From positions 992,001-1,056,000 of the forward strand of contig CAVOVB010000001.1 in assembly GCA_963699755.1 (NCBI GenBank): a DNA stretch of 64,000 bases. The letters are read 5' to 3'. This DNA is from an uncultured delta proteobacterium (GTDB taxonomy: Bacteria; Myxococcota_A; Polyangia; Polyangiales; Houyiibacteriaceae). Within the stretch, counting starts at the first letter, position 1; each line of letters starts with the position of its first letter. The position numbers and the translations under genes are program-made. Shown here one piece after another: positions 1 through 64,000 of this stretch. Under the pieces are notes generated by a model, which did no database searches, was not told where the DNA came from, and saw only the letters and a program-made list of their open reading frames with translations.

Positions 1-1
1 T

Positions 2-442
2 GAGCTTCGCCGAAAGTTGCGGGCAGGAGAGATCGAAAAGAGATACCTCGCACGCTGTGTTGGGCTCGTTCCAGCACCGATCCTCATCGAGACCCCGATC
101 GCGAGCGACCCGCGCGATGGTCGCAAAGTACGGGCCTGCACCGATCCACGCGAGATCAAACGCCTCGGCGCCCAGCCCGCTCGAACCGAAGTCCTGAGCA
201 GCAGGCCGGCAAAGGACGGCTCGTTGATCGAGGTTCGCGTCAACAACGCCCGACGCCACCAAATCCGCGCACACCTAGCCTCCATAGGCCACCCCCTCCT
301 AGGCGACCGGCTCTATGGCGGGCCCCCCTTGAGCCACCACCTACTCCACGCTAGCTCCCTCCAATTGGGAACAGGATTGTCCATCGTAAGCCCTTGGAAA
401 CACAGCCTTTCCGAGCCAGAGATCCCAAAGCAGGATCGCTGA
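2..442 (+). CDS. RluA-family RNA pseudouridine synthase, C-terminal part (5' end outside window)
   Basis: Frame open from base 2; motifs KRYLA, RRHQIRAHLASIGHPLLGDRLYG, LHA typical of RluA/C/D. Confidence 0.85.
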   Translation, partial: ELRRKLRAGEIEKRYLARCVGLVPAPILIETPIASDPRDGRKVRACTDPREIKRLGAQPARTEVLSSRPAKDGSLIEVRVNNARRHQIRAHLASIGHPLLGDRLYGGPPLSHHLLHASSLQLGTGLSIVSPWKHSLSEPEIPKQDR

Positions 443-528
443 GGGTCCATCACCTGGTCAAGCAGCCACGGGATGCACGCAGGAGACTCGTGGCGAATTC
501 AGTCTCTCCGGACTTGGATCCTCTCGCC

Positions 529-2517
529 TTACGCTCGCAGCCTGGCTCGGAGCTGCTCGACTTGATCACGAAGCTCTGCGGCCTTTTCGAATTCGAGGTC
601 CTCGGCAGCGAGCAGCATCTCACTTCGTAGCTCTTCGATACGAGCTGAGATGTCTGTCGGATCCGCGGGAGCTTCGCCCTTTCTCAAGATCGGAATGACG
701 ACGTAGTCTCCCGCTCCGATGGAACGGTCCATTTCGAGGATTGCCTTGCTGACGGTTTGCGGCGTGATGCCGTGCTCTTCGTTGTACTCGGCTTGGCGCG
801 CCCGGCGTCGTTCGGTTTCCTCGATCGCATAGCGCATCGCCTTGGTGATTCGATCGGCGTACATGATCACTTCACCGCCTGCGTTGCGCGCCGCACGTCC
901 GATCGTTTGAATCAAGGATCTCGGCGATCGAAGGAAGCCTTCCTTGTCTGCGTCGAGGATGCCCACCAGTGACACTTCCGGAAGATCGAGCCCCTCGCGC
1001 AGAAGGTTGATTCCAACCAAAACGTCGAACTCACCGCGACGTAAATCCCTAAGGATATCAACGCGTTCGAGCGTATTCACATCGCTGTGAAGATAGCGAA
1101 CCCGGACGCCGAGCTCGCCGTAGTATTCCGTGAGGTCCTCGGCCATTCGCTTGGTCAGTGTCGTGACCAAGACGCGCTCGTCACGCGCCACGCGGTCGCG
1201 AATCTCGCCAAGCAAGTCATCGACCTGGTGCTTCGTCGGACGAACCATGACCTGTGGATCGAGAAGACCCGTGGGTCGGATTACCTGCTCGACCACGACG
1301 CCGCGCGCCTGCTCGATTTCCCAATCGCCGGGTGTCGCGCTCACATGAATGACTTCCCCGACTCGTTCTTCCCATTCGGAAAACCGCAGCGGTCGGTTGT
1401 CGAGCGCACTTGGCAGTCTAAAGCCGTGTGCGACTAAGGTCTCTTTGCGTGATCGATCCCCCCGATACATCGCTCCGATCTGCGGCACGGTGATGTGCGA
1501 CTCGTCGAGGATCACCAGAAAGTCGTCGGGGAAGTAGTCGAGCAAGGTCGGTGGCGGCTCGCCTTCCTTCCGGCCCGAAAGATGCCGACTGTAGTTCTCG
1601 ATGCCATGGCAGAAACCCATTTGCTCGAGCATCTCCAGGTCGTACATCGTTCGTTGCTCCAGTCGCTGCTTTTCAAGCAACTTACCTTCTTTTTCGAGCT
1701 TTGGGAGCCACTCGAGAAGCTCCTCTCGAATCGAGTCGATCGCCCTCGTTCGGTGCTCGTCAGGAGTTACGTAGTGACTGCCCGGGTAGACACCGTACTG
1801 TTCGAGCTCTTCGAGTACTTTTCCGCGCATCGGGTCGATCTCGACGATTCGTTCGATCTCGTCGCCCCAATACTCGATGCGCACCGCGAGGTTTTCGGAA
1901 TGCGCAGGAAAGATCTCGACCACGTCGCCGCGGACGCGAAACGTACCGCGATGGAAATCGATGTCGTTGCGTTGGTATTGAATGTCGACCAGGCGTCGCA
2001 AGAGAACGTCGCGTCGAAATTCTTGTCCGACCTCGAGGTTGATCAACATCTCTTGGTACCACTCGGAGGAGCCGATTCCATAGATGCACGAGACGCTCGC
2101 AACGATGATTACGTCGCGACGGGCGAGCAATGAGCGGGTGGCGCTGTGGCGCATTCGGTCGACCTTGTCGTTTACGATTGCGTCTTTCTCAATATAGGTG
2201 TCGCTCGACGGGATGTACGCCTCAGGCTGGTAGTAGTCGTAGTAGCTGACGAAGTATTCGACCGCGTTGTTCGGAAAGAGCTCTCGCATTTCGCTGTAGA
2301 GCTGCGCAGCCAGGGTCTTGTTTGGAGCGATGATCAGGGTGGGTCGCTTGGTCGTCGCGATGACGTTTGCAATCGAGAATGTCTTTCCGCTCCCCGTGAT
2401 CCCGAGAAGAACCTGGTGCCGTTCACGACGCGAAAGCCCCTCCAAAAGCTCGGAAATGGCAGCCGGCTGGTCCCCTTTGGGCCGCAGATCGGTGACCAGC
2501 TCCAACTCCCTCGCCAT
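529..2517 (-). CDS. uvrB: Excinuclease ABC subunit B
   Basis: 662 aa; [12 protein letters not shown] Walker [11 protein letters not shown] beta-hairpin, [15 protein letters not shown]-terminal UVR coil FEKAAELRD. Confidence 0.98.
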
Positions 2518-2571
2518 CGACGAAGGCTATCACCCCTTGAAAAAGGGGACAGTTCCCTTAATGAACGAACG

Positions 2572-3288
2572 ATGGATCTCGCTCGCTTCCTCGACGTCAG
2601 CACCGCGATGGCCGCAAGTGCCGCGCGGCCCAATTTCGGAAACGTTCACCACGAACGCCGGAAGCTGCCCGAGCGGCCGTTGGAGCTCTACGAGTTCGAG
2701 CTCTGCCCATACTGCCGGATCGCGCGCGAGGCGCTTTCGGCGCTCAGCCTGGATCCCATCGTCTATCCCTGTCCGAAAGGCGGCCGGCTCTTTCGCGAGA
2801 AGGTCAAACGAGAGGGCGGTCGCTATCAGTTTCCGTACCTGGTCGACTCCAACACCGGAATCTCGATGTATGAGTCGGCAGACATCGTCGACTATCTCTT
2901 TCGAGAGTATGGGGACGGACGGGCGCCCTGGTTTCTGAAACGGAGAAGCTTCGCGGTAACGACATCGATGTTGGCGTCTGCGTTTCGGCCGGGTCGGGGA
3001 CGATACGCCGTTGCTTCGCGTCAGCCAGAGACGCTCCTCGAGCTCTACTCCTATGAAGGCTCGCCGTTTTGCCGGATCGCGCGCGAGGCGTTCTGCGAGC
3101 TCGAGCTTCCTTACCGGCTGCACAACGTGCCACGGCGAAGCCCAGATCGGCAGCGCTACGTCTCGATTTCGGGAAAGATGCAGGTGCCTTACCTGCTCGA
3201 CCCGAACACCGGGGCTCAGATGTTCGAATCGGCAGAGATCCGGCGCTATCTGTATGACAATTACGCCCTCGCGCAGGCGACGGGCTAG
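2572..3288 (+). CDS. Protein with two tandem GST N-terminal/glutaredoxin-like domains
   Basis: Repeated LELYxxExC/SPxCRIAREA...PYLxDxNTG..M(Y/F)ESA units (CPYC, SPFC); start set at ATG 2572 to avoid overlap with uvrB. Confidence 0.85.
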   Translation: MDLARFLDVSTAMAASAARPNFGNVHHERRKLPERPLELYEFELCPYCRIAREALSALSLDPIVYPCPKGGRLFREKVKREGGRYQFPYLVDSNTGISMYESADIVDYLFREYGDGRAPWFLKRRSFAVTTSMLASAFRPGRGRYAVASRQPETLLELYSYEGSPFCRIAREAFCELELPYRLHNVPRRSPDRQRYVSISGKMQVPYLLDPNTGAQMFESAEIRRYLYDNYALAQATG

Positions 3289-4373
3289 CTGTTGGTCTTG
3301 GCGAAGCCCTTGGCGAAGTCGACGAACTTCTGGACGTCCGACGGCTCCATGGCGTTGTAGATCGAGGTGCGGATGCCGCCGACGGAGCGGTGGCCCTTGA
3401 TGCCGACCATGCCGGCCTTGGCAGCATCAGCAACGAGCTTCTTCTCGAGGTCTTCGCTCGGGAGCCGGAAGACGGGGTTCATCACCGAGCGGCTGTCGGT
3501 CTCCACGGGACAACGGAAGAAGCCCCCACTTTCATCGATCATGTCGTAGATGTAGCCGGCCTTTTCCCGATTGCGCTTTTCCATCGCAGGCGCGCCACCC
3601 TGGTCGCGCACCCAACGAAGCACGTTGCGAACCATGTAGACCGGGAACGTCGGGATGGTGTTTTGCAGCGAGTCACCCTCGAGGATCGTCTTGTAGCGAA
3701 AGATCTTCGGAATGCTGCTCGGACTTCGCTCTGCCAAGTCTTTGCGCAAGATCAGGACCGTAATGCCCGCAGGGCCGAGGTTCTTCTGGGCTCCGGCGTA
3801 GATCAGGCCGAACTTCGATACGTCGATCGGACGCCATAGAATATCGCTCGACATGTCGGCCACGAGCGGAACATCGCCGCTGTCCGGGTACTGGAAGAAC
3901 TGCGTTCCCATGATCGTGTTGTTGCTCGTGAAGTGCACGTATGCCGCGTTCGGGTCGAGCTCGAGCTCGGCCTGCTTCGGGACGCGTAGATACTTTCCGG
4001 CGACCTTGCCGCTGCCCGCTTCGCGCGCGTCGCCAGTGACGAGGGCCTCGTCCATTGCCTTGTCGCTCCAGACGCCGGTGTTGATGTAGTCGGCCGACTG
4101 ACCTTCTCCACGAAGGTTCATCGGCACGAGAGCGAACTGGGCGGAGGCGCCTCCCTGCATGAAGAGCACCTCGTGCGTATCGGGGATGCTCATGAGCTCG
4201 CGGAAGAGCTCCTTGGTCTCCTCGTGAACTTTCGCGTACGCAGCACCGCGATGGCTGTGCTCGATGAGCGACATCCCCGTGCCTTCGTGGTCGAGGAACT
4301 CGTTGTGGGCGTACTCGAGAGCCGGCAACGGAAGGGTTGCTGGCCCCGCACTGAAGTTGATGACACGAGCCAT
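3285..4373 (-). CDS. serC: Phosphoserine aminotransferase
   Basis: [24 protein letters not shown] (PLP lysine), [15 protein letters not shown]. Confidence 0.97.
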
Positions 4374-4444
4374 AGGCGGCGGAGCCTAGCCGCGGTTCAC
4401 GGCGGTGCAACTCGCATCGTCTGCTGGTCTCGACCCCCGGAAAA

Positions 4445-4520
<76 letters not shown>

Positions 4521-4547
4521 AAGGCCGGGCGATCGTATAGCTTCGGG

Positions 4548-4563
4548 GGTTGCACGTGCAACT
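4548..4563. promoter_or_regulatory. parS-like palindrome
   Basis: gGTTGCACGTGCAACt: perfect 14-bp palindrome resembling the parS consensus TGTTNCACGTGAAACA. Confidence 0.5.
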
Positions 4564-4652
4564 CGAAGCGCCTGCCCGGCCGGCAGGAAGGCTGAAAGTC
4601 TGTGCGGTGGCCGGGTTTGCCGATCGGCTGCCCGTTCCTCTATCTTGAGAAG

Positions 4653-5402
4653 ATGGGAGAGACCTGGGGCATCGGGGTTCGTTGGGCGTGCGCCGCCGCG
4701 CTCCTGTTCGGCATGGCTTGTAGCCTGCCCGCAGCTGCGCAAGAGACGGCGGATGACGCCGCTGCGCGTGAGTACTTTGAGCGGGGGCGCGCCGCGTTCG
4801 AGCAGGCCGACTACGAAGGTGCGCTGGTCTATTTCAGGCACGCGTATCGACTCAGTGGCAGGGCTGCGCTTCAGTACAACATCGGCGTTGCGGCGGATCG
4901 ATTGCAGCGCGAGCAAGAAGCGCTGGAGGCGTTCGAGTTCTATCTCGCAGAAACGGAGAGCCCGACACGAGAGGGCGAAGTGCGCGGACGCATTGATGCG
5001 CTTCGTCAATCGCTCGCGGAAAAAGCAGCCACGGAGCGTGCCCTCGAAGAAGCGGCGATTCGCTACGAGGCGATCGCTCGAGAACAAGAGATGAGCGACG
5101 GCGTGCGCGTTCCACGTTCCGCGATCATCGGTGGCAGCGTCTTGGCGGCCGCTGGCGTTGCAGGTGTTGCAGCCATGAGTGTTGGGCTCGCGCAAAACGG
5201 GTCGTGCAGCAACGAAGTCGCGGGACAGTGCACGACACAGAGCTCCGCAACGGCATGGACTTACGTCTACGGCGGCTTGGGCATCGCAGCTTTGGCAGGG
5301 AGCGCGACTTGGTTTGCGATCGGCGCAAAGCGCACGAAGGAAAAGCGAACGACTGAGCTTTCGTTGTTGCCAATGGGGCTGATGGTATCGGGTTCGTTCT
5401 GA
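4653..5402 (+). CDS. Exported TPR-containing protein with C-terminal membrane segments
   Basis: Signal peptide ending AAAQ; TPR-like AREYFERGRAAF..YEGALVYFRHAY..LQYNIG; C-terminal hydrophobic helices ending VSGSF; start uncertain. Confidence 0.75.
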   Translation: MGETWGIGVRWACAAALLFGMACSLPAAAQETADDAAAREYFERGRAAFEQADYEGALVYFRHAYRLSGRAALQYNIGVAADRLQREQEALEAFEFYLAETESPTREGEVRGRIDALRQSLAEKAATERALEEAAIRYEAIAREQEMSDGVRVPRSAIIGGSVLAAAGVAGVAAMSVGLAQNGSCSNEVAGQCTTQSSATAWTYVYGGLGIAALAGSATWFAIGAKRTKEKRTTELSLLPMGLMVSGSF

Positions 5403-5443
5403 AGAAGGATTGGACTAGCTCTCCGCAGAGACCATAGAAAACC

Positions 5444-6118
5444 CTATATTTTCAAGGTGTTGAGCAGATTCGAAGCCGCGTCGACCAGGTCCGAAGGGCT
5501 CTGCACGCGAGGCGCGCGCAGGATCGGAATGCGGGGTAAGTAGTCGGCTAGGACATCGGCATTCGAGCTGCGACTCAAGTCGTCTTTGTAGGCTCGGTCC
5601 ACGTGGTTGAGAACGATCGCACGGACGGACACGTTTCGCTTCCTGAGCGCTTCGACCGCCGTGAGCGTGTAGGACAGAACGCCAAGCGCATTGCGCGCAA
5701 CGAGAACCGTTTGCAAGTCCAACAGTGCGGCGAGATCCGCGATCGTGTGTTCGCGATCGAGGGGAACCAGGACACCGCCGACGCCTTCTACGATGGTGTA
5801 ATCGGCGTGACTCCCCAGCTCGCGGACGCGCTTGCTGAGTGCGCGCAATGAACCAATCCGCGGGCCTCCGCGCTTTTCGATGGCGTACGGCGCAAGGGGT
5901 TCTTTCGCGCGGTACAGACCCGGTGCGGTGGCCAAGGACAGATCGCCACAGGCAGTCGCGAGGGCGAGTGCATCGACCGGATCCGGATCGACACCGGTTT
6001 CAATCGGTTTGACTGCAGCGATGCGTTTGCCTCTTTCCACACAGGCACTCGCAAGCGCGGTTGCGAGCCAGGTCTTTCCAACTCCGGTGCCCGTCGCGGT
6101 AATGAACACGCCCTTCAT
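5444..6118 (-). CDS. bioD: Dethiobiotin synthase
   Basis: FITATGTGVGKT, KPIETG, VEGVGG. Confidence 0.93.
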   Translation of the reverse strand: MKGVFITATGTGVGKTWLATALASACVERGKRIAAVKPIETGVDPDPVDALALATACGDLSLATAPGLYRAKEPLAPYAIEKRGGPRIGSLRALSKRVRELGSHADYTIVEGVGGVLVPLDREHTIADLAALLDLQTVLVARNALGVLSYTLTAVEALRKRNVSVRAIVLNHVDRAYKDDLSRSSNADVLADYLPRIPILRAPRVQSPSDLVDAASNLLNTLKI

Positions 6119-6119
6119 G

Positions 6120-7301
6120 CTAGGCCTCCCATGGTGCGCCGCCGAGCGATGCGAAAGCGGCGATCGCGTGTGCGATTTGTTCTGGCCGATGCGTAGCCAT
6201 TGGCGTCAGTCTGAGCCTTGCGGTTCCTGCTGCAACCGTCGGTGGTCTTATCCCTTGAACGAAGATGCCACGTTCGAGGAGCTTGGCCGAGAGCCGCATC
6301 GTACGATCGTTGTCCCCAATCAAGATAGGGAGGATCTGACTTGCGCCCTCGGTCACCTCGAAGCCGAGGTCCCTGAGCTCCGAGCGAAGCCTGGCGGCAT
6401 GGTCCAGCAAGACCGTGCGCGCATCGTCAGCCGCGCGAACGAGGTTCAGTGCCGCAATCGATGCGCGCGCGATCATGGGGGGCGGTGCCGTGGAGTAGAC
6501 AAAGCTTCGGGCTCGATTGCGGATCAGCGAGACGGTTTGCTCGCTGGCCCCTACGAATGCGCCCGCAACGCCAAACGACTTACCGAGTGTTCCGACGATG
6601 AGGTCGGGCTCGACGCCTTCGGCCGCGGCCAGGCCTCGACCGTCCGGACCAAGGACGCCGAGGGCGTGCGCTTCGTCGACCATGAGCCCCGCGTCGAAGC
6701 TGCGGGCCAGCTCGGCGATTTCTTTGAGCGGCGCGGTCACGCCGTCCATCGAAAAGAGCGAGTCGGTGACGATCATGGCTCGCTTCGCGCGCGCTCGATT
6801 CTGCCGAAGGAGGGATTCGAGATGGTCCGTGCTCCGGTGCTTGTAGACGTGGACTTGCGCCCTGGAAAGGCGACATCCGTCGATCAGGCTAGCGTGGTTC
6901 AGGGCATCGCTGAAGACCGCATCCCCTGGGCCCAGCAGGGCTTGAATCGTGCCGAGGTTGGCCGCATACCCGGTCGCGAACAGCGCAGCGGAGGGAGTGC
7001 CAAGGTAGTCTGCGAAGAGGGCCTCCGCTTCCTGATGCGCATCCATCGTTCCGGTGATGAGACGAGAGGCGGCGGAGCCGACCCCATCGACTTGCAGTGA
7101 AGTCCTTATGGCCTCGGCGATCGCCGGATGGTTCGCCAAGCCGAGATAGTTGTTGGAGCAGAGGCACAGGATTGGCCGCCCGTCGATCAGGACTTCGGGA
7201 CCCTGGGGCCCGGAGATGCGAGGCGGCTTCCGGAGAAGGCCGGTAGCTACCAGCTCGGCAAGAGCTTCCTGGATCTGGCTCTCGAAGCCCATGGGCGTCA
7301 T
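6120..7301 (-). CDS. bioF: 8-amino-7-oxononanoate synthase
   Basis: SNNYLGL, NHASLIDG, FSMDG, DEAHA, GTLGKSFG, IRPPTV; directly upstream of bioD. Confidence 0.93.
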   Translation of the reverse strand: MTPMGFESQIQEALAELVATGLLRKPPRISGPQGPEVLIDGRPILCLCSNNYLGLANHPAIAEAIRTSLQVDGVGSAASRLITGTMDAHQEAEALFADYLGTPSAALFATGYAANLGTIQALLGPGDAVFSDALNHASLIDGCRLSRAQVHVYKHRSTDHLESLLRQNRARAKRAMIVTDSLFSMDGVTAPLKEIAELARSFDAGLMVDEAHALGVLGPDGRGLAAAEGVEPDLIVGTLGKSFGVAGAFVGASEQTVSLIRNRARSFVYSTAPPPMIARASIAALNLVRAADDARTVLLDHAARLRSELRDLGFEVTEGASQILPILIGDNDRTMRLSAKLLERGIFVQGIRPPTVAAGTARLRLTPMATHRPEQIAHAIAAFASLGGAPWEA

Positions 7302-7346
7302 CTAAGCTCAGCGATGCGCAGGGGTCAAACGCGCCGGGGCCGACGG

Positions 7347-7362
7347 CGTTGCACGTGAAACG
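7347..7362. promoter_or_regulatory. parS-like site (ParB binding)
   Basis: CGTTGCACGTGAAACG, intergenic, with complementary flanks gg/cc. Confidence 0.7.
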
Positions 7363-7392
7363 CCCAAGGTCCCGATTCCCCGGGCGCGTGGA

Positions 7393-7408
7393 TGTTGCAC
7401 GTGAAACC
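7393..7408. promoter_or_regulatory. parS-like site (ParB binding)
   Basis: TGTTGCACGTGAAACC; 15/16 match to TGTTNCACGTGAAACA; same 14-bp core as the site 46 bp upstream. Confidence 0.72.
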
Positions 7409-7409
7409 C

Positions 7410-8375
7410 TTAGAGCTTGAGGCCTAGACGGGGCGCAGTCACAAAGGCTTCCTGGACCGTTTGCAAGGCCTCTTCGACCTCGTCCGAGTGGCCTTTGGGC
7501 AGCACGATTTCGAGGTGGGCGATCAGATCCCCTCTGGGCCTTCCCTTCAGCTGCACGCCTTTGCCGCGTAGCCGAAGCTTCGCGCCATTCTGCGACCCCG
7601 CCGGCACCGAGAGTTGTACGTTGCCCTCTGGGGTCGGCAGGTTCAGCCTGGTTCCGGCGTAAGCCTCGAGCGGCGTCACGGGCACCCGAACATGAAGCTG
7701 CTTTCCGCGGATTGAGAAGTACGGATGCTTTCGCACCTTCACCTCGAGAACCAGGTCACCCGGAGGTCCGCCTTGAGAGCCTTGCCCTCCCTGGCCCCGC
7801 AGCCGGATCTTGCCCTGGTTCCGGACGCCCGCTGGGATCCGGACTTTTAGGGTGCGCTGGCCCTCGTTCGAGCGGAGGTTGAGCTCCTTGGTGCAGCCGA
7901 GCACCGCATCTCGGAAGTCAACCGTGACCTCCGACTCGAGATCGGCACCCCTTCGGGGTGCATAGACGTAGCTGGCTCGGCCCGGTCGTGCGCCCCCGAG
8001 TAGGTCCTCGAGATTGAACTCGAAGTGGCCGCCTTGGCCCCCTGCTCTCTGGCCGCGGGCTGCGGCGCCGAAAATGTCGCCAAAGTCGAAGCCGCCGAAG
8101 CCCGCCGCGCCCCGGCTCGCCGCCTGATAAGCTTCCGGGTCAAAGCCATCCCGCAAGCCCATTTCCCCATACTCGTCGTACAGCTTTCGCTTCTCCGGAT
8201 CGGAGAGAACCGAATAGGCCCCTGATACATCTTTGAAGCGCTCCTCCGATGCTTTGTCGTCCGGATTGCGGTCTGGGTGCAGCTCCTTGGCGAGCTCACG
8301 ATAAGCTTTCTTGATCTGCTCCGGGCTCGCATCCCGCGACACTCCCAAAATAGCGTAGAAATCGCGGTCAGCCAT
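7410..8375 (-). CDS. DnaJ-class chaperone (CbpA-like: J domain + DnaJ_C, no zinc finger)
   Basis: [15 protein letters not shown] domain, G/F-rich linker, GDL-containing C-terminal repeats. Confidence 0.92.
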
Positions 8376-8566
8376 GTGGGCCTAACATAGCCACTCGATG
8401 GGTTCTTTCAACGCTCCCCCCGCCGGAAACGGGCCGGATCCGGATGATTTGAGGGCTTCTAGTGCCAAAATCGGCATGAAGATAACCATATAGAGACAAT
8501 ATCGCCCCAAGCCAGGTTTTCATTGCCGTTCTTGCTGCCTCCCGGGTCGCATGATACTCGCTCGCC

Positions 8567-9343
8567 ATGGCCTTGGTCGATGTTAGTCGCATTCCGAAGC
8601 ATGTCGCGATCATCATGGACGGCAACGGGCGATGGGCTCAGGCGCGAGGGAAACCGCGCACGGCAGGACACGAGCGTGGTGCAGACGCAGTGCGCGCGAC
8701 GATGCGTGCGGCTCGCAGGCTGGGGATTCCTGCGCTGACCTTGTATGCGTTCAGCGAACAGAACTGGGATCGACCGGAAGCGGAGATCAACGCGCTGGTC
8801 GATCTGCTCTGCGAGTGCTTGGTGTCGGAACGAAACGAGCTCGTCGACAACGAAATTCGCCTGTCTGCGATCGGCCGCCTGCACAAGCTTCCTCGACATG
8901 CGCAGACGCGCTTGCGTTCGCTCGCCCAAGACACCGAATCGTATGAAGGCATGACGCTCACGCTCGCGCTCTCCTACGGCGGACGAGAGGAGATCATCGA
9001 CGCGGTGCGGGCGCTTGCGATCGAAGCACTTGCGGGTGAAATCGAGGCAGAGGCGATCGATGAAGCGGCGATCGAACGCTACTTGCCATCGATGAACGTG
9101 GGTCCGGTGGACTTGCTGATACGCACCGGCGGCGAGCAACGGATCAGCAACTTTCTCCTCTGGGGATCGGCCTATGCGGAGTTCTATTTCACCGACGAGC
9201 TTTGGCCGGATTTCAACGGAAATTCTCTATACCGTGCGATTGAGGCCTATCAAGGCAGGGAGCGCCGATTCGGGCTGATTCCCGACGGCGACGACGAGGT
9301 AACCGCCAGCAAAGCACCTCGGAAATTGGAGCGCGCAATATGA
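8567..9343 (+). CDS. uppS: Undecaprenyl diphosphate synthase (cis-prenyltransferase)
   Basis: PKHVAIIMDGNGRWA, YAFSEQNW, SYGGR, RTGGEQRISNFLLW, RRFG. Confidence 0.96.
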   Translation: MALVDVSRIPKHVAIIMDGNGRWAQARGKPRTAGHERGADAVRATMRAARRLGIPALTLYAFSEQNWDRPEAEINALVDLLCECLVSERNELVDNEIRLSAIGRLHKLPRHAQTRLRSLAQDTESYEGMTLTLALSYGGREEIIDAVRALAIEALAGEIEAEAIDEAAIERYLPSMNVGPVDLLIRTGGEQRISNFLLWGSAYAEFYFTDELWPDFNGNSLYRAIEAYQGRERRFGLIPDGDDEVTASKAPRKLERAI

Positions 9344-10185
9344 ACGACGCGATCGAACAACCGCCGATGAAGAAGGGCCTCTCGGGTACCGCGCTTCGCG
9401 TCGCCACCGTCGTTCCGCTGATACCGATCATCCTCTGGATGATGTTCGCGGGGCCGCGTTGGCTCTGGCAAGCCTTCATCTTGGCGGCGATCGCAATCGG
9501 TGGTTACGAGCTCATGTCGATGAATTTTCCATCGTCCCGCGGGCTTCGCATTTGGGGTTCGATAACCTCCGTCTTGTTTGCATACGCGATCATCTTCATG
9601 ACGAGCTCCAGCGCTCTATACGGTATCGTCCTGATCATCGTCCTCGGTGCGATGGCTTGGAGCCTCTTACAAGAGGACCCGCTTCATAACGGGAGCATTC
9701 GCGTCGGCTGGTTGTTGGCCACGCCGATCTACGTGGGCGGCACTCTTGCGGCGGTCGCCCTCATCCGCGACTTCGATCCGACCGGGGCCTGGGTTCTTCT
9801 GGCGATGGCGCTTGCCTGGGGCAGCGACACGGCGGCGTATTTCGTTGGCCGCAAATTCGGGAAGACCAAGCTCGCGCCGCGGATTTCTCCCAAAAAAACG
9901 CTGGCGGGCTCGGCAGGGGGCTTGGGCGCGTCGGTCGTAGGGGCCCTGGCCATGAGCTTCTTTCTGCCGGATCTCGGACCCGTCGATGCGATCGCGCTCG
10001 GTGTTCTCGCTGGCTCTGCAGGACAGGCTGGCGACCTCTTCATATCGGTTCTCAAGCGGAGCAGCGGTGTGAAGGACAGTGGCGGAATCCTACCGGGGCA
10101 TGGAGGAATTCTCGACCGCGTGGACGCCCTTGCCTTCACGGCGCCGGCGACCTGGGCGTACGGCCACTTCATTGCCGGTTTCTGA
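9340..10185 (+). CDS. cdsA: Phosphatidate cytidylyltransferase
   Basis: SDTAAYFVG, ISPKKT, KDSGGILPGHGGILDRVD; ATGA overlap with uppS. Confidence 0.95.
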   Translation: MNDAIEQPPMKKGLSGTALRVATVVPLIPIILWMMFAGPRWLWQAFILAAIAIGGYELMSMNFPSSRGLRIWGSITSVLFAYAIIFMTSSSALYGIVLIIVLGAMAWSLLQEDPLHNGSIRVGWLLATPIYVGGTLAAVALIRDFDPTGAWVLLAMALAWGSDTAAYFVGRKFGKTKLAPRISPKKTLAGSAGGLGASVVGALAMSFFLPDLGPVDAIALGVLAGSAGQAGDLFISVLKRSSGVKDSGGILPGHGGILDRVDALAFTAPATWAYGHFIAGF

Positions 10186-10197
10186 TATCCTCTTCGC

Positions 10198-11151
10198 GTG
10201 CTCGAGATTGAGTCCAGCGCTTCTGCTCCGCGCAGCGTATCGGGTGCAACGCGGCTCCTTCTGATATGGATCCTCTCGTTCTCAGCATGTGATCCCAGCG
10301 ATTCCGCCGAAGCACGGGTCGCGGAGACGCAAAGCCCAAAGTCGGCGAGGCACGATGACGCTACGCCTGCGAGGATCGATGCCGAATGGGTGGCTTCCAA
10401 GTTTCAAGCCCCGCCACCGCCGAAGCCTAATGATTGGCTTCGCGAAATCGAAAAAGATCCGATCGCTGCCTTGAAGCAAATGGATCCAGGCGCGCTTCAA
10501 CCTCGTCAGAACCAGTCGCCCAGGTCCTCCGAAACCGGGTCGTTGAGACCCGAGAATCGGGCTCAAAACAATGCGCAGGACCAGCCTGAGAAGCCTCTGG
10601 TCGGCTGGCCGCCAGTGCTCGGTCAGCTCTACCCGAACCTCGTCTTGAAGGACCAAACGGGGCAGATCACCGCGATCGGTGACTTCCAAGGGAAGGTGAT
10701 TCTCTTGGAAGTCGTCGGACTTACTTGCAAGGCCTGCCACGCGTTCGCTGGCGGCAATGAACCCGGCATGAGCCGCTTCCGAGGCGTCGAGCCGCAGCGC
10801 GGGCTCGTCTCGATCGATCGCTTCGCGATGGGTTATGCGGGGCTCTCACTTGAACATCCGGACATCGTCTTCGTTCAACTCGTGCTCTACGGAATGGACG
10901 GCGAAAGTCCGCCTGCCGAAGACGACGTGCGGGCCTGGGCGCGTCACTTCAAGATGGACCGACGCAACAATCAGGTCGTGTTGATCGGCGACCAGCGCTT
11001 CATCAGCCCACAAACCAGGAGGCTGATCCCTGGCTTCCACCTGATCGATCAGAACGGCATCCTTCGCTCGATGAGCAGCAACGACCCGCGCCACGATTCG
11101 CTGCACCGCTCGCTCCTTCCCAAGCTCGCGAGCCTGGTCAAAGGCGAATGA
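10198..11151 (+). CDS. Putative exported/lipoprotein with redoxin (thioredoxin-like) domain
   Basis: Hydrophobic stretch with FSAC; LKDQTG..DFQGKVILLE..CKAC; low-complexity N-terminal linker; start uncertain. Confidence 0.6.
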   Translation: MLEIESSASAPRSVSGATRLLLIWILSFSACDPSDSAEARVAETQSPKSARHDDATPARIDAEWVASKFQAPPPPKPNDWLREIEKDPIAALKQMDPGALQPRQNQSPRSSETGSLRPENRAQNNAQDQPEKPLVGWPPVLGQLYPNLVLKDQTGQITAIGDFQGKVILLEVVGLTCKACHAFAGGNEPGMSRFRGVEPQRGLVSIDRFAMGYAGLSLEHPDIVFVQLVLYGMDGESPPAEDDVRAWARHFKMDRRNNQVVLIGDQRFISPQTRRLIPGFHLIDQNGILRSMSSNDPRHDSLHRSLLPKLASLVKGE

Positions 11152-11154
11152 AGC

Positions 11155-11982
11155 TCAACGACCGGCGGCCTTCTTGATCGCCCCGAGGTCCAGGATGGCA
11201 GCTCCTTCGCCGACGATCGTGGGCTGCTTTCCGTCCCACTTTTCGACCGCCCGCAAGTATACGATTTCAGGGCTAATTGTGTTCCGGAGGAGCTCCTGTG
11301 CCTTCGCCTCGGCTTCCGCTTGGGCAAGCATCGCATTCGCCACACCCCGTGCCTTGGCCTCGGCCTGCTCGGCTTCGACCCTGATGCGCGCGAGGTCGTT
11401 CTTCGCAGTGAGAGCGCGCTGCTCGGCCACCTGTTTGGCTTCCACCGCCGCCTGGTACTCCGGCGCGAATTGGAAGTCCGTAATCGACAGCTCGGTCACC
11501 AGGATGTCGCTCTTGGCCAGCGTGACCTTGATGCTGTCACCCAGGGTCGCCTTCACCTCCTGACGCTTGGTGATCAGCTCTTCGGCGGTGTACTGCGCCG
11601 TCGCCTGTTTGAGCGACTCTTGAAGCGCGGGATCGATGATCGTGTTCTCGACGACCAAACGCGTCCCGATGTTGCGAAACACCTCGACCACCTGCGCAGC
11701 GTCGATTCGGTAGTTCAACGCGATCTTGGTCGACACGACCTGAAGGTCTTTGGACGATGCGGTCGCGCTTGCTTCCATCTTGTGCACGCGCGTCGAGATG
11801 TTGATGATCTGCGTCTTGACCGGTGTTCGGAAGTGGATGCCTTCCTGGAGCGCGATATCCTGGATCTCGCCCCATTTGGTCACGACGCCCAGGTTGCCCG
11901 CGTCGACCTGGGTGCAGCCCGACAGCCCAGCAAAAAATAGTCCTACGACGAGGGTTTTGAGCAATTCTGAATCCACTTTCAT
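11155..11982 (-). CDS. SPFH/prohibitin family membrane protein
   Basis: SSKDLQ, AQYTAEELITKR, AVEAKQVAEQ coil, VEKWDG; possible lipobox LSGC. Confidence 0.9.
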   Translation of the reverse strand: MKVDSELLKTLVVGLFFAGLSGCTQVDAGNLGVVTKWGEIQDIALQEGIHFRTPVKTQIINISTRVHKMEASATASSKDLQVVSTKIALNYRIDAAQVVEVFRNIGTRLVVENTIIDPALQESLKQATAQYTAEELITKRQEVKATLGDSIKVTLAKSDILVTELSITDFQFAPEYQAAVEAKQVAEQRALTAKNDLARIRVEAEQAEAKARGVANAMLAQAEAEAKAQELLRNTISPEIVYLRAVEKWDGKQPTIVGEGAAILDLGAIKKAAGR

Positions 11983-12032
11983 ATGCATTTCCACTTCTAT
12001 AGCGCTCCCGAGCCGATTGTCGCCCCGCTTGG

Positions 12033-12686
12033 TCACCAATCCAAGAGCGCAACGAGGATGCCGGTCGCCACGATCAGCGCGCCCGCCATGCTGTCGCCAT
12101 AGTGTTCGATCCACTCGCCTTTGAACAGTCGCGCGCCAGAGTGGGCCAAGGCAACCAAGGCGACCATCGCGCCAACGGTAGCAACCTCATACGCGACGAC
12201 GATCGACGCCGTCTCCACGCTGGACAGCGGAGCCGCCGCAAACAAGATTGGAATCACGGCGACGCAAGGGTCGGCACAGTAGATCAAGAAGAGCGACCAA
12301 GTCGAGGCGCGTGACGCGTCGTGGACGTGGTCGTAGTGATGATGATGGTGACCGTGGAGCCTGTGGGCGAACGCGCCGCGAAGACCCCAGATCGCATAGG
12401 CGACGCCGAAGCCAATCAAGAGCAAACCCGCAACCGATACCATGCGCTCGCCGAACGACTGAAAGAGCTGCGCCCCGAACATCAGCGCGAGCAAGCCCAG
12501 CAGGACGGACACCGTCACGTGACCGAGCCCGCAGATGAAGGCGACCCGGGCTGCCCTTGCTCTGGACCAGTTTCGCGCCCGGGCCACGGCAGCGATCGGA
12601 ACCCAGTGATCGGGGGCCAAAGAGTGCAATGATCCTATGGTGATGGCCCCGGTGGCCAGGGATAGGAAAAGGCTAGTGCTGCTCAT
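12033..12686 (-). CDS. Nickel/cobalt transporter-like membrane protein (NiCoT/UreH-type motif)
   Basis: LHSLAPDHW motif, GLGH, His-rich loop HRLHGHHHHHYDHVH, about 6 TM segments, downstream of hypB. Confidence 0.8.
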   Translation of the reverse strand: MSSTSLFLSLATGAITIGSLHSLAPDHWVPIAAVARARNWSRARAARVAFICGLGHVTVSVLLGLLALMFGAQLFQSFGERMVSVAGLLLIGFGVAYAIWGLRGAFAHRLHGHHHHHYDHVHDASRASTWSLFLIYCADPCVAVIPILFAAAPLSSVETASIVVAYEVATVGAMVALVALAHSGARLFKGEWIEHYGDSMAGALIVATGILVALLDW

Positions 12687-13431
12687 GCTGCGATCCCTGT
12701 GGGTGCCCGTGATGGTGATGGTGATGCGTTTCCGCCGGCCGGGCCAACGCATCTGGACGTCGCTCTTCCAGCCAGTGCAGCCATGTGTCGATTCCCTCAC
12801 CGGTTTTTGCCGAGACCTTGAGCATCTTGGCTCCTGGCATCACGCGGGCGAGCGCGTCTTCGACTGCGTCGACGTCGAAATCCAAATGCGGAATCAAATC
12901 GACTTTGGTGAGCAACACCAGATCCGCTTTTTGAAACATGACGGGATACTTGAGCGGCTTGTCTTCGCCTTCGGTGACCGAGAGTGTCACCACGTTGGCG
13001 GCTTGGCCGAGATCGTAGATCGCGGGGCAAACCAAGTTGCCGACGTTCTCGATGAAAAAGATGTCGCGGTCGCTCGACGGGAAGTGATGCAGTGCGTGGT
13101 GTACCAGCCGCGCATCGAGATGGCAGGCAGACCCCGTAGTGATCGTAGACGAAACGATGCCCGCAGCATTGAGGCGATCGGCGTCTCGCTCGGTTGCTAG
13201 GTCACCGCTAACCGCGCCTAGCTTGAGGCGGCCCGCTGCCGCCTTGGAGGTAGCCTCCAAAACCGCGGTTTTCCCGGCTCCGGGAGAGCCCATCAGATTG
13301 ATCGCCAACACCCCTAAGCCCTCGAAATGATTCCTATTATGGCCCGCCTGAGCGTCGTTGTCGGAGAGGATTCTCTCCTGCACCTCGATCGGTACGATCT
13401 CCGGGTCACCGCATCCGCAGGTTTCACACAT
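12673..13431 (-). CDS. hypB: Hydrogenase nickel incorporation GTPase HypB
   Basis: N-terminal MCETCGC, GSPGAGKT, CHLDA, ENVGNLVCP, EGEDKPLKYP; C-terminal His tract. Confidence 0.96.
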   Translation of the reverse strand: MCETCGCGDPEIVPIEVQERILSDNDAQAGHNRNHFEGLGVLAINLMGSPGAGKTAVLEATSKAAAGRLKLGAVSGDLATERDADRLNAAGIVSSTITTGSACHLDARLVHHALHHFPSSDRDIFFIENVGNLVCPAIYDLGQAANVVTLSVTEGEDKPLKYPVMFQKADLVLLTKVDLIPHLDFDVDAVEDALARVMPGAKMLKVSAKTGEGIDTWLHWLEERRPDALARPAETHHHHHHGHPQGSQHEQH

Positions 13432-13771
13432 CGGGGGCCTCCATTTCAATTCGTTCCAAGATGATCTCGTCGCCCTGAATCATGCGCGCGGGTCGCCCGC
13501 AGTCATCGCAACGCAGGATCGCTCCGCGCGCAACGCTTCGCTCACACGAGGGACAGGCCCAAGCCGCAGCAACCGTATCGATCGCCAGCTCGGCGCCTTC
13601 ACAAATCGTGCGCTCGCGAAAAGTGTCGAACGCGGTCTTCAAGAGGTCGAGCTCGACTCCAGACAGCTCGCCGATCTTCACGTACAATCTGTGAACCCGC
13701 GAACCTCCGTGCAGGGCAGCTTCTTGTTGCACACGGTCGATCAGAGAAGCGATGATGGAGTACTCGTGCAT
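13424..13771 (-). CDS. hypA: Hydrogenase nickel metallochaperone HypA
   Basis: MHE start, GELSGV, CPSC/CDDC zinc site. Confidence 0.96.
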   Translation of the reverse strand: MHEYSIIASLIDRVQQEAALHGGSRVHRLYVKIGELSGVELDLLKTAFDTFRERTICEGAELAIDTVAAAWACPSCERSVARGAILRCDDCGRPARMIQGDEIILERIEMEAPDV

Positions 13772-13774
13772 CTG

Positions 13775-14617
13775 TCAGTCGCTCTCGAACTCCGGTGAGC
13801 GCTTGTCGAAAAAGGCCGCCAGGCCTTCTGCGAAGTTGGGACCGTTGGCGATTCGCGCGAGCTCCGTCAGCTCAGCATCGAGATGAACGTCGAGACGATC
13901 CATGCCCGCCGCTTGATTGAGAAGGCTCTTTGCGACCCCGACCGCGCCGGTGGGCAAATCGGCGAGCTCCCGAGCGATTCGCGTCGCCTCCGCATCGAGC
14001 GAACTAGCCGGAATGACGCGGTTAATTAGACCCCATTCCAGGGCCTCCCGCGCAGTCAGACGCGGGTTGAGGAGCACCAGCTCGAGCGCTTTCCGAAGGC
14101 CGAGCAGGCGGGGAAGGAAGAAGGTCGAGCTTTCCGCACCCGTGAGCCCAGTTTTGAAGTATGCCCACTCGAACCAGGCGCGCTCCGAAGCAACGACGAG
14201 GTCGCAACTCATCGCAATTCCAAACCCCCCTGCTGCGGCTGGCCCGTCGACCACTGCGATGAACGGTTTCGGGGCGCGCCGAATCTCCGAGATGGTGCTA
14301 TGGATGTACTCGAGAATCTGTTTGAAGATTTCCCCATAGCCTGCGTCTGGCGTGCGGGTCTTTGGCTGCAGGTACCCGAGGTCTTCTCGATCGCCGCCGT
14401 CGCGGATGTACTTCAGGTCGGCGCCACTGCAGAACACGCCGCCCTCGCCTCGAATGACCACCGCGCGCACGTCGCGATCGCGCGCGAGCTGCAGACCTGC
14501 TCTTCGGAAGTCCTGAGCGGTCTCGATGTCGAGCGAGTTCAAACGTTCGCGGCGTGCGATGGTCAGGATGCCTACCGCTCCTTCTCGCTCGACTCGGATA
14601 TGTTTCATTTCGCCCAT
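13775..14617 (-). CDS. Enoyl-CoA hydratase/isomerase (crotonase) fold protein, HypX C-terminal-domain-like
   Basis: FCSGADL oxyanion motif, KPFIAVVDGPAAAGG, AYFKTGLTGAE, EGLAAFFDKRSP; 3-nt gaps to hypE and hypA. Confidence 0.88.
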   Translation of the reverse strand: MGEMKHIRVEREGAVGILTIARRERLNSLDIETAQDFRRAGLQLARDRDVRAVVIRGEGGVFCSGADLKYIRDGGDREDLGYLQPKTRTPDAGYGEIFKQILEYIHSTISEIRRAPKPFIAVVDGPAAAGGFGIAMSCDLVVASERAWFEWAYFKTGLTGAESSTFFLPRLLGLRKALELVLLNPRLTAREALEWGLINRVIPASSLDAEATRIARELADLPTGAVGVAKSLLNQAAGMDRLDVHLDAELTELARIANGPNFAEGLAAFFDKRSPEFESD

Positions 14618-14620
14618 CGC

Positions 14621-15658
14621 TCAGCAGATCCTCGGCAGAAGCTCGCCCTCGGCCTCGGCCAGCAAACGGCTTCCGAAGCCGGTGTCGAGAATCACAAATC
14701 CAGGCCGATCGGCCACGCATTCCCCGATAATTGCCGCGTTTCGGCCCAGCGGGTGCGAGCGAAGGGCGTCGAGCACTCCTGCTGCGACCTCGGGCCCTAG
14801 GCCGAAGATCGCCTTGCCTTCGTTCGCCGAGACGAGGGGGTCGATTCCGAGCAGCTCGCCCACAGCGCGAACCTCATCACGGAGCGGCACGGCGGTCTCG
14901 TCGATGATGATTCCGACGCCGCTCTTCTCGGCCATCTCGTGGAGCGCGCTCGAGAGCCCACCGCGCGTGGGATCCTTGAGAGCAACCACGCCCTCCCCGC
15001 CGACCTCGAGGCCTCGGCGAACCAGTGTGTGGATCGGCGCAACGTCGGACTCGAGCGTCGTCTCCAGCGCGAGCTCGTTGCGCGTTGCCATGATGGCCAG
15101 ACCGTGATCACCCATCGTTCCGGTGACCAGAATCTTGTCGCCCGGTCGCAGGCCGCAGTCCGAAACAAGGCGCGAGGTCAGCGCGACGCCGGTCGTGTTG
15201 AGGACCAAGCCGTCGAGCTCCCCGTGACCCATCACCTTCGTGTCGCCGGTGACGATCGTGGTGCCGGCCTCTTCGCAGGTTGCGCGGATCGACGCCCAAA
15301 TTCGGAGCAGATCCTCTTTTGGGAATCCGTCTTCGATAATCGCTGCGCAGGTCAATGCAAGGGGCTCGGTCGCTCCCATCATCGCGAGATCATTGACGGT
15401 TCCAGAGATCGCCAAGCGTCCGATGTCGCCGCCGGGAAACTCGATGGGCTGCACGACGTGCGAGTCGGTGGCGATGACGAGGTACTGATCGCCGATGCGA
15501 ATCGCCGCCCCGTCGTCCATGGCGCCGAGGCCGATGCCGTCTTCGACCTTACCGAGGCCCTTTGCAAAGACCTGCTCGATCAGCGCGCGCATCGCGCCAC
15601 CGCCGCTTCCGTACTTGAGCGTGATCCGTTCGTCGATGAAGCGGGCGTTGCGCGTCAT
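14621..15658 (-). CDS. hypE: Carbamoyl dehydratase HypE
   Basis: TDSHVV..FPGGDIG, GDTKV, DPTRGG, ANEG, C-terminal PRIC. Confidence 0.96.
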   Translation of the reverse strand: MTRNARFIDERITLKYGSGGGAMRALIEQVFAKGLGKVEDGIGLGAMDDGAAIRIGDQYLVIATDSHVVQPIEFPGGDIGRLAISGTVNDLAMMGATEPLALTCAAIIEDGFPKEDLLRIWASIRATCEEAGTTIVTGDTKVMGHGELDGLVLNTTGVALTSRLVSDCGLRPGDKILVTGTMGDHGLAIMATRNELALETTLESDVAPIHTLVRRGLEVGGEGVVALKDPTRGGLSSALHEMAEKSGVGIIIDETAVPLRDEVRAVGELLGIDPLVSANEGKAIFGLGPEVAAGVLDALRSHPLGRNAAIIGECVADRPGFVILDTGFGSRLLAEAEGELLPRIC

Positions 15659-16803
15659 GCAGCGCCTCGCTTGATCGAACGAAGGTCCGGTCGACCGCCG
15701 TACTGATTCCAGATCTTGCAGGTGCCTTCCGCGCTCACCATGCAGGCGCCGACCGGCGTGTCGGGCGTGCATTCCTTCCCGAACAGTGGACAGTCGGATG
15801 GAGATGCGATCCCGGCCATGATGTCACCACACTGGCACTGCTGAACCAGCTTGGGCGGTGCGTAACTCCAGAGCGCCGACGCGTCGACGGTGAAGCGCTT
15901 TCTCGTGTCGTACTTCGCGAACTCATCGCGCAGGCGGAGGTTCCCGTTCGGGACATGGGCGATGCCCCGCCAGCGACCTCCGGTCGCACGGAACACCTGC
16001 CACAAGAGCTTCTGTGCATGGACGTTCCCTTCCCGAGTCACGCAGCGCGGAAATGCGTTTTCCACCCGGGGCTCACCGCTGTTGATGACCTCCATGAGCT
16101 TCACCAGGCCGGCCAAGACATCGAGTGGCTCAAACCCTGCGATCACCACCGGCAGGCCGTGACGCTCCACGAATTTCTCGAAGACGCCCGAGCCGGTGAT
16201 CGTGGCGGCGTGTCCGGCCGCGAGGAAGCCTTCGATTTTCGTCTCCGGCATTTCGGCCACAATCTCCATCACCGGAGGGATGTACTTGTGTGCCGAGAGC
16301 ACGGAGAAGTTGTCGGGCGGATCGTCGACCAAGACCGCTGCCGTTGCAACCGCGGTCGTCTCGAACCCCGAGGCAAAAAAGACGATGTCTTCGTCGAGCT
16401 CACGCGCGAGCTCGACGGCCTGCGTGACGCTGTACACCACGTCCACCTGTGCACCCTCGGCTTTTGCATCCGCGAGCGATTGAGACGTGCCGGGCACCCG
16501 CAGCATGTCACCGTACGACGCGATTCGCACACCCTGCTTTGCGAGCGCGACAGCTTCGTCGACCTCGGGCACGTCCGTCACGCAGACCGGGCATCCAGGT
16601 CCCATGATCACATGCAAATCCGGAGGAAAAGCGGCACGTAGGCCGAATTTCGCGATCGCCTGCTCATGGCTCCCGCAGACGTGCATCACCGACACCGGCG
16701 CATGATCGGCTTCATGCACCAGGCGATCGAGCGCTTCGCGAAGGCCGCGCGCGCGCGCCGGGTCGCGAAACTTGAGCTGGGCCACCTGGTCACTCGGATT
16801 CAT
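15655..16803 (-). CDS. hypD: Hydrogenase maturation scaffold HypD
   Basis: CGSHE, GPGCPVC, GFETT, GFEP, CMVSAEGTC. Confidence 0.97.
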   Translation of the reverse strand: MNPSDQVAQLKFRDPARARGLREALDRLVHEADHAPVSVMHVCGSHEQAIAKFGLRAAFPPDLHVIMGPGCPVCVTDVPEVDEAVALAKQGVRIASYGDMLRVPGTSQSLADAKAEGAQVDVVYSVTQAVELARELDEDIVFFASGFETTAVATAAVLVDDPPDNFSVLSAHKYIPPVMEIVAEMPETKIEGFLAAGHAATITGSGVFEKFVERHGLPVVIAGFEPLDVLAGLVKLMEVINSGEPRVENAFPRCVTREGNVHAQKLLWQVFRATGGRWRGIAHVPNGNLRLRDEFAKYDTRKRFTVDASALWSYAPPKLVQQCQCGDIMAGIASPSDCPLFGKECTPDTPVGACMVSAEGTCKIWNQYGGRPDLRSIKRGAA

Positions 16804-17113
16804 GAGAGCTTCTCTTCGAGCGATCCGTTGCATCGGGCGCGGCGGCGATCTCTCCACGAACATCTGCCGCCATCAAATCCTGCTCGTCGGCCAAGCGCAG
16901 AAGCTCGTCGTACAAGGCCAAGGTCTCGGCTGCCTCCTCCGGTGGAATCCGCCGAATCGCAAAGCCCACGTGATTCAAGATGAAGTCCCCGGGATCCACC
17001 GGCGCATCACAGACCTCCAGGCGCACTTGTTTCCTCACGCCCCAAAAATCGACGGTCGCGATCTGGTTCTCGCGGTCGACTTCGACCACCTTGCCGGGAA
17101 CACCTAAGCACAT
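16790..17113 (-). CDS. hypC: Hydrogenase chaperone HypC
   Basis: MCLGVPG start, HVGFAI. Confidence 0.96.
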   Translation of the reverse strand: MCLGVPGKVVEVDRENQIATVDFWGVRKQVRLEVCDAPVDPGDFILNHVGFAIRRIPPEEAAETLALYDELLRLADEQDLMAADVRGEIAAAPDATDRSKRSSHESE

Positions 17114-17132
17114 GGAAAAGCTCCTTGGGGCA

Positions 17133-19409
17133 TCAACCTTTGTCTCCCAGAATGGCGTCCGCGATCAAGGCCTGACCGAGGGCGATTCCGCCGTCGCCCG
17201 GTGGAACTTGGCTGTGCCGTAACACCCTGGTTTTATTGGATATTTTTCTCTCAATTCCGGCGGCCAGCCAGGCGTTTTGGAAAACACCGCCCGTCAACGC
17301 CACGGGTAGCTCCCCCCGTTCTGCCAGAAGCGCCTCCAGCAGCGCAACCGTGACCGCCACGAGCGCGTTGTGAAAGCGCGCCGAAACCTGTCCGGTAGGC
17401 AGTTCGGCCCGCAGATCGTCCACAGCAGCACGCACCGTCGGCCGGAGGTCAACCTCCCAGGGTGCGCGCGCTCGGTCGATCTCGAACGGATATGCGTCCA
17501 CGACCGATTCGTCTGCGACCTGGTCCCACGCGATCGCAACCTGACCTTCGTACGTGGCCCGCGTCCGGCCGAGCGCCAGCGCGCCAAAGCCGTCGAAGTA
17601 ACGTCCGACTCCTCGTGCTTGCGGCGCATTGAGCTCGCGTTCGATCATTTGCTTCACCAAGCGAATCGATTTCGGGTCTACGTCGCCCAAGAGCGCAATC
17701 GAGTCCCTCGATGGCGCGCCGTCGTAAGCGTCGTGCAAGAGCGCGTAGCCGATTCTCCAAACCTCGCGCATTGCAAGATCGCCTCCAGCCAAGCGGAGCG
17801 GCCGAAACGTCGCCAAGCGTTCATATCGACGCGCAGAACAAAGCAAAAACTCCCCGCCCCAGGCCGTTCCATCCTCGCCAAAGCCCGTGCCATCGTAGGC
17901 CACGCCGAGGACGGGCCCCTGCAGGCGATGCTCGGCCATCAGGCTCACGACGTGTGCGTGGTGATGCTGAACGCCGACCAGGGTGACATCATCACGCGCG
18001 TTCGCGTAGCGTGTCGACAAGTACCCCGGGTGCAAATCATGTGCAACGACGTCTGGATGGATCGAGAGGATCGTCTGCATTCGCTCGATCGCTTCTTCGA
18101 AAAAATCAAGCGCAGCGACGGTCTCGAGGTCCCCGATGTGCGGTCCGAAGTACGCGGTGTCGCCCATCGCAATGCAAAACGTGTTCTTCAAGTGCGCACC
18201 GCAGGCGAGGATGGGACGCGCCACCCGACGCGATAAATAGAAGGGCCTTGGAACAAAGCCCCGCGACCGGCGCATGATGGTCGGTGTCCCGCCGATCACT
18301 CGGCCTACCGAGTCGTCGCAGCGCATCGCAATCTTTCGATCGTGGAGCAAGATCGCATCCGCAATCCCTTCGAGACGATGCCGGGCTTCGTCGTTTTCGT
18401 AGCAAATGGGCTCGTCGGACGTGTTGGCCGAGGTCATTACGAGAGGCCGCTTCGCGGCCGCGAGAAGCAGGTGGTGGAGTGGGGTATAGGGTAAGAACAG
18501 CCCAACAAGCGAAGTATCGGGGCTGACCTCGCCGGCTAGACCAGCGCCTGGGCGCCTTCGCAGCAGGACCACCGGCCGCTCCGCCGCCGTGAGAAGCGCC
18601 TCTTCCTGGGCACCGATCTCTGCAAGTGCCTGTGCGGCGGCGAGGCTCCCCACCATGACGGCAAATGGCTTCTCGTCACGATGCTTGCGTTCCCTCAGAC
18701 GACGAACAGCTGCTCCGTTGGTTGCATCACATGCGAGATGAAATCCCCCCAAGCCTTTGACCGCCACCACTCCGCCGCGAGACAAGCGCTCCGCTGCGTC
18801 TGCGAGCGCATCGACCTCGGATGCGGGGTGACCATCGAGTCGATCAAAGCTGAGCGTAGGCCCACATCGTGGACAGGCATTGGGCTGTGCGTGAAAGCGT
18901 CGGTCCTCGGCGTCGTTGTACTCCGCCTGGCACGCCTCGCACATGACGAACCCCGACATCGTCGTTGCTGCGCGATCGTACGGAATGCCCGTGGCAATCG
19001 TGAAGCGAGGCCCGCAGGCCGTGCAGTTCGTAAAGGCATATCCAAATCGACGGTCGTGACGATCCAACACCTCCCTCGTGCAGTCGTCGCAGGTCGCGAG
19101 GTCCGGCGGGATGGACAGGGCCTTCTGACCGTCGGCATCGCTCGATACGATCACGAAGGCATCGAGGCGCTCGTCTGGAATCGTCGTCTCCCGGAGCTCT
19201 ACGATCTCTGCTGCGGCCAAGGTATCTCTTCGTAATTCCTCCATAAATCGGCCCAAAACAGCTTTGCTTGCGAAGGCTTCGATCGTCACGCCCCCGGGGT
19301 CGTTTCGCACTCTTCCGACGACGCCCACGCGACGCGCCAGTCGGTAGACCCAGGGCCGAAAACCAACCCCTTGCACGGTCCCTCGAATCTCGATGCGATG
19401 CCCTGGCAT
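17133..19409 (-). CDS. hypF: Carbamoyltransferase HypF
   Basis: GTVQGVGFRP acylphosphatase domain, two zinc fingers, KGLGGFH, QHHHAH, GDGGIALGQ. Confidence 0.97.
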   Translation of the reverse strand: MPGHRIEIRGTVQGVGFRPWVYRLARRVGVVGRVRNDPGGVTIEAFASKAVLGRFMEELRRDTLAAAEIVELRETTIPDERLDAFVIVSSDADGQKALSIPPDLATCDDCTREVLDRHDRRFGYAFTNCTACGPRFTIATGIPYDRAATTMSGFVMCEACQAEYNDAEDRRFHAQPNACPRCGPTLSFDRLDGHPASEVDALADAAERLSRGGVVAVKGLGGFHLACDATNGAAVRRLRERKHRDEKPFAVMVGSLAAAQALAEIGAQEEALLTAAERPVVLLRRRPGAGLAGEVSPDTSLVGLFLPYTPLHHLLLAAAKRPLVMTSANTSDEPICYENDEARHRLEGIADAILLHDRKIAMRCDDSVGRVIGGTPTIMRRSRGFVPRPFYLSRRVARPILACGAHLKNTFCIAMGDTAYFGPHIGDLETVAALDFFEEAIERMQTILSIHPDVVAHDLHPGYLSTRYANARDDVTLVGVQHHHAHVVSLMAEHRLQGPVLGVAYDGTGFGEDGTAWGGEFLLCSARRYERLATFRPLRLAGGDLAMREVWRIGYALLHDAYDGAPSRDSIALLGDVDPKSIRLVKQMIERELNAPQARGVGRYFDGFGALALGRTRATYEGQVAIAWDQVADESVVDAYPFEIDRARAPWEVDLRPTVRAAVDDLRAELPTGQVSARFHNALVAVTVALLEALLAERGELPVALTGGVFQNAWLAAGIERKISNKTRVLRHSQVPPGDGGIALGQALIADAILGDKG

Positions 19410-19807
19410 TACGGTCCGTCCTCAGCGACGCTGAGAACGTAGGCGATGAGGTCCCACTTCTGTCCATCGCTCAGCGTCGGCCAGGCCGGCATCGAAGTAC
19501 CGCGCTCACCTTCGCTCAAGACCTCAAAGACCGCGATCGCAGTCGTGTTCGATCGCCATTCGCTGCTGCCAAAGTTCACCGGCTTCCCGGACAGCGCGTT
19601 ACTCCGCACGCCGTTTCCGTCCGCCCGATCGCCATGGCAGAGCGCACACTTCTCTCTGAAAAGCGCCTTTCCGCGCGCGCGCGCTTCGTCCGACGAAAGT
19701 TGGGCTACGGGGACCTCGACCTTGTCGTAGTCGACGGCGGACGATCCGGCTTTGCCGCTACACCCCAAGAGTGCGAGCGACATGAGCAGTGCTCCCATGG
19801 CCTTCAT
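19409..19807 (-). CDS. Monoheme c-type cytochrome lipoprotein
   Basis: Lipobox LLGC, CALCH, distal Met in GTSMPAW; start overlaps 3' end of protease gene. Confidence 0.88.
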   Translation of the reverse strand: MKAMGALLMSLALLGCSGKAGSSAVDYDKVEVPVAQLSSDEARARGKALFREKCALCHGDRADGNGVRSNALSGKPVNFGSSEWRSNTTAIAVFEVLSEGERGTSMPAWPTLSDGQKWDLIAYVLSVAEDGP

Positions 19808-20306
19808 CGCGACTCTCCGTAGATCGGACCGGTGGATACCCGAGTGACCTGAGCTCTTCGACCACGCGCTCGACGAGCTCGGGAATGCTTGCCTGGACAG
19901 CGGGCGTTCGTTCGAGCCCGAGCTCGATCGAGTCCGGCACCACGCCCAGAATCAGCACCCTGTCCGGATACCGATCGAGCAGGCTCGCCCCTGCGAGGAG
20001 GTCCGCGACCCCAATTTGATGCGGCGAAAGGCGCTCGTAGACCGCCGGAGCCACCTCTTCGCCTTCGATCCGAACCTGCGTTCCGGGCGGCCCGTCGGCC
20101 GCGATCGCATCGACCAGGATCACCTGATCGGCGCTATCGACCAGCGGCAAGAGCGAGAGACCGAGCGTGCCGCCGTCCACGACCATGACGCCCTCGGGAA
20201 ACTCATACTCGCGAATGAGCTTGTGGATCGCGGCAATCCCCGCTCCGTCGTCTGTGCAGACGACATTGCCGAGCCCCAGGATGAGGACCGGCGTGCGGTT
20301 AGTCAT
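19758..20306 (-). CDS. hyaD: Hydrogenase maturation endopeptidase (HyaD/HybD family)
   Basis: LGLGNVVCTDDGAG, DGGT, VDA, SPHQIG. Confidence 0.92.
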   Translation of the reverse strand: MTNRTPVLILGLGNVVCTDDGAGIAAIHKLIREYEFPEGVMVVDGGTLGLSLLPLVDSADQVILVDAIAADGPPGTQVRIEGEEVAPAVYERLSPHQIGVADLLAGASLLDRYPDRVLILGVVPDSIELGLERTPAVQASIPELVERVVEELRSLGYPPVRSTESRDEGHGSTAHVARTLGV

Positions 20307-21039
20307 CCCGGTTGCGCCAGCTCTTGGGGAGGAACTTGTAGCCGCTGAACAAAGAGTCGATGAGGCCCATCCCTTCGACGCGAGATACGAGCATCGCACT
20401 CCAGATATGGTGCGCCACGAAGCCGAGGAGGAACCACATCGCGATGTGGTGAATCCAACGTGCGGTCTGCGCGCCGCCCAAGATCGGAAGCAGGAACCCC
20501 CAGAACTCCATGTAACCGGTCGCGCTCACCGAATAAAGAGCGAGCCCCGTGAGGATCAGCGTGATGTAGATCGCGAACACGAGCAGGTACGTCATGCCCG
20601 CCAATGGGTTGTGACCGACGTTGAGCGGTGGCTCTTTGCTGACGAAGGAGTAGAACTTCAGCATCCTGAAGACATCCCCACGGCGCCGCTTGCCCACGGG
20701 CACGAATTGATGCCAGCGCGCGTAGTACGAACCCACGAACATCCAGGCGATGCGCGACGCGACCGCAAGCGCAAAGACGATGGCCGTGTAGAAGTGGACG
20801 ACCTTCACCGTTGCCATCACGAAGTGTTCGCTTCCTGGTTGCGCTGGGATCAGATACGGATTGCCGATGTAGATCCCGGTGATCGCCAGGATGAACACAG
20901 AGACCATGATGAGCCAGTGGGTCGTTCGGACCAAAAGGTCCCAGACGTAGACTCGCTCGATGCCGTGTACGTCGTGCCGACGGGGGCTCACCTGGGGACG
21001 AGCCCCTCCCTTTACCGCGGCCGTCGTCGGGGGAGTCAT
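20299..21039 (-). CDS. hyaC: [NiFe]-hydrogenase b-type cytochrome subunit
   Basis: YVWD..VRTTHW, VHF, GHNPLA, IHH, HIW heme ligands; four TM helices; FSGYK. Confidence 0.93.
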   Translation of the reverse strand: MTPPTTAAVKGGARPQVSPRRHDVHGIERVYVWDLLVRTTHWLIMVSVFILAITGIYIGNPYLIPAQPGSEHFVMATVKVVHFYTAIVFALAVASRIAWMFVGSYYARWHQFVPVGKRRRGDVFRMLKFYSFVSKEPPLNVGHNPLAGMTYLLVFAIYITLILTGLALYSVSATGYMEFWGFLLPILGGAQTARWIHHIAMWFLLGFVAHHIWSAMLVSRVEGMGLIDSLFSGYKFLPKSWRNRDD

Positions 21040-22742
21040 CGCACCTTCACGCGAGTGATCTCGCGCCCTCCAGGTTCGACGACGTGCACACCGCAGGCCA
21101 TGCACGGGTCGAAGGAATGGACCGTCCTCAGGATTTCAATTGGCTGCTCCGGATCGGCGACCGGGGTCCCGACCAAGGCTGCCTCGTAGGGCCCCGGCGC
21201 ATCGCCGGAATCCCGTGGGCCGGCGTTCCAGGTGCTCGGAACCACGCATTGATACCGCTCGATCTTCCCATCTTTTACGTGGACCCAGTGCCCAAGCGAG
21301 CCGCGGGGGGCTTCGTGGAAGCCGGCTCCCATCGAATCGGCGGGCCAGGTCTCCGGCTCCCACTTGCTGTTGTCGTGGATGCGAAGCTCGCCGTTTCCCA
21401 TGTTGGTGGCAAGCTCGTCGACCCAGTCGCCGATCTTGTCGACCAGGATCTGCGTCTCGATGCCACGTGCCGCGACCCGGCCGAGCGTCGAGAACAAGGC
21501 CGCGGGTCCGACATCGAGCGTCTTTAGGACGTGGTTGACTAGGCCTTGGACCTGCTCGTGACCCTGAACGTAGTTGACCAGCATGCGCGACAAGGGACCG
21601 ACTTCCATCGGCACTCCGTCGTAGCGGGGCGACTTGAGCCAGGAGTACTTCTTCGACGTGTCGAGGCGTTCGAAGGGCGGCTTCGGGCCCGTGTAGTTCG
21701 GCTTGGTTTCGCCCGCCGACGGGTGCAGCGCTTGGTCCTCGCCGCCCGCGTAGTCGTACCAGGAGTGCGTGATCTGCTCGGTGATCTTCGAAGGGTCGAA
21801 CTCTTCGACCTTCGAGAGGTCGCGACCCCTGATGATGCCAGACTTGATGAAGTGTTCCGGTTTCGCTTCGTCGTCGAGCGGGTACTCGCCGTACACCATG
21901 TAGTTGCCGACGCCCGCGCCGTAGCCGGCCCAGTCTTTGTAGAACGAGGCGACCGCGAGAAGGTCCGGGATGTAGACCTTGCTCACGAACTCCTGCGCGC
22001 CGGCGATCAGCTTCTTGAACTCCGCGATGGTGTGGATGTTGAGCGAAGCCTGCTTGTCCGGGTCGACCGGAGTGGCCATCCCGCCGACGAGGAAGCTCTG
22101 CAGATGGGGGTTCTTGCCGCCCAAGATGGCGTGCATCTTGATGAACTCACGCTGCCAATCGAGCGCTTCGAGATAGTGGGCGACCGCCATCAGGTTCGCG
22201 GCTGGTGGTAGCTTGTAGGCCGGGTGGCCCCAGTACGCGTTGGCAAACGGCCCGAGCTGGCCTCGCTCGACCAGCCCTTTGACACGGTCTTGAATGACCT
22301 TGAAGTACGTGGCGCTCGACTTCCCCCAGTCCGAGATCGACTGGGCAAGCGCCGCGGTTTCCTTCGGGTCGGCCTCGAGCGCCGACACGATGTCGACCCA
22401 GTCGAGCGCGTGCAGGTGATAGAAGTGGATCACGTGGTCTTGGATGCACTGGGACGCGATGATCAGGTTTCGGAGGATCCGTGCATTGGGTGGCGGCTTC
22501 GCGCCGATCGCGTCCTCGACGGCGCGAATCGAAGCGATGGCGTGCACCGTCGTGCAGACGCCGCAGATGCGCTGGGTAAAGGCCCACGCATCACGCGGAT
22601 CGCGGCCTTGCAAAATGATCTCGATACCTCGGAACATGGTCGAAGAAGACCATGCATCGGAGACCTGACCTCCCTCGATTTCCGCCTCGATGCGCAAGTG
22701 GCCTTCGATGCGGGTGACCGGGTCGACAACGATATGAGTCAT
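21036..22742 (-). CDS. hyaB: Group 1 [NiFe]-hydrogenase large subunit
   Basis: DPVTRIEGH, L1 QRICGVC, APRG, L2 FDPCMACGVH plus 15-aa cleavable C-terminal extension. Confidence 0.97.
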   Translation of the reverse strand: MTHIVVDPVTRIEGHLRIEAEIEGGQVSDAWSSSTMFRGIEIILQGRDPRDAWAFTQRICGVCTTVHAIASIRAVEDAIGAKPPPNARILRNLIIASQCIQDHVIHFYHLHALDWVDIVSALEADPKETAALAQSISDWGKSSATYFKVIQDRVKGLVERGQLGPFANAYWGHPAYKLPPAANLMAVAHYLEALDWQREFIKMHAILGGKNPHLQSFLVGGMATPVDPDKQASLNIHTIAEFKKLIAGAQEFVSKVYIPDLLAVASFYKDWAGYGAGVGNYMVYGEYPLDDEAKPEHFIKSGIIRGRDLSKVEEFDPSKITEQITHSWYDYAGGEDQALHPSAGETKPNYTGPKPPFERLDTSKKYSWLKSPRYDGVPMEVGPLSRMLVNYVQGHEQVQGLVNHVLKTLDVGPAALFSTLGRVAARGIETQILVDKIGDWVDELATNMGNGELRIHDNSKWEPETWPADSMGAGFHEAPRGSLGHWVHVKDGKIERYQCVVPSTWNAGPRDSGDAPGPYEAALVGTPVADPEQPIEILRTVHSFDPCMACGVHVVEPGGREITRVKVR

Positions 22743-23869
22743 TCTGCGCCTCCTTCATCGGTCCGCGCGGGCGGGCCTTCGGGTGGGTGATCCGCGCCCG
22801 TTCCAACGAGCTTCTTTCCGAGGTGGACCAAGGTGTGCCCCGCAAACGCGGTGGTGACACCAATGGTCGCCCAGAAGCCGATCTTGTCGATGTTCGAGCC
22901 TTTGCCGAAGCCGGGGAAGCCTGGCAGGTGCGCGTAGAACGGCGTCATCTTGTCCCAGAAGTCCGGTTCGGCGCAGCCGATGCAGCCGTGGCCGCATGCG
23001 ATCGGCCAGCTCGTGTTGTCGTTCCAACCGACGTTCGGACAGTTCTGGAACGAAACAGGGCCCTTGCAGCCCATCTTGTAGAGGCAGTGGCCGTCGCGGT
23101 GGGCCTCGTCGCCCCATTGCTCGACGTACTGCCCGGTGTCGTAATGCGCGCGCCGCTCGCAGTTGTCGTGAATCGACTTACCGTAGGCAAAAAGCGGGCG
23201 ATTCAGCTTGTCGAGGGCTGGGAACCGACCGTAGGTCAGGAAGTAGACCAGCGTCGCGGTGAGATTCTGGGCGTTCACCGGACAGGCGGACAGATTGATG
23301 AGATTCTTCACGCCGGGCACGGCGTCAGACACACCGAGCGCGCCGGTCGGATTCGGCGACGCAGCGGGAATGCCGCCAAACGATGCGCAGGTTCCGACTG
23401 CAATCGTCGCCAGCGCGCCGCCGCACACCTCCTTGGCAATGTCGATCGCCGCCTTCCCGCCGACGGTGCAATACGCGCCGTTCGCGCCGGTTGGGATCGA
23501 GCCCTCGACGACCGCGAGGTATGCGCCCTTCTGATTCGCGACGACGTTGTGAAGGTTCTCCTCGGCCTGGTGACCGGCCGCCGCCATGATCACCTCGTGG
23601 TAATCGATCGAGATCAGATCGAGGATTACCTCGGCAGCGGTCGGCTTGCTCGCGCGGAGAAAGGATTCGGTGTTGCCTGCACAGTCCTGGAAGTTGAGCC
23701 AGACCAGGGTTGGCTTCGGCTTGTTCTCGATCGCGTCGGCGATCATCGCCGTCGCCCCTTTCGGCAAACCAAACATCACCGCCATCGCAGAGCAGAAGCC
23801 CATGAACTCGCGACGTGAAACGCCGCGTGCCTCTAACTCCCGCCGGAAGTCATTTCCCGGTTCATTCAT
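22739..23869 (-). CDS. hyaA: Group 1 [NiFe]-hydrogenase small subunit (Tat substrate, C-terminal membrane anchor)
   Basis: RBS GAGGAGG; SRREFM Tat motif; DCAGN, GTCA, ACP; HDNC..CLYKMGCKGP..NC..GHGCIGC; C-terminal TM. Confidence 0.96.
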   Translation of the reverse strand: MNEPGNDFRRELEARGVSRREFMGFCSAMAVMFGLPKGATAMIADAIENKPKPTLVWLNFQDCAGNTESFLRASKPTAAEVILDLISIDYHEVIMAAAGHQAEENLHNVVANQKGAYLAVVEGSIPTGANGAYCTVGGKAAIDIAKEVCGGALATIAVGTCASFGGIPAASPNPTGALGVSDAVPGVKNLINLSACPVNAQNLTATLVYFLTYGRFPALDKLNRPLFAYGKSIHDNCERRAHYDTGQYVEQWGDEAHRDGHCLYKMGCKGPVSFQNCPNVGWNDNTSWPIACGHGCIGCAEPDFWDKMTPFYAHLPGFPGFGKGSNIDKIGFWATIGVTTAFAGHTLVHLGKKLVGTGADHPPEGPPARTDEGGAE

Positions 23870-24088
23870 CGGATCCTCCTCGCAGTTGCAGAGCAAAGGA
23901 CGCGGCACTAGTGCTATCGGCCGCCTGTGAGAGGACTCTACCTCCGCAAAGACGCGAAAAACAAGGTTCTCGTTGCAGTTGAGAGACGTTTTCGACGCGT
24001 CGCGCGCATCTTTCGTTTCGAGCCGATCAGGCGCAATATTTGCACCGATATTTTCCGGGCGAGTCGCGCACGCGGTAGCATGCCTCCA

Positions 24089-25360
24089 ATGACTGCCGAG
24101 TCAGAAGAGTATAGGTTCTTCGAAGTCGTCCAGGGCTACATCGAGCAGGCGGCAGCGCTGACCGGCCTTCCGTCTCATGTCAAGGGCATCCTCGAAGAAC
24201 CGAAAAACGAGCTCATCGTACACTTCCCAGTGCGCATGGACGGCGGCGAAACCCGCGTGTTCAAGGGCTATCGGGTTCAGCACAACAACGTGTTGGGCCC
24301 TTACAAGGGTGGAATGAGGTATCACGAACAGGTCACGCTCAACGAGCTGAAGGCGCTGGCGACGCAGATGACTTGGAAGTGTGCCCTGCTTGGCATTCCC
24401 TTTGGTGGCGGAAAAGGCGGGATCAAGTTCAACCCTCGCGAGCACTCGCTCGATGAGCTTCGACGCATCACCCGCCGATTCACCCACGCCTTGGGTAGCA
24501 ATATCGGACCGGCACACGACATTCCTGCGCCGGACATGGGGACGAACTCGCAAACGATGGTCTGGATGATGGACACGTACATGAACACCGGGCCGTCCTA
24601 TGGGAAAAGCGACCAGCGCGCTGTAGTGACCGGTAAGACCATCAATTCGGGAGGCTCTGAGGGCCGCGAAGCGGCGACCGGCCAGGGGGTGGTGCATTGC
24701 ATCAAGGAATGGGCGCGCGAGCACCACTTCGATCTCGAAGGTGCCACGGCAATCGTACAGGGCTTCGGCAACGTGGGTTCGCATGCATCGGTGCTGCTCT
24801 CGAAGCTCGGCGTCTCGACGATCGCGACCGGAGATCACTCCGGCTATCTCCGCAACGAAGAAGGCTTCAATTCGCATAAGCTGCAGGACTACGTCCAGGC
24901 CAAGGGTTCGATCGAAGGCTACCCCCGCGGCGAGAAGATCACGCGCGACGAGTTCTTCGAAACGAAAGCGGATCTCTTCATCCCTGCTGCGCTCGAGAAC
25001 CAAGTCGGCGCCGAGGAAGGCCGCAAGCTCAATGTGAGATTGATCGCCGAAGGAGCAAACGGCCCGATCAACCCGGACGGTGCTGCTGTGCTGGCCGATC
25101 GCGGGATCCCTGTCATCCCCGATATCCTCGCGAACTCGGGCGGCGTGACCGTCAGCTACTACGAGTGGGTACAGAACCGAAACAGTGAGCACTGGGACGC
25201 TGAAGAAGTGCAGCGACGCTTGCTCCACATGATGCGCCGAGCCTATCAGCGAACGATGTTCTACGCGGCTGAAAAGAAGGTCGATCCCCGCGTTGCCGCA
25301 TACGCTCTGGCGCTCGAGAGCCTTGCTACCTCTTACGACGAGCGCGGGATTTTCCCCTGA
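24089..25360 (+). CDS. gdhA: Glu/Leu/Phe/Val dehydrogenase (glutamate dehydrogenase)
   Basis: GPYKGG, GGGKGG, DIPAPD, VTGK, QGFGNVG, EGANGP, SYYEWVQN; start may be 24080. Confidence 0.93.
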   Translation: MTAESEEYRFFEVVQGYIEQAAALTGLPSHVKGILEEPKNELIVHFPVRMDGGETRVFKGYRVQHNNVLGPYKGGMRYHEQVTLNELKALATQMTWKCALLGIPFGGGKGGIKFNPREHSLDELRRITRRFTHALGSNIGPAHDIPAPDMGTNSQTMVWMMDTYMNTGPSYGKSDQRAVVTGKTINSGGSEGREAATGQGVVHCIKEWAREHHFDLEGATAIVQGFGNVGSHASVLLSKLGVSTIATGDHSGYLRNEEGFNSHKLQDYVQAKGSIEGYPRGEKITRDEFFETKADLFIPAALENQVGAEEGRKLNVRLIAEGANGPINPDGAAVLADRGIPVIPDILANSGGVTVSYYEWVQNRNSEHWDAEEVQRRLLHMMRRAYQRTMFYAAEKKVDPRVAAYALALESLATSYDERGIFP

Positions 25361-25449
25361 GCTATCTGGAAATTCTGGACCTTCGTACCCAGACGGCGCA
25401 GTAGCAAACAGCTTGACAATTGGGGTCTCGGGAAGCACTTCAATCAGCC

Positions 25450-26364
25450 ATGGTTAGCCAGGCGGTATTTGAGGGAACGATCCCGGAGGGAGGCGTCGGA
25501 GACCTTCTTGGCGGCCTCGAAAAGGTCGGCACGACCGGCGTCCTGACCTTCGAAAGTGAGCACGGCTCCGGCGCCGTTAACCTCGTCCACGGGCAGCTTG
25601 CCGGCGCCGAAACCTCCGCCGAGGAAGAGCGCGCGCTCCAGGTCCTGCTCTCGCTCCGTGAAGGCGAGTTCGCCGTGTACCCGAAGCTTCCGCACCTCCC
25701 GGTTTCGCGCGGGACCGACACCACGCGTCGCGGCTCGCTGGCGGTACACCCGCCTGCCGACTTGATGCGCTATTGCGAGAGCGCGGGACTCACCGGAAGG
25801 CTCTTGCTCGAGCACCGCGGGCGACTCGCGATCGGTTACTACGAGAAGGGCGAGCTCAACGATGTCAGCATCGACGGTGGAACCGCCGCGGACTTCGTGC
25901 TTGCGCTCGAATGGACCGAGGGCACCTTCCGCGTCGATGCGGTGCCGCCTCCCCGAGAGACTTTGCCCGACGCGCTTCGCGACAAGGCATCCGACGCGCC
26001 TCCGAAAAACCCAACCGCGCTTCCCTTGCTCGAGTCCTTTGAACAGGGTCTCGCAGACCTAGGTCGTCCCGACGCGACGCCGGTTTCCGGGCTTGGCCCG
26101 CGCATGGAGGAGCTCGATGAAGATGCGACGATTCGCATCATTCGGCGGCCCGGAGAGGAGGATCTGCCTGAGCCGCGCGCGCGCTGGCGCGCACTGGACT
26201 ATTCTCCCTCCTTCCCGACGGAATCTGCTACAACTGCTCCTGTGAAGTCGAAGGACGACGGTAGGCCGATTGGCACGTTGCGCACGCTCGGATGGGTGGG
26301 CGCGGTTTTTCTCGTGGTGGCCGCGTGCCTCTGGCTTCTCGCGTCGCTCCCGCCTCTGGAGTAA
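25450..26364 (+). CDS. DUF4388-like tandem-domain protein with C-terminal TM helix
   Basis: Two units with TG(V/R)L..E..G..GQL/GEL and EGEF/WTEGTF; Pro/acidic linker; C-terminal hydrophobic helix. Confidence 0.65.
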   Translation: MVSQAVFEGTIPEGGVGDLLGGLEKVGTTGVLTFESEHGSGAVNLVHGQLAGAETSAEEERALQVLLSLREGEFAVYPKLPHLPVSRGTDTTRRGSLAVHPPADLMRYCESAGLTGRLLLEHRGRLAIGYYEKGELNDVSIDGGTAADFVLALEWTEGTFRVDAVPPPRETLPDALRDKASDAPPKNPTALPLLESFEQGLADLGRPDATPVSGLGPRMEELDEDATIRIIRRPGEEDLPEPRARWRALDYSPSFPTESATTAPVKSKDDGRPIGTLRTLGWVGAVFLVVAACLWLLASLPPLE

Positions 26365-26374
26365 CCTGCCCGTC

Positions 26375-28027
26375 GTGAGCCCGCGCTTGCGACCGGGACG
26401 CTGGCTGCTCAGCCTGATCGCCTTTCTTCCTCTGGTCCCGCTGCTGGCCATGGATCTTTTCGTGCTGCCTTTCGCGTCCCCCGCGATCGCGATTGCGCAG
26501 GAGGCCGACACCAGGGGCGTGCCCTATCGTCCGGGCGACGTCGTTCCCATCCCGCCACCGGAGCAAGGGTCCGCGGACGACGAGCTTCGCGACCCGTACG
26601 GTGTCGCAGGCGAGGGGCGCCATGCGGATCAGGTCTCGTCGCAGGTCCGCTACGTCCTCGAGGGCATCGTCGTCGTTGGCAACAAGCGAACCAAGGCGAA
26701 GCTGATTCGAAAGTTCGTTCCACTAAAGCAAGGCGACTTCCTCGATCCCGAATCGACCGAGCTCTTGGCGACTGAATGGCGGCTGATGGGCACCGGTTGG
26801 TTCGACAGCGTCCGCATTAGCCTCGAGCGCGGCGCTGAGCACGGCTACGTCGTGCTGGTCGTCGAAGTGCGCGAGCGCAACACGATCGTGATCGAACAAC
26901 TGGTCGCTGGCCTGTCCGAAGGGGTGCGAAAGACCACCGACCGAGGCCGCACGCTGTTTCCCTGGCTGGGGTTCAAAATCACTGAAACCAACCTCGCGGG
27001 CCTCGGGATTGGCTTGTCCGGTACCGCATTGGTGAGCGAATTTCAGCAAGGGGGACGGCTGGACCTTCGGTACCCCAAGCTGATCAAGGGTGAGTACGAC
27101 GTCCGATTCGGGACGTATTTTCTCAACGGACGAGAGTTCTACGGGAACGGTCCCCTGGTCAGCGTCCCCTGCGGCCAGCCGACCTGCCCCGGCACTTCGG
27201 AAGTCACCGCTGCGGTGGTTCGCTATCGTCGGGGCGGCTTCATGGTCGGTACGGGCAAGGACTTCACGTCCAAGCTCCGCTACAGCCTCGACTGGATCGG
27301 CGAGATCGTCAGCGTCCTCAGTCGTCCCGAGGCGGCGAGTGAAACGGTTGGGAATGAGATCAAGCCGATCGAATTCGCGATAGAAGATGGCAGGAGCTTC
27401 GTCTCTTCGTTGCGCTTTGCACTGACCTTCGACAAGCGCGATGACCCTGGGATCACGAAGGAAGGCGTCTTGTTCGTTGGCGGTGTCATGCTCGGCACGC
27501 GGGCGCTTGGCAGCGACTACGACTTCATCAAGCTCGACGTTTGGGTGAGGCGCTGGTGGCGGCTTCCCTGGCTCCACACCATAAGGCTTGGCTTTTTTGG
27601 CGGCGCCGCTTTCGGCAACACACCGTTCTTCTATCTCTTTCACATCTCGGACCTCTCCGATCTCATCCCGTCGCGATTCCTCGAGATGCAGCTCGACGGG
27701 CGTCCACCGCCTAATCTTCTCGGCACCTCGATCGAGAACAACTATCTCGGCGAGCTGGCCTGGCGCCTCGACATCGAATACGACGTCCCCGTCTTCGAAC
27801 GACCTCGGGATCGCGGCCTCCGAGAGGTCAACCTCTACTTGCTGGTCGGCTTGATCTCCCTGTCGGACTTGCGAGACCAGCGCACTGGTTTCGGAGTGCT
27901 AAGCGGCTACGAAGGCGCGTCTCGATATCCACTCGACCTGACCTTCGACTTCGGATTCCGATTCGATACAAGCGTCGGTGTTTTCCAAGTCGGTCTCTCG
28001 ACAGTGGTGGGGTTCATCAGACTGTGA
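26375..28027 (+). CDS. Omp85 (BamA/TamA)-family outer-membrane protein with one POTRA domain
   Basis: Signal-like N-terminus; IVVVGNKRTK..GWFDSV..VEVRERNT POTRA; ETNLAGLG; FDKRDD; beta-strand pattern. Confidence 0.8.
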   Translation: MSPRLRPGRWLLSLIAFLPLVPLLAMDLFVLPFASPAIAIAQEADTRGVPYRPGDVVPIPPPEQGSADDELRDPYGVAGEGRHADQVSSQVRYVLEGIVVVGNKRTKAKLIRKFVPLKQGDFLDPESTELLATEWRLMGTGWFDSVRISLERGAEHGYVVLVVEVRERNTIVIEQLVAGLSEGVRKTTDRGRTLFPWLGFKITETNLAGLGIGLSGTALVSEFQQGGRLDLRYPKLIKGEYDVRFGTYFLNGREFYGNGPLVSVPCGQPTCPGTSEVTAAVVRYRRGGFMVGTGKDFTSKLRYSLDWIGEIVSVLSRPEAASETVGNEIKPIEFAIEDGRSFVSSLRFALTFDKRDDPGITKEGVLFVGGVMLGTRALGSDYDFIKLDVWVRRWWRLPWLHTIRLGFFGGAAFGNTPFFYLFHISDLSDLIPSRFLEMQLDGRPPPNLLGTSIENNYLGELAWRLDIEYDVPVFERPRDRGLREVNLYLLVGLISLSDLRDQRTGFGVLSGYEGASRYPLDLTFDFGFRFDTSVGVFQVGLSTVVGFIRL

Positions 28028-28617
28028 GACTTGCTCTTGCAGCCATGGTCCTGTTGATCGCCGCGGTTGCCTATGGGCAATCGCAGTTGCCCCTGCGCGA
28101 CTTCGGCGTCGCCTGGTCGCAAGGCGCAGCGAAGGTGTCGTTCTCCGCGATCGATCTAGCTGACGAGCGAGTACGTCGCGAGCTTTCGAGTGGCCTTCGC
28201 AAGCGCTTGGTAGTGACCGTCGGTGCGCACCTCAATGGATCCAACTGGCGGATGGGCGTGCGGCAGTTCGGCTGCGATGTGACCCGGGACCTCTGGGAGG
28301 ACGGCTATTTGGTTCGCATCGGCGATCGGAGCGAGCGGCTCGACACGCTCGAACAGGTGCTCGACCGTTGCCTGCTCGTGCAAGGCTTGTTCGTCGGCGA
28401 TCCGAAGAGCTACGAGCTGCAGAAGGGCAAGGACATCTACTTCGCCGTGAGGGCGGAGTTCAACCCCATCTCGAAGAAGCAGTGTAGCCAGCTCATTCAG
28501 CCAGCCACTGGTGGCGATCCGGTCGGTCCCATCAGCGTGAACATCGTCCGGCGCCGGATCTGCCGAGCCGAGCGAACCGTCGAGTTCCGAAGCCAGCTCC
28601 TCAGGGTGCCCGAATGA
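28024..28617 (+). CDS. DUF4390-like periplasmic protein
   Basis: Signal peptide; ELSSGL, DLWEDGY, AEFNP; translationally coupled upstream of an NtrY-like kinase. Confidence 0.6.
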   Translation: MRLALAAMVLLIAAVAYGQSQLPLRDFGVAWSQGAAKVSFSAIDLADERVRRELSSGLRKRLVVTVGAHLNGSNWRMGVRQFGCDVTRDLWEDGYLVRIGDRSERLDTLEQVLDRCLLVQGLFVGDPKSYELQKGKDIYFAVRAEFNPISKKQCSQLIQPATGGDPVGPISVNIVRRRICRAERTVEFRSQLLRVPE

Positions 28618-30125
28618 GCCGCTTCGAACGAAAGATCCTCTTTGCGATCGGCCTATCGGTGTTCTTAGCTCTCGGCGGCAGCATCTTCTTGGCTCAGGGA
28701 GCGCTCCGCGACGTGTACGCGGTTGGCGTCAACGAGCGCTTCGGCACTGAGCTCGTCCATGGTGTCGAGGCACGCCAGAGTCATCTGATGGCGCTTCGCA
28801 CGGGCTCTGACCAGGTCGCGGACGCCGTGGTGTGGGCAGTCGAAGCCGAGGTTGCGAAGAGGGGTGAAAAGTCAGCACTCGAAGCTGTCTTGCAGAACCT
28901 CCTCGAGCGCTACGAAGTCGTGCAAGGGATTCGTGTCGTCAATGCCGGGGACGAGGTGGTGGCGGAGGTCGCTCGTCCGCTCGATTCCTCTTCAGAGCCG
29001 CTCCGGAGCACCGTTCGGAAACGAGAAACACAACTGGGGGCCGGGAAGGTGCGGGTCGCGGTGGAGGTTGCCGTTCCCGAACGATACTTCGAGCGATTGC
29101 AAGAAGCGGGCGAGGTCGCCGACGTCTATTCGCGATTGCAGCGCCAAGGCGCATCGGTGTCGGACGTGTATGCCTGGGTCTTTGGCGTGCTCGCGTTTCT
29201 CGTGATCGTCGCTGCGTTCTTGATCGGTGCGATCGTGTCGCGGCGGGTGACGCGACGCGTGACCGACTTGGCCGAGGCCTCGCGCAAGGTCGGTGCTGGG
29301 GATCTCACGGTCTCGCTCCCCACAGGCGCCGAGGACGAGGTCGCCGAGCTAACCAAAGCTTTCAATCAGATGGTTCGCGACCTACGGGATTCGCGCACGC
29401 GCATCGAGTACTTGCAACGTATCGGCGCATGGCAGGACTTCGCGCGGCGTCTCGCCCACGAGATCAAGAACCCGCTCACGCCGATCCAACTCGCCGCTCA
29501 GGAAATGGATGAGACCTATACCGGCGAAGACAAAGCCTACCAAGAGAAGCTCGCGCACGCACGAGCGATCATCGAGGAAGAGGTTGCGACCCTCCGCCGT
29601 CTGGTCGGCGAGTTCAGCGCGTTTGCCAAGCTGCCGCAGGCCGATCTGTCGCCGTCGGATCTTTGTGAGCTCGTCCACAGCATCGAGAATTCGATCCCCG
29701 CGGTCCTCGAGGATCTAGGCGAAGGGGCCGCTCGGGCAGTGGAAGTTCGACTTAGTTGTGCAACGGAACCCATCGCCGTGCGTATGGACCCCATGATGCT
29801 CAAGCGCTGCGTCGACAACATCTTGCGAAATGCGATCCAGGCGGCGTCCCGCGAGCATCCACACGGAGGAGGCCTGGTCTTGCTCCGCGCATACCAGGGA
29901 GAGCGCAGAGCCTTCGTCGAAGTTCGCGACAACGGTCCCGGCATCGATGAGGAAAACTGGGAACGCGTTTTTGATCCCTATTACACGACCAAAGCGGAAG
30001 GCACCGGCCTCGGCTTGGCAATCGTGAAGAAGGTGGTCTTGGAGCACGGTGGCGAGGTTCGGCTGGATCGCGCGCCCGAAGGTGGAGCGCGATTCAGCAT
30101 CGAGCTACCCCTGATGGAGTCGTGA
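28614..30125 (+). CDS. HAMP-domain sensor histidine kinase (NtrY-like)
   Basis: Two TM helices, HAMP, AWQDFARRLAHEIKNPL H-box, N, DNGPGI, GTGLGL. Confidence 0.93.
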   Translation: MSRFERKILFAIGLSVFLALGGSIFLAQGALRDVYAVGVNERFGTELVHGVEARQSHLMALRTGSDQVADAVVWAVEAEVAKRGEKSALEAVLQNLLERYEVVQGIRVVNAGDEVVAEVARPLDSSSEPLRSTVRKRETQLGAGKVRVAVEVAVPERYFERLQEAGEVADVYSRLQRQGASVSDVYAWVFGVLAFLVIVAAFLIGAIVSRRVTRRVTDLAEASRKVGAGDLTVSLPTGAEDEVAELTKAFNQMVRDLRDSRTRIEYLQRIGAWQDFARRLAHEIKNPLTPIQLAAQEMDETYTGEDKAYQEKLAHARAIIEEEVATLRRLVGEFSAFAKLPQADLSPSDLCELVHSIENSIPAVLEDLGEGAARAVEVRLSCATEPIAVRMDPMMLKRCVDNILRNAIQAASREHPHGGGLVLLRAYQGERRAFVEVRDNGPGIDEENWERVFDPYYTTKAEGTGLGLAIVKKVVLEHGGEVRLDRAPEGGARFSIELPLMES

Positions 30126-30670
30126 TGAACCAGCAGGAAAAGCCCCCGCAGCGAAGGTGGATTCACTGGTTCGTGACCGCGATGGTCTTCGTCGGGGCCT
30201 ATGCCTGGATGACCCGCGGCAACGCGTCCCCTCTCATGGGCAAACAAGCGCCCGAGCTGAGCATGGCCGTCGCCGCCGGGGCGGAGCCGGACGGTCCAAA
30301 CAAGGTGACCCTCTCGGAGATGGCTGGTGCTGTCGTCGTTTTGGACTTCTGGGCGAGCTGGTGCAGTGCCTGCAAACGCACCACTCCGATTCTCAATGAG
30401 CTCCGCGAGGAGTTCGCGGGGCAGGGTGTCGCATTCTACGCCGTCAACGTCGAGCCCATCGATCGCCAGAGTCTACAGGCGGCTCATGCAGCGTTTGGCA
30501 CGAAGTTTCCGAGCCTGCACGACCGGACCGGCACGGTTCAAAGGCGATATGCCGTCAAGATGCTTCCAACCGTGATCGTGGTAGGCACCGACGGCCTTGT
30601 TCGCTGGGCTTCGACGGGGGTCCCGAGCAAAATGCGCCTTCGAGGGGCGATTTCCGAGGCCCTTGACTAG
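30122..30670 (+). CDS. TlpA-family thiol:disulfide oxidoreductase
   Basis: N-terminal TM anchor, DFWASWCSAC, cis-Pro LPT. Confidence 0.9.
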   Translation: MMNQQEKPPQRRWIHWFVTAMVFVGAYAWMTRGNASPLMGKQAPELSMAVAAGAEPDGPNKVTLSEMAGAVVVLDFWASWCSACKRTTPILNELREEFAGQGVAFYAVNVEPIDRQSLQAAHAAFGTKFPSLHDRTGTVQRRYAVKMLPTVIVVGTDGLVRWASTGVPSKMRLRGAISEALD

Positions 30671-30768
30671 CCGGCTTCGGTCACGGTTGACGTCCTGGGA
30701 TCCCGCTGATAGTTTCGCCGGCCGCGCGGGGCCCACAGTGTAGGTTCCCCGGGAGTGGAGGAAATTCC

Positions 30769-31524
30769 TTGGTTCAAGCGCTTCAGGGTCCAAGCTTAGA
30801 GGAGCGAGTCGCCCAGCTTCAAGAGCTGCTGGATAGCGCCGATCCAAAGGCGCGCGAAGAGTATCAAGAGCGCTTCGACATCGCCTGGATCTATCACGAC
30901 AGCGCGCTCGAAGGCGTCGTGTACTCGATGGACGAGCTCCGGGCTGCCATCTACGACCAGGTCGCCGCCGACCCCACCCTCATTCCGGTCTACGACGAGA
31001 TTCGCAACCACATGGGCGCGATCGAAATGATTCGCGAGATGTCGTCGCGCCGCCGCTTCACACCCAACCTCGAGGTCATCAAAAAGCTATACGCTCAACT
31101 TGCACCCGAGGAGCTCGAAGGGAAGGGGCCACCGAAGTACCGCAAGGACATGCCGCTTCACCGCCTGTACTTCCACGAAATCTCGCAGCCCGACAAGATC
31201 AGTTATCGCATGCGTCAGCTCGTCGAATGGCTTTCCGATCCAGAAACCAAGAAGACGATGCATCCGGTTCGCATGGCGAGCAAGGCGCACTACCAGTTGC
31301 TTCACATCTATCCCTTTCCGCGACACAGCGGCAAGGTTGCACGGCTGGTGATGAATCTCATTCTCATGCGCGCCGGTTTTCCGCCCGTCGTGATCCATGC
31401 AACCGAGAGGCAACGCTACTACGAAGCGCTTCGCAGCGGTGAAGACGCAACGGCGAATTTGGTGAACCAGGCGCTTGGCGCGGCGATCGAAACTGCGATT
31501 CAGCACTTCGAAGACTTGAAGTGA
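30769..31524 (+). CDS. Fic-family protein with non-canonical active-site motif
   Basis: IYHDSALEG inhibitory-helix-like motif, YR, IYPFPRHSGKVARL, YYEAL; GGAGG RBS before TTG. Confidence 0.82.
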   Translation: MVQALQGPSLEERVAQLQELLDSADPKAREEYQERFDIAWIYHDSALEGVVYSMDELRAAIYDQVAADPTLIPVYDEIRNHMGAIEMIREMSSRRRFTPNLEVIKKLYAQLAPEELEGKGPPKYRKDMPLHRLYFHEISQPDKISYRMRQLVEWLSDPETKKTMHPVRMASKAHYQLLHIYPFPRHSGKVARLVMNLILMRAGFPPVVIHATERQRYYEALRSGEDATANLVNQALGAAIETAIQHFEDLK

Positions 31525-31528
31525 CGCC

Positions 31529-32104
31529 CTAGAACGCGTCCCCGAGGAAGCGCGGAAGCGCCGAGATCGCTGCGAGATAATTGGCGCCGGCCTGAAGAGT
31601 TGCTTCCGCATTCTCAGGTGTAATTCCGCCGATGGCCACCAGTGGACGGGACAGGGCCTGTCGGACCTTCGCGAGCGTTGAAAGGCCGACCACGGGGTCG
31701 GGGTTGTCTTTGGTGTTGGTTTCGAAGACCGGGCCGAATGCGATCAGGTCTGCGCCCTCTGCTTCGGCGCGGAGGGCCTGTTCCAGGTTGTGCGTTGAAA
31801 TACCGATCTGGATGCCGCCAACGACCCGCCGTGCATCTGCGATGCAGAGATCATGTTGCCCGAGGTGCAGGCCATCCGCCTCGACGAGGTGCGCAATGTC
31901 TGCGCGATCGTTGACGACGAAGGGAACCCCCGCATGCTTGCACGCCGCGCGGACCCGCGTCGCGATCTTCAGGAACGCGAGGTCGTCGAGACGCTTCGCG
32001 CGAAGTTGGAGAATCGCGCATCCGGCATTCAGGGCCTTGAACGTCAACTCTAGGGGGCGTTCCGTGAGCTCTACGTCGACGATCGCGTAGAGAGAATCAA
32101 TCAA
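31529..32104 (-). CDS. thiE: Thiamine-phosphate synthase
   Basis: QLRAK, VNDR, HLGQ, STH, GPVFETNTK, AIGGI. Confidence 0.93.
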   Translation of the reverse strand: MIDSLYAIVDVELTERPLELTFKALNAGCAILQLRAKRLDDLAFLKIATRVRAACKHAGVPFVVNDRADIAHLVEADGLHLGQHDLCIADARRVVGGIQIGISTHNLEQALRAEAEGADLIAFGPVFETNTKDNPDPVVGLSTLAKVRQALSRPLVAIGGITPENAEATLQAGANYLAAISALPRFLGDAF

Positions 32105-32960
32105 CGGGCTCGTCTCCAGTCAGCTTGTCATAGAGCTCCGGCCGGCGATCGCGGAAGAAGCCCCAGTTGGCACGGTAGAGACGAAGCGCGTCGCGATCGA
32201 ACGAAGCACAAGCCACGCCTTCTTCCTCTCGCCCGAGCTCGGCGCGAAGATCACCGCGCTGATCGCAGACGAAGGAGCTGCCATAGAAGGATAGATTTCC
32301 TTCGGTGCCAACGCGGTTGGCCGCGGCCACGGGCATGGCGTTGGCCACCGCATGACCGATCATCACGCGTCGCCAGGGCGGCTGACTGTCCTCCTCCGGC
32401 GCCTCCGGCTCACTGCCGATTGCGGTTGGATAGAGCAAGGCCTCGGCTCCTTGGAGGGCCATGCTCCTAGCCGCTTCCGGAAACCACTGGTCCCAGCAGA
32501 TACCGACACCGATGCTGCCGTGGCGGGTTTTCCAGACCCGAAAACCCGTGTCACCGGGCCGAAAGTAGAACTTCTCCTGGTAGCCAGGGCCGTCTGGGAT
32601 GTGGCTCTTGCGGTACAAGCCGAGCCGCCTCCCGTCGGCGTCGATTGTCACTAGGCTGTTGTAGTAGGCTTGGCCCGCGCGTTCGAAGAAAGAGATCGGA
32701 AGAACCACCTCGAGCTCGGCAGCCAGGGCTTGCATGCGCGTCACGGTGGGATGTGAGTCGAGTGGCGCCGCCAAGTCGAACGCACGCTCGTCTTCGTTCT
32801 GCGGGAAGTAGGGACCTTCGAAGAGCTCCGGCGTGACGATGATCTGCGCGCCGCGCCCTGCGGCCTCGCGAACCAGAGCTTCGATTCGGGCGACGTTGGC
32901 TTCCAGCGAATCGCCAAGGGCGCACTGGACGATTCCGATGGAAAGTGAAGAGGCGGTCAT
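32097..32960 (-). CDS. aguB: N-carbamoylputrescine amidase
   Basis: Nitrilase triad PELF / YRKSHIPDGPGYQEKFYF / ICWDQWFPE; C-terminal RDRRP. Confidence 0.92.
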   Translation of the reverse strand: MTASSLSIGIVQCALGDSLEANVARIEALVREAAGRGAQIIVTPELFEGPYFPQNEDERAFDLAAPLDSHPTVTRMQALAAELEVVLPISFFERAGQAYYNSLVTIDADGRRLGLYRKSHIPDGPGYQEKFYFRPGDTGFRVWKTRHGSIGVGICWDQWFPEAARSMALQGAEALLYPTAIGSEPEAPEEDSQPPWRRVMIGHAVANAMPVAAANRVGTEGNLSFYGSSFVCDQRGDLRAELGREEEGVACASFDRDALRLYRANWGFFRDRRPELYDKLTGDEPVD

Positions 32961-33955
32961 GGGGCCCTGGGCTGAGCTTGTGTGACGCAGTGAAACGCTC
33001 CGCCTCCCCATAGCAGGTCTGCGGCCGGCAAGCCGATCACCTCTCGACCCCGAAAGGCGTTTCCGATCTCGGCGAGCACGGCTCGGTCTTCCGGGAGGCC
33101 GTAGGTTGGAACGATCACGGCAGCGTTGGCGATGTAGAAGTTGCAGTAGCTGGCTGGCAGCGGCTCCCCATTGGGCGCTTGCAGAGCAGACGGTGACGGG
33201 ATTTCGATCGCGTTCAGTCCGCTTGCGCGCAGCTCCCGCACGATCGAATCAAGCACGGCGGCGTTCGGTTTCCCTGGGGTCGACTTCATGCAAAGCACCG
33301 TATCGGCTGCCACGAAACGCGCGACCATGTCGACATGACCATCGGTGTGGTCATGCTCCAAGCCCGCATCGAGCCAAATCAAACGATCGATCGATACCAG
33401 ATCGCTGAGGGCCTTTTCGAAAGAAGCGCGCGTTAATCCCGGATTCCGATTGGGGTTCAGGGCGCACGAAGCGGTGGTTAGAAAGGTTCCCTGACCGTTC
33501 GTCTCGAGGGCGCCTCCCTCCAAGACGAGAGGACAGTCGAGGCGCATCGCCCCGAGTCGCTCGGTCAGCCAGTTGCTGACCCCCGAGTCGAACGGGATCG
33601 GGTACTTGCCACCCCAGCCGTTGAACTCGAAGCAGAGGCCGCCGAGGGAGCCGTCGCTCCTGTGCCCTAGGAGCGGCGCCGTGTCGCGCAGCCAGCAGTC
33701 GCCGTAGTCAGCCGTGACATAGCGAACATTGAGAACCTCACCGATCAACGAGCGCGCCCGCGCCTCGACTTGATCGTTCTTCACGAGAAGCCGCACGGGC
33801 TCGTTTCCCGCCTCGGCGATTGTTCGACAGAGTGCCGCAATTGACCGTTGTGCCTGGCCGAGGTTGAAGGGCCATTCCGCTTGAGAATACGGAAATCCGA
33901 GCCAACAAGCGCTGTGCGGCTCCCATTCAGCCGGAAGCCGAAGTCGTTCGTTCAC
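32957..33955 (-). CDS. aguA: Agmatine deiminase
   Basis: PAEWE, WLRD, LEGG, DHTDGHVD, ASYCNF, GGAFHCVTQ. Confidence 0.93.
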   Translation of the reverse strand: MNERLRLPAEWEPHSACWLGFPYSQAEWPFNLGQAQRSIAALCRTIAEAGNEPVRLLVKNDQVEARARSLIGEVLNVRYVTADYGDCWLRDTAPLLGHRSDGSLGGLCFEFNGWGGKYPIPFDSGVSNWLTERLGAMRLDCPLVLEGGALETNGQGTFLTTASCALNPNRNPGLTRASFEKALSDLVSIDRLIWLDAGLEHDHTDGHVDMVARFVAADTVLCMKSTPGKPNAAVLDSIVRELRASGLNAIEIPSPSALQAPNGEPLPASYCNFYIANAAVIVPTYGLPEDRAVLAEIGNAFRGREVIGLPAADLLWGGGAFHCVTQAQPRAP

Positions 33956-33964
33956 CGTCGAAAC

Positions 33965-34966
33965 CTACCACGCGAACACGCGGGCCTCACCGAACCGCGC
34001 GACCATGGCGTTGACGTGCTCGAGGACCGCACGACGCCGCTCTGCGAGTCCCTCGAGTTGCTTCTCGTTGAGCACTGGAGCAAGCGGATCTCCACGCAAA
34101 CGGGCAGAAAACGCCGCAATATCGAGCTTTCGCACCGCTTCGATCGTCGAGCGACGAAAGCGCTGAAGGGCCCTCAAGCGAGCCTCCATCAGGCCCAGGC
34201 GCTGCTCTCCGGGCCAGAAGCCGGCACCGTTGTCCAAGTAGATCAGCGGGCCGCCCTCTCCCCGCGATCGAAGGTTGGTGAAGTCGCCCCCCCAGCGGTC
34301 GACGTTTTGGGTGAGATAATCGAATACGATCAGGTCGGAGAGCTCCGCGGGCCGCTGCGCAATATCAGGGGTCTTTGCGATCGGTCGACTCGGATCGGTC
34401 GCTTCGCGAATTCCCGAGCGCCTGTTCAGATCGGCGCGATAATCTACAGGTCGTTGGTAGGGAGTGATCGGAAGCGAGCTCTGAACCCGTAGCCAGCGCT
34501 CCCAGTTGCGACCCACGCGAATGCGTTTGAGTGGCTCCGGGATCCACCAGATGAACGCGCCCTTTAGCGTGCCATCCGGCGCAATGCCGAGCTCGCTCAC
34601 CCGCGGATCACTTCCGGCGGCAGCTCGCAGCTCGCTCCACCGAAATCTGCGACCGCTTGTCGGAGGTACCCGGCCCAGCCCGAGCTCGCGATCGAGATAG
34701 TACGCGGCGACCTCTGAGTACCAGTGGGCCGCGGAGAAGGTCTGCTTGGGCTTGAAATAGCCCCGAGTCCCGTCCGCGAGCCTGATCTCGAAGGCCAGGC
34801 TGCGGCCCCCTTTGCCCTTGTTTACCCCCGCGATCTCCTCTGTCCTCAGCGCTGCAATTCGCTCGCTATCCGCCTCTCCGAGAAAGGCGTCTGCGCTGCT
34901 CTGCGCGGCGACCGTCCAGGGCATGAGGAGCGCCATCAGCAGGGCGATCGAGGCGACTCGCAGCAC
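33965..34966 (-). CDS. Exported atypical kinase, Fam20/Four-jointed-like
   Basis: Signal peptide; GKGGRS loop, YFKP, SEVAAYYLDRELGLGRVPP, FDYLTQNVDR, LIYLDNGAGF. Confidence 0.75.
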   Translation of the reverse strand: MLRVASIALLMALLMPWTVAAQSSADAFLGEADSERIAALRTEEIAGVNKGKGGRSLAFEIRLADGTRGYFKPKQTFSAAHWYSEVAAYYLDRELGLGRVPPTSGRRFRWSELRAAAGSDPRVSELGIAPDGTLKGAFIWWIPEPLKRIRVGRNWERWLRVQSSLPITPYQRPVDYRADLNRRSGIREATDPSRPIAKTPDIAQRPAELSDLIVFDYLTQNVDRWGGDFTNLRSRGEGGPLIYLDNGAGFWPGEQRLGLMEARLRALQRFRRSTIEAVRKLDIAAFSARLRGDPLAPVLNEKQLEGLAERRRAVLEHVNAMVARFGEARVFAW

Positions 34967-35167
34967 CGACGGGAGCGTACTGCCCGTTCAGCTCAAACCC
35001 ATAGTTTTGGGGTTCAACGAATCCCAGGCGGTGCCGCACATCCGTCCGACAAAGTATTACTTTTGCCCTAAGCGGGTGAAAAAGCGGAGTTTTGGGCCTC
35101 ACCAAAGCGCCGCGCTTAACCCCTCCGGCTGGCGAAACGCGAGGATCTGTCGCAATAATGATCCTGC

Positions 35168-36835
35168 ATGAGTCTCGGGGGGATGATCCATACGACGCGG
35201 CTACTCGTGGTGGCCTCTGCGATCGCGCTCTTGGCAGGCTGTGAAGGCTTGATCGGTGACGCCGAGGGCGGTCCAGCCAGGGCTGCGGAGGCGTTCCTCT
35301 GCCAGAATCCTAACGCAATCACAGTCGGGTCATCTCCGGTGAGACGCCTCACGAACACCGAGTACGAAAACACCATACGCGACCTCCTGGGTGGGAACGT
35401 TCCCCAGGTGCCAGAACAGCCGAGCGATGCAGTCTTGGAAGGCTCCTTCGAGAACGACGCACAGTCTCTCGGCCCATCCGATGTTCGTATTGCGCGCTAT
35501 GAAACCGCGGCGATGACCCTGGGCGAGCACGCGGTCAACGACTCCACCGCGCGCAATCGCGTGGTTCCTTGCGCAACGGCGGATGCCGATTGCGGCCGGC
35601 AGTTCGTCGAGAGCTTTGGCAAGCGAGCGTTTCGTCGCCCCCTTACCGAGGCCGAGCTCAGCCGCTGGGTCGACTTCTTCGAATCGCAGCGCGTCTCCAT
35701 CGACTTCGATGCCGCAGTCCAGTTGACCGTCGCCGCAATGCTGCAGACGCCACAGTTCCTCTACCGACTCGAGAGCGAAGGCGGCGCCGCAGACGTGAAT
35801 CATATCGAGCTGAGCCAGCACGAGCTTGCGAGCCGACTTTCGTACTTCCTCTGGGAAACGATGCCGGATGACGCGCTCCTTGCAGCGGCGGACGCCGGTG
35901 AGCTCGAGACCGACGCCCAGCTCGAAGAACAGGCTCGGCGGCTTCTTGCGGACAGGCGCGCGCGCGACGCAGTACGGAACTTCCATCGCCAGTGGCTGTA
36001 CCTCGATCGGGTGCTCGACGAGGACAAGGTAGCGGAGCTCTTTCCCATGTGGGGCCCGCAGGCACGCGCCTCTGCCAAAGAAGAAACCCTCCGTTTCATC
36101 GAGACCACCTTCTTCGAGGGGGGCACGGTCGAGGATCTGTTCACCAGCAATCTCGCCTATGTCGACGACGTGATGTCGGAGCTCTACGACATCCCCGCAC
36201 CCTCCGAGCCCTGGGCTCAGGTCGAGCTCGATCCGACCGAGCGCGCAGGCCTTCTGAGCCGCGTCGCATTCCTTGCCGGCTTTGCACACGAGGCGAACGG
36301 CTCTCCTCCGCTTCGCGGCGTCTTCGTGATGGAGCGTCTGCTTTGTGAGCCGCGTCCCTCGCCACCTGCGAACGCCGATACTTCCGTGCCGGAGCCCGAT
36401 CCCAACGCAGGGCCGGTGACCAACCGCGACCTGTTTGAGGAACGCGTGGCTCCGTCGGCCTGCCAGGGTTGTCACGTTCGAATCGACGGCTTTGGCTTCG
36501 GATTTGAGAACTACGACGCCGCTGGCATATTCCGTAGTGAGGAGAACGGGCTTCCGGTCGATGCATCCGGCTTCGCAAACGGCATCGGAAACGACGCCGC
36601 GTACGAAGGCGCCGTCGAGCTGCAAAACCTTCTCGGCCAGAGCGAAGTCGTTCGCGATTGCGTTGCGAAGCAGTGGTTCACCTATGCGAACGGCCGACCG
36701 ATGGAGCCCGCCGACACCTGCCAGGTCGAGGCGATTCAGGCCGAGCTCGAAGCAAACGGAGGCGACCTCGTCGAGCTACTGGTGAGTATTGTGACCCGCC
36801 CCGAGTTCCGGCTCCGCACCAGCGGAGAGAGCTAA
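35168..36835 (+). CDS. DUF1592/1588/1595/1587/1585 multidomain lipoprotein
   Basis: Lipobox LAGC; RRLTNTEYENTIRDLLG, RAFRRP, PQFLYR, ASRLSYFLW..PD, SPPLRG, CQGCH. Confidence 0.9.
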   Translation: MSLGGMIHTTRLLVVASAIALLAGCEGLIGDAEGGPARAAEAFLCQNPNAITVGSSPVRRLTNTEYENTIRDLLGGNVPQVPEQPSDAVLEGSFENDAQSLGPSDVRIARYETAAMTLGEHAVNDSTARNRVVPCATADADCGRQFVESFGKRAFRRPLTEAELSRWVDFFESQRVSIDFDAAVQLTVAAMLQTPQFLYRLESEGGAADVNHIELSQHELASRLSYFLWETMPDDALLAAADAGELETDAQLEEQARRLLADRRARDAVRNFHRQWLYLDRVLDEDKVAELFPMWGPQARASAKEETLRFIETTFFEGGTVEDLFTSNLAYVDDVMSELYDIPAPSEPWAQVELDPTERAGLLSRVAFLAGFAHEANGSPPLRGVFVMERLLCEPRPSPPANADTSVPEPDPNAGPVTNRDLFEERVAPSACQGCHVRIDGFGFGFENYDAAGIFRSEENGLPVDASGFANGIGNDAAYEGAVELQNLLGQSEVVRDCVAKQWFTYANGRPMEPADTCQVEAIQAELEANGGDLVELLVSIVTRPEFRLRTSGES

Positions 36836-36839
36836 CCCC

Positions 36840-38261
36840 ATGAGCCGAAGCCCATTCATCATCGATCGTCGCCGTTTCCTAGGCACGCTGGGTTTGACCG
36901 CAGGGTCGCTGATGTTGCCTTCATTCCCGGGGCGCAGAGCCCATGCGCAGTCCGCCCCGAAGCGTCTCGTGCTTTTCATCACACCGCATGGCACGGTGCC
37001 GGGGCGTTGGCACATGCGCCAACCGGGCCGCGACAACGAGGAGTACGACTATTCGCTCAGCGGCCTGAGCGAATCCCAATTCAGCCAAATTCTTCGTCCC
37101 CTCCACCGTCACCGAGACAAGCTTCTGATCGTCGACGGCTTGGCACGCATGGTGACCTATGCCGAGGAATACCGCGTGGCAGACCTCGGGTACGCTGGTG
37201 ACGTCAACCGTCACCACATCGGCCAGGCGCACCTGCTGACGAATACCTGGGCGTTCCAAGGTGCGGCTACAGCCCGTGGCGGCGCTCATTCCATCGACCA
37301 GGAAATCGGCAATGCGGTCGGTCAGCCGGGACGCTGGAATAGTCGCGTCTACGGGTTCAATCATCAGCACGCCTACAATTATGTGGGGGCCAACCAGCCG
37401 GCACCGCGGGAGCAGAACCCACAGGCCGCGTTCAACGACATTCTCGGCCTGGCGCCCGCGCCGAGCGAAGCCGGAGAGCCAAGCCGCGCCGACATGCTCG
37501 ATGCTGCGCGCGCCAGCGTTCTCGACATGGCAAGCGAGGAGTTTGCCACGGTGTTGCCGAAGCTCAGCGCCGCGGATCGAGAGAAGCTCGAGCGGCATCG
37601 CACGCTCGTCCGGGACCTCGAAGTCGGTGTGAACCTCAGCGCTCCGATGGGATGCGACCCATCTTTCTCAGCTCAGGGGCATGTCATCGATCAGTTCTCG
37701 CGACTCACGACCATGGCGCTCGCGTGCGACCTGACTCGCGTCGTGACCCTGGTGACGCAGGACATTCCAGGAAACGAATTCGGCGTATCGCCTGGGATCG
37801 ACATGCACCAGGATATCGCGCATTCGTCGGACGAGAACAGCGGCAGCTCGCAGGGTGTCGAGGGGATGACCGAGTACAACCGGGTGTATGCAGAGCACTT
37901 CGCTTACCTGCTAGACCAGCTCGATTCCGTCCAGGAAGCGGGCGGCACCTTGCTCGACAATAGCGCCGTGGTGTGGGTTTCGGAGCTTGGAACGGGCACA
38001 CACGAGATTAGTCGCGTGCCAAACGTGATCGCCGGTGGCGCCGGGGGGTACTTCAGGCCCGGGCGCTACGTGCACTACCCTCAAAGCGCGCTTACCGTCG
38101 GCTGGGGCCACCAAGCGCAGGTCGGGCCGGCCCATGAGCGGCTGAACGTCAGCTTGATGCATGCGATGGGGATGACCGATCGGAGCTACTTCGGCCTCGA
38201 GCAGGTGACCATCGGCGGGCAAACCATCTCGCTCCGCGACCCGGTGCCGCGCCTCACCTAG
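36840..38261 (+). CDS. DUF1552 family Tat-exported protein
   Basis: DRRRFL Tat motif, PKRL, SIDQ, ALACDLTRV, GTLLDNS; follows the DUF1592 gene. Confidence 0.9.
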   Translation: MSRSPFIIDRRRFLGTLGLTAGSLMLPSFPGRRAHAQSAPKRLVLFITPHGTVPGRWHMRQPGRDNEEYDYSLSGLSESQFSQILRPLHRHRDKLLIVDGLARMVTYAEEYRVADLGYAGDVNRHHIGQAHLLTNTWAFQGAATARGGAHSIDQEIGNAVGQPGRWNSRVYGFNHQHAYNYVGANQPAPREQNPQAAFNDILGLAPAPSEAGEPSRADMLDAARASVLDMASEEFATVLPKLSAADREKLERHRTLVRDLEVGVNLSAPMGCDPSFSAQGHVIDQFSRLTTMALACDLTRVVTLVTQDIPGNEFGVSPGIDMHQDIAHSSDENSGSSQGVEGMTEYNRVYAEHFAYLLDQLDSVQEAGGTLLDNSAVVWVSELGTGTHEISRVPNVIAGGAGGYFRPGRYVHYPQSALTVGWGHQAQVGPAHERLNVSLMHAMGMTDRSYFGLEQVTIGGQTISLRDPVPRLT

Positions 38262-39232
38262 TCGCTTGGCGGCGCGACACCGATCAGGTCGATTTCCTGG
38301 CCGACCGATTGTGCCCTCGCCGTGTCGTAGATCGCCCGCGCGAGCGAGACATCCTGGATAGCTAGGCCCGTCGAGTCGAAGATGGTCGTCGTCGAGACGT
38401 CCGGTTTGGGGAGTAGACCCGCAACCACTTCGCCCAGGGTGCCGGCGAGCTGGTCGACCTCGAAGTCACCGGCGGCGAGGGGGACGTTGATTTCGCCACT
38501 TCCGGTGGCCTGATGAATGTCGTCGATATAGACCGCCGCGTTGTTCAGGAGCTCGGTCGCGAGCTCTTGCTTTCCCGCCGCATCGGCGCCCATCGCGTTG
38601 ATGTGTGCACCGCTTCGAATCCATTCGAGCTTCACGAAGGGGGTTCGCGATGGCGTCGCCGTACATACGATGTCCGCGCCAGCAGCTTCCTCCAGGGAAA
38701 CCACGCGGGCGCCGACCTGGTCGGCGAAGGCGGCTGCGGTCGCTTCGTTGCGGTCATACGCTAGGCTTTCGAAGCCATCGAATACGACACAGTGCGTACC
38801 ATGCAGCGTGTACGCCTGCGCCCCACAACCGATGAAAGCGATCGTCTTGGGGCCGCGTTGCGCGAGGTACTTGGATGCGATTGCGCCGGCTGCGCCTGTC
38901 CGAAGCGAAGTGAGCCAGGTACCATCCATGATCGCCAAGGGGAACGCGTTGGCGGGATCATTGAGCACATACACCGCCATGACCGTTGGCATCCCGAATC
39001 GCCTGCGATTCTGCGCGTGCACGTTCACCCACTTGATTCCCGCAGAGTCGCCGAGGCGCGACGGCATCGCACGGAAATCACCGTCGTGATCCGCGATCGG
39101 AAGATACACCTTGGGGGGCATCGTCGCCTCGCCGCGACCAAATGCCGCAAACGCAGGCTCTGCCGCAGAGACCGCGAGCTCCATCGTTGCCAGTCGTTCG
39201 ACGTCCGATCGTGTCAAGAGCAAGGTTCTCAT
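38258..39232 (-). CDS. Ornithine cyclodeaminase/mu-crystallin family protein (alanine dehydrogenase-like)
   Basis: MPPKVYL, DFRAMP, KWVNVH, LRTGA, GCGAQA, GAD..GKQE, FDSTGLAIQD. Confidence 0.9.
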   Translation of the reverse strand: MRTLLLTRSDVERLATMELAVSAAEPAFAAFGRGEATMPPKVYLPIADHDGDFRAMPSRLGDSAGIKWVNVHAQNRRRFGMPTVMAVYVLNDPANAFPLAIMDGTWLTSLRTGAAGAIASKYLAQRGPKTIAFIGCGAQAYTLHGTHCVVFDGFESLAYDRNEATAAAFADQVGARVVSLEEAAGADIVCTATPSRTPFVKLEWIRSGAHINAMGADAAGKQELATELLNNAAVYIDDIHQATGSGEINVPLAAGDFEVDQLAGTLGEVVAGLLPKPDVSTTTIFDSTGLAIQDVSLARAIYDTARAQSVGQEIDLIGVAPPSD

Positions 39233-39310
39233 CCGCTCAGCCTCCCCGGAAATTCTATTCGCGACTTGGCGCGTTGGGTATAGTCCGCCCGCCCCATAGG
39301 AACTAGGAGA

Positions 39311-39733
39311 ATGACCATGTCCCCCTCTATACTTGCGCTCGTCGGCTATGTCGCGTGGACGATCTTGTTGACGACGACGATCGTATTTTATCGCACCACG
39401 CTCGTCCTCAAGAAGGAGCGTGCTGCCAACCAGTTTTTACCTAGCGGCGAAGACGTTTCTCCGTTCTCGAATCGACTTTGCCGCGCACATGCGAATTGCT
39501 ACGAGAATCTTCCGGCTTTCGCGGCGTTGATTCTCTTGGCGCTGGTGACCGACAACGCCGGCATCACCGATCCGCTGGCACGCTGGGTCCTGGTCGCGCG
39601 AGTGGCACAATCGACGGTGCATCTTATTTCGACGAGCGAAATGGCCGTGTCGCTTCGAGCGGCCTTGCTCCTCGTTCAGCTAGGCATCGAGGCCTACTGG
39701 GTCGTTCAGCTTGGGCTCATGGGATTTAACTAG
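39311..39733 (+). CDS. MAPEG family membrane protein
   Basis: RAHANCYENLPAF motif; about 4 TM helices. Confidence 0.85.
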   Translation: MTMSPSILALVGYVAWTILLTTTIVFYRTTLVLKKERAANQFLPSGEDVSPFSNRLCRAHANCYENLPAFAALILLALVTDNAGITDPLARWVLVARVAQSTVHLISTSEMAVSLRAALLLVQLGIEAYWVVQLGLMGFN

Positions 39734-39741
39734 CCCTGATT

Positions 39742-42700
39742 TCAGTGAAAGTCGCGGGATTGGTGTGTGTGCTCGGCGAGTGAAACGTCTGGGGCCCATA
39801 GCGACTTTGCGATCAGGTGAATGACGCCATCGGCTTTTTGAATTTCTCCCGTCACGCCGAGTAGGGATGCGGTTTTGGCAAGCACGGCATGGCGGTCGAA
39901 GACCTGCTTCCAAACGACGACGTTGACGAAGCCGGTTTCGTCTTCGAGGGTGAAGAAAGTAACGCCAGACGCCGTGCCCGGACGCTGGCGGCAGATCACC
40001 ATGCCGACGTACTCGAGCTCGTCCCCGTGTCCGCAGCCATGGATTCGGCTTGCTTCGGGTATGCCTCGTGAACGAAGTGCGCCGCGAAGCCCTCGCATGG
40101 GATGGCCGCGTGTGCTGTGATGACTCGAGCGGTAATCCCAGATCACCTCGTCCTCACTTGCCAACGATGCGAATGAGATCTGACTCGGTCCAGGTTCGAG
40201 CGGTAAGGAATCCTGCACAAAGCGTGACAAGCTCCGTACCTGCCAAATCGCGTCGCGCCGGTTGAGACCGAAACACTCGAAGGCGCCCGCTTCAGCCAGC
40301 GCATGCAGGGCCTTCTTGTTGAGCCCGGTCCGTCGAACGAAGGTCGCTAGATTTGGCAGCGGCAGCTCCGTAGCTTCGATGCGCTCTCGCTCGAGGACTC
40401 CGAGCCCCTTCACATAGCGAAGTCCCATCCGCACCCCGTAAAGACGACGCTTTGCGTCGTTCAGGGGGCTTTGCCCCGTCTTGCTGTCTATCGGGAACAG
40501 GGTGCAATCCCATTGGCTTTTGTTGATGTCGATGGGGTGCACCTCGACGCCGTGGCGCTTCGCGTCTTCAACCAGTGTGGCCGGGCTGTAGAAGCCCATC
40601 GGCTGGGCGTTCAAGATCGCACAGGTGAACACCTCGTGGTGATGACGCCGGAGCCAAGCGGTGACGTAGGCCAGCAAGGCAAACGACGCGGCATGGCTCT
40701 CTGGAAAGCCGTACTCACCAAAGCCACGAATCTGCGAAAACACACGCTCCGCAAACTCCTCGGGGATGCCTTCTTCGAGCATACGCGGGACCATGCGCGC
40801 CCGGTGTTTCTCGATACGGCCGGACTTCCGCCATGCGGCCATGTCACGGCGCAACTGATCGGCTTCGCCTGCTGTGTAGCCGGCGGCTTCGACGGCTAGC
40901 TTCATGACTTGCTCTTGGAAAATCGGGATGCCGAGAGTCTTCTTCAAGATGCGCTCCAACTTCGGGTGTGGATAGACGACTTCTTCTTCGCCCTTACGCC
41001 GACGCAGGTACGGATGTACCATGTCACCTTGGATCGGACCGGGACGCACGAGCGCAACTTCGATCACCAAGTCATAGAAGGTCCGTGGCTTAAGCCGTGG
41101 CAGCATCGCCATCTGTGCACGGCTTTCGATTTGAAAGACCCCGACTGTATCGCCTTTCGACACCATCTCGTACGTGGCCTCATCTTCGGCAGGGACTGTC
41201 GCGATCTCGAGGTCCTGCCCTTTGTGCTCGCGCAGTAGATCAAACGCGCGGTGAATGCAGCTGAGCACTCCGAGGCCCAAGAGATCGACCTTGAACAGGG
41301 CCAAATTGTCGACGTCGTACTTGTCCCACTGGATGACGGTGCGGGCCCCCATGCTTGCCGGCTCGATTGGAACGATCTCGTCGACGGGACGATGACCTAG
41401 AAGGAACCCGCCCGGGTGAATCGATAAATGCCTTGGAAAATCGAGCACTTGAGTCGCTAGAGACCAGAGCAGCTGAGTAGCCGGAGCGTCCTTGTCGAGG
41501 CCGGCTTCTCGAAGGAGCTCGGGGTTGAAGCTGTCGTCGCGATGCCTCAGTAGTCGTGTCGCGGTCTCCAGATCCGTTCGGGCCAGGCCGAGCACTTTGC
41601 CGACATCACGGACCGCAGAACGAATACGATAGCGAATGATGTTTGCGACCATCGCGGCATGGCGGCGCCCGTATTTTTCGTAGACGTGTTGAATGACTTC
41701 TTCGCGACGCTCGTGCTCGATGTCGAGGTCGATATCTGGTGGCTCGGCACGTTCGACGCTCAAGAAACGTTCGAACAACAAGTCCATGCGCACGGGATCG
41801 ATTGCGGTTATTCCTAGACAAAAACAGACTGCGCTGTTGGCGGCACTGCCGCGCCCTTGACAGAGGATGTTTTTCTGACGGCAGTATTGAACGATTTCGT
41901 ACATCGTGAGGAAGTAGCCGCCATAGTCCAGCTTGCGAATGATCTGAAGCTCGCGTTCGATCTGAGCGCAAACGTCATCGGGCACTTTGCCCCGGTAGCG
42001 CGTCCGCGCACCGCGAAACGTGAGCTCGCGCAACCAGCCTTGCTCGTTGTGGCCGGAAGGAAGACGCTCTTCTGGATATCGATAACGAAGGTCATCGAGG
42101 CTGAACGTGCACTGTTCAGCGATCTCGATCGTGCGACGAAGGCAGGCAGGGTCGTCCGAAAAGAGACGTTCGAGCTCCTCGGCAGGTTTGAGGTCGTGCT
42201 CCGCGTTTGCGCAGATCGTACGGCCGGCTTCCGAAAGCACTTTCCCCTCGCGAATGCAGGTCAAAACGTCCTGAAGTGGGCGCCGGATCTTGTCGTGATA
42301 GAGGACTTCGTTGACACCGACCGTCTGAACTTCGAGCTCTCTTGCGACAGAGCGCAAGGTTTTTTCTTTTGGCTTTTCGTGATCGCTCAGATGACGAGCG
42401 CAAAGGGCGAACACCGAGGAAGGTCCATGGCTCGCGTGCAGGGCGCGCAAGGCTTCAGGCCTTGTGGAGAGAAAGAACAAGTCGTGCAACGGATCCAGCT
42501 CTTTGCTGTGAATGAGAGAAACTCCCTTCTCGCAGCGGGCATGACCGATTGACAAGATTCTGCAGAGATCAGCATAGCCGCGTCGCGTCTTGGCGAGAGC
42601 AACGACATGCTCTGCATGCCCTTCGATCTCGACCATGAGCTGAGCCCCGATCACAATTCGGATCCCGAGCTCTTTGGCTCTCATATGTGCGCGTACGAGG

Positions 42701-42840
42701 CCATACACCCCGTCACGGTCGGTCATTGCAACTGCAGAAAGACCGAGCGCATGTGCACGTTCGACCAGCTCTTCGGGAAAGGATGCGCCTTCCAAAAAGC
42801 TGTGGTTGCTCTTGACCCACAACGGCACGTAAGCGCTCAT
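39742..42840 (-). CDS. dnaE2: Error-prone DNA polymerase III alpha (DnaE2/ImuC)
   Basis: PHP domain, GRGSAANS, EPPDIDLDIEH, HPGG, YGFPESH, C-terminal SRDFH. Confidence 0.96.
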   Translation of the reverse strand: MSAYVPLWVKSNHSFLEGASFPEELVERAHALGLSAVAMTDRDGVYGLVRAHMRAKELGIRIVIGAQLMVEIEGHAEHVVALAKTRRGYADLCRILSIGHARCEKGVSLIHSKELDPLHDLFFLSTRPEALRALHASHGPSSVFALCARHLSDHEKPKEKTLRSVARELEVQTVGVNEVLYHDKIRRPLQDVLTCIREGKVLSEAGRTICANAEHDLKPAEELERLFSDDPACLRRTIEIAEQCTFSLDDLRYRYPEERLPSGHNEQGWLRELTFRGARTRYRGKVPDDVCAQIERELQIIRKLDYGGYFLTMYEIVQYCRQKNILCQGRGSAANSAVCFCLGITAIDPVRMDLLFERFLSVERAEPPDIDLDIEHERREEVIQHVYEKYGRRHAAMVANIIRYRIRSAVRDVGKVLGLARTDLETATRLLRHRDDSFNPELLREAGLDKDAPATQLLWSLATQVLDFPRHLSIHPGGFLLGHRPVDEIVPIEPASMGARTVIQWDKYDVDNLALFKVDLLGLGVLSCIHRAFDLLREHKGQDLEIATVPAEDEATYEMVSKGDTVGVFQIESRAQMAMLPRLKPRTFYDLVIEVALVRPGPIQGDMVHPYLRRRKGEEEVVYPHPKLERILKKTLGIPIFQEQVMKLAVEAAGYTAGEADQLRRDMAAWRKSGRIEKHRARMVPRMLEEGIPEEFAERVFSQIRGFGEYGFPESHAASFALLAYVTAWLRRHHHEVFTCAILNAQPMGFYSPATLVEDAKRHGVEVHPIDINKSQWDCTLFPIDSKTGQSPLNDAKRRLYGVRMGLRYVKGLGVLERERIEATELPLPNLATFVRRTGLNKKALHALAEAGAFECFGLNRRDAIWQVRSLSRFVQDSLPLEPGPSQISFASLASEDEVIWDYRSSHHSTRGHPMRGLRGALRSRGIPEASRIHGCGHGDELEYVGMVICRQRPGTASGVTFFTLEDETGFVNVVVWKQVFDRHAVLAKTASLLGVTGEIQKADGVIHLIAKSLWAPDVSLAEHTHQSRDFH

Positions 42841-44322
42841 TCAATCGAGCACTCCATGCAAGAACCAGCGCCTTCGCGGACGATCGTAGAAGAGCCAAAG
42901 CAAGTCGCCCTGATCGGTTTCTGCGTAGTAGTAGTCGCGTTCGACGAGACGCTTCCACCAGCCACCGCTCACGCGATACGGGCCATACATGTGCTCGATA
43001 GAATGCTCTTTCGCGAGTGAAGGCCCGGCCTCGGGCTCCTCGGGGATACGGGGAGGGAGCGGCTTGGGACGAGCAAAAACCCTTCTAACCATTGAGGAAA
43101 TTGGGCCTATCGCGGCTTGCTCGCCCATTCGAGCCTGCTGAATGGGCTCCCAGCGAAAGGAGGCCTCCGGCAAATGCGCCTCTCGCAGGCGTGCCCGGGT
43201 CACCGACTGTTCGCCGTATGCTGCACGAACTCGGTCGAGCGCGCGATGTGCAGCTCTCATGTCGCGACGGGCTTGATGACCGGGGAGCGCAACTTGCTCT
43301 GCCTGTGAGCGCACCGTCTTGGCGACGATCTCCACTTCTTCGACTGCGCCTTGCAAGCTCCGTTCGCCGAGGCGAAGGCGGATGAGCTCGAGTAACAACA
43401 TCAGATCCAAGGTCGGTGATGCTGGCTCGATTTGTTCTTGGTGAAGAGGTGCGCGCTCCAAATGCAATGAAAGCTCGAGTGCTTGAATTGATTCTCCACG
43501 GGCACGAACCTGATGCAGCAAGGAATGCAGAGCGCCTTTGACTGCAAACAGCAAACGGCTCTGATCTCTGTCGGGAGGCTCGACTTGAAAAGCGATGCGA
43601 GCGGGCTCTTCGAATGCATGTGGCTGAATCGGCAGCTGCATGTCTTCGGAAAACGAATCGTGAAGCGTGCTTGCCCTAGTGCCGAAACGACTCAGAAGCT
43701 CTCCTCCAGGAACTGCGAGAAAATCACCGAGTGTTTCGATGCCTAATGCACCAAGACTTTCGCAAAGATCTCCAGGCAGATCGAATTCACGAAGCAAGGT
43801 TTTGTTCGAACGTTCGATCTCTTCCTCGACGCTCTTCGAGATGTAGACTCCGCTCTGTGCCATGGAGACCGCGAGCGCTCGCTGGCGATGAAAGCCAACG
43901 GTCACCGAGTTACGCCAATGTCGGGCGCGCAAATACCGGTGAATCGAGATCGCCCAGTTGCGATAACCGCCATAAAGGCGCCGTAGACCTTCGGGATCGA
44001 GCTGGAACGCGCCAGCCCGATCGAGCGCTTCGACCCGGGGAGAGAAGGTTTGAAGCGCAGAGATCAGCTCTCGGCTGACTTCCGAGGTCTGCTCGGGCAA
44101 GAGGACGGCGGTATGCAGGTTCGGAAGGAGATCACGCGCCACGGTTTGTCGCATGCCAATGCGAAGGCGGTTCTTCTTTGCAAACGCGTTGAGGTGCGTG
44201 ATGCGGCCGTTCGGGCCTTCGTCATCGACAAGGGCAACGGGTGCTGCGCGCCAGCACGGCTTTTGCCGCAAGAGAATTTGCAACGGGAGCATCGGCAAAA
44301 GAACGCAACTCACCCGCCTCAT
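42841..44322 (-). CDS. imuB: Y-family polymerase-like ImuB
   Basis: FSPRVE, GPYRVSGGWW..RDYY, terminal FLHGVLD; between imuA-like gene and dnaE2. Confidence 0.9.
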   Translation of the reverse strand: MRRVSCVLLPMLPLQILLRQKPCWRAAPVALVDDEGPNGRITHLNAFAKKNRLRIGMRQTVARDLLPNLHTAVLLPEQTSEVSRELISALQTFSPRVEALDRAGAFQLDPEGLRRLYGGYRNWAISIHRYLRARHWRNSVTVGFHRQRALAVSMAQSGVYISKSVEEEIERSNKTLLREFDLPGDLCESLGALGIETLGDFLAVPGGELLSRFGTRASTLHDSFSEDMQLPIQPHAFEEPARIAFQVEPPDRDQSRLLFAVKGALHSLLHQVRARGESIQALELSLHLERAPLHQEQIEPASPTLDLMLLLELIRLRLGERSLQGAVEEVEIVAKTVRSQAEQVALPGHQARRDMRAAHRALDRVRAAYGEQSVTRARLREAHLPEASFRWEPIQQARMGEQAAIGPISSMVRRVFARPKPLPPRIPEEPEAGPSLAKEHSIEHMYGPYRVSGGWWKRLVERDYYYAETDQGDLLWLFYDRPRRRWFLHGVLD

Positions 44323-44951
44323 GAGCTGCCTCGCAAACCGGATGGAGCGATTGGGATGATCGACGAAAGCTCGGTGGCAATGCCGACTTTGTCTTTGAGA
44401 ACATGCGTGTGAACTTCGAAGTGATCGGCTCGAAGAGAACCGCGTTGCGGCTCAACGCGCAAACCAACCAAAGGGCCGGATGAGGGTTCCTCTCGAGCAT
44501 TCGAAGTGAGTAAGAGAATACGTCCGTCATGCTTGCGCAAGAGACCTTGAAGACGGCCTTGCCAGTTGACCGAAGAACCGGGCGGGAGCGCATCGCTGAG
44601 GTCGATGACCGTCAAGCCGAAGGCACCAGAACGCGCAAGCCACTCGGCAACGCGAACCAACGCGAACGGACCTACATGACGCGGCACGTGAATTGCGATG
44701 AACGAATCGAGGTTCACTCCCGCCGCATCGAGGTCGGGAGGAAACAAGGCGCCGTCTTTGGGCTGTACCCAGGCGACCAGCTCGGCGCGCGCCTGCGCCT
44801 GGATCACACAGGACACCGCCGTGGTCGTCCGCGCACAGGCATGCCTGCCAGAAACCTCGACCAAGCGCCCCCGAGGCAGGAGCTCCGAGAGCGGTAAAGC
44901 TTTCGCTCTAACCCGCCGAGCCTCAAAATCGATGACAGTCCCAAAAGCCAT
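44319..44951 (-). CDS. imuA: RecA-like ImuA
   Basis: LPRGRLVEVSG, degenerate Walker A ACARTT, AWV..LFPPDL, RSGAFGLTVID; ATGA overlap with imuB. Confidence 0.82.
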   Translation of the reverse strand: MAFGTVIDFEARRVRAKALPLSELLPRGRLVEVSGRHACARTTTAVSCVIQAQARAELVAWVQPKDGALFPPDLDAAGVNLDSFIAIHVPRHVGPFALVRVAEWLARSGAFGLTVIDLSDALPPGSSVNWQGRLQGLLRKHDGRILLLTSNAREEPSSGPLVGLRVEPQRGSLRADHFEVHTHVLKDKVGIATELSSIIPIAPSGLRGSS

Positions 44952-44967
44952 GGGACCACCCAATATA

Positions 44968-44983
44968 CTGAACAAAATAACAG
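44968..44983 (-). promoter_or_regulatory. LexA (SOS) box upstream of imuA
   Basis: CTG-N10-CAG; coding strand CTGTTATTTTGTTCAG ends in GTTCAG as in the Myxococcus LexA operator; 16 nt upstream of the imuA ATG. Confidence 0.75.
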
Positions 44984-45075
44984 TTACAAGGAGGATACGC
45001 GTCCGCCTCCTAAACTATTGAAAACAAAAGGAATTTATGCTGGAACGGTCCATCTAGCCGACTTGAGGGGCTTGT

Positions 45076-47355
45076 TCAGACAAGGGTTTGCACCTCCTGT
45101 GCCATCTCGGAAGGCGTGCGATCGCCAAGCCCTGCTGCATGCTGAGTCGCGATGCCGCGAACGACTTCACTCTGGTCCTGCATCATCTGGCTCAGCGCTT
45201 CTTCGTGGGACATCGAGCGCAGGGTTACCCCGAGCGCGGCGGCAGCAATGCGCGCTCGACGCTCCGCCGGCTCTCCTCGGTCGACGATCACTAACACCGC
45301 CTCGCGAAAATAGCCTGGCAATGTCGCTTCCAATACTTCGTGGCTTGCTGCCTGCAAGCGATTGTTCTCGCTCGTCACGCCTCGCCAAACCAAGGCGAAA
45401 TTTTCCTCGGCATGCCTGAGACCCATCAACGAGAACGCTTGCTCCAAGGTTGCCCGCTCCTTGTCTTGGAGCGCGATGCGCAACAGCTCTGCACCTGGCG
45501 TATCCGGACTGCCACTGCCTTCGATGGCCGCGCGCCACTGGAGAAGCTGCACCACGCGTACCAAGCTCGCGCGAAGCTGTTCCTGCAAGAGCGCGTCGTC
45601 GAGAACCGTAGAAGGATGGCTCGCTTGTAAGCGGCCCAGGGCTCGCAGGATCCTCATGCGCAAGCCTCTTTCCTGCTCCCGATCCAAGTGCCGAAGTAGA
45701 ATGTCAGCAGCTTTCTGTGGCTCGAAAAGGATGATCGTATATGGAATGCGAAGACGTACCTTCCAGGGCACCGACGGGTCCGAAAGCGCCGTTTCGAGCG
45801 CATCCAAGGCCTCGGGTCCGATCGCCAGGATCGCTTTGCGCGCGCGCGCTCGCAATTCGGAGCTCCCGAGAAGCGACAAGAGAAGCGGCAGATAGCGTGG
45901 CTCCGGATTTCCCTCCATGGCGCGCAGGGTCTGGAAGCGGACCGAATCGTCATCGTTCACGATCAGCTTGGTCAGGATTTCGTGGAAGACCGCCCCGCCT
46001 TCGTGCGGAATCGCACCTGCGCGGGGCGACTGAGTATGCGAGTTTCCCGTGCCAATCCATTCATCCGACTTGGCGGCCGTCCCGCCGCTGCTGGCGAATG
46101 CCTCGCGCTCGAGCCGCATGTCGATGACGCCGTGCCGAAGTCGCGCGCGGAACTGATCCACGTACTGACGGCGCGTCGACATGATCGCCATGAGCCAGCC
46201 TAGGACGAGAAATAGCAGCGACACGGCGAGCTGCCGGGTGCTCAGCCCCACGCCGACAGCCGCGATGATGAGCAACGATGCCAGCGCCTGCCCCACGCGA
46301 TGCCCGAACACCTCGATCAAGCCCTTCGCCCGTTCGCGCCGTCGGCTGTCGAGCGGCAGGTAGAGCACCTCGATTGCGCCTCGATAGAGCGTGTGACGCA
46401 GGCTCCCATCGACCGCTTTGAGCGCCACGGCAAAAGGCAGAATCGGCCCGATGGCTAGGCCGAGAGCGCCGCCGAAGACCAAGGCAGGCAGAAGCGCCGA
46501 GCTTCGATGGGCGCCGAATGCACGCAAGAGCCAGCCCGCGCCAACGAGCTGCACCAGTAGCGCCACCGTGTTCAAGCCGAGGTAGAAGCGTGCGAAAAAC
46601 GGACCGAGCCCGGCGGGTGGAATCTCGGCCGCGACCGTGCTCTTGAAGACGAAATCGACGATCGTCAGCGTAATCGTTCCCATCAGCACGAACCCGAGGA
46701 TGCGTGCGAGATACTTGTCCCGAAGAAGCCAGCGCATCGATTGCCGCGGTTCAACGCTGGGCTGGTCCGTGGGCGCGACGCTCCGGCTCTTCCATAGAAA
46801 CGGTGTAGCTCCGGCTAGCGCCAGAACCGCGGCGGCAGTGAAGACGAGCGCAAGGGGTGAAGCTAGTCGGAGCACGCCTTCTGAAAGCAAGGACCCGAAC
46901 GTGGCGCCGGTCACGCCGCCGGCTGCAATGGCGGGAAAGATGCGTTTCGCTTGCCTCACAGTCACCGCGTCGTCGAGCAAGAGCCAAAACTCGATCAGGA
47001 CGACCGTAATCAGCAATCCCGTCCAAATGTAGAATCCAAACGGCGCCCAGGAGCCAAGCTCCTCGAGCAGTGCCCAGAAGCCAAGCGTCACCAGCGCGCC
47101 AAACACGAGGGATGCCGACAATAGCCGTCTTCGATCGCGGACGCGGCGAAGCACCTGCTCGTGGATCTTCAACTCCACGATCGCGAGCACGGCAATGGCC
47201 AGATAGGCCCGTGGCAAATGTTCGGCCGGTAAGCTCGTCAGAAACAAGGTGTCACGGGCCGTCTCCATGACCGAATGCGCAGTCGTGATCGCAAGCAAGC
47301 CGATGAAGCCCACTGCCAAGTTCCTTCGATCCTCGCGGCGAACGGAAAAACGCAT
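45076..47355 (-). CDS. TLC/Npt-like MFS nucleotide transporter fused to HEAT repeats
   Basis: ETARDTLFL, FW..QAKRIF, VDFVFK, DGSLRHTL..EVLYLP; about 12 TM then HEAT-like helical repeats. Confidence 0.8.
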   Translation of the reverse strand: MRFSVRREDRRNLAVGFIGLLAITTAHSVMETARDTLFLTSLPAEHLPRAYLAIAVLAIVELKIHEQVLRRVRDRRRLLSASLVFGALVTLGFWALLEELGSWAPFGFYIWTGLLITVVLIEFWLLLDDAVTVRQAKRIFPAIAAGGVTGATFGSLLSEGVLRLASPLALVFTAAAVLALAGATPFLWKSRSVAPTDQPSVEPRQSMRWLLRDKYLARILGFVLMGTITLTIVDFVFKSTVAAEIPPAGLGPFFARFYLGLNTVALLVQLVGAGWLLRAFGAHRSSALLPALVFGGALGLAIGPILPFAVALKAVDGSLRHTLYRGAIEVLYLPLDSRRRERAKGLIEVFGHRVGQALASLLIIAAVGVGLSTRQLAVSLLFLVLGWLMAIMSTRRQYVDQFRARLRHGVIDMRLEREAFASSGGTAAKSDEWIGTGNSHTQSPRAGAIPHEGGAVFHEILTKLIVNDDDSVRFQTLRAMEGNPEPRYLPLLLSLLGSSELRARARKAILAIGPEALDALETALSDPSVPWKVRLRIPYTIILFEPQKAADILLRHLDREQERGLRMRILRALGRLQASHPSTVLDDALLQEQLRASLVRVVQLLQWRAAIEGSGSPDTPGAELLRIALQDKERATLEQAFSLMGLRHAEENFALVWRGVTSENNRLQAASHEVLEATLPGYFREAVLVIVDRGEPAERRARIAAAALGVTLRSMSHEEALSQMMQDQSEVVRGIATQHAAGLGDRTPSEMAQEVQTLV

Positions 47356-47428
47356 GTTTCAGATGCAACTTATCGTCAAAATCGAAACAGGGACATTTCT
47401 AGCGCATTGAACGCTCCACACAGAGGAG

Positions 47429-48328
47429 CTAGCCGCCACGCCGCGACTCCAGCTCTTCGACCGAGCGCGGCCAGTCGCCCTTGAGCAGCCTCGAAAGAGC
47501 ACGGTCGGCGAGGAGCTTGCCGTCGGTTTGGCAGGTCGGGCAGTAGTTGGTTTCGCGACTCGCAAAGACAATTCGCTGAATCGGGTCTCCACAGCTCGGG
47601 CATGGCTCTCCGTACTTCCCGTGCGCCGCCATTTCTGGCCGAAACGCGGTCACCTTCTCTGGAAACGATTCGCCGTGCTGCTCGATCAGGCGCGCCGACC
47701 ATTCTGAGAGGACATTCTGCGTCGCCTCGTGCAAGCGCTGGACTTGCTCCTCCGTCATTCGCGTCGTCCAGAGCAGAGGGGAGAGCTTGGCGCGGTGAAG
47801 AATTTCATCCGAGTACGCGTTGCCAATGCCGCTGAAGATCTGGGGGTCGGTCAGCGCGCGTTTCACGGTGTGGTTTCGTTCGAGCAGCGCATCCTTGAAC
47901 TCGGGGTAGTCGACTCCGAGTGGCTCGATTCCACCGGGGTCGTGTGCGAGGAGGCCGTCTTCTCCGCGGCAAAGGTGTAAAGCCGCGCGCTTCTTCTTGC
48001 TGGCCTCCGTCAGCAGAAGCGTTCCCTCGTCGAAGTCGAATGCGGCGAGCCCCATTCGACCGGGGATCTTCTGTCCTGGGGGTTTCCAGCGAAACCGGCC
48101 AGCAATCATCAGGTGGATCACGATGTACAGGTCATCCTCGAGACCCAGCACGATTCGTTTCCCGAGTCTGCGCAATCTGAGGACTCGCTTCCCCAGCAGC
48201 TCGTCGACTGAAGGTTCTACCGTCCGGAGCAGGAACGGTGATGCGATGCGGACAGCGCGGAGCGTCTGGTCGAGCACCCGCGGCCGCAGTGCGTGAAGGT
48301 AGAGCTCGACGTCGGGAAGCTCGGGCAT
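47429..48328 (-). CDS. mutM: Fpg/Nei family DNA glycosylase
   Basis: N-terminal PELPDV, HLMIAG, H2TH GIGNAYSDE, zinc finger CPSC..CPTC. Confidence 0.88.
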   Translation of the reverse strand: MPELPDVELYLHALRPRVLDQTLRAVRIASPFLLRTVEPSVDELLGKRVLRLRRLGKRIVLGLEDDLYIVIHLMIAGRFRWKPPGQKIPGRMGLAAFDFDEGTLLLTEASKKKRAALHLCRGEDGLLAHDPGGIEPLGVDYPEFKDALLERNHTVKRALTDPQIFSGIGNAYSDEILHRAKLSPLLWTTRMTEEQVQRLHEATQNVLSEWSARLIEQHGESFPEKVTAFRPEMAAHGKYGEPCPSCGDPIQRIVFASRETNYCPTCQTDGKLLADRALSRLLKGDWPRSVEELESRRGG

Positions 48329-48330
48329 GT

Positions 48331-49149
48331 CTATCGGAGTCGAGGGTCGAGCCGGTCTCGCAACCAGTCGCCGGTGAGATTGAAGCCGAGGACAGTTAGG
48401 GCGATTGCTCCGCCCGAGAAGAGGGCCACATGTGGAAAGCGGAGCAGCACGCTCGTCCCCTGGTCGAGCAGCGCCCCCCAGGAAACTGCTTTTCCAGGCC
48501 CAAGGCCGAGAAACGAAAGGGTCGACTCCGCTAGGATCACGACCCCCAACCCGGTCGTCGCCTGAATGACCAGCGGGCCGAGCAGGTTCGGAATCACGTG
48601 CCGGACGAGAACCTGCGGCGTGGGCACACCAAGCGCCCGGGCGGCTTCGACGAACTCTCGCTCTCTCAAGCTCAGGGTTTCGGCGCGAGCCAGTCGCGCA
48701 TAGAGGACCCAGCCATTGACTGCGAGCGCCACGATCAAGTGCATGAGGCCAGGCCTTGCGACCAGAGCAAGAACCGCGATGTTCAGCACGATTGCGGGAA
48801 AGGCTTGAACCAGGTCTGCAATGCCAGTGATTGCGTGGTCCGTTGTTCGGCCCGCGTACCCCGCCCAGGTTCCAAGCAAGGTGCCGATGAGCACCGACAC
48901 AGCGACGACGACGACGCCCACTATCGCGGCGAGCTGCGCACCGTGAAGCAGTGCGCTCAAGATGTCGATTCCATTGTCTCCGGTTCCGAGAAGATGCGAC
49001 CAGGACGGAGGGTCGTACTCGTGGAGGAGGTCGATCGCGAGCGGGTCATAGGGTGCGACCGAAGGACCCACGATTGCCAGCAGGAAGAATCCGACCACGA
49101 TCGCCAAGCCGAGCGGTGTCTTTCGAAGGCGCTTGCGGAAGCTGCTCAT
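48331..49149 (-). CDS. Peptide/nickel ABC transporter permease (DppC/OppC-like)
   Basis: HLLGTG..G.D, EFVEAARALG, HVIPN, ESTLSFLGLG. Confidence 0.93.
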   Translation of the reverse strand: MSSFRKRLRKTPLGLAIVVGFFLLAIVGPSVAPYDPLAIDLLHEYDPPSWSHLLGTGDNGIDILSALLHGAQLAAIVGVVVVAVSVLIGTLLGTWAGYAGRTTDHAITGIADLVQAFPAIVLNIAVLALVARPGLMHLIVALAVNGWVLYARLARAETLSLREREFVEAARALGVPTPQVLVRHVIPNLLGPLVIQATTGLGVVILAESTLSFLGLGPGKAVSWGALLDQGTSVLLRFPHVALFSGGAIALTVLGFNLTGDWLRDRLDPRLR

Positions 49150-50099
49150 GAAAGCCTCACCCTCGGGTCGACGAGCCCGTACGCCAAGTCGACGATCAGA
49201 TTCACGCCGACGTAGATCACCGCGATGATCAGGACGCAGCCTTGCACTACTGGGATGTCTCGAGCGAAGAACGCATCGAGAAAGAGGGTGCCAAGCCCGG
49301 GCCGTTCGAAAATCTTCTCGGTCACGACCGTCCCAGAAAGCAGTGCGCCGAGCTGGGCCGCGCCGATGGTCATGACGGGCAGGAGCGCGTTTCGAAGTGC
49401 GTGGCGGAGCAGCAAGGCTACGGAAGGGACCCCTCGAGCACGGGCAGCGGTGATGTACTGTTGGGCCAGCACCTCGATCATCGCGGCTCGGGTCTGGCGC
49501 GTCAGGATGGCGGCAAGCGCCGTACCGATCGTGATCGCGGGTAAAATCAGGGCCTCGGGGCCGGCCAGGTCATCCCCGGGCAGGGGCAGCCAACGAAGCT
49601 TCACGCCGAACGCGAGAATCAGCAGAGGTCCCAGCCAGATGTTGGGGATCGCCAATCCCGCGACGGCAACCGTCGAGGCGATCTTGTCCCAGCCCTTGCC
49701 GGCCTGGGCCGCGGCGATCGTGCCGAGCGGGATCGCGACGAACCAGGCCACCGACAAGGCGGCGATCGCCAAGAGAATCGTGTCGGGCAAGACCTCGCGC
49801 ATCATCGACCAGACCGAGCGATCGGGCTGCCTAAACGAGTCCCCCATGCTCCCATCGGCCATGTCGCCGAGGAACGATAGGTACTGCTCCCCCACCGGCC
49901 GGTCGAGATCGAGTGCGCGTCGGAGCTCGGCCTTCTCTTCCGGGCCCGCCTGGTCACCTAGAATCGCTTCGACCGGGTCACCTGGGATGAGGCGCACGAG
50001 CAGGAAGACGATCGTCACCAGCCCGACGACGGTCAAGACTGCGCGCACGAGGCGACCCGCAAGATAGCGCAAGAGGCCCGGAGACATCATCCGGACCAT
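49146..50099 (-). CDS. Peptide/nickel ABC transporter permease (DppB/OppB-like)
   Basis: PGDP, LDRP..EQY, YITAARARG, HALRNA, EKIF..PGLG, RDIPVVQG, DPR. Confidence 0.93.
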   Translation of the reverse strand: MVRMMSPGLLRYLAGRLVRAVLTVVGLVTIVFLLVRLIPGDPVEAILGDQAGPEEKAELRRALDLDRPVGEQYLSFLGDMADGSMGDSFRQPDRSVWSMMREVLPDTILLAIAALSVAWFVAIPLGTIAAAQAGKGWDKIASTVAVAGLAIPNIWLGPLLILAFGVKLRWLPLPGDDLAGPEALILPAITIGTALAAILTRQTRAAMIEVLAQQYITAARARGVPSVALLLRHALRNALLPVMTIGAAQLGALLSGTVVTEKIFERPGLGTLFLDAFFARDIPVVQGCVLIIAVIYVGVNLIVDLAYGLVDPRVRLS

Positions 50100-50143
50100 A
50101 GTACGCTCAATCGCCGTTGGCGTGGGTTTCCTGTCGAGCGGCG

Positions 50144-50623
50144 CTACATGCCAGCGTCGACCTCAACTACCGATTCCAGGGCTTCCGGATTGACGCCCGG
50201 GTCCAGGGCCACGCAGATTTTAGATTCGGCCCTGGTGCGATTGAGGTCGACGATGCGGGCAACCCGCTCGTCCAAAGGGAGGCTGGGATCGTACTTGCCA
50301 TCTCGCGTGATGCCGCTCGGGAAAGCGCAGGAATATTCGCTGCGGCCGCAGTTCGCGTTGCTGCCGCAGGTCTTCATGCACCAGGTTTCCGCGGTGCGGC
50401 TCGGGATGAACCGCCACTCGACGCAGGCCCCTTCCGGACAGGTGTCAGGGTCACAAGCAAAGATTGTGCAGTAGCCGCCAGGCTGAGAAAGGTCGCACTG
50501 CCGCTCGCCTGTGACCGAGCAATCGGTGGAATTGCCGCAGCCATCGCCAATGTGCATTTTACACCCGCTCAGCGCAAGCAGCGCAACAAAGGCCGACAAT
50601 AGGATCGTCGCGGCTCGCATCAT
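50144..50623 (-). CDS. Small cysteine-rich lipoprotein
   Basis: MMRAATILL..LSGC lipobox followed by 12 further Cys (PGGYCT, CMKTC); real start much later than the 741-aa track ORF. Confidence 0.78.
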   Translation of the reverse strand: MMRAATILLSAFVALLALSGCKMHIGDGCGNSTDCSVTGERQCDLSQPGGYCTIFACDPDTCPEGACVEWRFIPSRTAETWCMKTCGSNANCGRSEYSCAFPSGITRDGKYDPSLPLDERVARIVDLNRTRAESKICVALDPGVNPEALESVVEVDAGM

Positions 50624-50704
50624 TCGCGGCGGAGCATACGGGACCGGCACCGTGATCGCCAATCGCTCTGCGTCGGCGTCAATGGGTGTTAGATTCCCCA
50701 AAGG

Positions 50705-52819
50705 TTGAGACGTTTTTGGCTGGGGGTGGGGTTTGTGTTCCTTGTCGGCGCTGGGGCGTGGGCTGCCGATGGGCTCGAACGCGTCGCGAGCCTGGTCCGA
50801 GCCGGCGACGAGCGTGGAGCACTCGAGCAGATCGCCCTCCTGCCCGAGCAGCAGCGGGAAGAGGATGCCTTGCGCTATCTCGAGGGGCGCCTGCTCGTGG
50901 CGGTCGGCCGCTCGTGCGAGGCGATGGCGACGCTTGCACGAGCTCCCTCGAGCCTTCCGGGGTCGATCCGCGAGGACTGGCTGCAACGCTGGGCGATCGC
51001 TGCGGCGCAATGCGGACACTGCGCCGAAGCACGTCCGCTGCTCCTGGGCGCAAGCTCGACGAATCCGGCCATCACTCGACGCAATCGAGCGATTGCTGCC
51101 GATTGCGCAGTCCAGCTCGGCGAGCTCGAGACAGGCGCCGAAGAGCTCTCGAGCTTGACGCAATCGAAGAGTGGAGTCAGCAACCGAGTAGCTCTGCTCG
51201 CCGTCTTGTCGGACGTTTACATCGAGCTCCAGCGCCCCGACGATGCACAGAAGGCGGCGCTCGAGGCTTGGAAAACAGCGGTCCACCCGGGCCAGCAAAC
51301 GGCGGCGCGCAAATTGGAAGAACGCGCATCGCCGAGCCTTGCCGATCGAATCGACCGTGCCGAGGAAATGGTCGAAGCACTGCGTTTTGAAAAGGCCGTC
51401 GAGGAGCTCGAAGCGATCAAGCTCGAAGCAGACTCGGCGCTCTGGGCTCGCTGGCAGCACGTCTACGGGATGGCGCTCTTTCGTACGCGCAAGCGCTACC
51501 TGGATGCGGCGCGCGTTCTTCACCGCTCGGCATTGCTCGGCGGCCCGACCGAGATCGAAGACGCTTTCCATTCGGCACGAGCTCTGTCGCGCGCCGATCA
51601 GGACGCGCGCGCGATACGCTCGTACCGGCGGTTCGCCCAACGCTACCCTCGCGACAGGCGCGCGCCCAAGGCCCGCTTCCTGGCTGCCTGGCTCGAGGTC
51701 CGTCTCGGCCGCGCCAACGGTGAGAAGCAAATGGAAAAGCTGGTACGCGGGAAGTCCCAAGTGCGCGGCCAATGGCGCCGCTCCGCACTCTGGGAGCTCG
51801 GCTTTCGCGCATTCGAAACGCGTCGATATGCTCGAGCGGCGCGGTTCCTGACTCAGTACACCGCGCTCACGACCAGCGCAATGGACAGAGCGCGGGGCTT
51901 CTATTGGCTGGGCCGTGCCTATCGGCGCGGTCCCAGGGCGCTCGAGGCATACCGCGAGGCGATCGCCGTCGAGCCCTTGCATTGGTATGCTGTCTTGGCA
52001 GCCCAGCGCCTCAAACGACTCGAGGTCGAACCCCCGGAGCCCTTTGAAAATGCGGTCTCTCCAAGCTCTCTCGAGGTTCCCGAGGACCCGCTGCCGCTGC
52101 CGCTGACCTTCGAGTTCTATCGTCGCCTCGGCCTCGATCTCGACGGCATCGCCTGGCTGAATGCGCACGAGAACACGCTCGTTGCGGAGCGCCCGAAGTC
52201 GCAGCGCATTCCGCTCCTGGCCAAGCTCTATCGCGATGCGGGCGCCTATCGAGAAGCGCTTCTCGTGGCTCGCCGGCGCATGGTCTACCTGCAGAGCGAC
52301 CCTGCCGCCCACCGCTGGTGGTGGGATGCCGCGTACCCGATGCCCTGGCGCTCGATCGTGGACGAGCATCGAGCGGAGCTGCCACGCGCGCTAATCTACG
52401 CGACCATGCGTCAGGAAAGCGGCTTCCGTCCGGATGTGGTCAGTCGCGCCGGTGCCGTAGGGCTCATGCAGTTGATGCCGGAGCTCGCAAGCAAGCTAGC
52501 CGGCAGCGCGGTCACGCGACCGATGCTACGCGTACCCGAAACCAACATCGCTCTCGGACTCCAAGAAATGGCCGCGCTCGCCGCAGAGTTCGATCAGGTG
52601 TACCCGCTGAGCATCGCTGCCTACAACGCGGGCAAGAGCCGCGTGAGGCGCTGGATCAAGGAAAGCCAAAAGATGGAGCTCGACCGCTTCGTCGAACGCA
52701 TCCCGTTCAACGAAACGCGCAACTACGTGCGTCGCGTCAGCACCCACTACGCACGCTACTCTTACTTGGATGATCCGGCATCGGGCTGGCCAGAGCTACC
52801 CGCCTTCGTTAACCCTTGA
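50705..52819 (+). CDS. Soluble lytic murein transglycosylase (Slt70-like, TPR + SLT)
   Basis: Signal peptide, helical repeats, RQESGF, GAVGLMQLMP, AAYNAG, ETRNYV. Confidence 0.93.
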   Translation: MRRFWLGVGFVFLVGAGAWAADGLERVASLVRAGDERGALEQIALLPEQQREEDALRYLEGRLLVAVGRSCEAMATLARAPSSLPGSIREDWLQRWAIAAAQCGHCAEARPLLLGASSTNPAITRRNRAIAADCAVQLGELETGAEELSSLTQSKSGVSNRVALLAVLSDVYIELQRPDDAQKAALEAWKTAVHPGQQTAARKLEERASPSLADRIDRAEEMVEALRFEKAVEELEAIKLEADSALWARWQHVYGMALFRTRKRYLDAARVLHRSALLGGPTEIEDAFHSARALSRADQDARAIRSYRRFAQRYPRDRRAPKARFLAAWLEVRLGRANGEKQMEKLVRGKSQVRGQWRRSALWELGFRAFETRRYARAARFLTQYTALTTSAMDRARGFYWLGRAYRRGPRALEAYREAIAVEPLHWYAVLAAQRLKRLEVEPPEPFENAVSPSSLEVPEDPLPLPLTFEFYRRLGLDLDGIAWLNAHENTLVAERPKSQRIPLLAKLYRDAGAYREALLVARRRMVYLQSDPAAHRWWWDAAYPMPWRSIVDEHRAELPRALIYATMRQESGFRPDVVSRAGAVGLMQLMPELASKLAGSAVTRPMLRVPETNIALGLQEMAALAAEFDQVYPLSIAAYNAGKSRVRRWIKESQKMELDRFVERIPFNETRNYVRRVSTHYARYSYLDDPASGWPELPAFVNP

Positions 52820-52930
52820 TTTGCCAGCCCTGACGTTTTCGATAGACTGGTTCCAACGATTTGGGTTGCCCGCGATGGGACCGAAGGCCAAGAGATGGTC
52901 GGATCACCCTAGAGGGGCACGAGAATACGG

Positions 52931-53704
52931 ATGAACTTCATAGCTGCAGGGCTCTCTGACGTTGGACTACAGCGAGAGCACAACGAGGATAGCTACTGCA
53001 TCCTGTCGGAGCATCGCTTGTTCGTCGTTGCCGACGGGATGGGCGGCCACCGAGCCGGTGATGTTGCAAGCCGTATGGCGACGTCGGAGATGACAGCCTT
53101 CTTCGACGCGGCGGATGCGGACGGTCAAGGTGTGCAATGGCACGGCAAAGACGAGTTGCGCATGACACCTGACCAACGTCGCCTCGTGTCGGCTGTGAAG
53201 CTCGCCAACCAGCGAATTTTCCAAACGTCGGTTCGCAACCACTCGGTTCAAGGGATGGGGACCACGGTGGTCGGTGCCTTGTTCAACCGAAACGAGCGCA
53301 AGATCAACGTTGCGCACGTCGGCGACAGCAGGGCCTATCGGGTCCGCGCTGGCAAGATCACCCAGCTCACTCGAGATCATTCCCTATTGAATGACTACTT
53401 GCTCGTCATGCCAAACCTTTCGGATGCACAAAAGGAGCGACTTCCTAGCAATGTGATCACGCGCGCCCTCGGAATGCAGCAGGCGGTCGCCGTGGATCTG
53501 TCGGTCGAAAGCGTCGAGCCGGGGGACGTCTACGTGCTCTGTTCCGATGGCCTCAACGGGATGGTGAGCGATGATCGAATCTGCGAAATCGTACACGAGG
53601 CCGGCGCAGACGTTGAGACGGCCGCAAAGACTTTGATTTCCCAAGCCAATCAGAACGGGGGCGAGGACAACATCACTGTCGTCGTCGTTCGGATCACCGA
53701 ATAG
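52931..53704 (+). CDS. PP2C-type Ser/Thr protein phosphatase
   Basis: SDVG..R..NEDS, VADGMGGH, MGTT, HVGDSR, CSDGL, GGEDNIT. Confidence 0.95.
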   Translation: MNFIAAGLSDVGLQREHNEDSYCILSEHRLFVVADGMGGHRAGDVASRMATSEMTAFFDAADADGQGVQWHGKDELRMTPDQRRLVSAVKLANQRIFQTSVRNHSVQGMGTTVVGALFNRNERKINVAHVGDSRAYRVRAGKITQLTRDHSLLNDYLLVMPNLSDAQKERLPSNVITRALGMQQAVAVDLSVESVEPGDVYVLCSDGLNGMVSDDRICEIVHEAGADVETAAKTLISQANQNGGEDNITVVVVRITE

Positions 53705-53706
53705 AC

Positions 53707-54201
53707 ATGCCGAAGAATTTCGCGATCCGGCAACTGCTGGACTGCTCGGAACAAGAATTCTGGGACCAGATCTTTCGCAGCGAAGATTTCAATCACTACT
53801 TGTACGAGGGCCTAGGCTTCGAGTACGAGCTTCAGGAATGGAATCCGGAAACCGGCTACCGGCGAGCGAGGGTCTGGCCTGCGCAGCAGATGCCGCGAGC
53901 CGTCGCAAGAGTTCTCGGCGATCGCTTCAGCTACATCGAAGAAGGCAAGCTCGACTCATCGACCAGGCGCTACGAGTTCATCGTCATTCCCTCGACCATC
54001 GCCGACAGGATTCGAGTGACCGGGACCGTGAGCATCGAGCCGGTCTCGCCCGAGCAGTGCGAACGCTGCGTGAGACTCGACATCGGCGCGGACGTTCTCG
54101 GCTTCGGCCGCCTCATCGAAACGTACTTCGCCGCTGCGACTCGGGCGCAGTACGCGAAGAACGCGGCGCTGGTCAACGATTATCTAGCAGGGCGGCGTTA
54201 G
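53707..54201 (+). CDS. DUF2505-like (START/SRPBCC-fold) protein
   Basis: DCS..EFW, SYIEEG, GTVSIEP, FGFGRLIE pattern. Confidence 0.6.
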   Translation: MPKNFAIRQLLDCSEQEFWDQIFRSEDFNHYLYEGLGFEYELQEWNPETGYRRARVWPAQQMPRAVARVLGDRFSYIEEGKLDSSTRRYEFIVIPSTIADRIRVTGTVSIEPVSPEQCERCVRLDIGADVLGFGRLIETYFAAATRAQYAKNAALVNDYLAGRR

Positions 54202-55907
54202 CGGCCAGCTGGTCGTCCGCCTTTTCGGGGATCGCTTGCGGCGTCGAGCCGCTGTTCTGCGGATTGTTCGATTTGAATGAGTTGTACGTTTGCAACGTTG
54301 TGAATCGGCTCTACTTCGTGACCGCGAGCGATGAGCGCGTCTCGTAGCTCCGGGTCCAAAGGAGCAAGGTCCTCCACGCGAAGCGTTTCGGGCACTCCCT
54401 GATGATGAATGCGGGGCGCTGCCACGGCCTGCGCTGCGTTCATGTGTTGCAGCAAGACGTTCATGGCTACCTGCTCGGTGGCGGTGACGATCCGGCTTCC
54501 GCCGGACGCGCCCACGCAGAGCACGGGACGGCCGTTCTCGAGCACGATCGTGGGGGACATCGTCGATACTGGACGCTTCCAAGGTCCTGGCATGTTCCGG
54601 GCCCCACCCACGAGGCCGAAGGCATTTGCTTCTCCGATACCGCTCGCGAAGTCGTCCATCTCGTCGTTCATGACGATTCCCCCGCCCGTGAAACGGGCCC
54701 CAAAAGGCAGGTTAACCGTCGTCGTCACCGAGGCCACATTCCCCTCGGCGTCGACGACGCAAAGATGAGAGGTGCCAGCGTGGTCCGGCGCACTGACCTT
54801 GGCTCCTGCCCATTCGATTGGCATGTCGTAGGCGGAGCTCGGGTGAGCTCGGCCGTCCGCGGCGAGCTTGGCGCGCGCGTCGATCCGCGACTCGTTCATC
54901 ATCTTGTCGAGCGGTAAGATCACCTGGTCTGGGTCACCGAAGTAGCGCTGGCGATCGACGAACGGCCCCTTCCACGACTCGGCCATCGCGTGCAGCAGGG
55001 CTTCACCAGCGATCGGTTTCGAGCCGACCACCCGCTCGAGAATGGAGAGGCTTTGGATCATCGTGAATCCGCCGGCGCTCGGCGGAGGCGCGGTCACCCA
55101 GCGGTATCCGAATGCGTTTGCCGCCAGCGGCTCCCGAGTCCGTACTCTGTACGCTCGCAGGTCCTGCAAGGTCATGATTCCGCCGTGTTCCTGAACCGAT
55201 GCAGCGATCTCCTGGCCGATGACACCGCCATAGATCACGGCCGCGCCTTTCTCGGCAAAGGCGCGGAGCACTCGGGCTAGGCCCGGACGTCGCAAGATCG
55301 AGCCGGGCCGCAGGTCCCAGCTCGCCATGATCGGATCCTTTTTCAACTGAACCGCGAAGGCGCTTCCCATGGCGCCGAGCGCTTTGCTCACCTCGGAACC
55401 CTGCTCGGCGAGTCGTAGCGCAGGCGCAACGACCTCGCGCAGCGGCAGCTTACCGAAGCGCTCGACCAGGGCCACGATGCCAGCGGGCTCTCCAGGAACC
55501 CCGACCGCGAGGCCCCCGAGCTGTGACGGAGAGCTTGCAGGGCCTTCAGGTCGCTCGCCTTCGACCTCGAACATCGTCCGGCTCGCGGCGCGGGGAGCGC
55601 GCTCACGGAAGTCGAGGAAGGTCAGCGAACCGTCCGCGGCCCTGTAGTAGAGAGCGAACCCCCCACCGCCTAGGCCGCTGCTTGCGGGGTTGACCGCACC
55701 GAGGGCAAGCATCGTGGCGGCCGCTGCGTCGGCGGCGTTTCCTCCCGCAGCGAGAATTTCAGCACCTGCCTCCGAGGCCTCCACGTGATCCGCCGCGACC
55801 GCCTCCCGCTTGAAAATCGCGGCGTGCTCCGGCGGAAAGCCGACCGCCAGGCCCGTCATCAGCAACGCTGAAACACAGCCAAGCGCAATGGATAGCCAGC
55901 GTTTCAT
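54198..55907 (-). CDS. ggt: Gamma-glutamyltransferase
   Basis: Signal peptide; GGNAADAA, SSGLGGG, DFRE, catalytic Thr in GTSHL, NDEMDDF, STMSP, SDPRKGG. Confidence 0.95.
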   Translation of the reverse strand: MKRWLSIALGCVSALLMTGLAVGFPPEHAAIFKREAVAADHVEASEAGAEILAAGGNAADAAAATMLALGAVNPASSGLGGGGFALYYRAADGSLTFLDFRERAPRAASRTMFEVEGERPEGPASSPSQLGGLAVGVPGEPAGIVALVERFGKLPLREVVAPALRLAEQGSEVSKALGAMGSAFAVQLKKDPIMASWDLRPGSILRRPGLARVLRAFAEKGAAVIYGGVIGQEIAASVQEHGGIMTLQDLRAYRVRTREPLAANAFGYRWVTAPPPSAGGFTMIQSLSILERVVGSKPIAGEALLHAMAESWKGPFVDRQRYFGDPDQVILPLDKMMNESRIDARAKLAADGRAHPSSAYDMPIEWAGAKVSAPDHAGTSHLCVVDAEGNVASVTTTVNLPFGARFTGGGIVMNDEMDDFASGIGEANAFGLVGGARNMPGPWKRPVSTMSPTIVLENGRPVLCVGASGGSRIVTATEQVAMNVLLQHMNAAQAVAAPRIHHQGVPETLRVEDLAPLDPELRDALIARGHEVEPIHNVANVQLIQIEQSAEQRLDAASDPRKGGRPAGR

Positions 55908-55955
55908 CGTTCCCACCTTGCCTCCAAAGCAGCCCCGGTGCTACCGAAGAGCCTC

Positions 55956-56909
55956 ATGCACTTCGTCTTCGTCATGGACCCAGTGTCGACCGTCATCGTC
56001 GACGAGGATACCAGCTTCATCCTGATGCTCGAATCACAGGCGCGAGGTCATCGTGTCGACCACTGCTTGGCAAGTGACGTAGGCCTTCGTGGCCGTCGAG
56101 TGGTCGCGCGGGTCCGTAGGGCGACCATGCAGCTCGACGCGAAGGAACCGATCCGATTGGGCAAGGCCGAAGACATCGACTTGGTGGATGTCGATGCGGT
56201 ATTCGTCCGAAAGGACCCGCCATTCACCGATGCGTACCTCTGGCTGACGCTCGTGCTCGATCACCTGGAGGGCAGCACCCTGGTGGTCAATGACCCAAGA
56301 GGCCTCCGCGAGGCCAACGAGAAGCTCTATGCCCACCACTTTCCAGAGATCGTCCCAGCGACGATCATGACGAGTCACAAGGACGAGATCCTTCGATTCC
56401 TGAGTGACATGGGCGGCAAGGCCGTGATCAAACCGATCGATGGTCACGGTGGCGAAGGTGTGTTCCTTCTCAGCAATGGGGACAGCAACCTCAACGCGCT
56501 GATCGAATCGGTGACCCATCTAGGCGCGAGGAATGCGATCGTGCAAGCGTTGATCCCCGAGGTGTACGAAGAGGGGGACAAGCGAATTCTGCTCGTTGAC
56601 GGCGAGATCCTCGGCGTTGTCGGACGTGTCCCGAGCAAAGGCGACCTTCGGAGCAATGTGCACGTTGGAGGGTCTGCGGCGCCGGCCGAGGTCAGTGATG
56701 CGGATCGAGAGATCGTCGAAACGATCGCGCCGCGTCTGCGTTCCGATCGGCTCTTTTTCGTGGGCCTCGATGTGATTGGCGGCAAGCTCATCGAGGTGAA
56801 CGTCACCAGCCCAACGCTCCTTCAGCAGATGTCACGCCTCGTCGGAGAGAACCTTTCCGCGATCGTCATCGATCGGCTCGAAGAGAAGGTCCGCGCCTAC
56901 CCGAGCTGA
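55956..56909 (+). CDS. gshB: Glutathione synthetase
   Basis: FVMDP, DTS, RKDPP, ANEK, GDKRI, RSNVHVGG, EVNVTSP. Confidence 0.94.
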   Translation: MHFVFVMDPVSTVIVDEDTSFILMLESQARGHRVDHCLASDVGLRGRRVVARVRRATMQLDAKEPIRLGKAEDIDLVDVDAVFVRKDPPFTDAYLWLTLVLDHLEGSTLVVNDPRGLREANEKLYAHHFPEIVPATIMTSHKDEILRFLSDMGGKAVIKPIDGHGGEGVFLLSNGDSNLNALIESVTHLGARNAIVQALIPEVYEEGDKRILLVDGEILGVVGRVPSKGDLRSNVHVGGSAAPAEVSDADREIVETIAPRLRSDRLFFVGLDVIGGKLIEVNVTSPTLLQQMSRLVGENLSAIVIDRLEEKVRAYPS

Positions 56910-56912
56910 AGC

Positions 56913-57266
56913 TCAGCTCGAGGCGATTCGGACTGCTGCGGAAGCTCCGGCACCTGCGATCGCTGCCACCGCCACCGCCACCAGGAGTGAGACCGTCGGG
57001 CTCATCAAGTCCAGGCCGTCGAGGATGAGCCCGGTCATCCCGAAGAACGAGACAAAGAAGGTCCAGAACCTCCGCGATCGCACTGTCCGCGCGAAATAGT
57101 CACCACCCGCCACCCCGTCGAGCTGACCGAACTGACTCGCACGGGTCGTGTCGTCGTGTGCTCGCGTCTGATCGTCCGAATCAACGCGCTTCTCGCCGAG
57201 GAAGAGCGCTGAGCCGAGGAGCACGGCTCCGAGCACCAGGGACAGAATGTAGACGTTGATGAGCAT
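56913..57266 (-). CDS. Small membrane protein (three hydrophobic helices)
   Basis: MLINVYILSLVLG..; acidic loop; RFWTFF..FFGMTG; co-oriented after the mevalonate genes. Confidence 0.6.
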   Translation of the reverse strand: MLINVYILSLVLGAVLLGSALFLGEKRVDSDDQTRAHDDTTRASQFGQLDGVAGGDYFARTVRSRRFWTFFVSFFGMTGLILDGLDLMSPTVSLLVAVAVAAIAGAGASAAVRIASS

Positions 57267-57282
57267 TCGAAGCTTCCCAGCA

Positions 57283-58215
57283 TCAAAAGGCTTGCACGCC
57301 AATTGCGCCCCAGGAGACCTCGATAGGATGCAGCCCTTCGTCTTTGCAGGCCAGCTCAAACCGGTTCGCAGCAGCCCGGTCGATGAAGAATGCGATGGCG
57401 ACGTCTCCGCCGCCGGCGCCGCAAGGCTTCGCGCTCCCTGAAAATCCGGCTGCAAGCTCGGCAGCACGCCTCAGCCGGGCATCGAGGATGGGGGCGCCAG
57501 CCGACTGCCCCAGCATGCCCATGGTAGCAGCGTAGGAGGCCGCCTCGGCAACGACCGCCGGCGCATTGCCGCTCTCGAAGGCGGATGCGAATCGAGCCGA
57601 GATCTCTGAAAGCCGGTCCATGCACTCGCGATACCGGCGCGGGTCCCTGCGTCGGAGCGCATTCACATGTTTGACGAGCTCGCTGGTTCGTGCGGCGTGC
57701 CCCGTCCAAACGAGGGAAATTTCCAACTCGTCTGGGCACCGAAGGGCATGTGTGTCCACTCGATCGCCGTGCCGCTCGAACCTCAGGAATCCCCCGAAGG
57801 CCGAGGCCGCAACGTCGACGCCACTGCCTTGCGGAGCGATCGAGGAATGACCTTCCAAGGCGCAGGCGAAGACTTGCTGCAAGGTGTCTGGGTGGGTCAG
57901 ATCGTAGCCATGCGACGCGAAGACCGCTGCGGCCGCGCCGACGGCGGCGGCTGCGGATGAGCCCAAGCCGAGCTTGATGCGATCCTGATAGAGGTCGCTG
58001 GCGTGCACGCGCAGCGACCGGCCGACGGGACCGAGCGCAGCTCGCGCAACTGCAAGCGTGGTCTCAACCTCTGGTGGCATCGCCGAGCGATCCTCGATCC
58101 AGGTTACCGTGACGCGCCGATCGACCGCCGCGACGACCGCGGGCGCACCTTCGAGCACTGCGTATTCCCCACAAAGCAGTGCCTTCCCCGGTGCACTCGC
58201 ACCCCTCAGGGTCAC
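57283..58215 (-). CDS. Phosphomevalonate kinase (GHMP family)
   Basis: APGK..GEYAVL, KLGLGSSAA, GSGVDVAAS, KPCGAGGGD. Confidence 0.85.
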   Translation of the reverse strand: MTLRGASAPGKALLCGEYAVLEGAPAVVAAVDRRVTVTWIEDRSAMPPEVETTLAVARAALGPVGRSLRVHASDLYQDRIKLGLGSSAAAAVGAAAAVFASHGYDLTHPDTLQQVFACALEGHSSIAPQGSGVDVAASAFGGFLRFERHGDRVDTHALRCPDELEISLVWTGHAARTSELVKHVNALRRRDPRRYRECMDRLSEISARFASAFESGNAPAVVAEAASYAATMGMLGQSAGAPILDARLRRAAELAAGFSGSAKPCGAGGGDVAIAFFIDRAAANRFELACKDEGLHPIEVSWGAIGVQAF

Positions 58216-59201
58216 CGATGCACCTCGATACCGGGGCCTGGCTTGGCGACCCAGGTTCGTGTCACGCCCTGAGTTCGGTCGAGCGCCTGACGAACCCGGC
58301 TTGCGTCACTGGCTCCACAAAGCGCCTTCACATGCGGCCCAGCATCCATGGTTGCCCAGACGGAAACCCCGCGTTCTCGAAGTGCGCGCACCGTGGCAAG
58401 CGCAGCTAGTGTCGCTGGCGCCCAGTAGAAGATCGGCGGGTCGGAGGTGATCGCACAGCAGTGAAACGCCAGCGTGCTTCGCTCCATGGCAGCGCCGAGC
58501 GTGTCGAGCTCGCGCTCTTTGATCGCACGTTTGATCGTTCGCGACCATCTGGGGGCCTGATCGAGCCAGGCCTGGTAGTAGGGGGAAGTTTTGCGCGAGC
58601 GTTCCATCCCCTCGGTCGAACCCACCTTCTTTTTGCCAGGCTCGGTCAGCCCAACGACCAACCTGAGGTTCCAGTGCACCGGAGGCGCGATTTGCCTGGC
58701 GGCCAGGTCGACATCGCCATGTCCGCCCGCGGGGAGCTCGACGAAACCTCCATAGATGGAACGCGCGGCAGAGGCGCTCGATGCACGGGCCAAGGCGCTG
58801 AGTTGGCGTGCGTTGAAGGGAATTCCGGCGGCTGCCGACGCAGCGCCCGCAAGCGCCGCGAAGCCGGACGCACTCGATGCAAGCCCTGCGGCAGTTGGAA
58901 AGTGGTTGTGGCTGCTAACGTGCGCCTTCACCGGTAGTCGGGCCTCCCGCCGGACGCGGTTGAGCATGATGGTGACCCGCTCGGCCTCAGCCTCGGTCGC
59001 GCGCCTTCCGTCGAGTCTGACGAGGTCGCTAGAGAGAGAGCGATCGAAGCGGACCCGGGTCTCGGTCACGAGCTGGTCCAGCGTCATCGAGATGCTCGGC
59101 ACGGCCGGAACGTTTCGCCGCACGTCAGCCTTCCCCCAGTACTTGGCGAGCGCGATGTTCGCGCAGGCTCGGGCCCTTGCTTCCATAGGGCGCCCGCTCA
59201 T
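58212..59201 (-). CDS. mvaD: Diphosphomevalonate decarboxylase
   Basis: [41 protein letters not shown]. Confidence 0.95.
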   Translation of the reverse strand: MSGRPMEARARACANIALAKYWGKADVRRNVPAVPSISMTLDQLVTETRVRFDRSLSSDLVRLDGRRATEAEAERVTIMLNRVRREARLPVKAHVSSHNHFPTAAGLASSASGFAALAGAASAAAGIPFNARQLSALARASSASAARSIYGGFVELPAGGHGDVDLAARQIAPPVHWNLRLVVGLTEPGKKKVGSTEGMERSRKTSPYYQAWLDQAPRWSRTIKRAIKERELDTLGAAMERSTLAFHCCAITSDPPIFYWAPATLAALATVRALRERGVSVWATMDAGPHVKALCGASDASRVRQALDRTQGVTRTWVAKPGPGIEVHR

Positions 59202-60097
59202 GCGCTCACCTCGGCCACGAAGGCATCCTCTCCAAGCACCGCGCCCAAGCGAAGGGCTTCGTCATGCTTCGCCGCCAGCGCGAACATGCAGCCTCCGCCG
59301 CCGGCGCCTGTCATTTTGGCGCCCAATGCTCCGGCGCTTCTCGCGGCCTGACACATCTCTTCGAGCTTGCCGGTGCTGAGCATCAGCGAGCTGAGGATGG
59401 TTTGATTCAAGTCGAGCAATTGCCCAAGCGCGACGTGGTCGCCGGCTTCGATGGCCAGCTTCGCGTTGCGCACCAACACCTCGATGGCTTCGAAGGCCTC
59501 GTTCACGCGTCTGGGCTCGTTCTCGAGTTGGCGTGCGACCGAGGCGACCATCTCCTTGGTGCTAGACGACTCGCCGCTGTAGCCGACCACCAGGTACAGC
59601 GGCTTGTTCGAACGCAACGGCTTGAGCGGATCGCCTCTGCGGTAGAGGGCCACGCCCCCAACTGCCGACATGGCATTGTCTATCCCTGAGGGGTTTCCGT
59701 GGAAGACTTTCTCCCAGGAAAGCGCTGACTCTGCTAGGTCCGTCCGAGTGCGTTTGATACCCAGGGCCTTATCGATCGCGTCGAGCACGGCCACGCCGAT
59801 CGCAGCGGAGCAGCCAAGCCCCGCCCCCGCTGGCAGGTCGACGGCAGCGCTCACCTCGAGCCCTGGACGGTTCGGATAGAGCGAGAGCGCCGCGGCAAAC
59901 GCGCGTTCGAGCGGTTGGCTCCCGCGAGGATCGGGCCTGATCGCCAAGTCCCAGGGTGTGAGGCGCAAGAGATCGCGCTCGGCGGTCTTGGCTTTTGCGG
60001 TAACGCCGCGCTCGATGCCGACGGCGATCGCTGGGTAGCCATGGACGACCGCATGCTCGCCGAGAAGAATGATCTTTCCTCTCCCGAAGCCCATCAA
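59198..60097 (-). CDS. mvk: Mevalonate kinase
   Basis: GKIILLGEHAVVHG, PAGAGLGCSAA, HGNPSGID, GAKMTGAGGGG. Confidence 0.93.
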   Translation of the reverse strand: MMGFGRGKIILLGEHAVVHGYPAIAVGIERGVTAKAKTAERDLLRLTPWDLAIRPDPRGSQPLERAFAAALSLYPNRPGLEVSAAVDLPAGAGLGCSAAIGVAVLDAIDKALGIKRTRTDLAESALSWEKVFHGNPSGIDNAMSAVGGVALYRRGDPLKPLRSNKPLYLVVGYSGESSSTKEMVASVARQLENEPRRVNEAFEAIEVLVRNAKLAIEAGDHVALGQLLDLNQTILSSLMLSTGKLEEMCQAARSAGALGAKMTGAGGGGCMFALAAKHDEALRLGAVLGEDAFVAEVSA

Positions 60098-61116
60098 TCT
60101 CCCCGGTCCGTGAGCTGCCTCGTGACCTCTCCGAGCATCTCTTTGGCGTCGTCGTCGAACGGGCTTGCGGCTAGTGCGCTTCGGGCTTCATCGGCCAAGA
60201 ACCCAAGCCGTGCTTCGACTTCGGCTCTTGCGCCGTCGAGCACTTCGGCAGCGCTCCGAATCTCGTCATCGCTCGCGTCCGGGTGCCCCCAGACGGCATC
60301 GAGCACGGCGCGCTCCGCGTCGCTCGGTCCTAGCGCTCGAAACGCCGCCACCACCGCGTTGTGCTTGCCGTGCCGGAGATCATCACCGGGCTTTCCGGTT
60401 TCCTGCACGCTTCCGAAGGTGCCGAGCAGATCGTCCCGAAGTTGGAACGCTACGCCAAGCGGCGCGGACCATGCGCGAAGGGCAGCCATGCCCGCTTCGT
60501 CCGCATCGGCGAGGATGCCCCCGAGCTCGGCCGGCCCGCGTGTCGTGTAGCTTCCGGTCTTCAGCTCGTGCATGCGCTCGACGTTCCCGTCGGTCATGAG
60601 GTCGAGCTGCTGCCCAGCGAAGACTTCCTTCTGGATCTTCACGAAGAGCGCCAAGCCTTCGTCCCGACGCCCCTGCGGAAAGCTGGCCTTGAGGAAGAGC
60701 TCCCATCCGAAGGTCGAAGCCAGATCCCCCGCGAGGATACCCAGGCTCGCCCCAAGGTGCTCGTGACCATGTCTCCGCTGAAATGCATAGTGGACCGCAA
60801 GCCCGCCACGGCGTTCACAGTCCTCGTCCATCCAATCATCGTGAATCAGCAGATAGGTCTGCAGCAGCTCTAGCGCCGCCCCCACCTCGAATGTCGCGCC
60901 GAGGTCACTCGATCCGCTCGCAGCCCGGTAGGCCGCGGCCGTTACGATCGGGCGAAGCCGCTTTCCGCCACGCATCGTGAGGTCTCTAACCTCGGCGACG
61001 AGCTCGATCGCCAAGGGCGAAAGCGCCGATGCTTCCTCGCACTTCTGGTCGAAAAAGCGTTCAAGGACGGCGTCGATGCGCTGTCGGATGCCCGCCATCC
61101 AAGACTCCAGATCCAT
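60094..61116 (-). CDS. Trans-polyprenyl diphosphate synthase (GGPP/FPP synthase family)
   Basis: GGKRLRP, FARM HDDWMD..RRG, GQQLD, KTGSYT, FQLRDDLLG; start uncertain. Confidence 0.92.
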   Translation of the reverse strand: MDLESWMAGIRQRIDAVLERFFDQKCEEASALSPLAIELVAEVRDLTMRGGKRLRPIVTAAAYRAASGSSDLGATFEVGAALELLQTYLLIHDDWMDEDCERRGGLAVHYAFQRRHGHEHLGASLGILAGDLASTFGWELFLKASFPQGRRDEGLALFVKIQKEVFAGQQLDLMTDGNVERMHELKTGSYTTRGPAELGGILADADEAGMAALRAWSAPLGVAFQLRDDLLGTFGSVQETGKPGDDLRHGKHNAVVAAFRALGPSDAERAVLDAVWGHPDASDDEIRSAAEVLDGARAEVEARLGFLADEARSALAASPFDDDAKEMLGEVTRQLTDRGD

Positions 61117-61192
61117 TTGCCCTTGCGCCACGGTGTCAGTGTCCCTATCCCGAGCTACGTACACGGCGGGACGCTCCCTAGCAAGCAATGCG

Positions 61193-62233
61193 ATGAGCAC
61201 AGACATCGAGCAGAGAAAGGCGGATCATCTCGATCTGTGCGCGACCGATGAGGTCGCGTTCCGGCAGCGTACGACTCTCCTCGAATGCGTACGGCTCGTG
61301 CACCAGTCGCTGCCGGAAGCAAGCTTCGATTCGATCGACACGCGCGTTCGCTTGCTTGGCAAAGAGCTTCGTGCCCCGCTCCTAATCGCGGCGATGACGG
61401 GCGGCCACGCGCGTGCCGCCGAGATCAACCAGGCGCTCGCCGCGATCGCCAACGAGCAGGGCTATGCGTTTGGCTTGGGCAGCCAGCGCGCGATGCAGAA
61501 GCGGCCGGAGACTAGCTGGACCTACCAGGTGCGCTCGCGCGCGCCTGACACTCTCATTCTCGGCAATGTCGGGGTAGTTCAGGCGCGCGACCTGCCAACC
61601 GAGACAATCGCCGAAATGCTGGCTGAGGTCGGCGCCGATGCGCTCTGTGTTCACATGAACCCGGCCATGGAGCTGGTTCAGCCCGGTGGCGATCGTGACT
61701 TCAGCAGAGGCCTCGAGACCTTCCAACGCCTCTGGGCGGAGCTCGGCATGCCCATCATTGCGAAAGAAACGGGCAGCGGACTCAGTCGCGAAGTCGCGAC
61801 CCGTTTGCGCGCCGTCGGCATTCGGTACGCGGATACTTCCGGAGCAGGTGGCACCTCTTGGGTTGGGGTCGAAACCTTGCGTGCCGAGGGGGACGGCCAG
61901 GCGCTGGGCGAAGCGCTCTGGGATTGGGGGATTCCGACTGCCGCATCGGTCCGGTACTGCGTCGAGGCGGGGATGACCACGATCGCAACTGGCGGGATCC
62001 GATCTGGCATGGACGTCGCCCGCGCGATCGCGCTTGGTGCGAGTTGCGCGGGCATCGCGCGAAATGTCTATCAGGCCTTCCTTGAAGGCGGCGCCGACGG
62101 CGCCCGAACGTTCTTGCGGCGTGTGGAGCTCGAGCTTCGTTCCGTCATGCTGCTCTGCGGCGCAAAGACGATCGGAGAGCTACAAGAGGCTCCGCGAGTC
62201 GTGACCGGCGAGCTCTGCGATTGGATCCGCTAG
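61193..62233 (+). CDS. fni: Type 2 (FMN-dependent) isopentenyl-diphosphate isomerase
   Basis: RKADHL, AMTGG, GSQR, HMN..ME, KETG, GAGGTSW, WGIPT, GGIRSG. Confidence 0.95.
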   Translation: MSTDIEQRKADHLDLCATDEVAFRQRTTLLECVRLVHQSLPEASFDSIDTRVRLLGKELRAPLLIAAMTGGHARAAEINQALAAIANEQGYAFGLGSQRAMQKRPETSWTYQVRSRAPDTLILGNVGVVQARDLPTETIAEMLAEVGADALCVHMNPAMELVQPGGDRDFSRGLETFQRLWAELGMPIIAKETGSGLSREVATRLRAVGIRYADTSGAGGTSWVGVETLRAEGDGQALGEALWDWGIPTAASVRYCVEAGMTTIATGGIRSGMDVARAIALGASCAGIARNVYQAFLEGGADGARTFLRRVELELRSVMLLCGAKTIGELQEAPRVVTGELCDWIR

Positions 62234-62259
62234 TTTGTACCCGGCTGCTTGGCCTTGGG

Positions 62260-63246
62260 TCAGCTCTCGGTCAGGACCGAGCCCGGGACGGTTTCGCGCT
62301 CTTCGGGCACTGGCTCGTAGCGCAGCAAGTCCTCGACGCGTTCGAGCAGCTCACCTTCGAAGCGCAGCGAAAAGCGAGGTTCGAGCAGCTTCATTCGAAC
62401 ACGCCAAACGACAGGGTCGGCAGGGTCGCGCAAGACGACCGGCGTGGCTCCGGCGAGCACCCAGGGCGAGCTGAGCATCGCGTCTGTGAGTGCCAAGCGC
62501 ACCTTCCCCGCGTCCTCGTACCCTTCGAGGCGTACCACCACTTCGTGCTCCGCATCCGAGCCGGCGTCGTACACCATGGGCGCACCGACCATCGCGCGGT
62601 TGGGCACTGTCAAGCGGTGCCCCTGCCCGTCACGGAGCCAGGTCGCACGGAGCGAACGACCTTCCACAGTCCCCTGAAAGCCGTCGCCCGAAACCCACAT
62701 CCCCTTCTTCACACGGCGCTCGGCGGCCAGGATTAGGCCGGACACCAGGTCGGCGAACAGATCTCGAATCGACCAACCGATGACCAGCGCAAGGACGGCC
62801 AAGGCCCATAGGATCCAGTTCTCGCCAGTTGGGACGAGGTAATGAACGATCGCGAGAAGCAGAGAGAAAGCCGCGAGGCGAAGCGCGAAGACCAGCGCGC
62901 CGAGCATACGCCTAAGAGGAATGCTCTTCGTGGTCCAGCCGCGAGTGCGCTCGGCGATGAGCAGCACCACGCCGACGGCGAGCAACCACAGGAAGAGGAT
63001 CATGAGCGGGTTGCGTTCCTGTGCTCGTGTCGACTCTTCGCTCCGAGCGTCTGCGGCCTGCTCCCTCGCAATCGAGGTCGGAGGCTCCTTTGAGCTGGGT
63101 TCGGCTAGCTTCTCTGCCGGCTCGGCCGGAGCTTCCGACTGTGCTTGGGGCTCCTCCGTCAGGCCCTGAGCTTGCGCGGTCCCTGGCGCCGCAACGAGCG
63201 CGACCAGTAGAAGTGATACGAAGAGTCGTTGAAGCTTCGATGTCAC
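62260..63246 (-). CDS. MscS-family mechanosensitive channel protein
   Basis: Signal-like N-terminus, three TM helices, RDLFADLVSG, GTV..SLRAT..DG..VPN; GTGA overlap with upstream gene. Confidence 0.8.
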   Translation of the reverse strand: MTSKLQRLFVSLLLVALVAAPGTAQAQGLTEEPQAQSEAPAEPAEKLAEPSSKEPPTSIAREQAADARSEESTRAQERNPLMILFLWLLAVGVVLLIAERTRGWTTKSIPLRRMLGALVFALRLAAFSLLLAIVHYLVPTGENWILWALAVLALVIGWSIRDLFADLVSGLILAAERRVKKGMWVSGDGFQGTVEGRSLRATWLRDGQGHRLTVPNRAMVGAPMVYDAGSDAEHEVVVRLEGYEDAGKVRLALTDAMLSSPWVLAGATPVVLRDPADPVVWRVRMKLLEPRFSLRFEGELLERVEDLLRYEPVPEERETVPGSVLTES

Positions 63247-63998
63247 AGCACCCAACCCCGCTCTGCAAAGACGCGACCCAACACCCCTCGTAGATGCACC
63301 GCGATCACGAACGCACCCTCTCGCTCGTCGAGCAAGCCTAGGTGGGCCAAGCGACTGAGCTGCGCCTGTGCCGTGTTGACGTCGAGCCTGAAGAGCCTTC
63401 CTTGGCCGGCCGCGTCCATCCAGCCTTGGCGGGCGATTTGGTAGAGGTTGACCAAGACGTCGTCCGGGAGCCGTCTCACCCGAGTGTACAAGGACGCGGG
63501 GATCGGTCCGACATGGACGATGTCGTCCTGTATTCCTCGAATCGAAGCCAACCACAGCCGAAGCGCATCGCGGACGAGGCCGCCGGTCGCCTCGTGCAAC
63601 TCATGGAAGTACTGGTCGTAGGGCCTTCGAATCCTGGTGGCGCTCCTGGCGAACAGGCCCTCGATCCGCGAGCCTTCTCCCCGGTCGAAGGAGTGCTCGA
63701 AACCGCTCAAGCGATGCCTGGCGATGACTGCGGCCTGCAACTCCTCTTCACTCAGGGGATCGAGTCGAACCACCTCGGGGAACGCGTCCCGCAGAGGCGC
63801 AACGGTGGAGGCAAAGTTCCAGAAGAGCACCGCGCCATGCGCCAGCCAACGTCGCCGTCCGCCCTCTTCGATGATTCCCTTCACGAAGCGTCGCAGTGGG
63901 CCGAAGCCACCGGGAGCCATCGACAGCATCCAGTGGAGGCCGTCGACGACGACCAACTGGCCTTCCGGCGCATCTTGAAAAATCGCGTCGACATCTTC
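63243..63998 (-). CDS. Hypothetical P-loop/AAA-like protein, C-terminal part (5' end outside window)
   Basis: Frame open to window end; Walker B-like LVVVDG, LDPLSEEEL, TGGLVRDALRLW, winged-helix-like C-terminus. Confidence 0.55.
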   Translation of the reverse strand, partial: EDVDAIFQDAPEGQLVVVDGLHWMLSMAPGGFGPLRRFVKGIIEEGGRRRWLAHGAVLFWNFASTVAPLRDAFPEVVRLDPLSEEELQAAVIARHRLSGFEHSFDRGEGSRIEGLFARSATRIRRPYDQYFHELHEATGGLVRDALRLWLASIRGIQDDIVHVGPIPASLYTRVRRLPDDVLVNLYQIARQGWMDAAGQGRLFRLDVNTAQAQLSRLAHLGLLDEREGAFVIAVHLRGVLGRVFAERGWVL

Positions 63999-64000
63999 GA

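Follow-up and report, generated by a model that had tools for sequence, protein, structure and literature searches.

The closest described system is HypX, also called HoxX, the N10-formyl-tetrahydrofolate (formyl-THF) decarbonylase of Cupriavidus necator (pHG1, WP_011153943) and Aquifex aeolicus (PDB 6J0P). HypX is a fused protein of about 560-600 residues, in which an N-terminal formyltransferase domain (His74/Asp80/Asp109) precedes a crotonase-like C-terminal domain, and like the gene described here it is encoded directly after hypE. The available text of PMC6802093 names Tyr416 and Glu426 as candidate bases of A. aeolicus HypX and Ala392 and Ile419 as a neck at the cysteamine. It also reports a HypC/HypD/HypX complex shown by SEC and, citing Burstel 2016, a HypX-minus phenotype for C. 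necator Tyr439 and Glu449 mutants. Our search of the literature, mostly that outside subscription journals, found no description of a stand-alone or two-gene counterpart of HypX. Only fused HypX is named in the available part of PMC12134894, and the terms 'hypX', 'enoyl' and 'formyltransferase' do not occur in the available main text of PMC5900883. By pairwise score, the nearest described relatives of the protein studied here are PaaG (1,2-epoxyphenylacetyl-CoA isomerase; 4FZW, 6SL9) and the oxepin-CoA hydrolase-like crotonases of model NF046063.

The crotonase gene and its operon

The gene lies in a stretch of 64,000 nucleotides from an uncultured member of the Houyiibacteriaceae, which is referred to as the window. 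Its hyp and hydrogenase genes are the following.

13775..14617, minus strand: crotonase-fold gene (P0001, 280 aa) of a hyp-linked family, proposed formyl-CoA decarbonylase
14621..15658, minus strand: hypE; its probable start codon and the hypD stop codon share ATGA; ends 3 nt before the crotonase gene
15655..16803, minus strand: hypD; its product belongs to a separate clade found together with the crotonase and is the predicted binding partner
16790..17113, minus strand: hypC
17133..19409, minus strand: hypF
13424..13771, minus strand: hypA; begins 3 nt after the crotonase gene
12673..13449, minus strand: hypB (longest ORF; true start probably slightly downstream)
12033..12800, minus strand: His-rich membrane protein, probable nickel transporter (weak NicO/DsbD_2 matches)
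19409..23908, minus strand: group 1 uptake [NiFe]-hydrogenase genes, encoding small (DCAGN motif) and large subunits, cytochrome b, maturation protease and a small cytochrome c

Read along the minus strand, the hydrogenase part runs from small subunit through large subunit, cytochrome b and protease to cytochrome c, and is followed by hypF, hypC, hypD, hypE, the crotonase gene, hypA, hypB and the Ni-transporter-like gene. By tblastn, this operon is the only hydrogenase and hyp set of the genome. From its L1 and L2 motifs, the hydrogenase may belong to group 1f. The proximal cluster motif of the small subunit (22739-23908) reads FQDCAGN, with Asn where Cys is usual and without an additional Cys as in O2-tolerant 4Fe-3S clusters; the Asn also occurs in five related loci, and locus L041 has Cys. 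The small monohaem cytochrome c gene (19409-19807), between protease and hypF, is kept in most related loci that reach this far. In most loci of the same genus the probable nickel transporter gene is followed by one for an SPFH/Band 7 protein (11155-12114 in the window), and in two close relatives (L032 and L023) the operon has no hypF between cytochrome c and hypC. Elsewhere the window holds a DnaE2-ImuB-ImuA-like SOS mutagenesis cassette (39742-44975) and a mevalonate pathway region (57283-62233) with two GHMP kinases, diphosphomevalonate decarboxylase, polyprenyl synthase and an FMN-dependent enzyme. A gene with a Fam20C-like kinase C-terminal match (33965-34966, E 2e-9) adjoins agmatine deiminase and carbon-nitrogen hydrolase genes. 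The genome has five COX1-family genes, so the organism can probably respire oxygen.

The crotonase ORF starts with ATG, and its junctions read TGA-GCG-ATG from hypE and TGA-CAG-ATG into hypA. The initial annotation, which had described a 280-residue crotonase with 3-nt gaps to hypE and hypA, is borne out in this, the strand being minus; the motifs it quoted (GPAAAGGFGIA and WAYFKTGLTGAESSTFFLPRLLG) are present and its numbering of Tyr153 and Glu162 is right. An ECH domain is the sole domain of the 280 residues (Pfam ECH_1, 157 bits). The protein belongs to the crotonase superfamily by its fold and two oxyanion-hole loops, in which SGADL and GxAAAGG are invariant across the family. The best NCBIfam models are oxepin-CoA hydrolase-like, with 181 bits against a cut-off of 300, and PaaG, with 153 against 345; all other models likewise stay below their cut-offs. 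Several JGI names read PaaG. The AlphaFold2 model has a pLDDT of 89.6. The genome contains 17 other crotonase matches, all at most 38% identical to P0001. A scan for promoters and terminators gave matches at chance level only.

Linkage to hyp genes and a formyltransferase partner

A scan of species genomes yielded at least 304 confirmed relatives among at least 599 pattern matches, of which the best 80 (65-93% identical) were kept. These loci, the best 80 of at least 304, come from Myxococcota, Acidobacteriota, Rokubacteria/Methylomirabilota and Binatota, and in all 80 the gene is preceded by hypE, in the same orientation and no more than 2 kb away. The rest of the hyp cluster is rearranged in several of them, and the order of hypE and crotonase is constant. 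In an even draw of 201 genomes of the phylum, 59 have HypD and 17 the crotonase, always about 1.1 kb from hypD, which is the length of one hypE; the 142 genomes without HypD all lack it. The consistent hyp linkage of orthologs, by which the initial annotation had proposed to judge its reading, is thus seen in 80 of 80 loci and 17 of 17 carriers from the phylum draw. Neither crotonase nor HypX was found in 42 of the 59 HypD-bearing genomes, so the gene is not universal.

Among 81 genomes of the window's family, 41 carry the crotonase, 41 a HypD at least 76% identical to that of the window, and 40 both. One of the two exceptions, G051, is an assembly of 520 contigs; the other, G072, was set aside as a case of this HypD type without crotonase because its hypE breaks at an assembly gap. 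Nine family genomes have only a distant HypD (41-44%), and all nine are without crotonase. We give these co-occurrences as counts rather than tests because related genomes are not independent. Fused HypX was not found in the 81 family genomes, which gave three partial N-terminal matches only, nor in the window's genome or the 201 phylum genomes (a search run without a positive control). As far as these 81 and 201 genomes were searched, full HypX is absent where the crotonase is present, a point that the initial annotation had proposed to check.

In 26 of the best 80 of at least 304 loci, all Acidobacteriota, a formyltransferase gene of 180-290 codons stands between hypE and the crotonase gene, often with stop and start codons that overlap. 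The N-x-H and Asp of folate-dependent formyltransferases are invariant in this partner. Its best model is that of PurN (TIGR00639), but at 59-85 bits it stays under the cut-off of 150, and it differs from PurN in its coupling to hypE and crotonase and in an extended C-terminus that bears a conserved W-M motif. By hhalign, the partner matches the PurN of the window's genome at 98.7% and HypX at 23%. The 'split HypX' of the initial annotation is therefore too literal, because the partner found in relatives is PurN-type and unlike the HypX N-terminal domain. Where the two genes adjoin, these 26 loci would hold the same pair of functions as fused HypX. The single candidate partner-crotonase fusion, P0294, the only one of the 150 best representatives (described below) with both parts, reads as frameshifted sequence and was rejected.

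No formyltransferase is encoded among the 48 ORFs scanned in the window, as had been noted, and the whole genome holds none of the partner type: the partner profile scores 264-389 bits on partners and at most 72 bits in this genome (PurN and PurU, each over its own cut-off, and a weak third match). The partner type is likewise absent from all 81 family genomes (nothing above 82 bits) and from five further Myxococcota carriers (nothing above 70 bits). When 18 genomes with partner-less loci were searched throughout, 17 gave no partner (best 92 bits; two positive controls scored 380 and 248). The exception, L114 (G089:C450), has a partner-type formyltransferase directly after hypC, away from the crotonase locus, and represents another arrangement of the formyltransferase-crotonase pair. 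In a crotonase tree of 49 family rows and one outgroup row, the partner state changes eight times, with at least five changes forced by strong branches. Repeated loss is the simplest reading, although the tree is unrooted for direction. At L049:6208-7479, the space between hypE and crotonase is taken by an IS481-type transposase gene; in the sister locus L052 the formyltransferase gene stands at this place. No common replacement gene recurs across lineages near the partner-less loci.

The crotonase without partner is as conserved as HypE and shows no decay. Across 24 partner-less loci, mean identity to the window's proteins is 88.5% for the crotonase, 88.0% for HypE, 90.4% for HypD and 73.5% for HypF. 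Glu162, Gly160 and Ala129 are kept in all 54 partner-less loci and Tyr153 in 53, the remaining locus (L035) having Phe in its place.

Pocket residues and possible kinship with HypX

The residues at issue in the predicted acyl-CoA pocket are the following.

14231..14233, minus strand: Ala129, aligned with A. aeolicus HypX Ala392 and C. necator Ala415, the 'neck' beside the CoA cysteamine
14159..14161, minus strand: Tyr153, aligned with HypX Tyr416/Tyr439
14132..14140, minus strand: Gly160-Ala161-Glu162, in place of the Pro-Asp-Gly of PaaG-like neighbours; Glu162 aligned with HypX Glu426/Glu449

BLASTP and hhalign place Tyr153 on C. necator Tyr439 and Glu162 on Glu449, with numbering tied to 6J0P. 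The HypX Tyr-Glu register proposed initially is right as to the residues that align and wrong as to their spacing, which is 10 rather than 9 in C. necator and A. aeolicus; the exact spacing of 9 seen in the window's protein occurs in 5 of 19 HypX sequences. All 19 sampled HypX proteins have the Ala, the Tyr and Gly-Ser-Glu. Among the best 80 of at least 304 family loci, Ala129, Gly160 and Glu162 are each found in 80 and Tyr153 in 79.

As a control, a profile of 47 family rows was run against 50%-identity representatives, and the 150 best proteins were taken. Removal of 36 family members or fragments (including P0341) left the 114 nearest outside crotonases. In these, Tyr153 occurs 86 times, Gly160 six times, Ala129 twice and Glu162 never, and none has the triple of Ala129, Gly160 and Glu162. 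Of the Tyr/Glu pair put forward initially, Glu162 thus sets the family and HypX apart from these outsiders, but Tyr153 does not and was rejected as a marker. Judged from these alignments, the signal is carried by Glu162, Gly160 and Ala129, and the sharing of these three pocket residues by the crotonase family and HypX only points to HypX's reaction.

As stated initially, the protein is also without the two catalytic Glu residues of enoyl-CoA hydratases (Glu144 and Glu164 of the rat enzyme). These columns hold Gly133 and Tyr153, and several paralogs in the genome have Glu there. The Pro-Asp of PaaG, which contains its catalytic Asp, is absent, as had also been claimed: in the alignment to 4FZW, Gly160-Ala161 takes its place, in 80 of the best 80 of at least 304 loci, whereas Asp stands in the 161 column of 106 of the 114 nearest outsiders. 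Beyond the pocket the likeness to HypX is modest. At 45 family-specific positions, HypX proteins share 5-10 residues with the family, against an outgroup mean of 4.7 (range 0-10, leaving aside one family fragment).

In a structure search of the crotonase model against 48,161 chains, HypX 6J0P ranks sixth (Z 29.6, rmsd 2.5, 254 aligned, 19% identity), and PaaG 6SL9 has Z 27.1 with 216 aligned. HypX is tied with ranks 2-8 and lies below an ordinary crotonase (Z 32.4), five ordinary crotonases scoring equal or higher. The gap in Z between HypX and PaaG is weak evidence because it stems partly from the placement of the C-terminal helices in the monomer model. Foldseek against the PDB had no HypX among 34 rows listed of at least 500 matches, a list that is uninformative on HypX because ordinary crotonases fill it. 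HypX is also outside the best 60 of 205 PDB sequence matches and the 150 best representatives.

In a quick tree of 66 rows, which came with a long-branch warning, the family fell within the PaaG-like proteins and HypX branched elsewhere. It was set aside because its search had missed a better tree: a constrained search holding family and HypX together came out 34 log units better. The careful tree has 38 rows (9 family, 7 HypX, 16 outsiders and 6 paralogs) and leaves out 28 of the 66, among them the longest branches. It joins the family with HypX-C at support 99/97, and with 12 motif residues dropped the two are still joined at 91/92, a grouping that an interim quick tree had left open. The HypX stem is very long in these trees, and the alternative in which the family groups with PaaG-like proteins to the exclusion of HypX is not rejected (p-AU 0.377). 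The tree comparison proposed initially thus favours HypX-C in the best trees; by pairwise similarity the nearest relatives are PaaG-like. Kinship of the family with the HypX C-terminal domain is favoured by the trees, and convergence is possible. P0252, a divergent family member (40% identity) with a Y..S-A-E motif and low-GC style sequence, branches next to HypX in both careful trees.

Predicted docking on HypD and proposed role

We modelled a complex from the window's HypD (residues 28-392), HypC and the crotonase, each with its own alignment. The score is 0.73 (0.72, 0.77 and 0.73), and the best of three controls is 0.00. Of 157 solved complexes, 116 come up to this mark, as do 2 of 215 mismatched pairs; these figures are rough here, given the separate alignments and three chains. 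At least 69% of contacts recur between runs, the partner has a pLDDT of 90 or more, and all confident contacts of the crotonase are with HypD. Two segments are central to the predicted interface.

14285..14323, minus strand: helix 99-111 (KQILEYIHSTISE), at the heart of the crotonase surface predicted to bind HypD
15946..15981, minus strand: HypD loop GGRWRGIAHVPN, centre of the predicted interface; canonical form xxxWRG[LIV]Gx[LIV]Px

The predicted crotonase face also takes in residues 38-48, 82-91 and 243-251, and HypX lacks the predicted docking residues. The HypD loop differs from that of 33 HypD proteins of genomes without the crotonase. On the HypD side, the predicted face takes in residues 70 and 72, which come right after the GPGCPVC motif; according to the available text of PMC12134894, the cysteines of this motif are close to the Fe site. 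The crotonase-linked HypD clade has 75 clade-specific conserved positions; at otherwise fixed sites it has CGSHEQA, GIAHVPNG and AAGHAATI (vs the usual PGHVS-type).

Residues kept by at least 90% of the linked clade and by less than 25% of outsiders were called lineage-specific; the outsider set for the crotonase includes one family fragment. Such residues are enriched at the predicted interface, both in HypD (16 of 34 versus 59 of 331 elsewhere, p 2e-4) and in the crotonase (15 of 31 versus 46 of 249, p 7e-4), and plain conservation is not (p 0.10 and 0.70). This enrichment is support rather than proof, since the model was given those alignments and surface exposure is uncontrolled. The PDB sequence matches include HypX alone (7 entries) and HypD, HypCD or HypCDE entries of one sequence, with no HypD-HypX or HypD-crotonase structure, so the model is unlikely to be recalling a like complex. 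Together, the predicted complex supports binding of the crotonase to the window's HypD.

The gene is a real feature, and its function is most likely like that of the HypX C-terminal domain. In the reading that we consider fairly probable, it encodes a putative formyl-CoA decarbonylase that docks on HypD and releases CO in an alternative CO-ligand route of [NiFe]-hydrogenase maturation. Going by the HypX alignment, formyl-CoA would bind in a crotonase pocket narrowed by Ala129. Glu162, aided by Tyr153, would then take the formyl proton directly or via water, and CO and CoA would be released, as proposed for the HypX C-terminal domain. In the modelled complex, docking on the co-evolved HypD would pass CO to the Fe of the HypC-HypD scaffold. 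In many Acidobacteriota the adjoining PurN-type formyltransferase, a pairing seen directly in the loci, would supply formyl-CoA from N10-formyl-THF. As far as searched, this partner is absent from the window's genome and other Myxococcota, so that here formyl-CoA would have to come from general metabolism.

Of the sources suggested initially, oxalyl-CoA decarboxylase and formyl-CoA transferase (Frc) fare poorly in the window's genome: it has seven TPP-family matches and four CoA transferases of family III, none of which reaches the cut-off for either enzyme, and both candidates were rejected because the best scores lie far below. Fhs was not found in this genome either. 2-Hydroxyacyl-CoA lyases release formyl-CoA, and an unlinked lyase-like enzyme, also among the suggestions, is present, though under cut-off: for the TPP enzyme at G000:C3:586421-588289 (minus strand), both the best PDB match (E 3.5e-69) and the second NCBIfam match (313 of 600 bits) are to 2-hydroxyacyl-CoA lyase. 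Its gene occurs in 47 of 48 genus genomes (including the window's), with or without the crotonase, and in 5 of 15 other partner-less genomes versus 1 of 25 with partner, too few for a general substitute for the partner. This enzyme, a family III CoA transferase or a side activity of PurN or PurU may perhaps provide formyl-CoA. According to the available text of PMC12134894, CO at about 10 nM is enough in C. necator to outcompete the endogenous precursor, and trace formyl-CoA could thus suffice with the enzyme sitting on HypD.

The protein may alternatively be a true Hyp factor that binds HypD and carries out other chemistry, as a formyl-CoA hydrolase or formyl carrier feeding HypD, or on another small acyl-CoA in partner-less lineages; formate or formyl would be delivered and HypD itself would make CO. 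Linkage and predicted docking fit this equally well, and the eight changes of formyltransferase state with no shared replacement gene speak for it, as does the review PMC12134894, which in its available part leaves open that HypCD converts a bound precursor itself. We nevertheless think it rather unlikely, since the pocket has in common with HypX alone three residues that point to HypX's reaction and, by the same text, free formate and formyl groups abound even with no dedicated enzyme. That the protein is catalytically idle in partner-less lineages, a structural subunit stabilizing or shielding HypD, seems improbable. The strong predicted HypD interface, the genome's want of a partner gene or clear formyl-CoA source and the Phe of partner-less L035 would suit such a subunit, but the pocket residues are kept (54 of 54; Tyr153 in 53 of 54) along with the CoA and oxyanion loops, all of which a mere scaffold would be expected to lose. 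It is very improbable that the gene is a passenger of the hyp operon and encodes an ordinary isomerase or thioester hydrolase of the PaaG-like kind, a reading suggested by its best NCBIfam and PDB sequence matches and JGI names but already largely refuted by hyp linkage across phyla and rearrangements, with no NCBIfam cut-off reached, the Pro-Asp of the neighbours absent and no aromatic-degradation genes recurring near the loci.

The initial reading of a CO-ligand synthase is thus partly supported by hyp linkage, residue alignment, absence of fused HypX, trees and the HypD model, and corrected in its 'split HypX' and its reliance on Tyr153. Tentatively, we propose a third CO-ligand route, in which a one-domain formyl-CoA decarbonylase would bind a co-evolved HypD directly and, in Myxococcota and several other lineages, would use formyl-CoA of general metabolism without a folate-dependent partner. 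This enzyme may be near the ancestor of HypX-C. HypX and the PurN-type pair would then be two independent later couplings to formyl-THF. The family would separate decarbonylation from formyl transfer in a 280-residue protein, so that this step could be assayed alone with free formyl-CoA. The predicted HypD complex offers a concrete model of CO hand-over of which we found no such structure in the PDB. In many genomes from soil and sediment, a gene that currently goes by PaaG or enoyl-CoA hydratase would receive a new annotation, and the crotonase could serve as a compact component when hydrogenases are produced heterologously under aerobic conditions.

Among known systems, PaaG and the NF046063 crotonases have the same length as the window's protein and share its A-[YF] in place of the hydratase Pro-Glu, and in the careful trees the family nests among them together with HypX-C. 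The crotonase differs from them in Gly-Ala-Glu for Pro-Asp-Gly, in Gly to Ala at position 129 and in a family-specific insert at 75-91; it scores 152.7 bits on the PaaG model TIGR02280 against a cut-off of 345, and its context is hyp, not paa. With HypX it shares the crotonase domain (29% identity over 204 columns), the Tyr/Glu pair, Gly-x-Glu and the neck Ala. It is not a member of HypX, since the fused formyltransferase is absent from this free-standing protein, and in the genomes searched its lineages do not overlap with those of HypX. Contact with HypCD has been shown by SEC for HypX and is predicted by the model for the crotonase.
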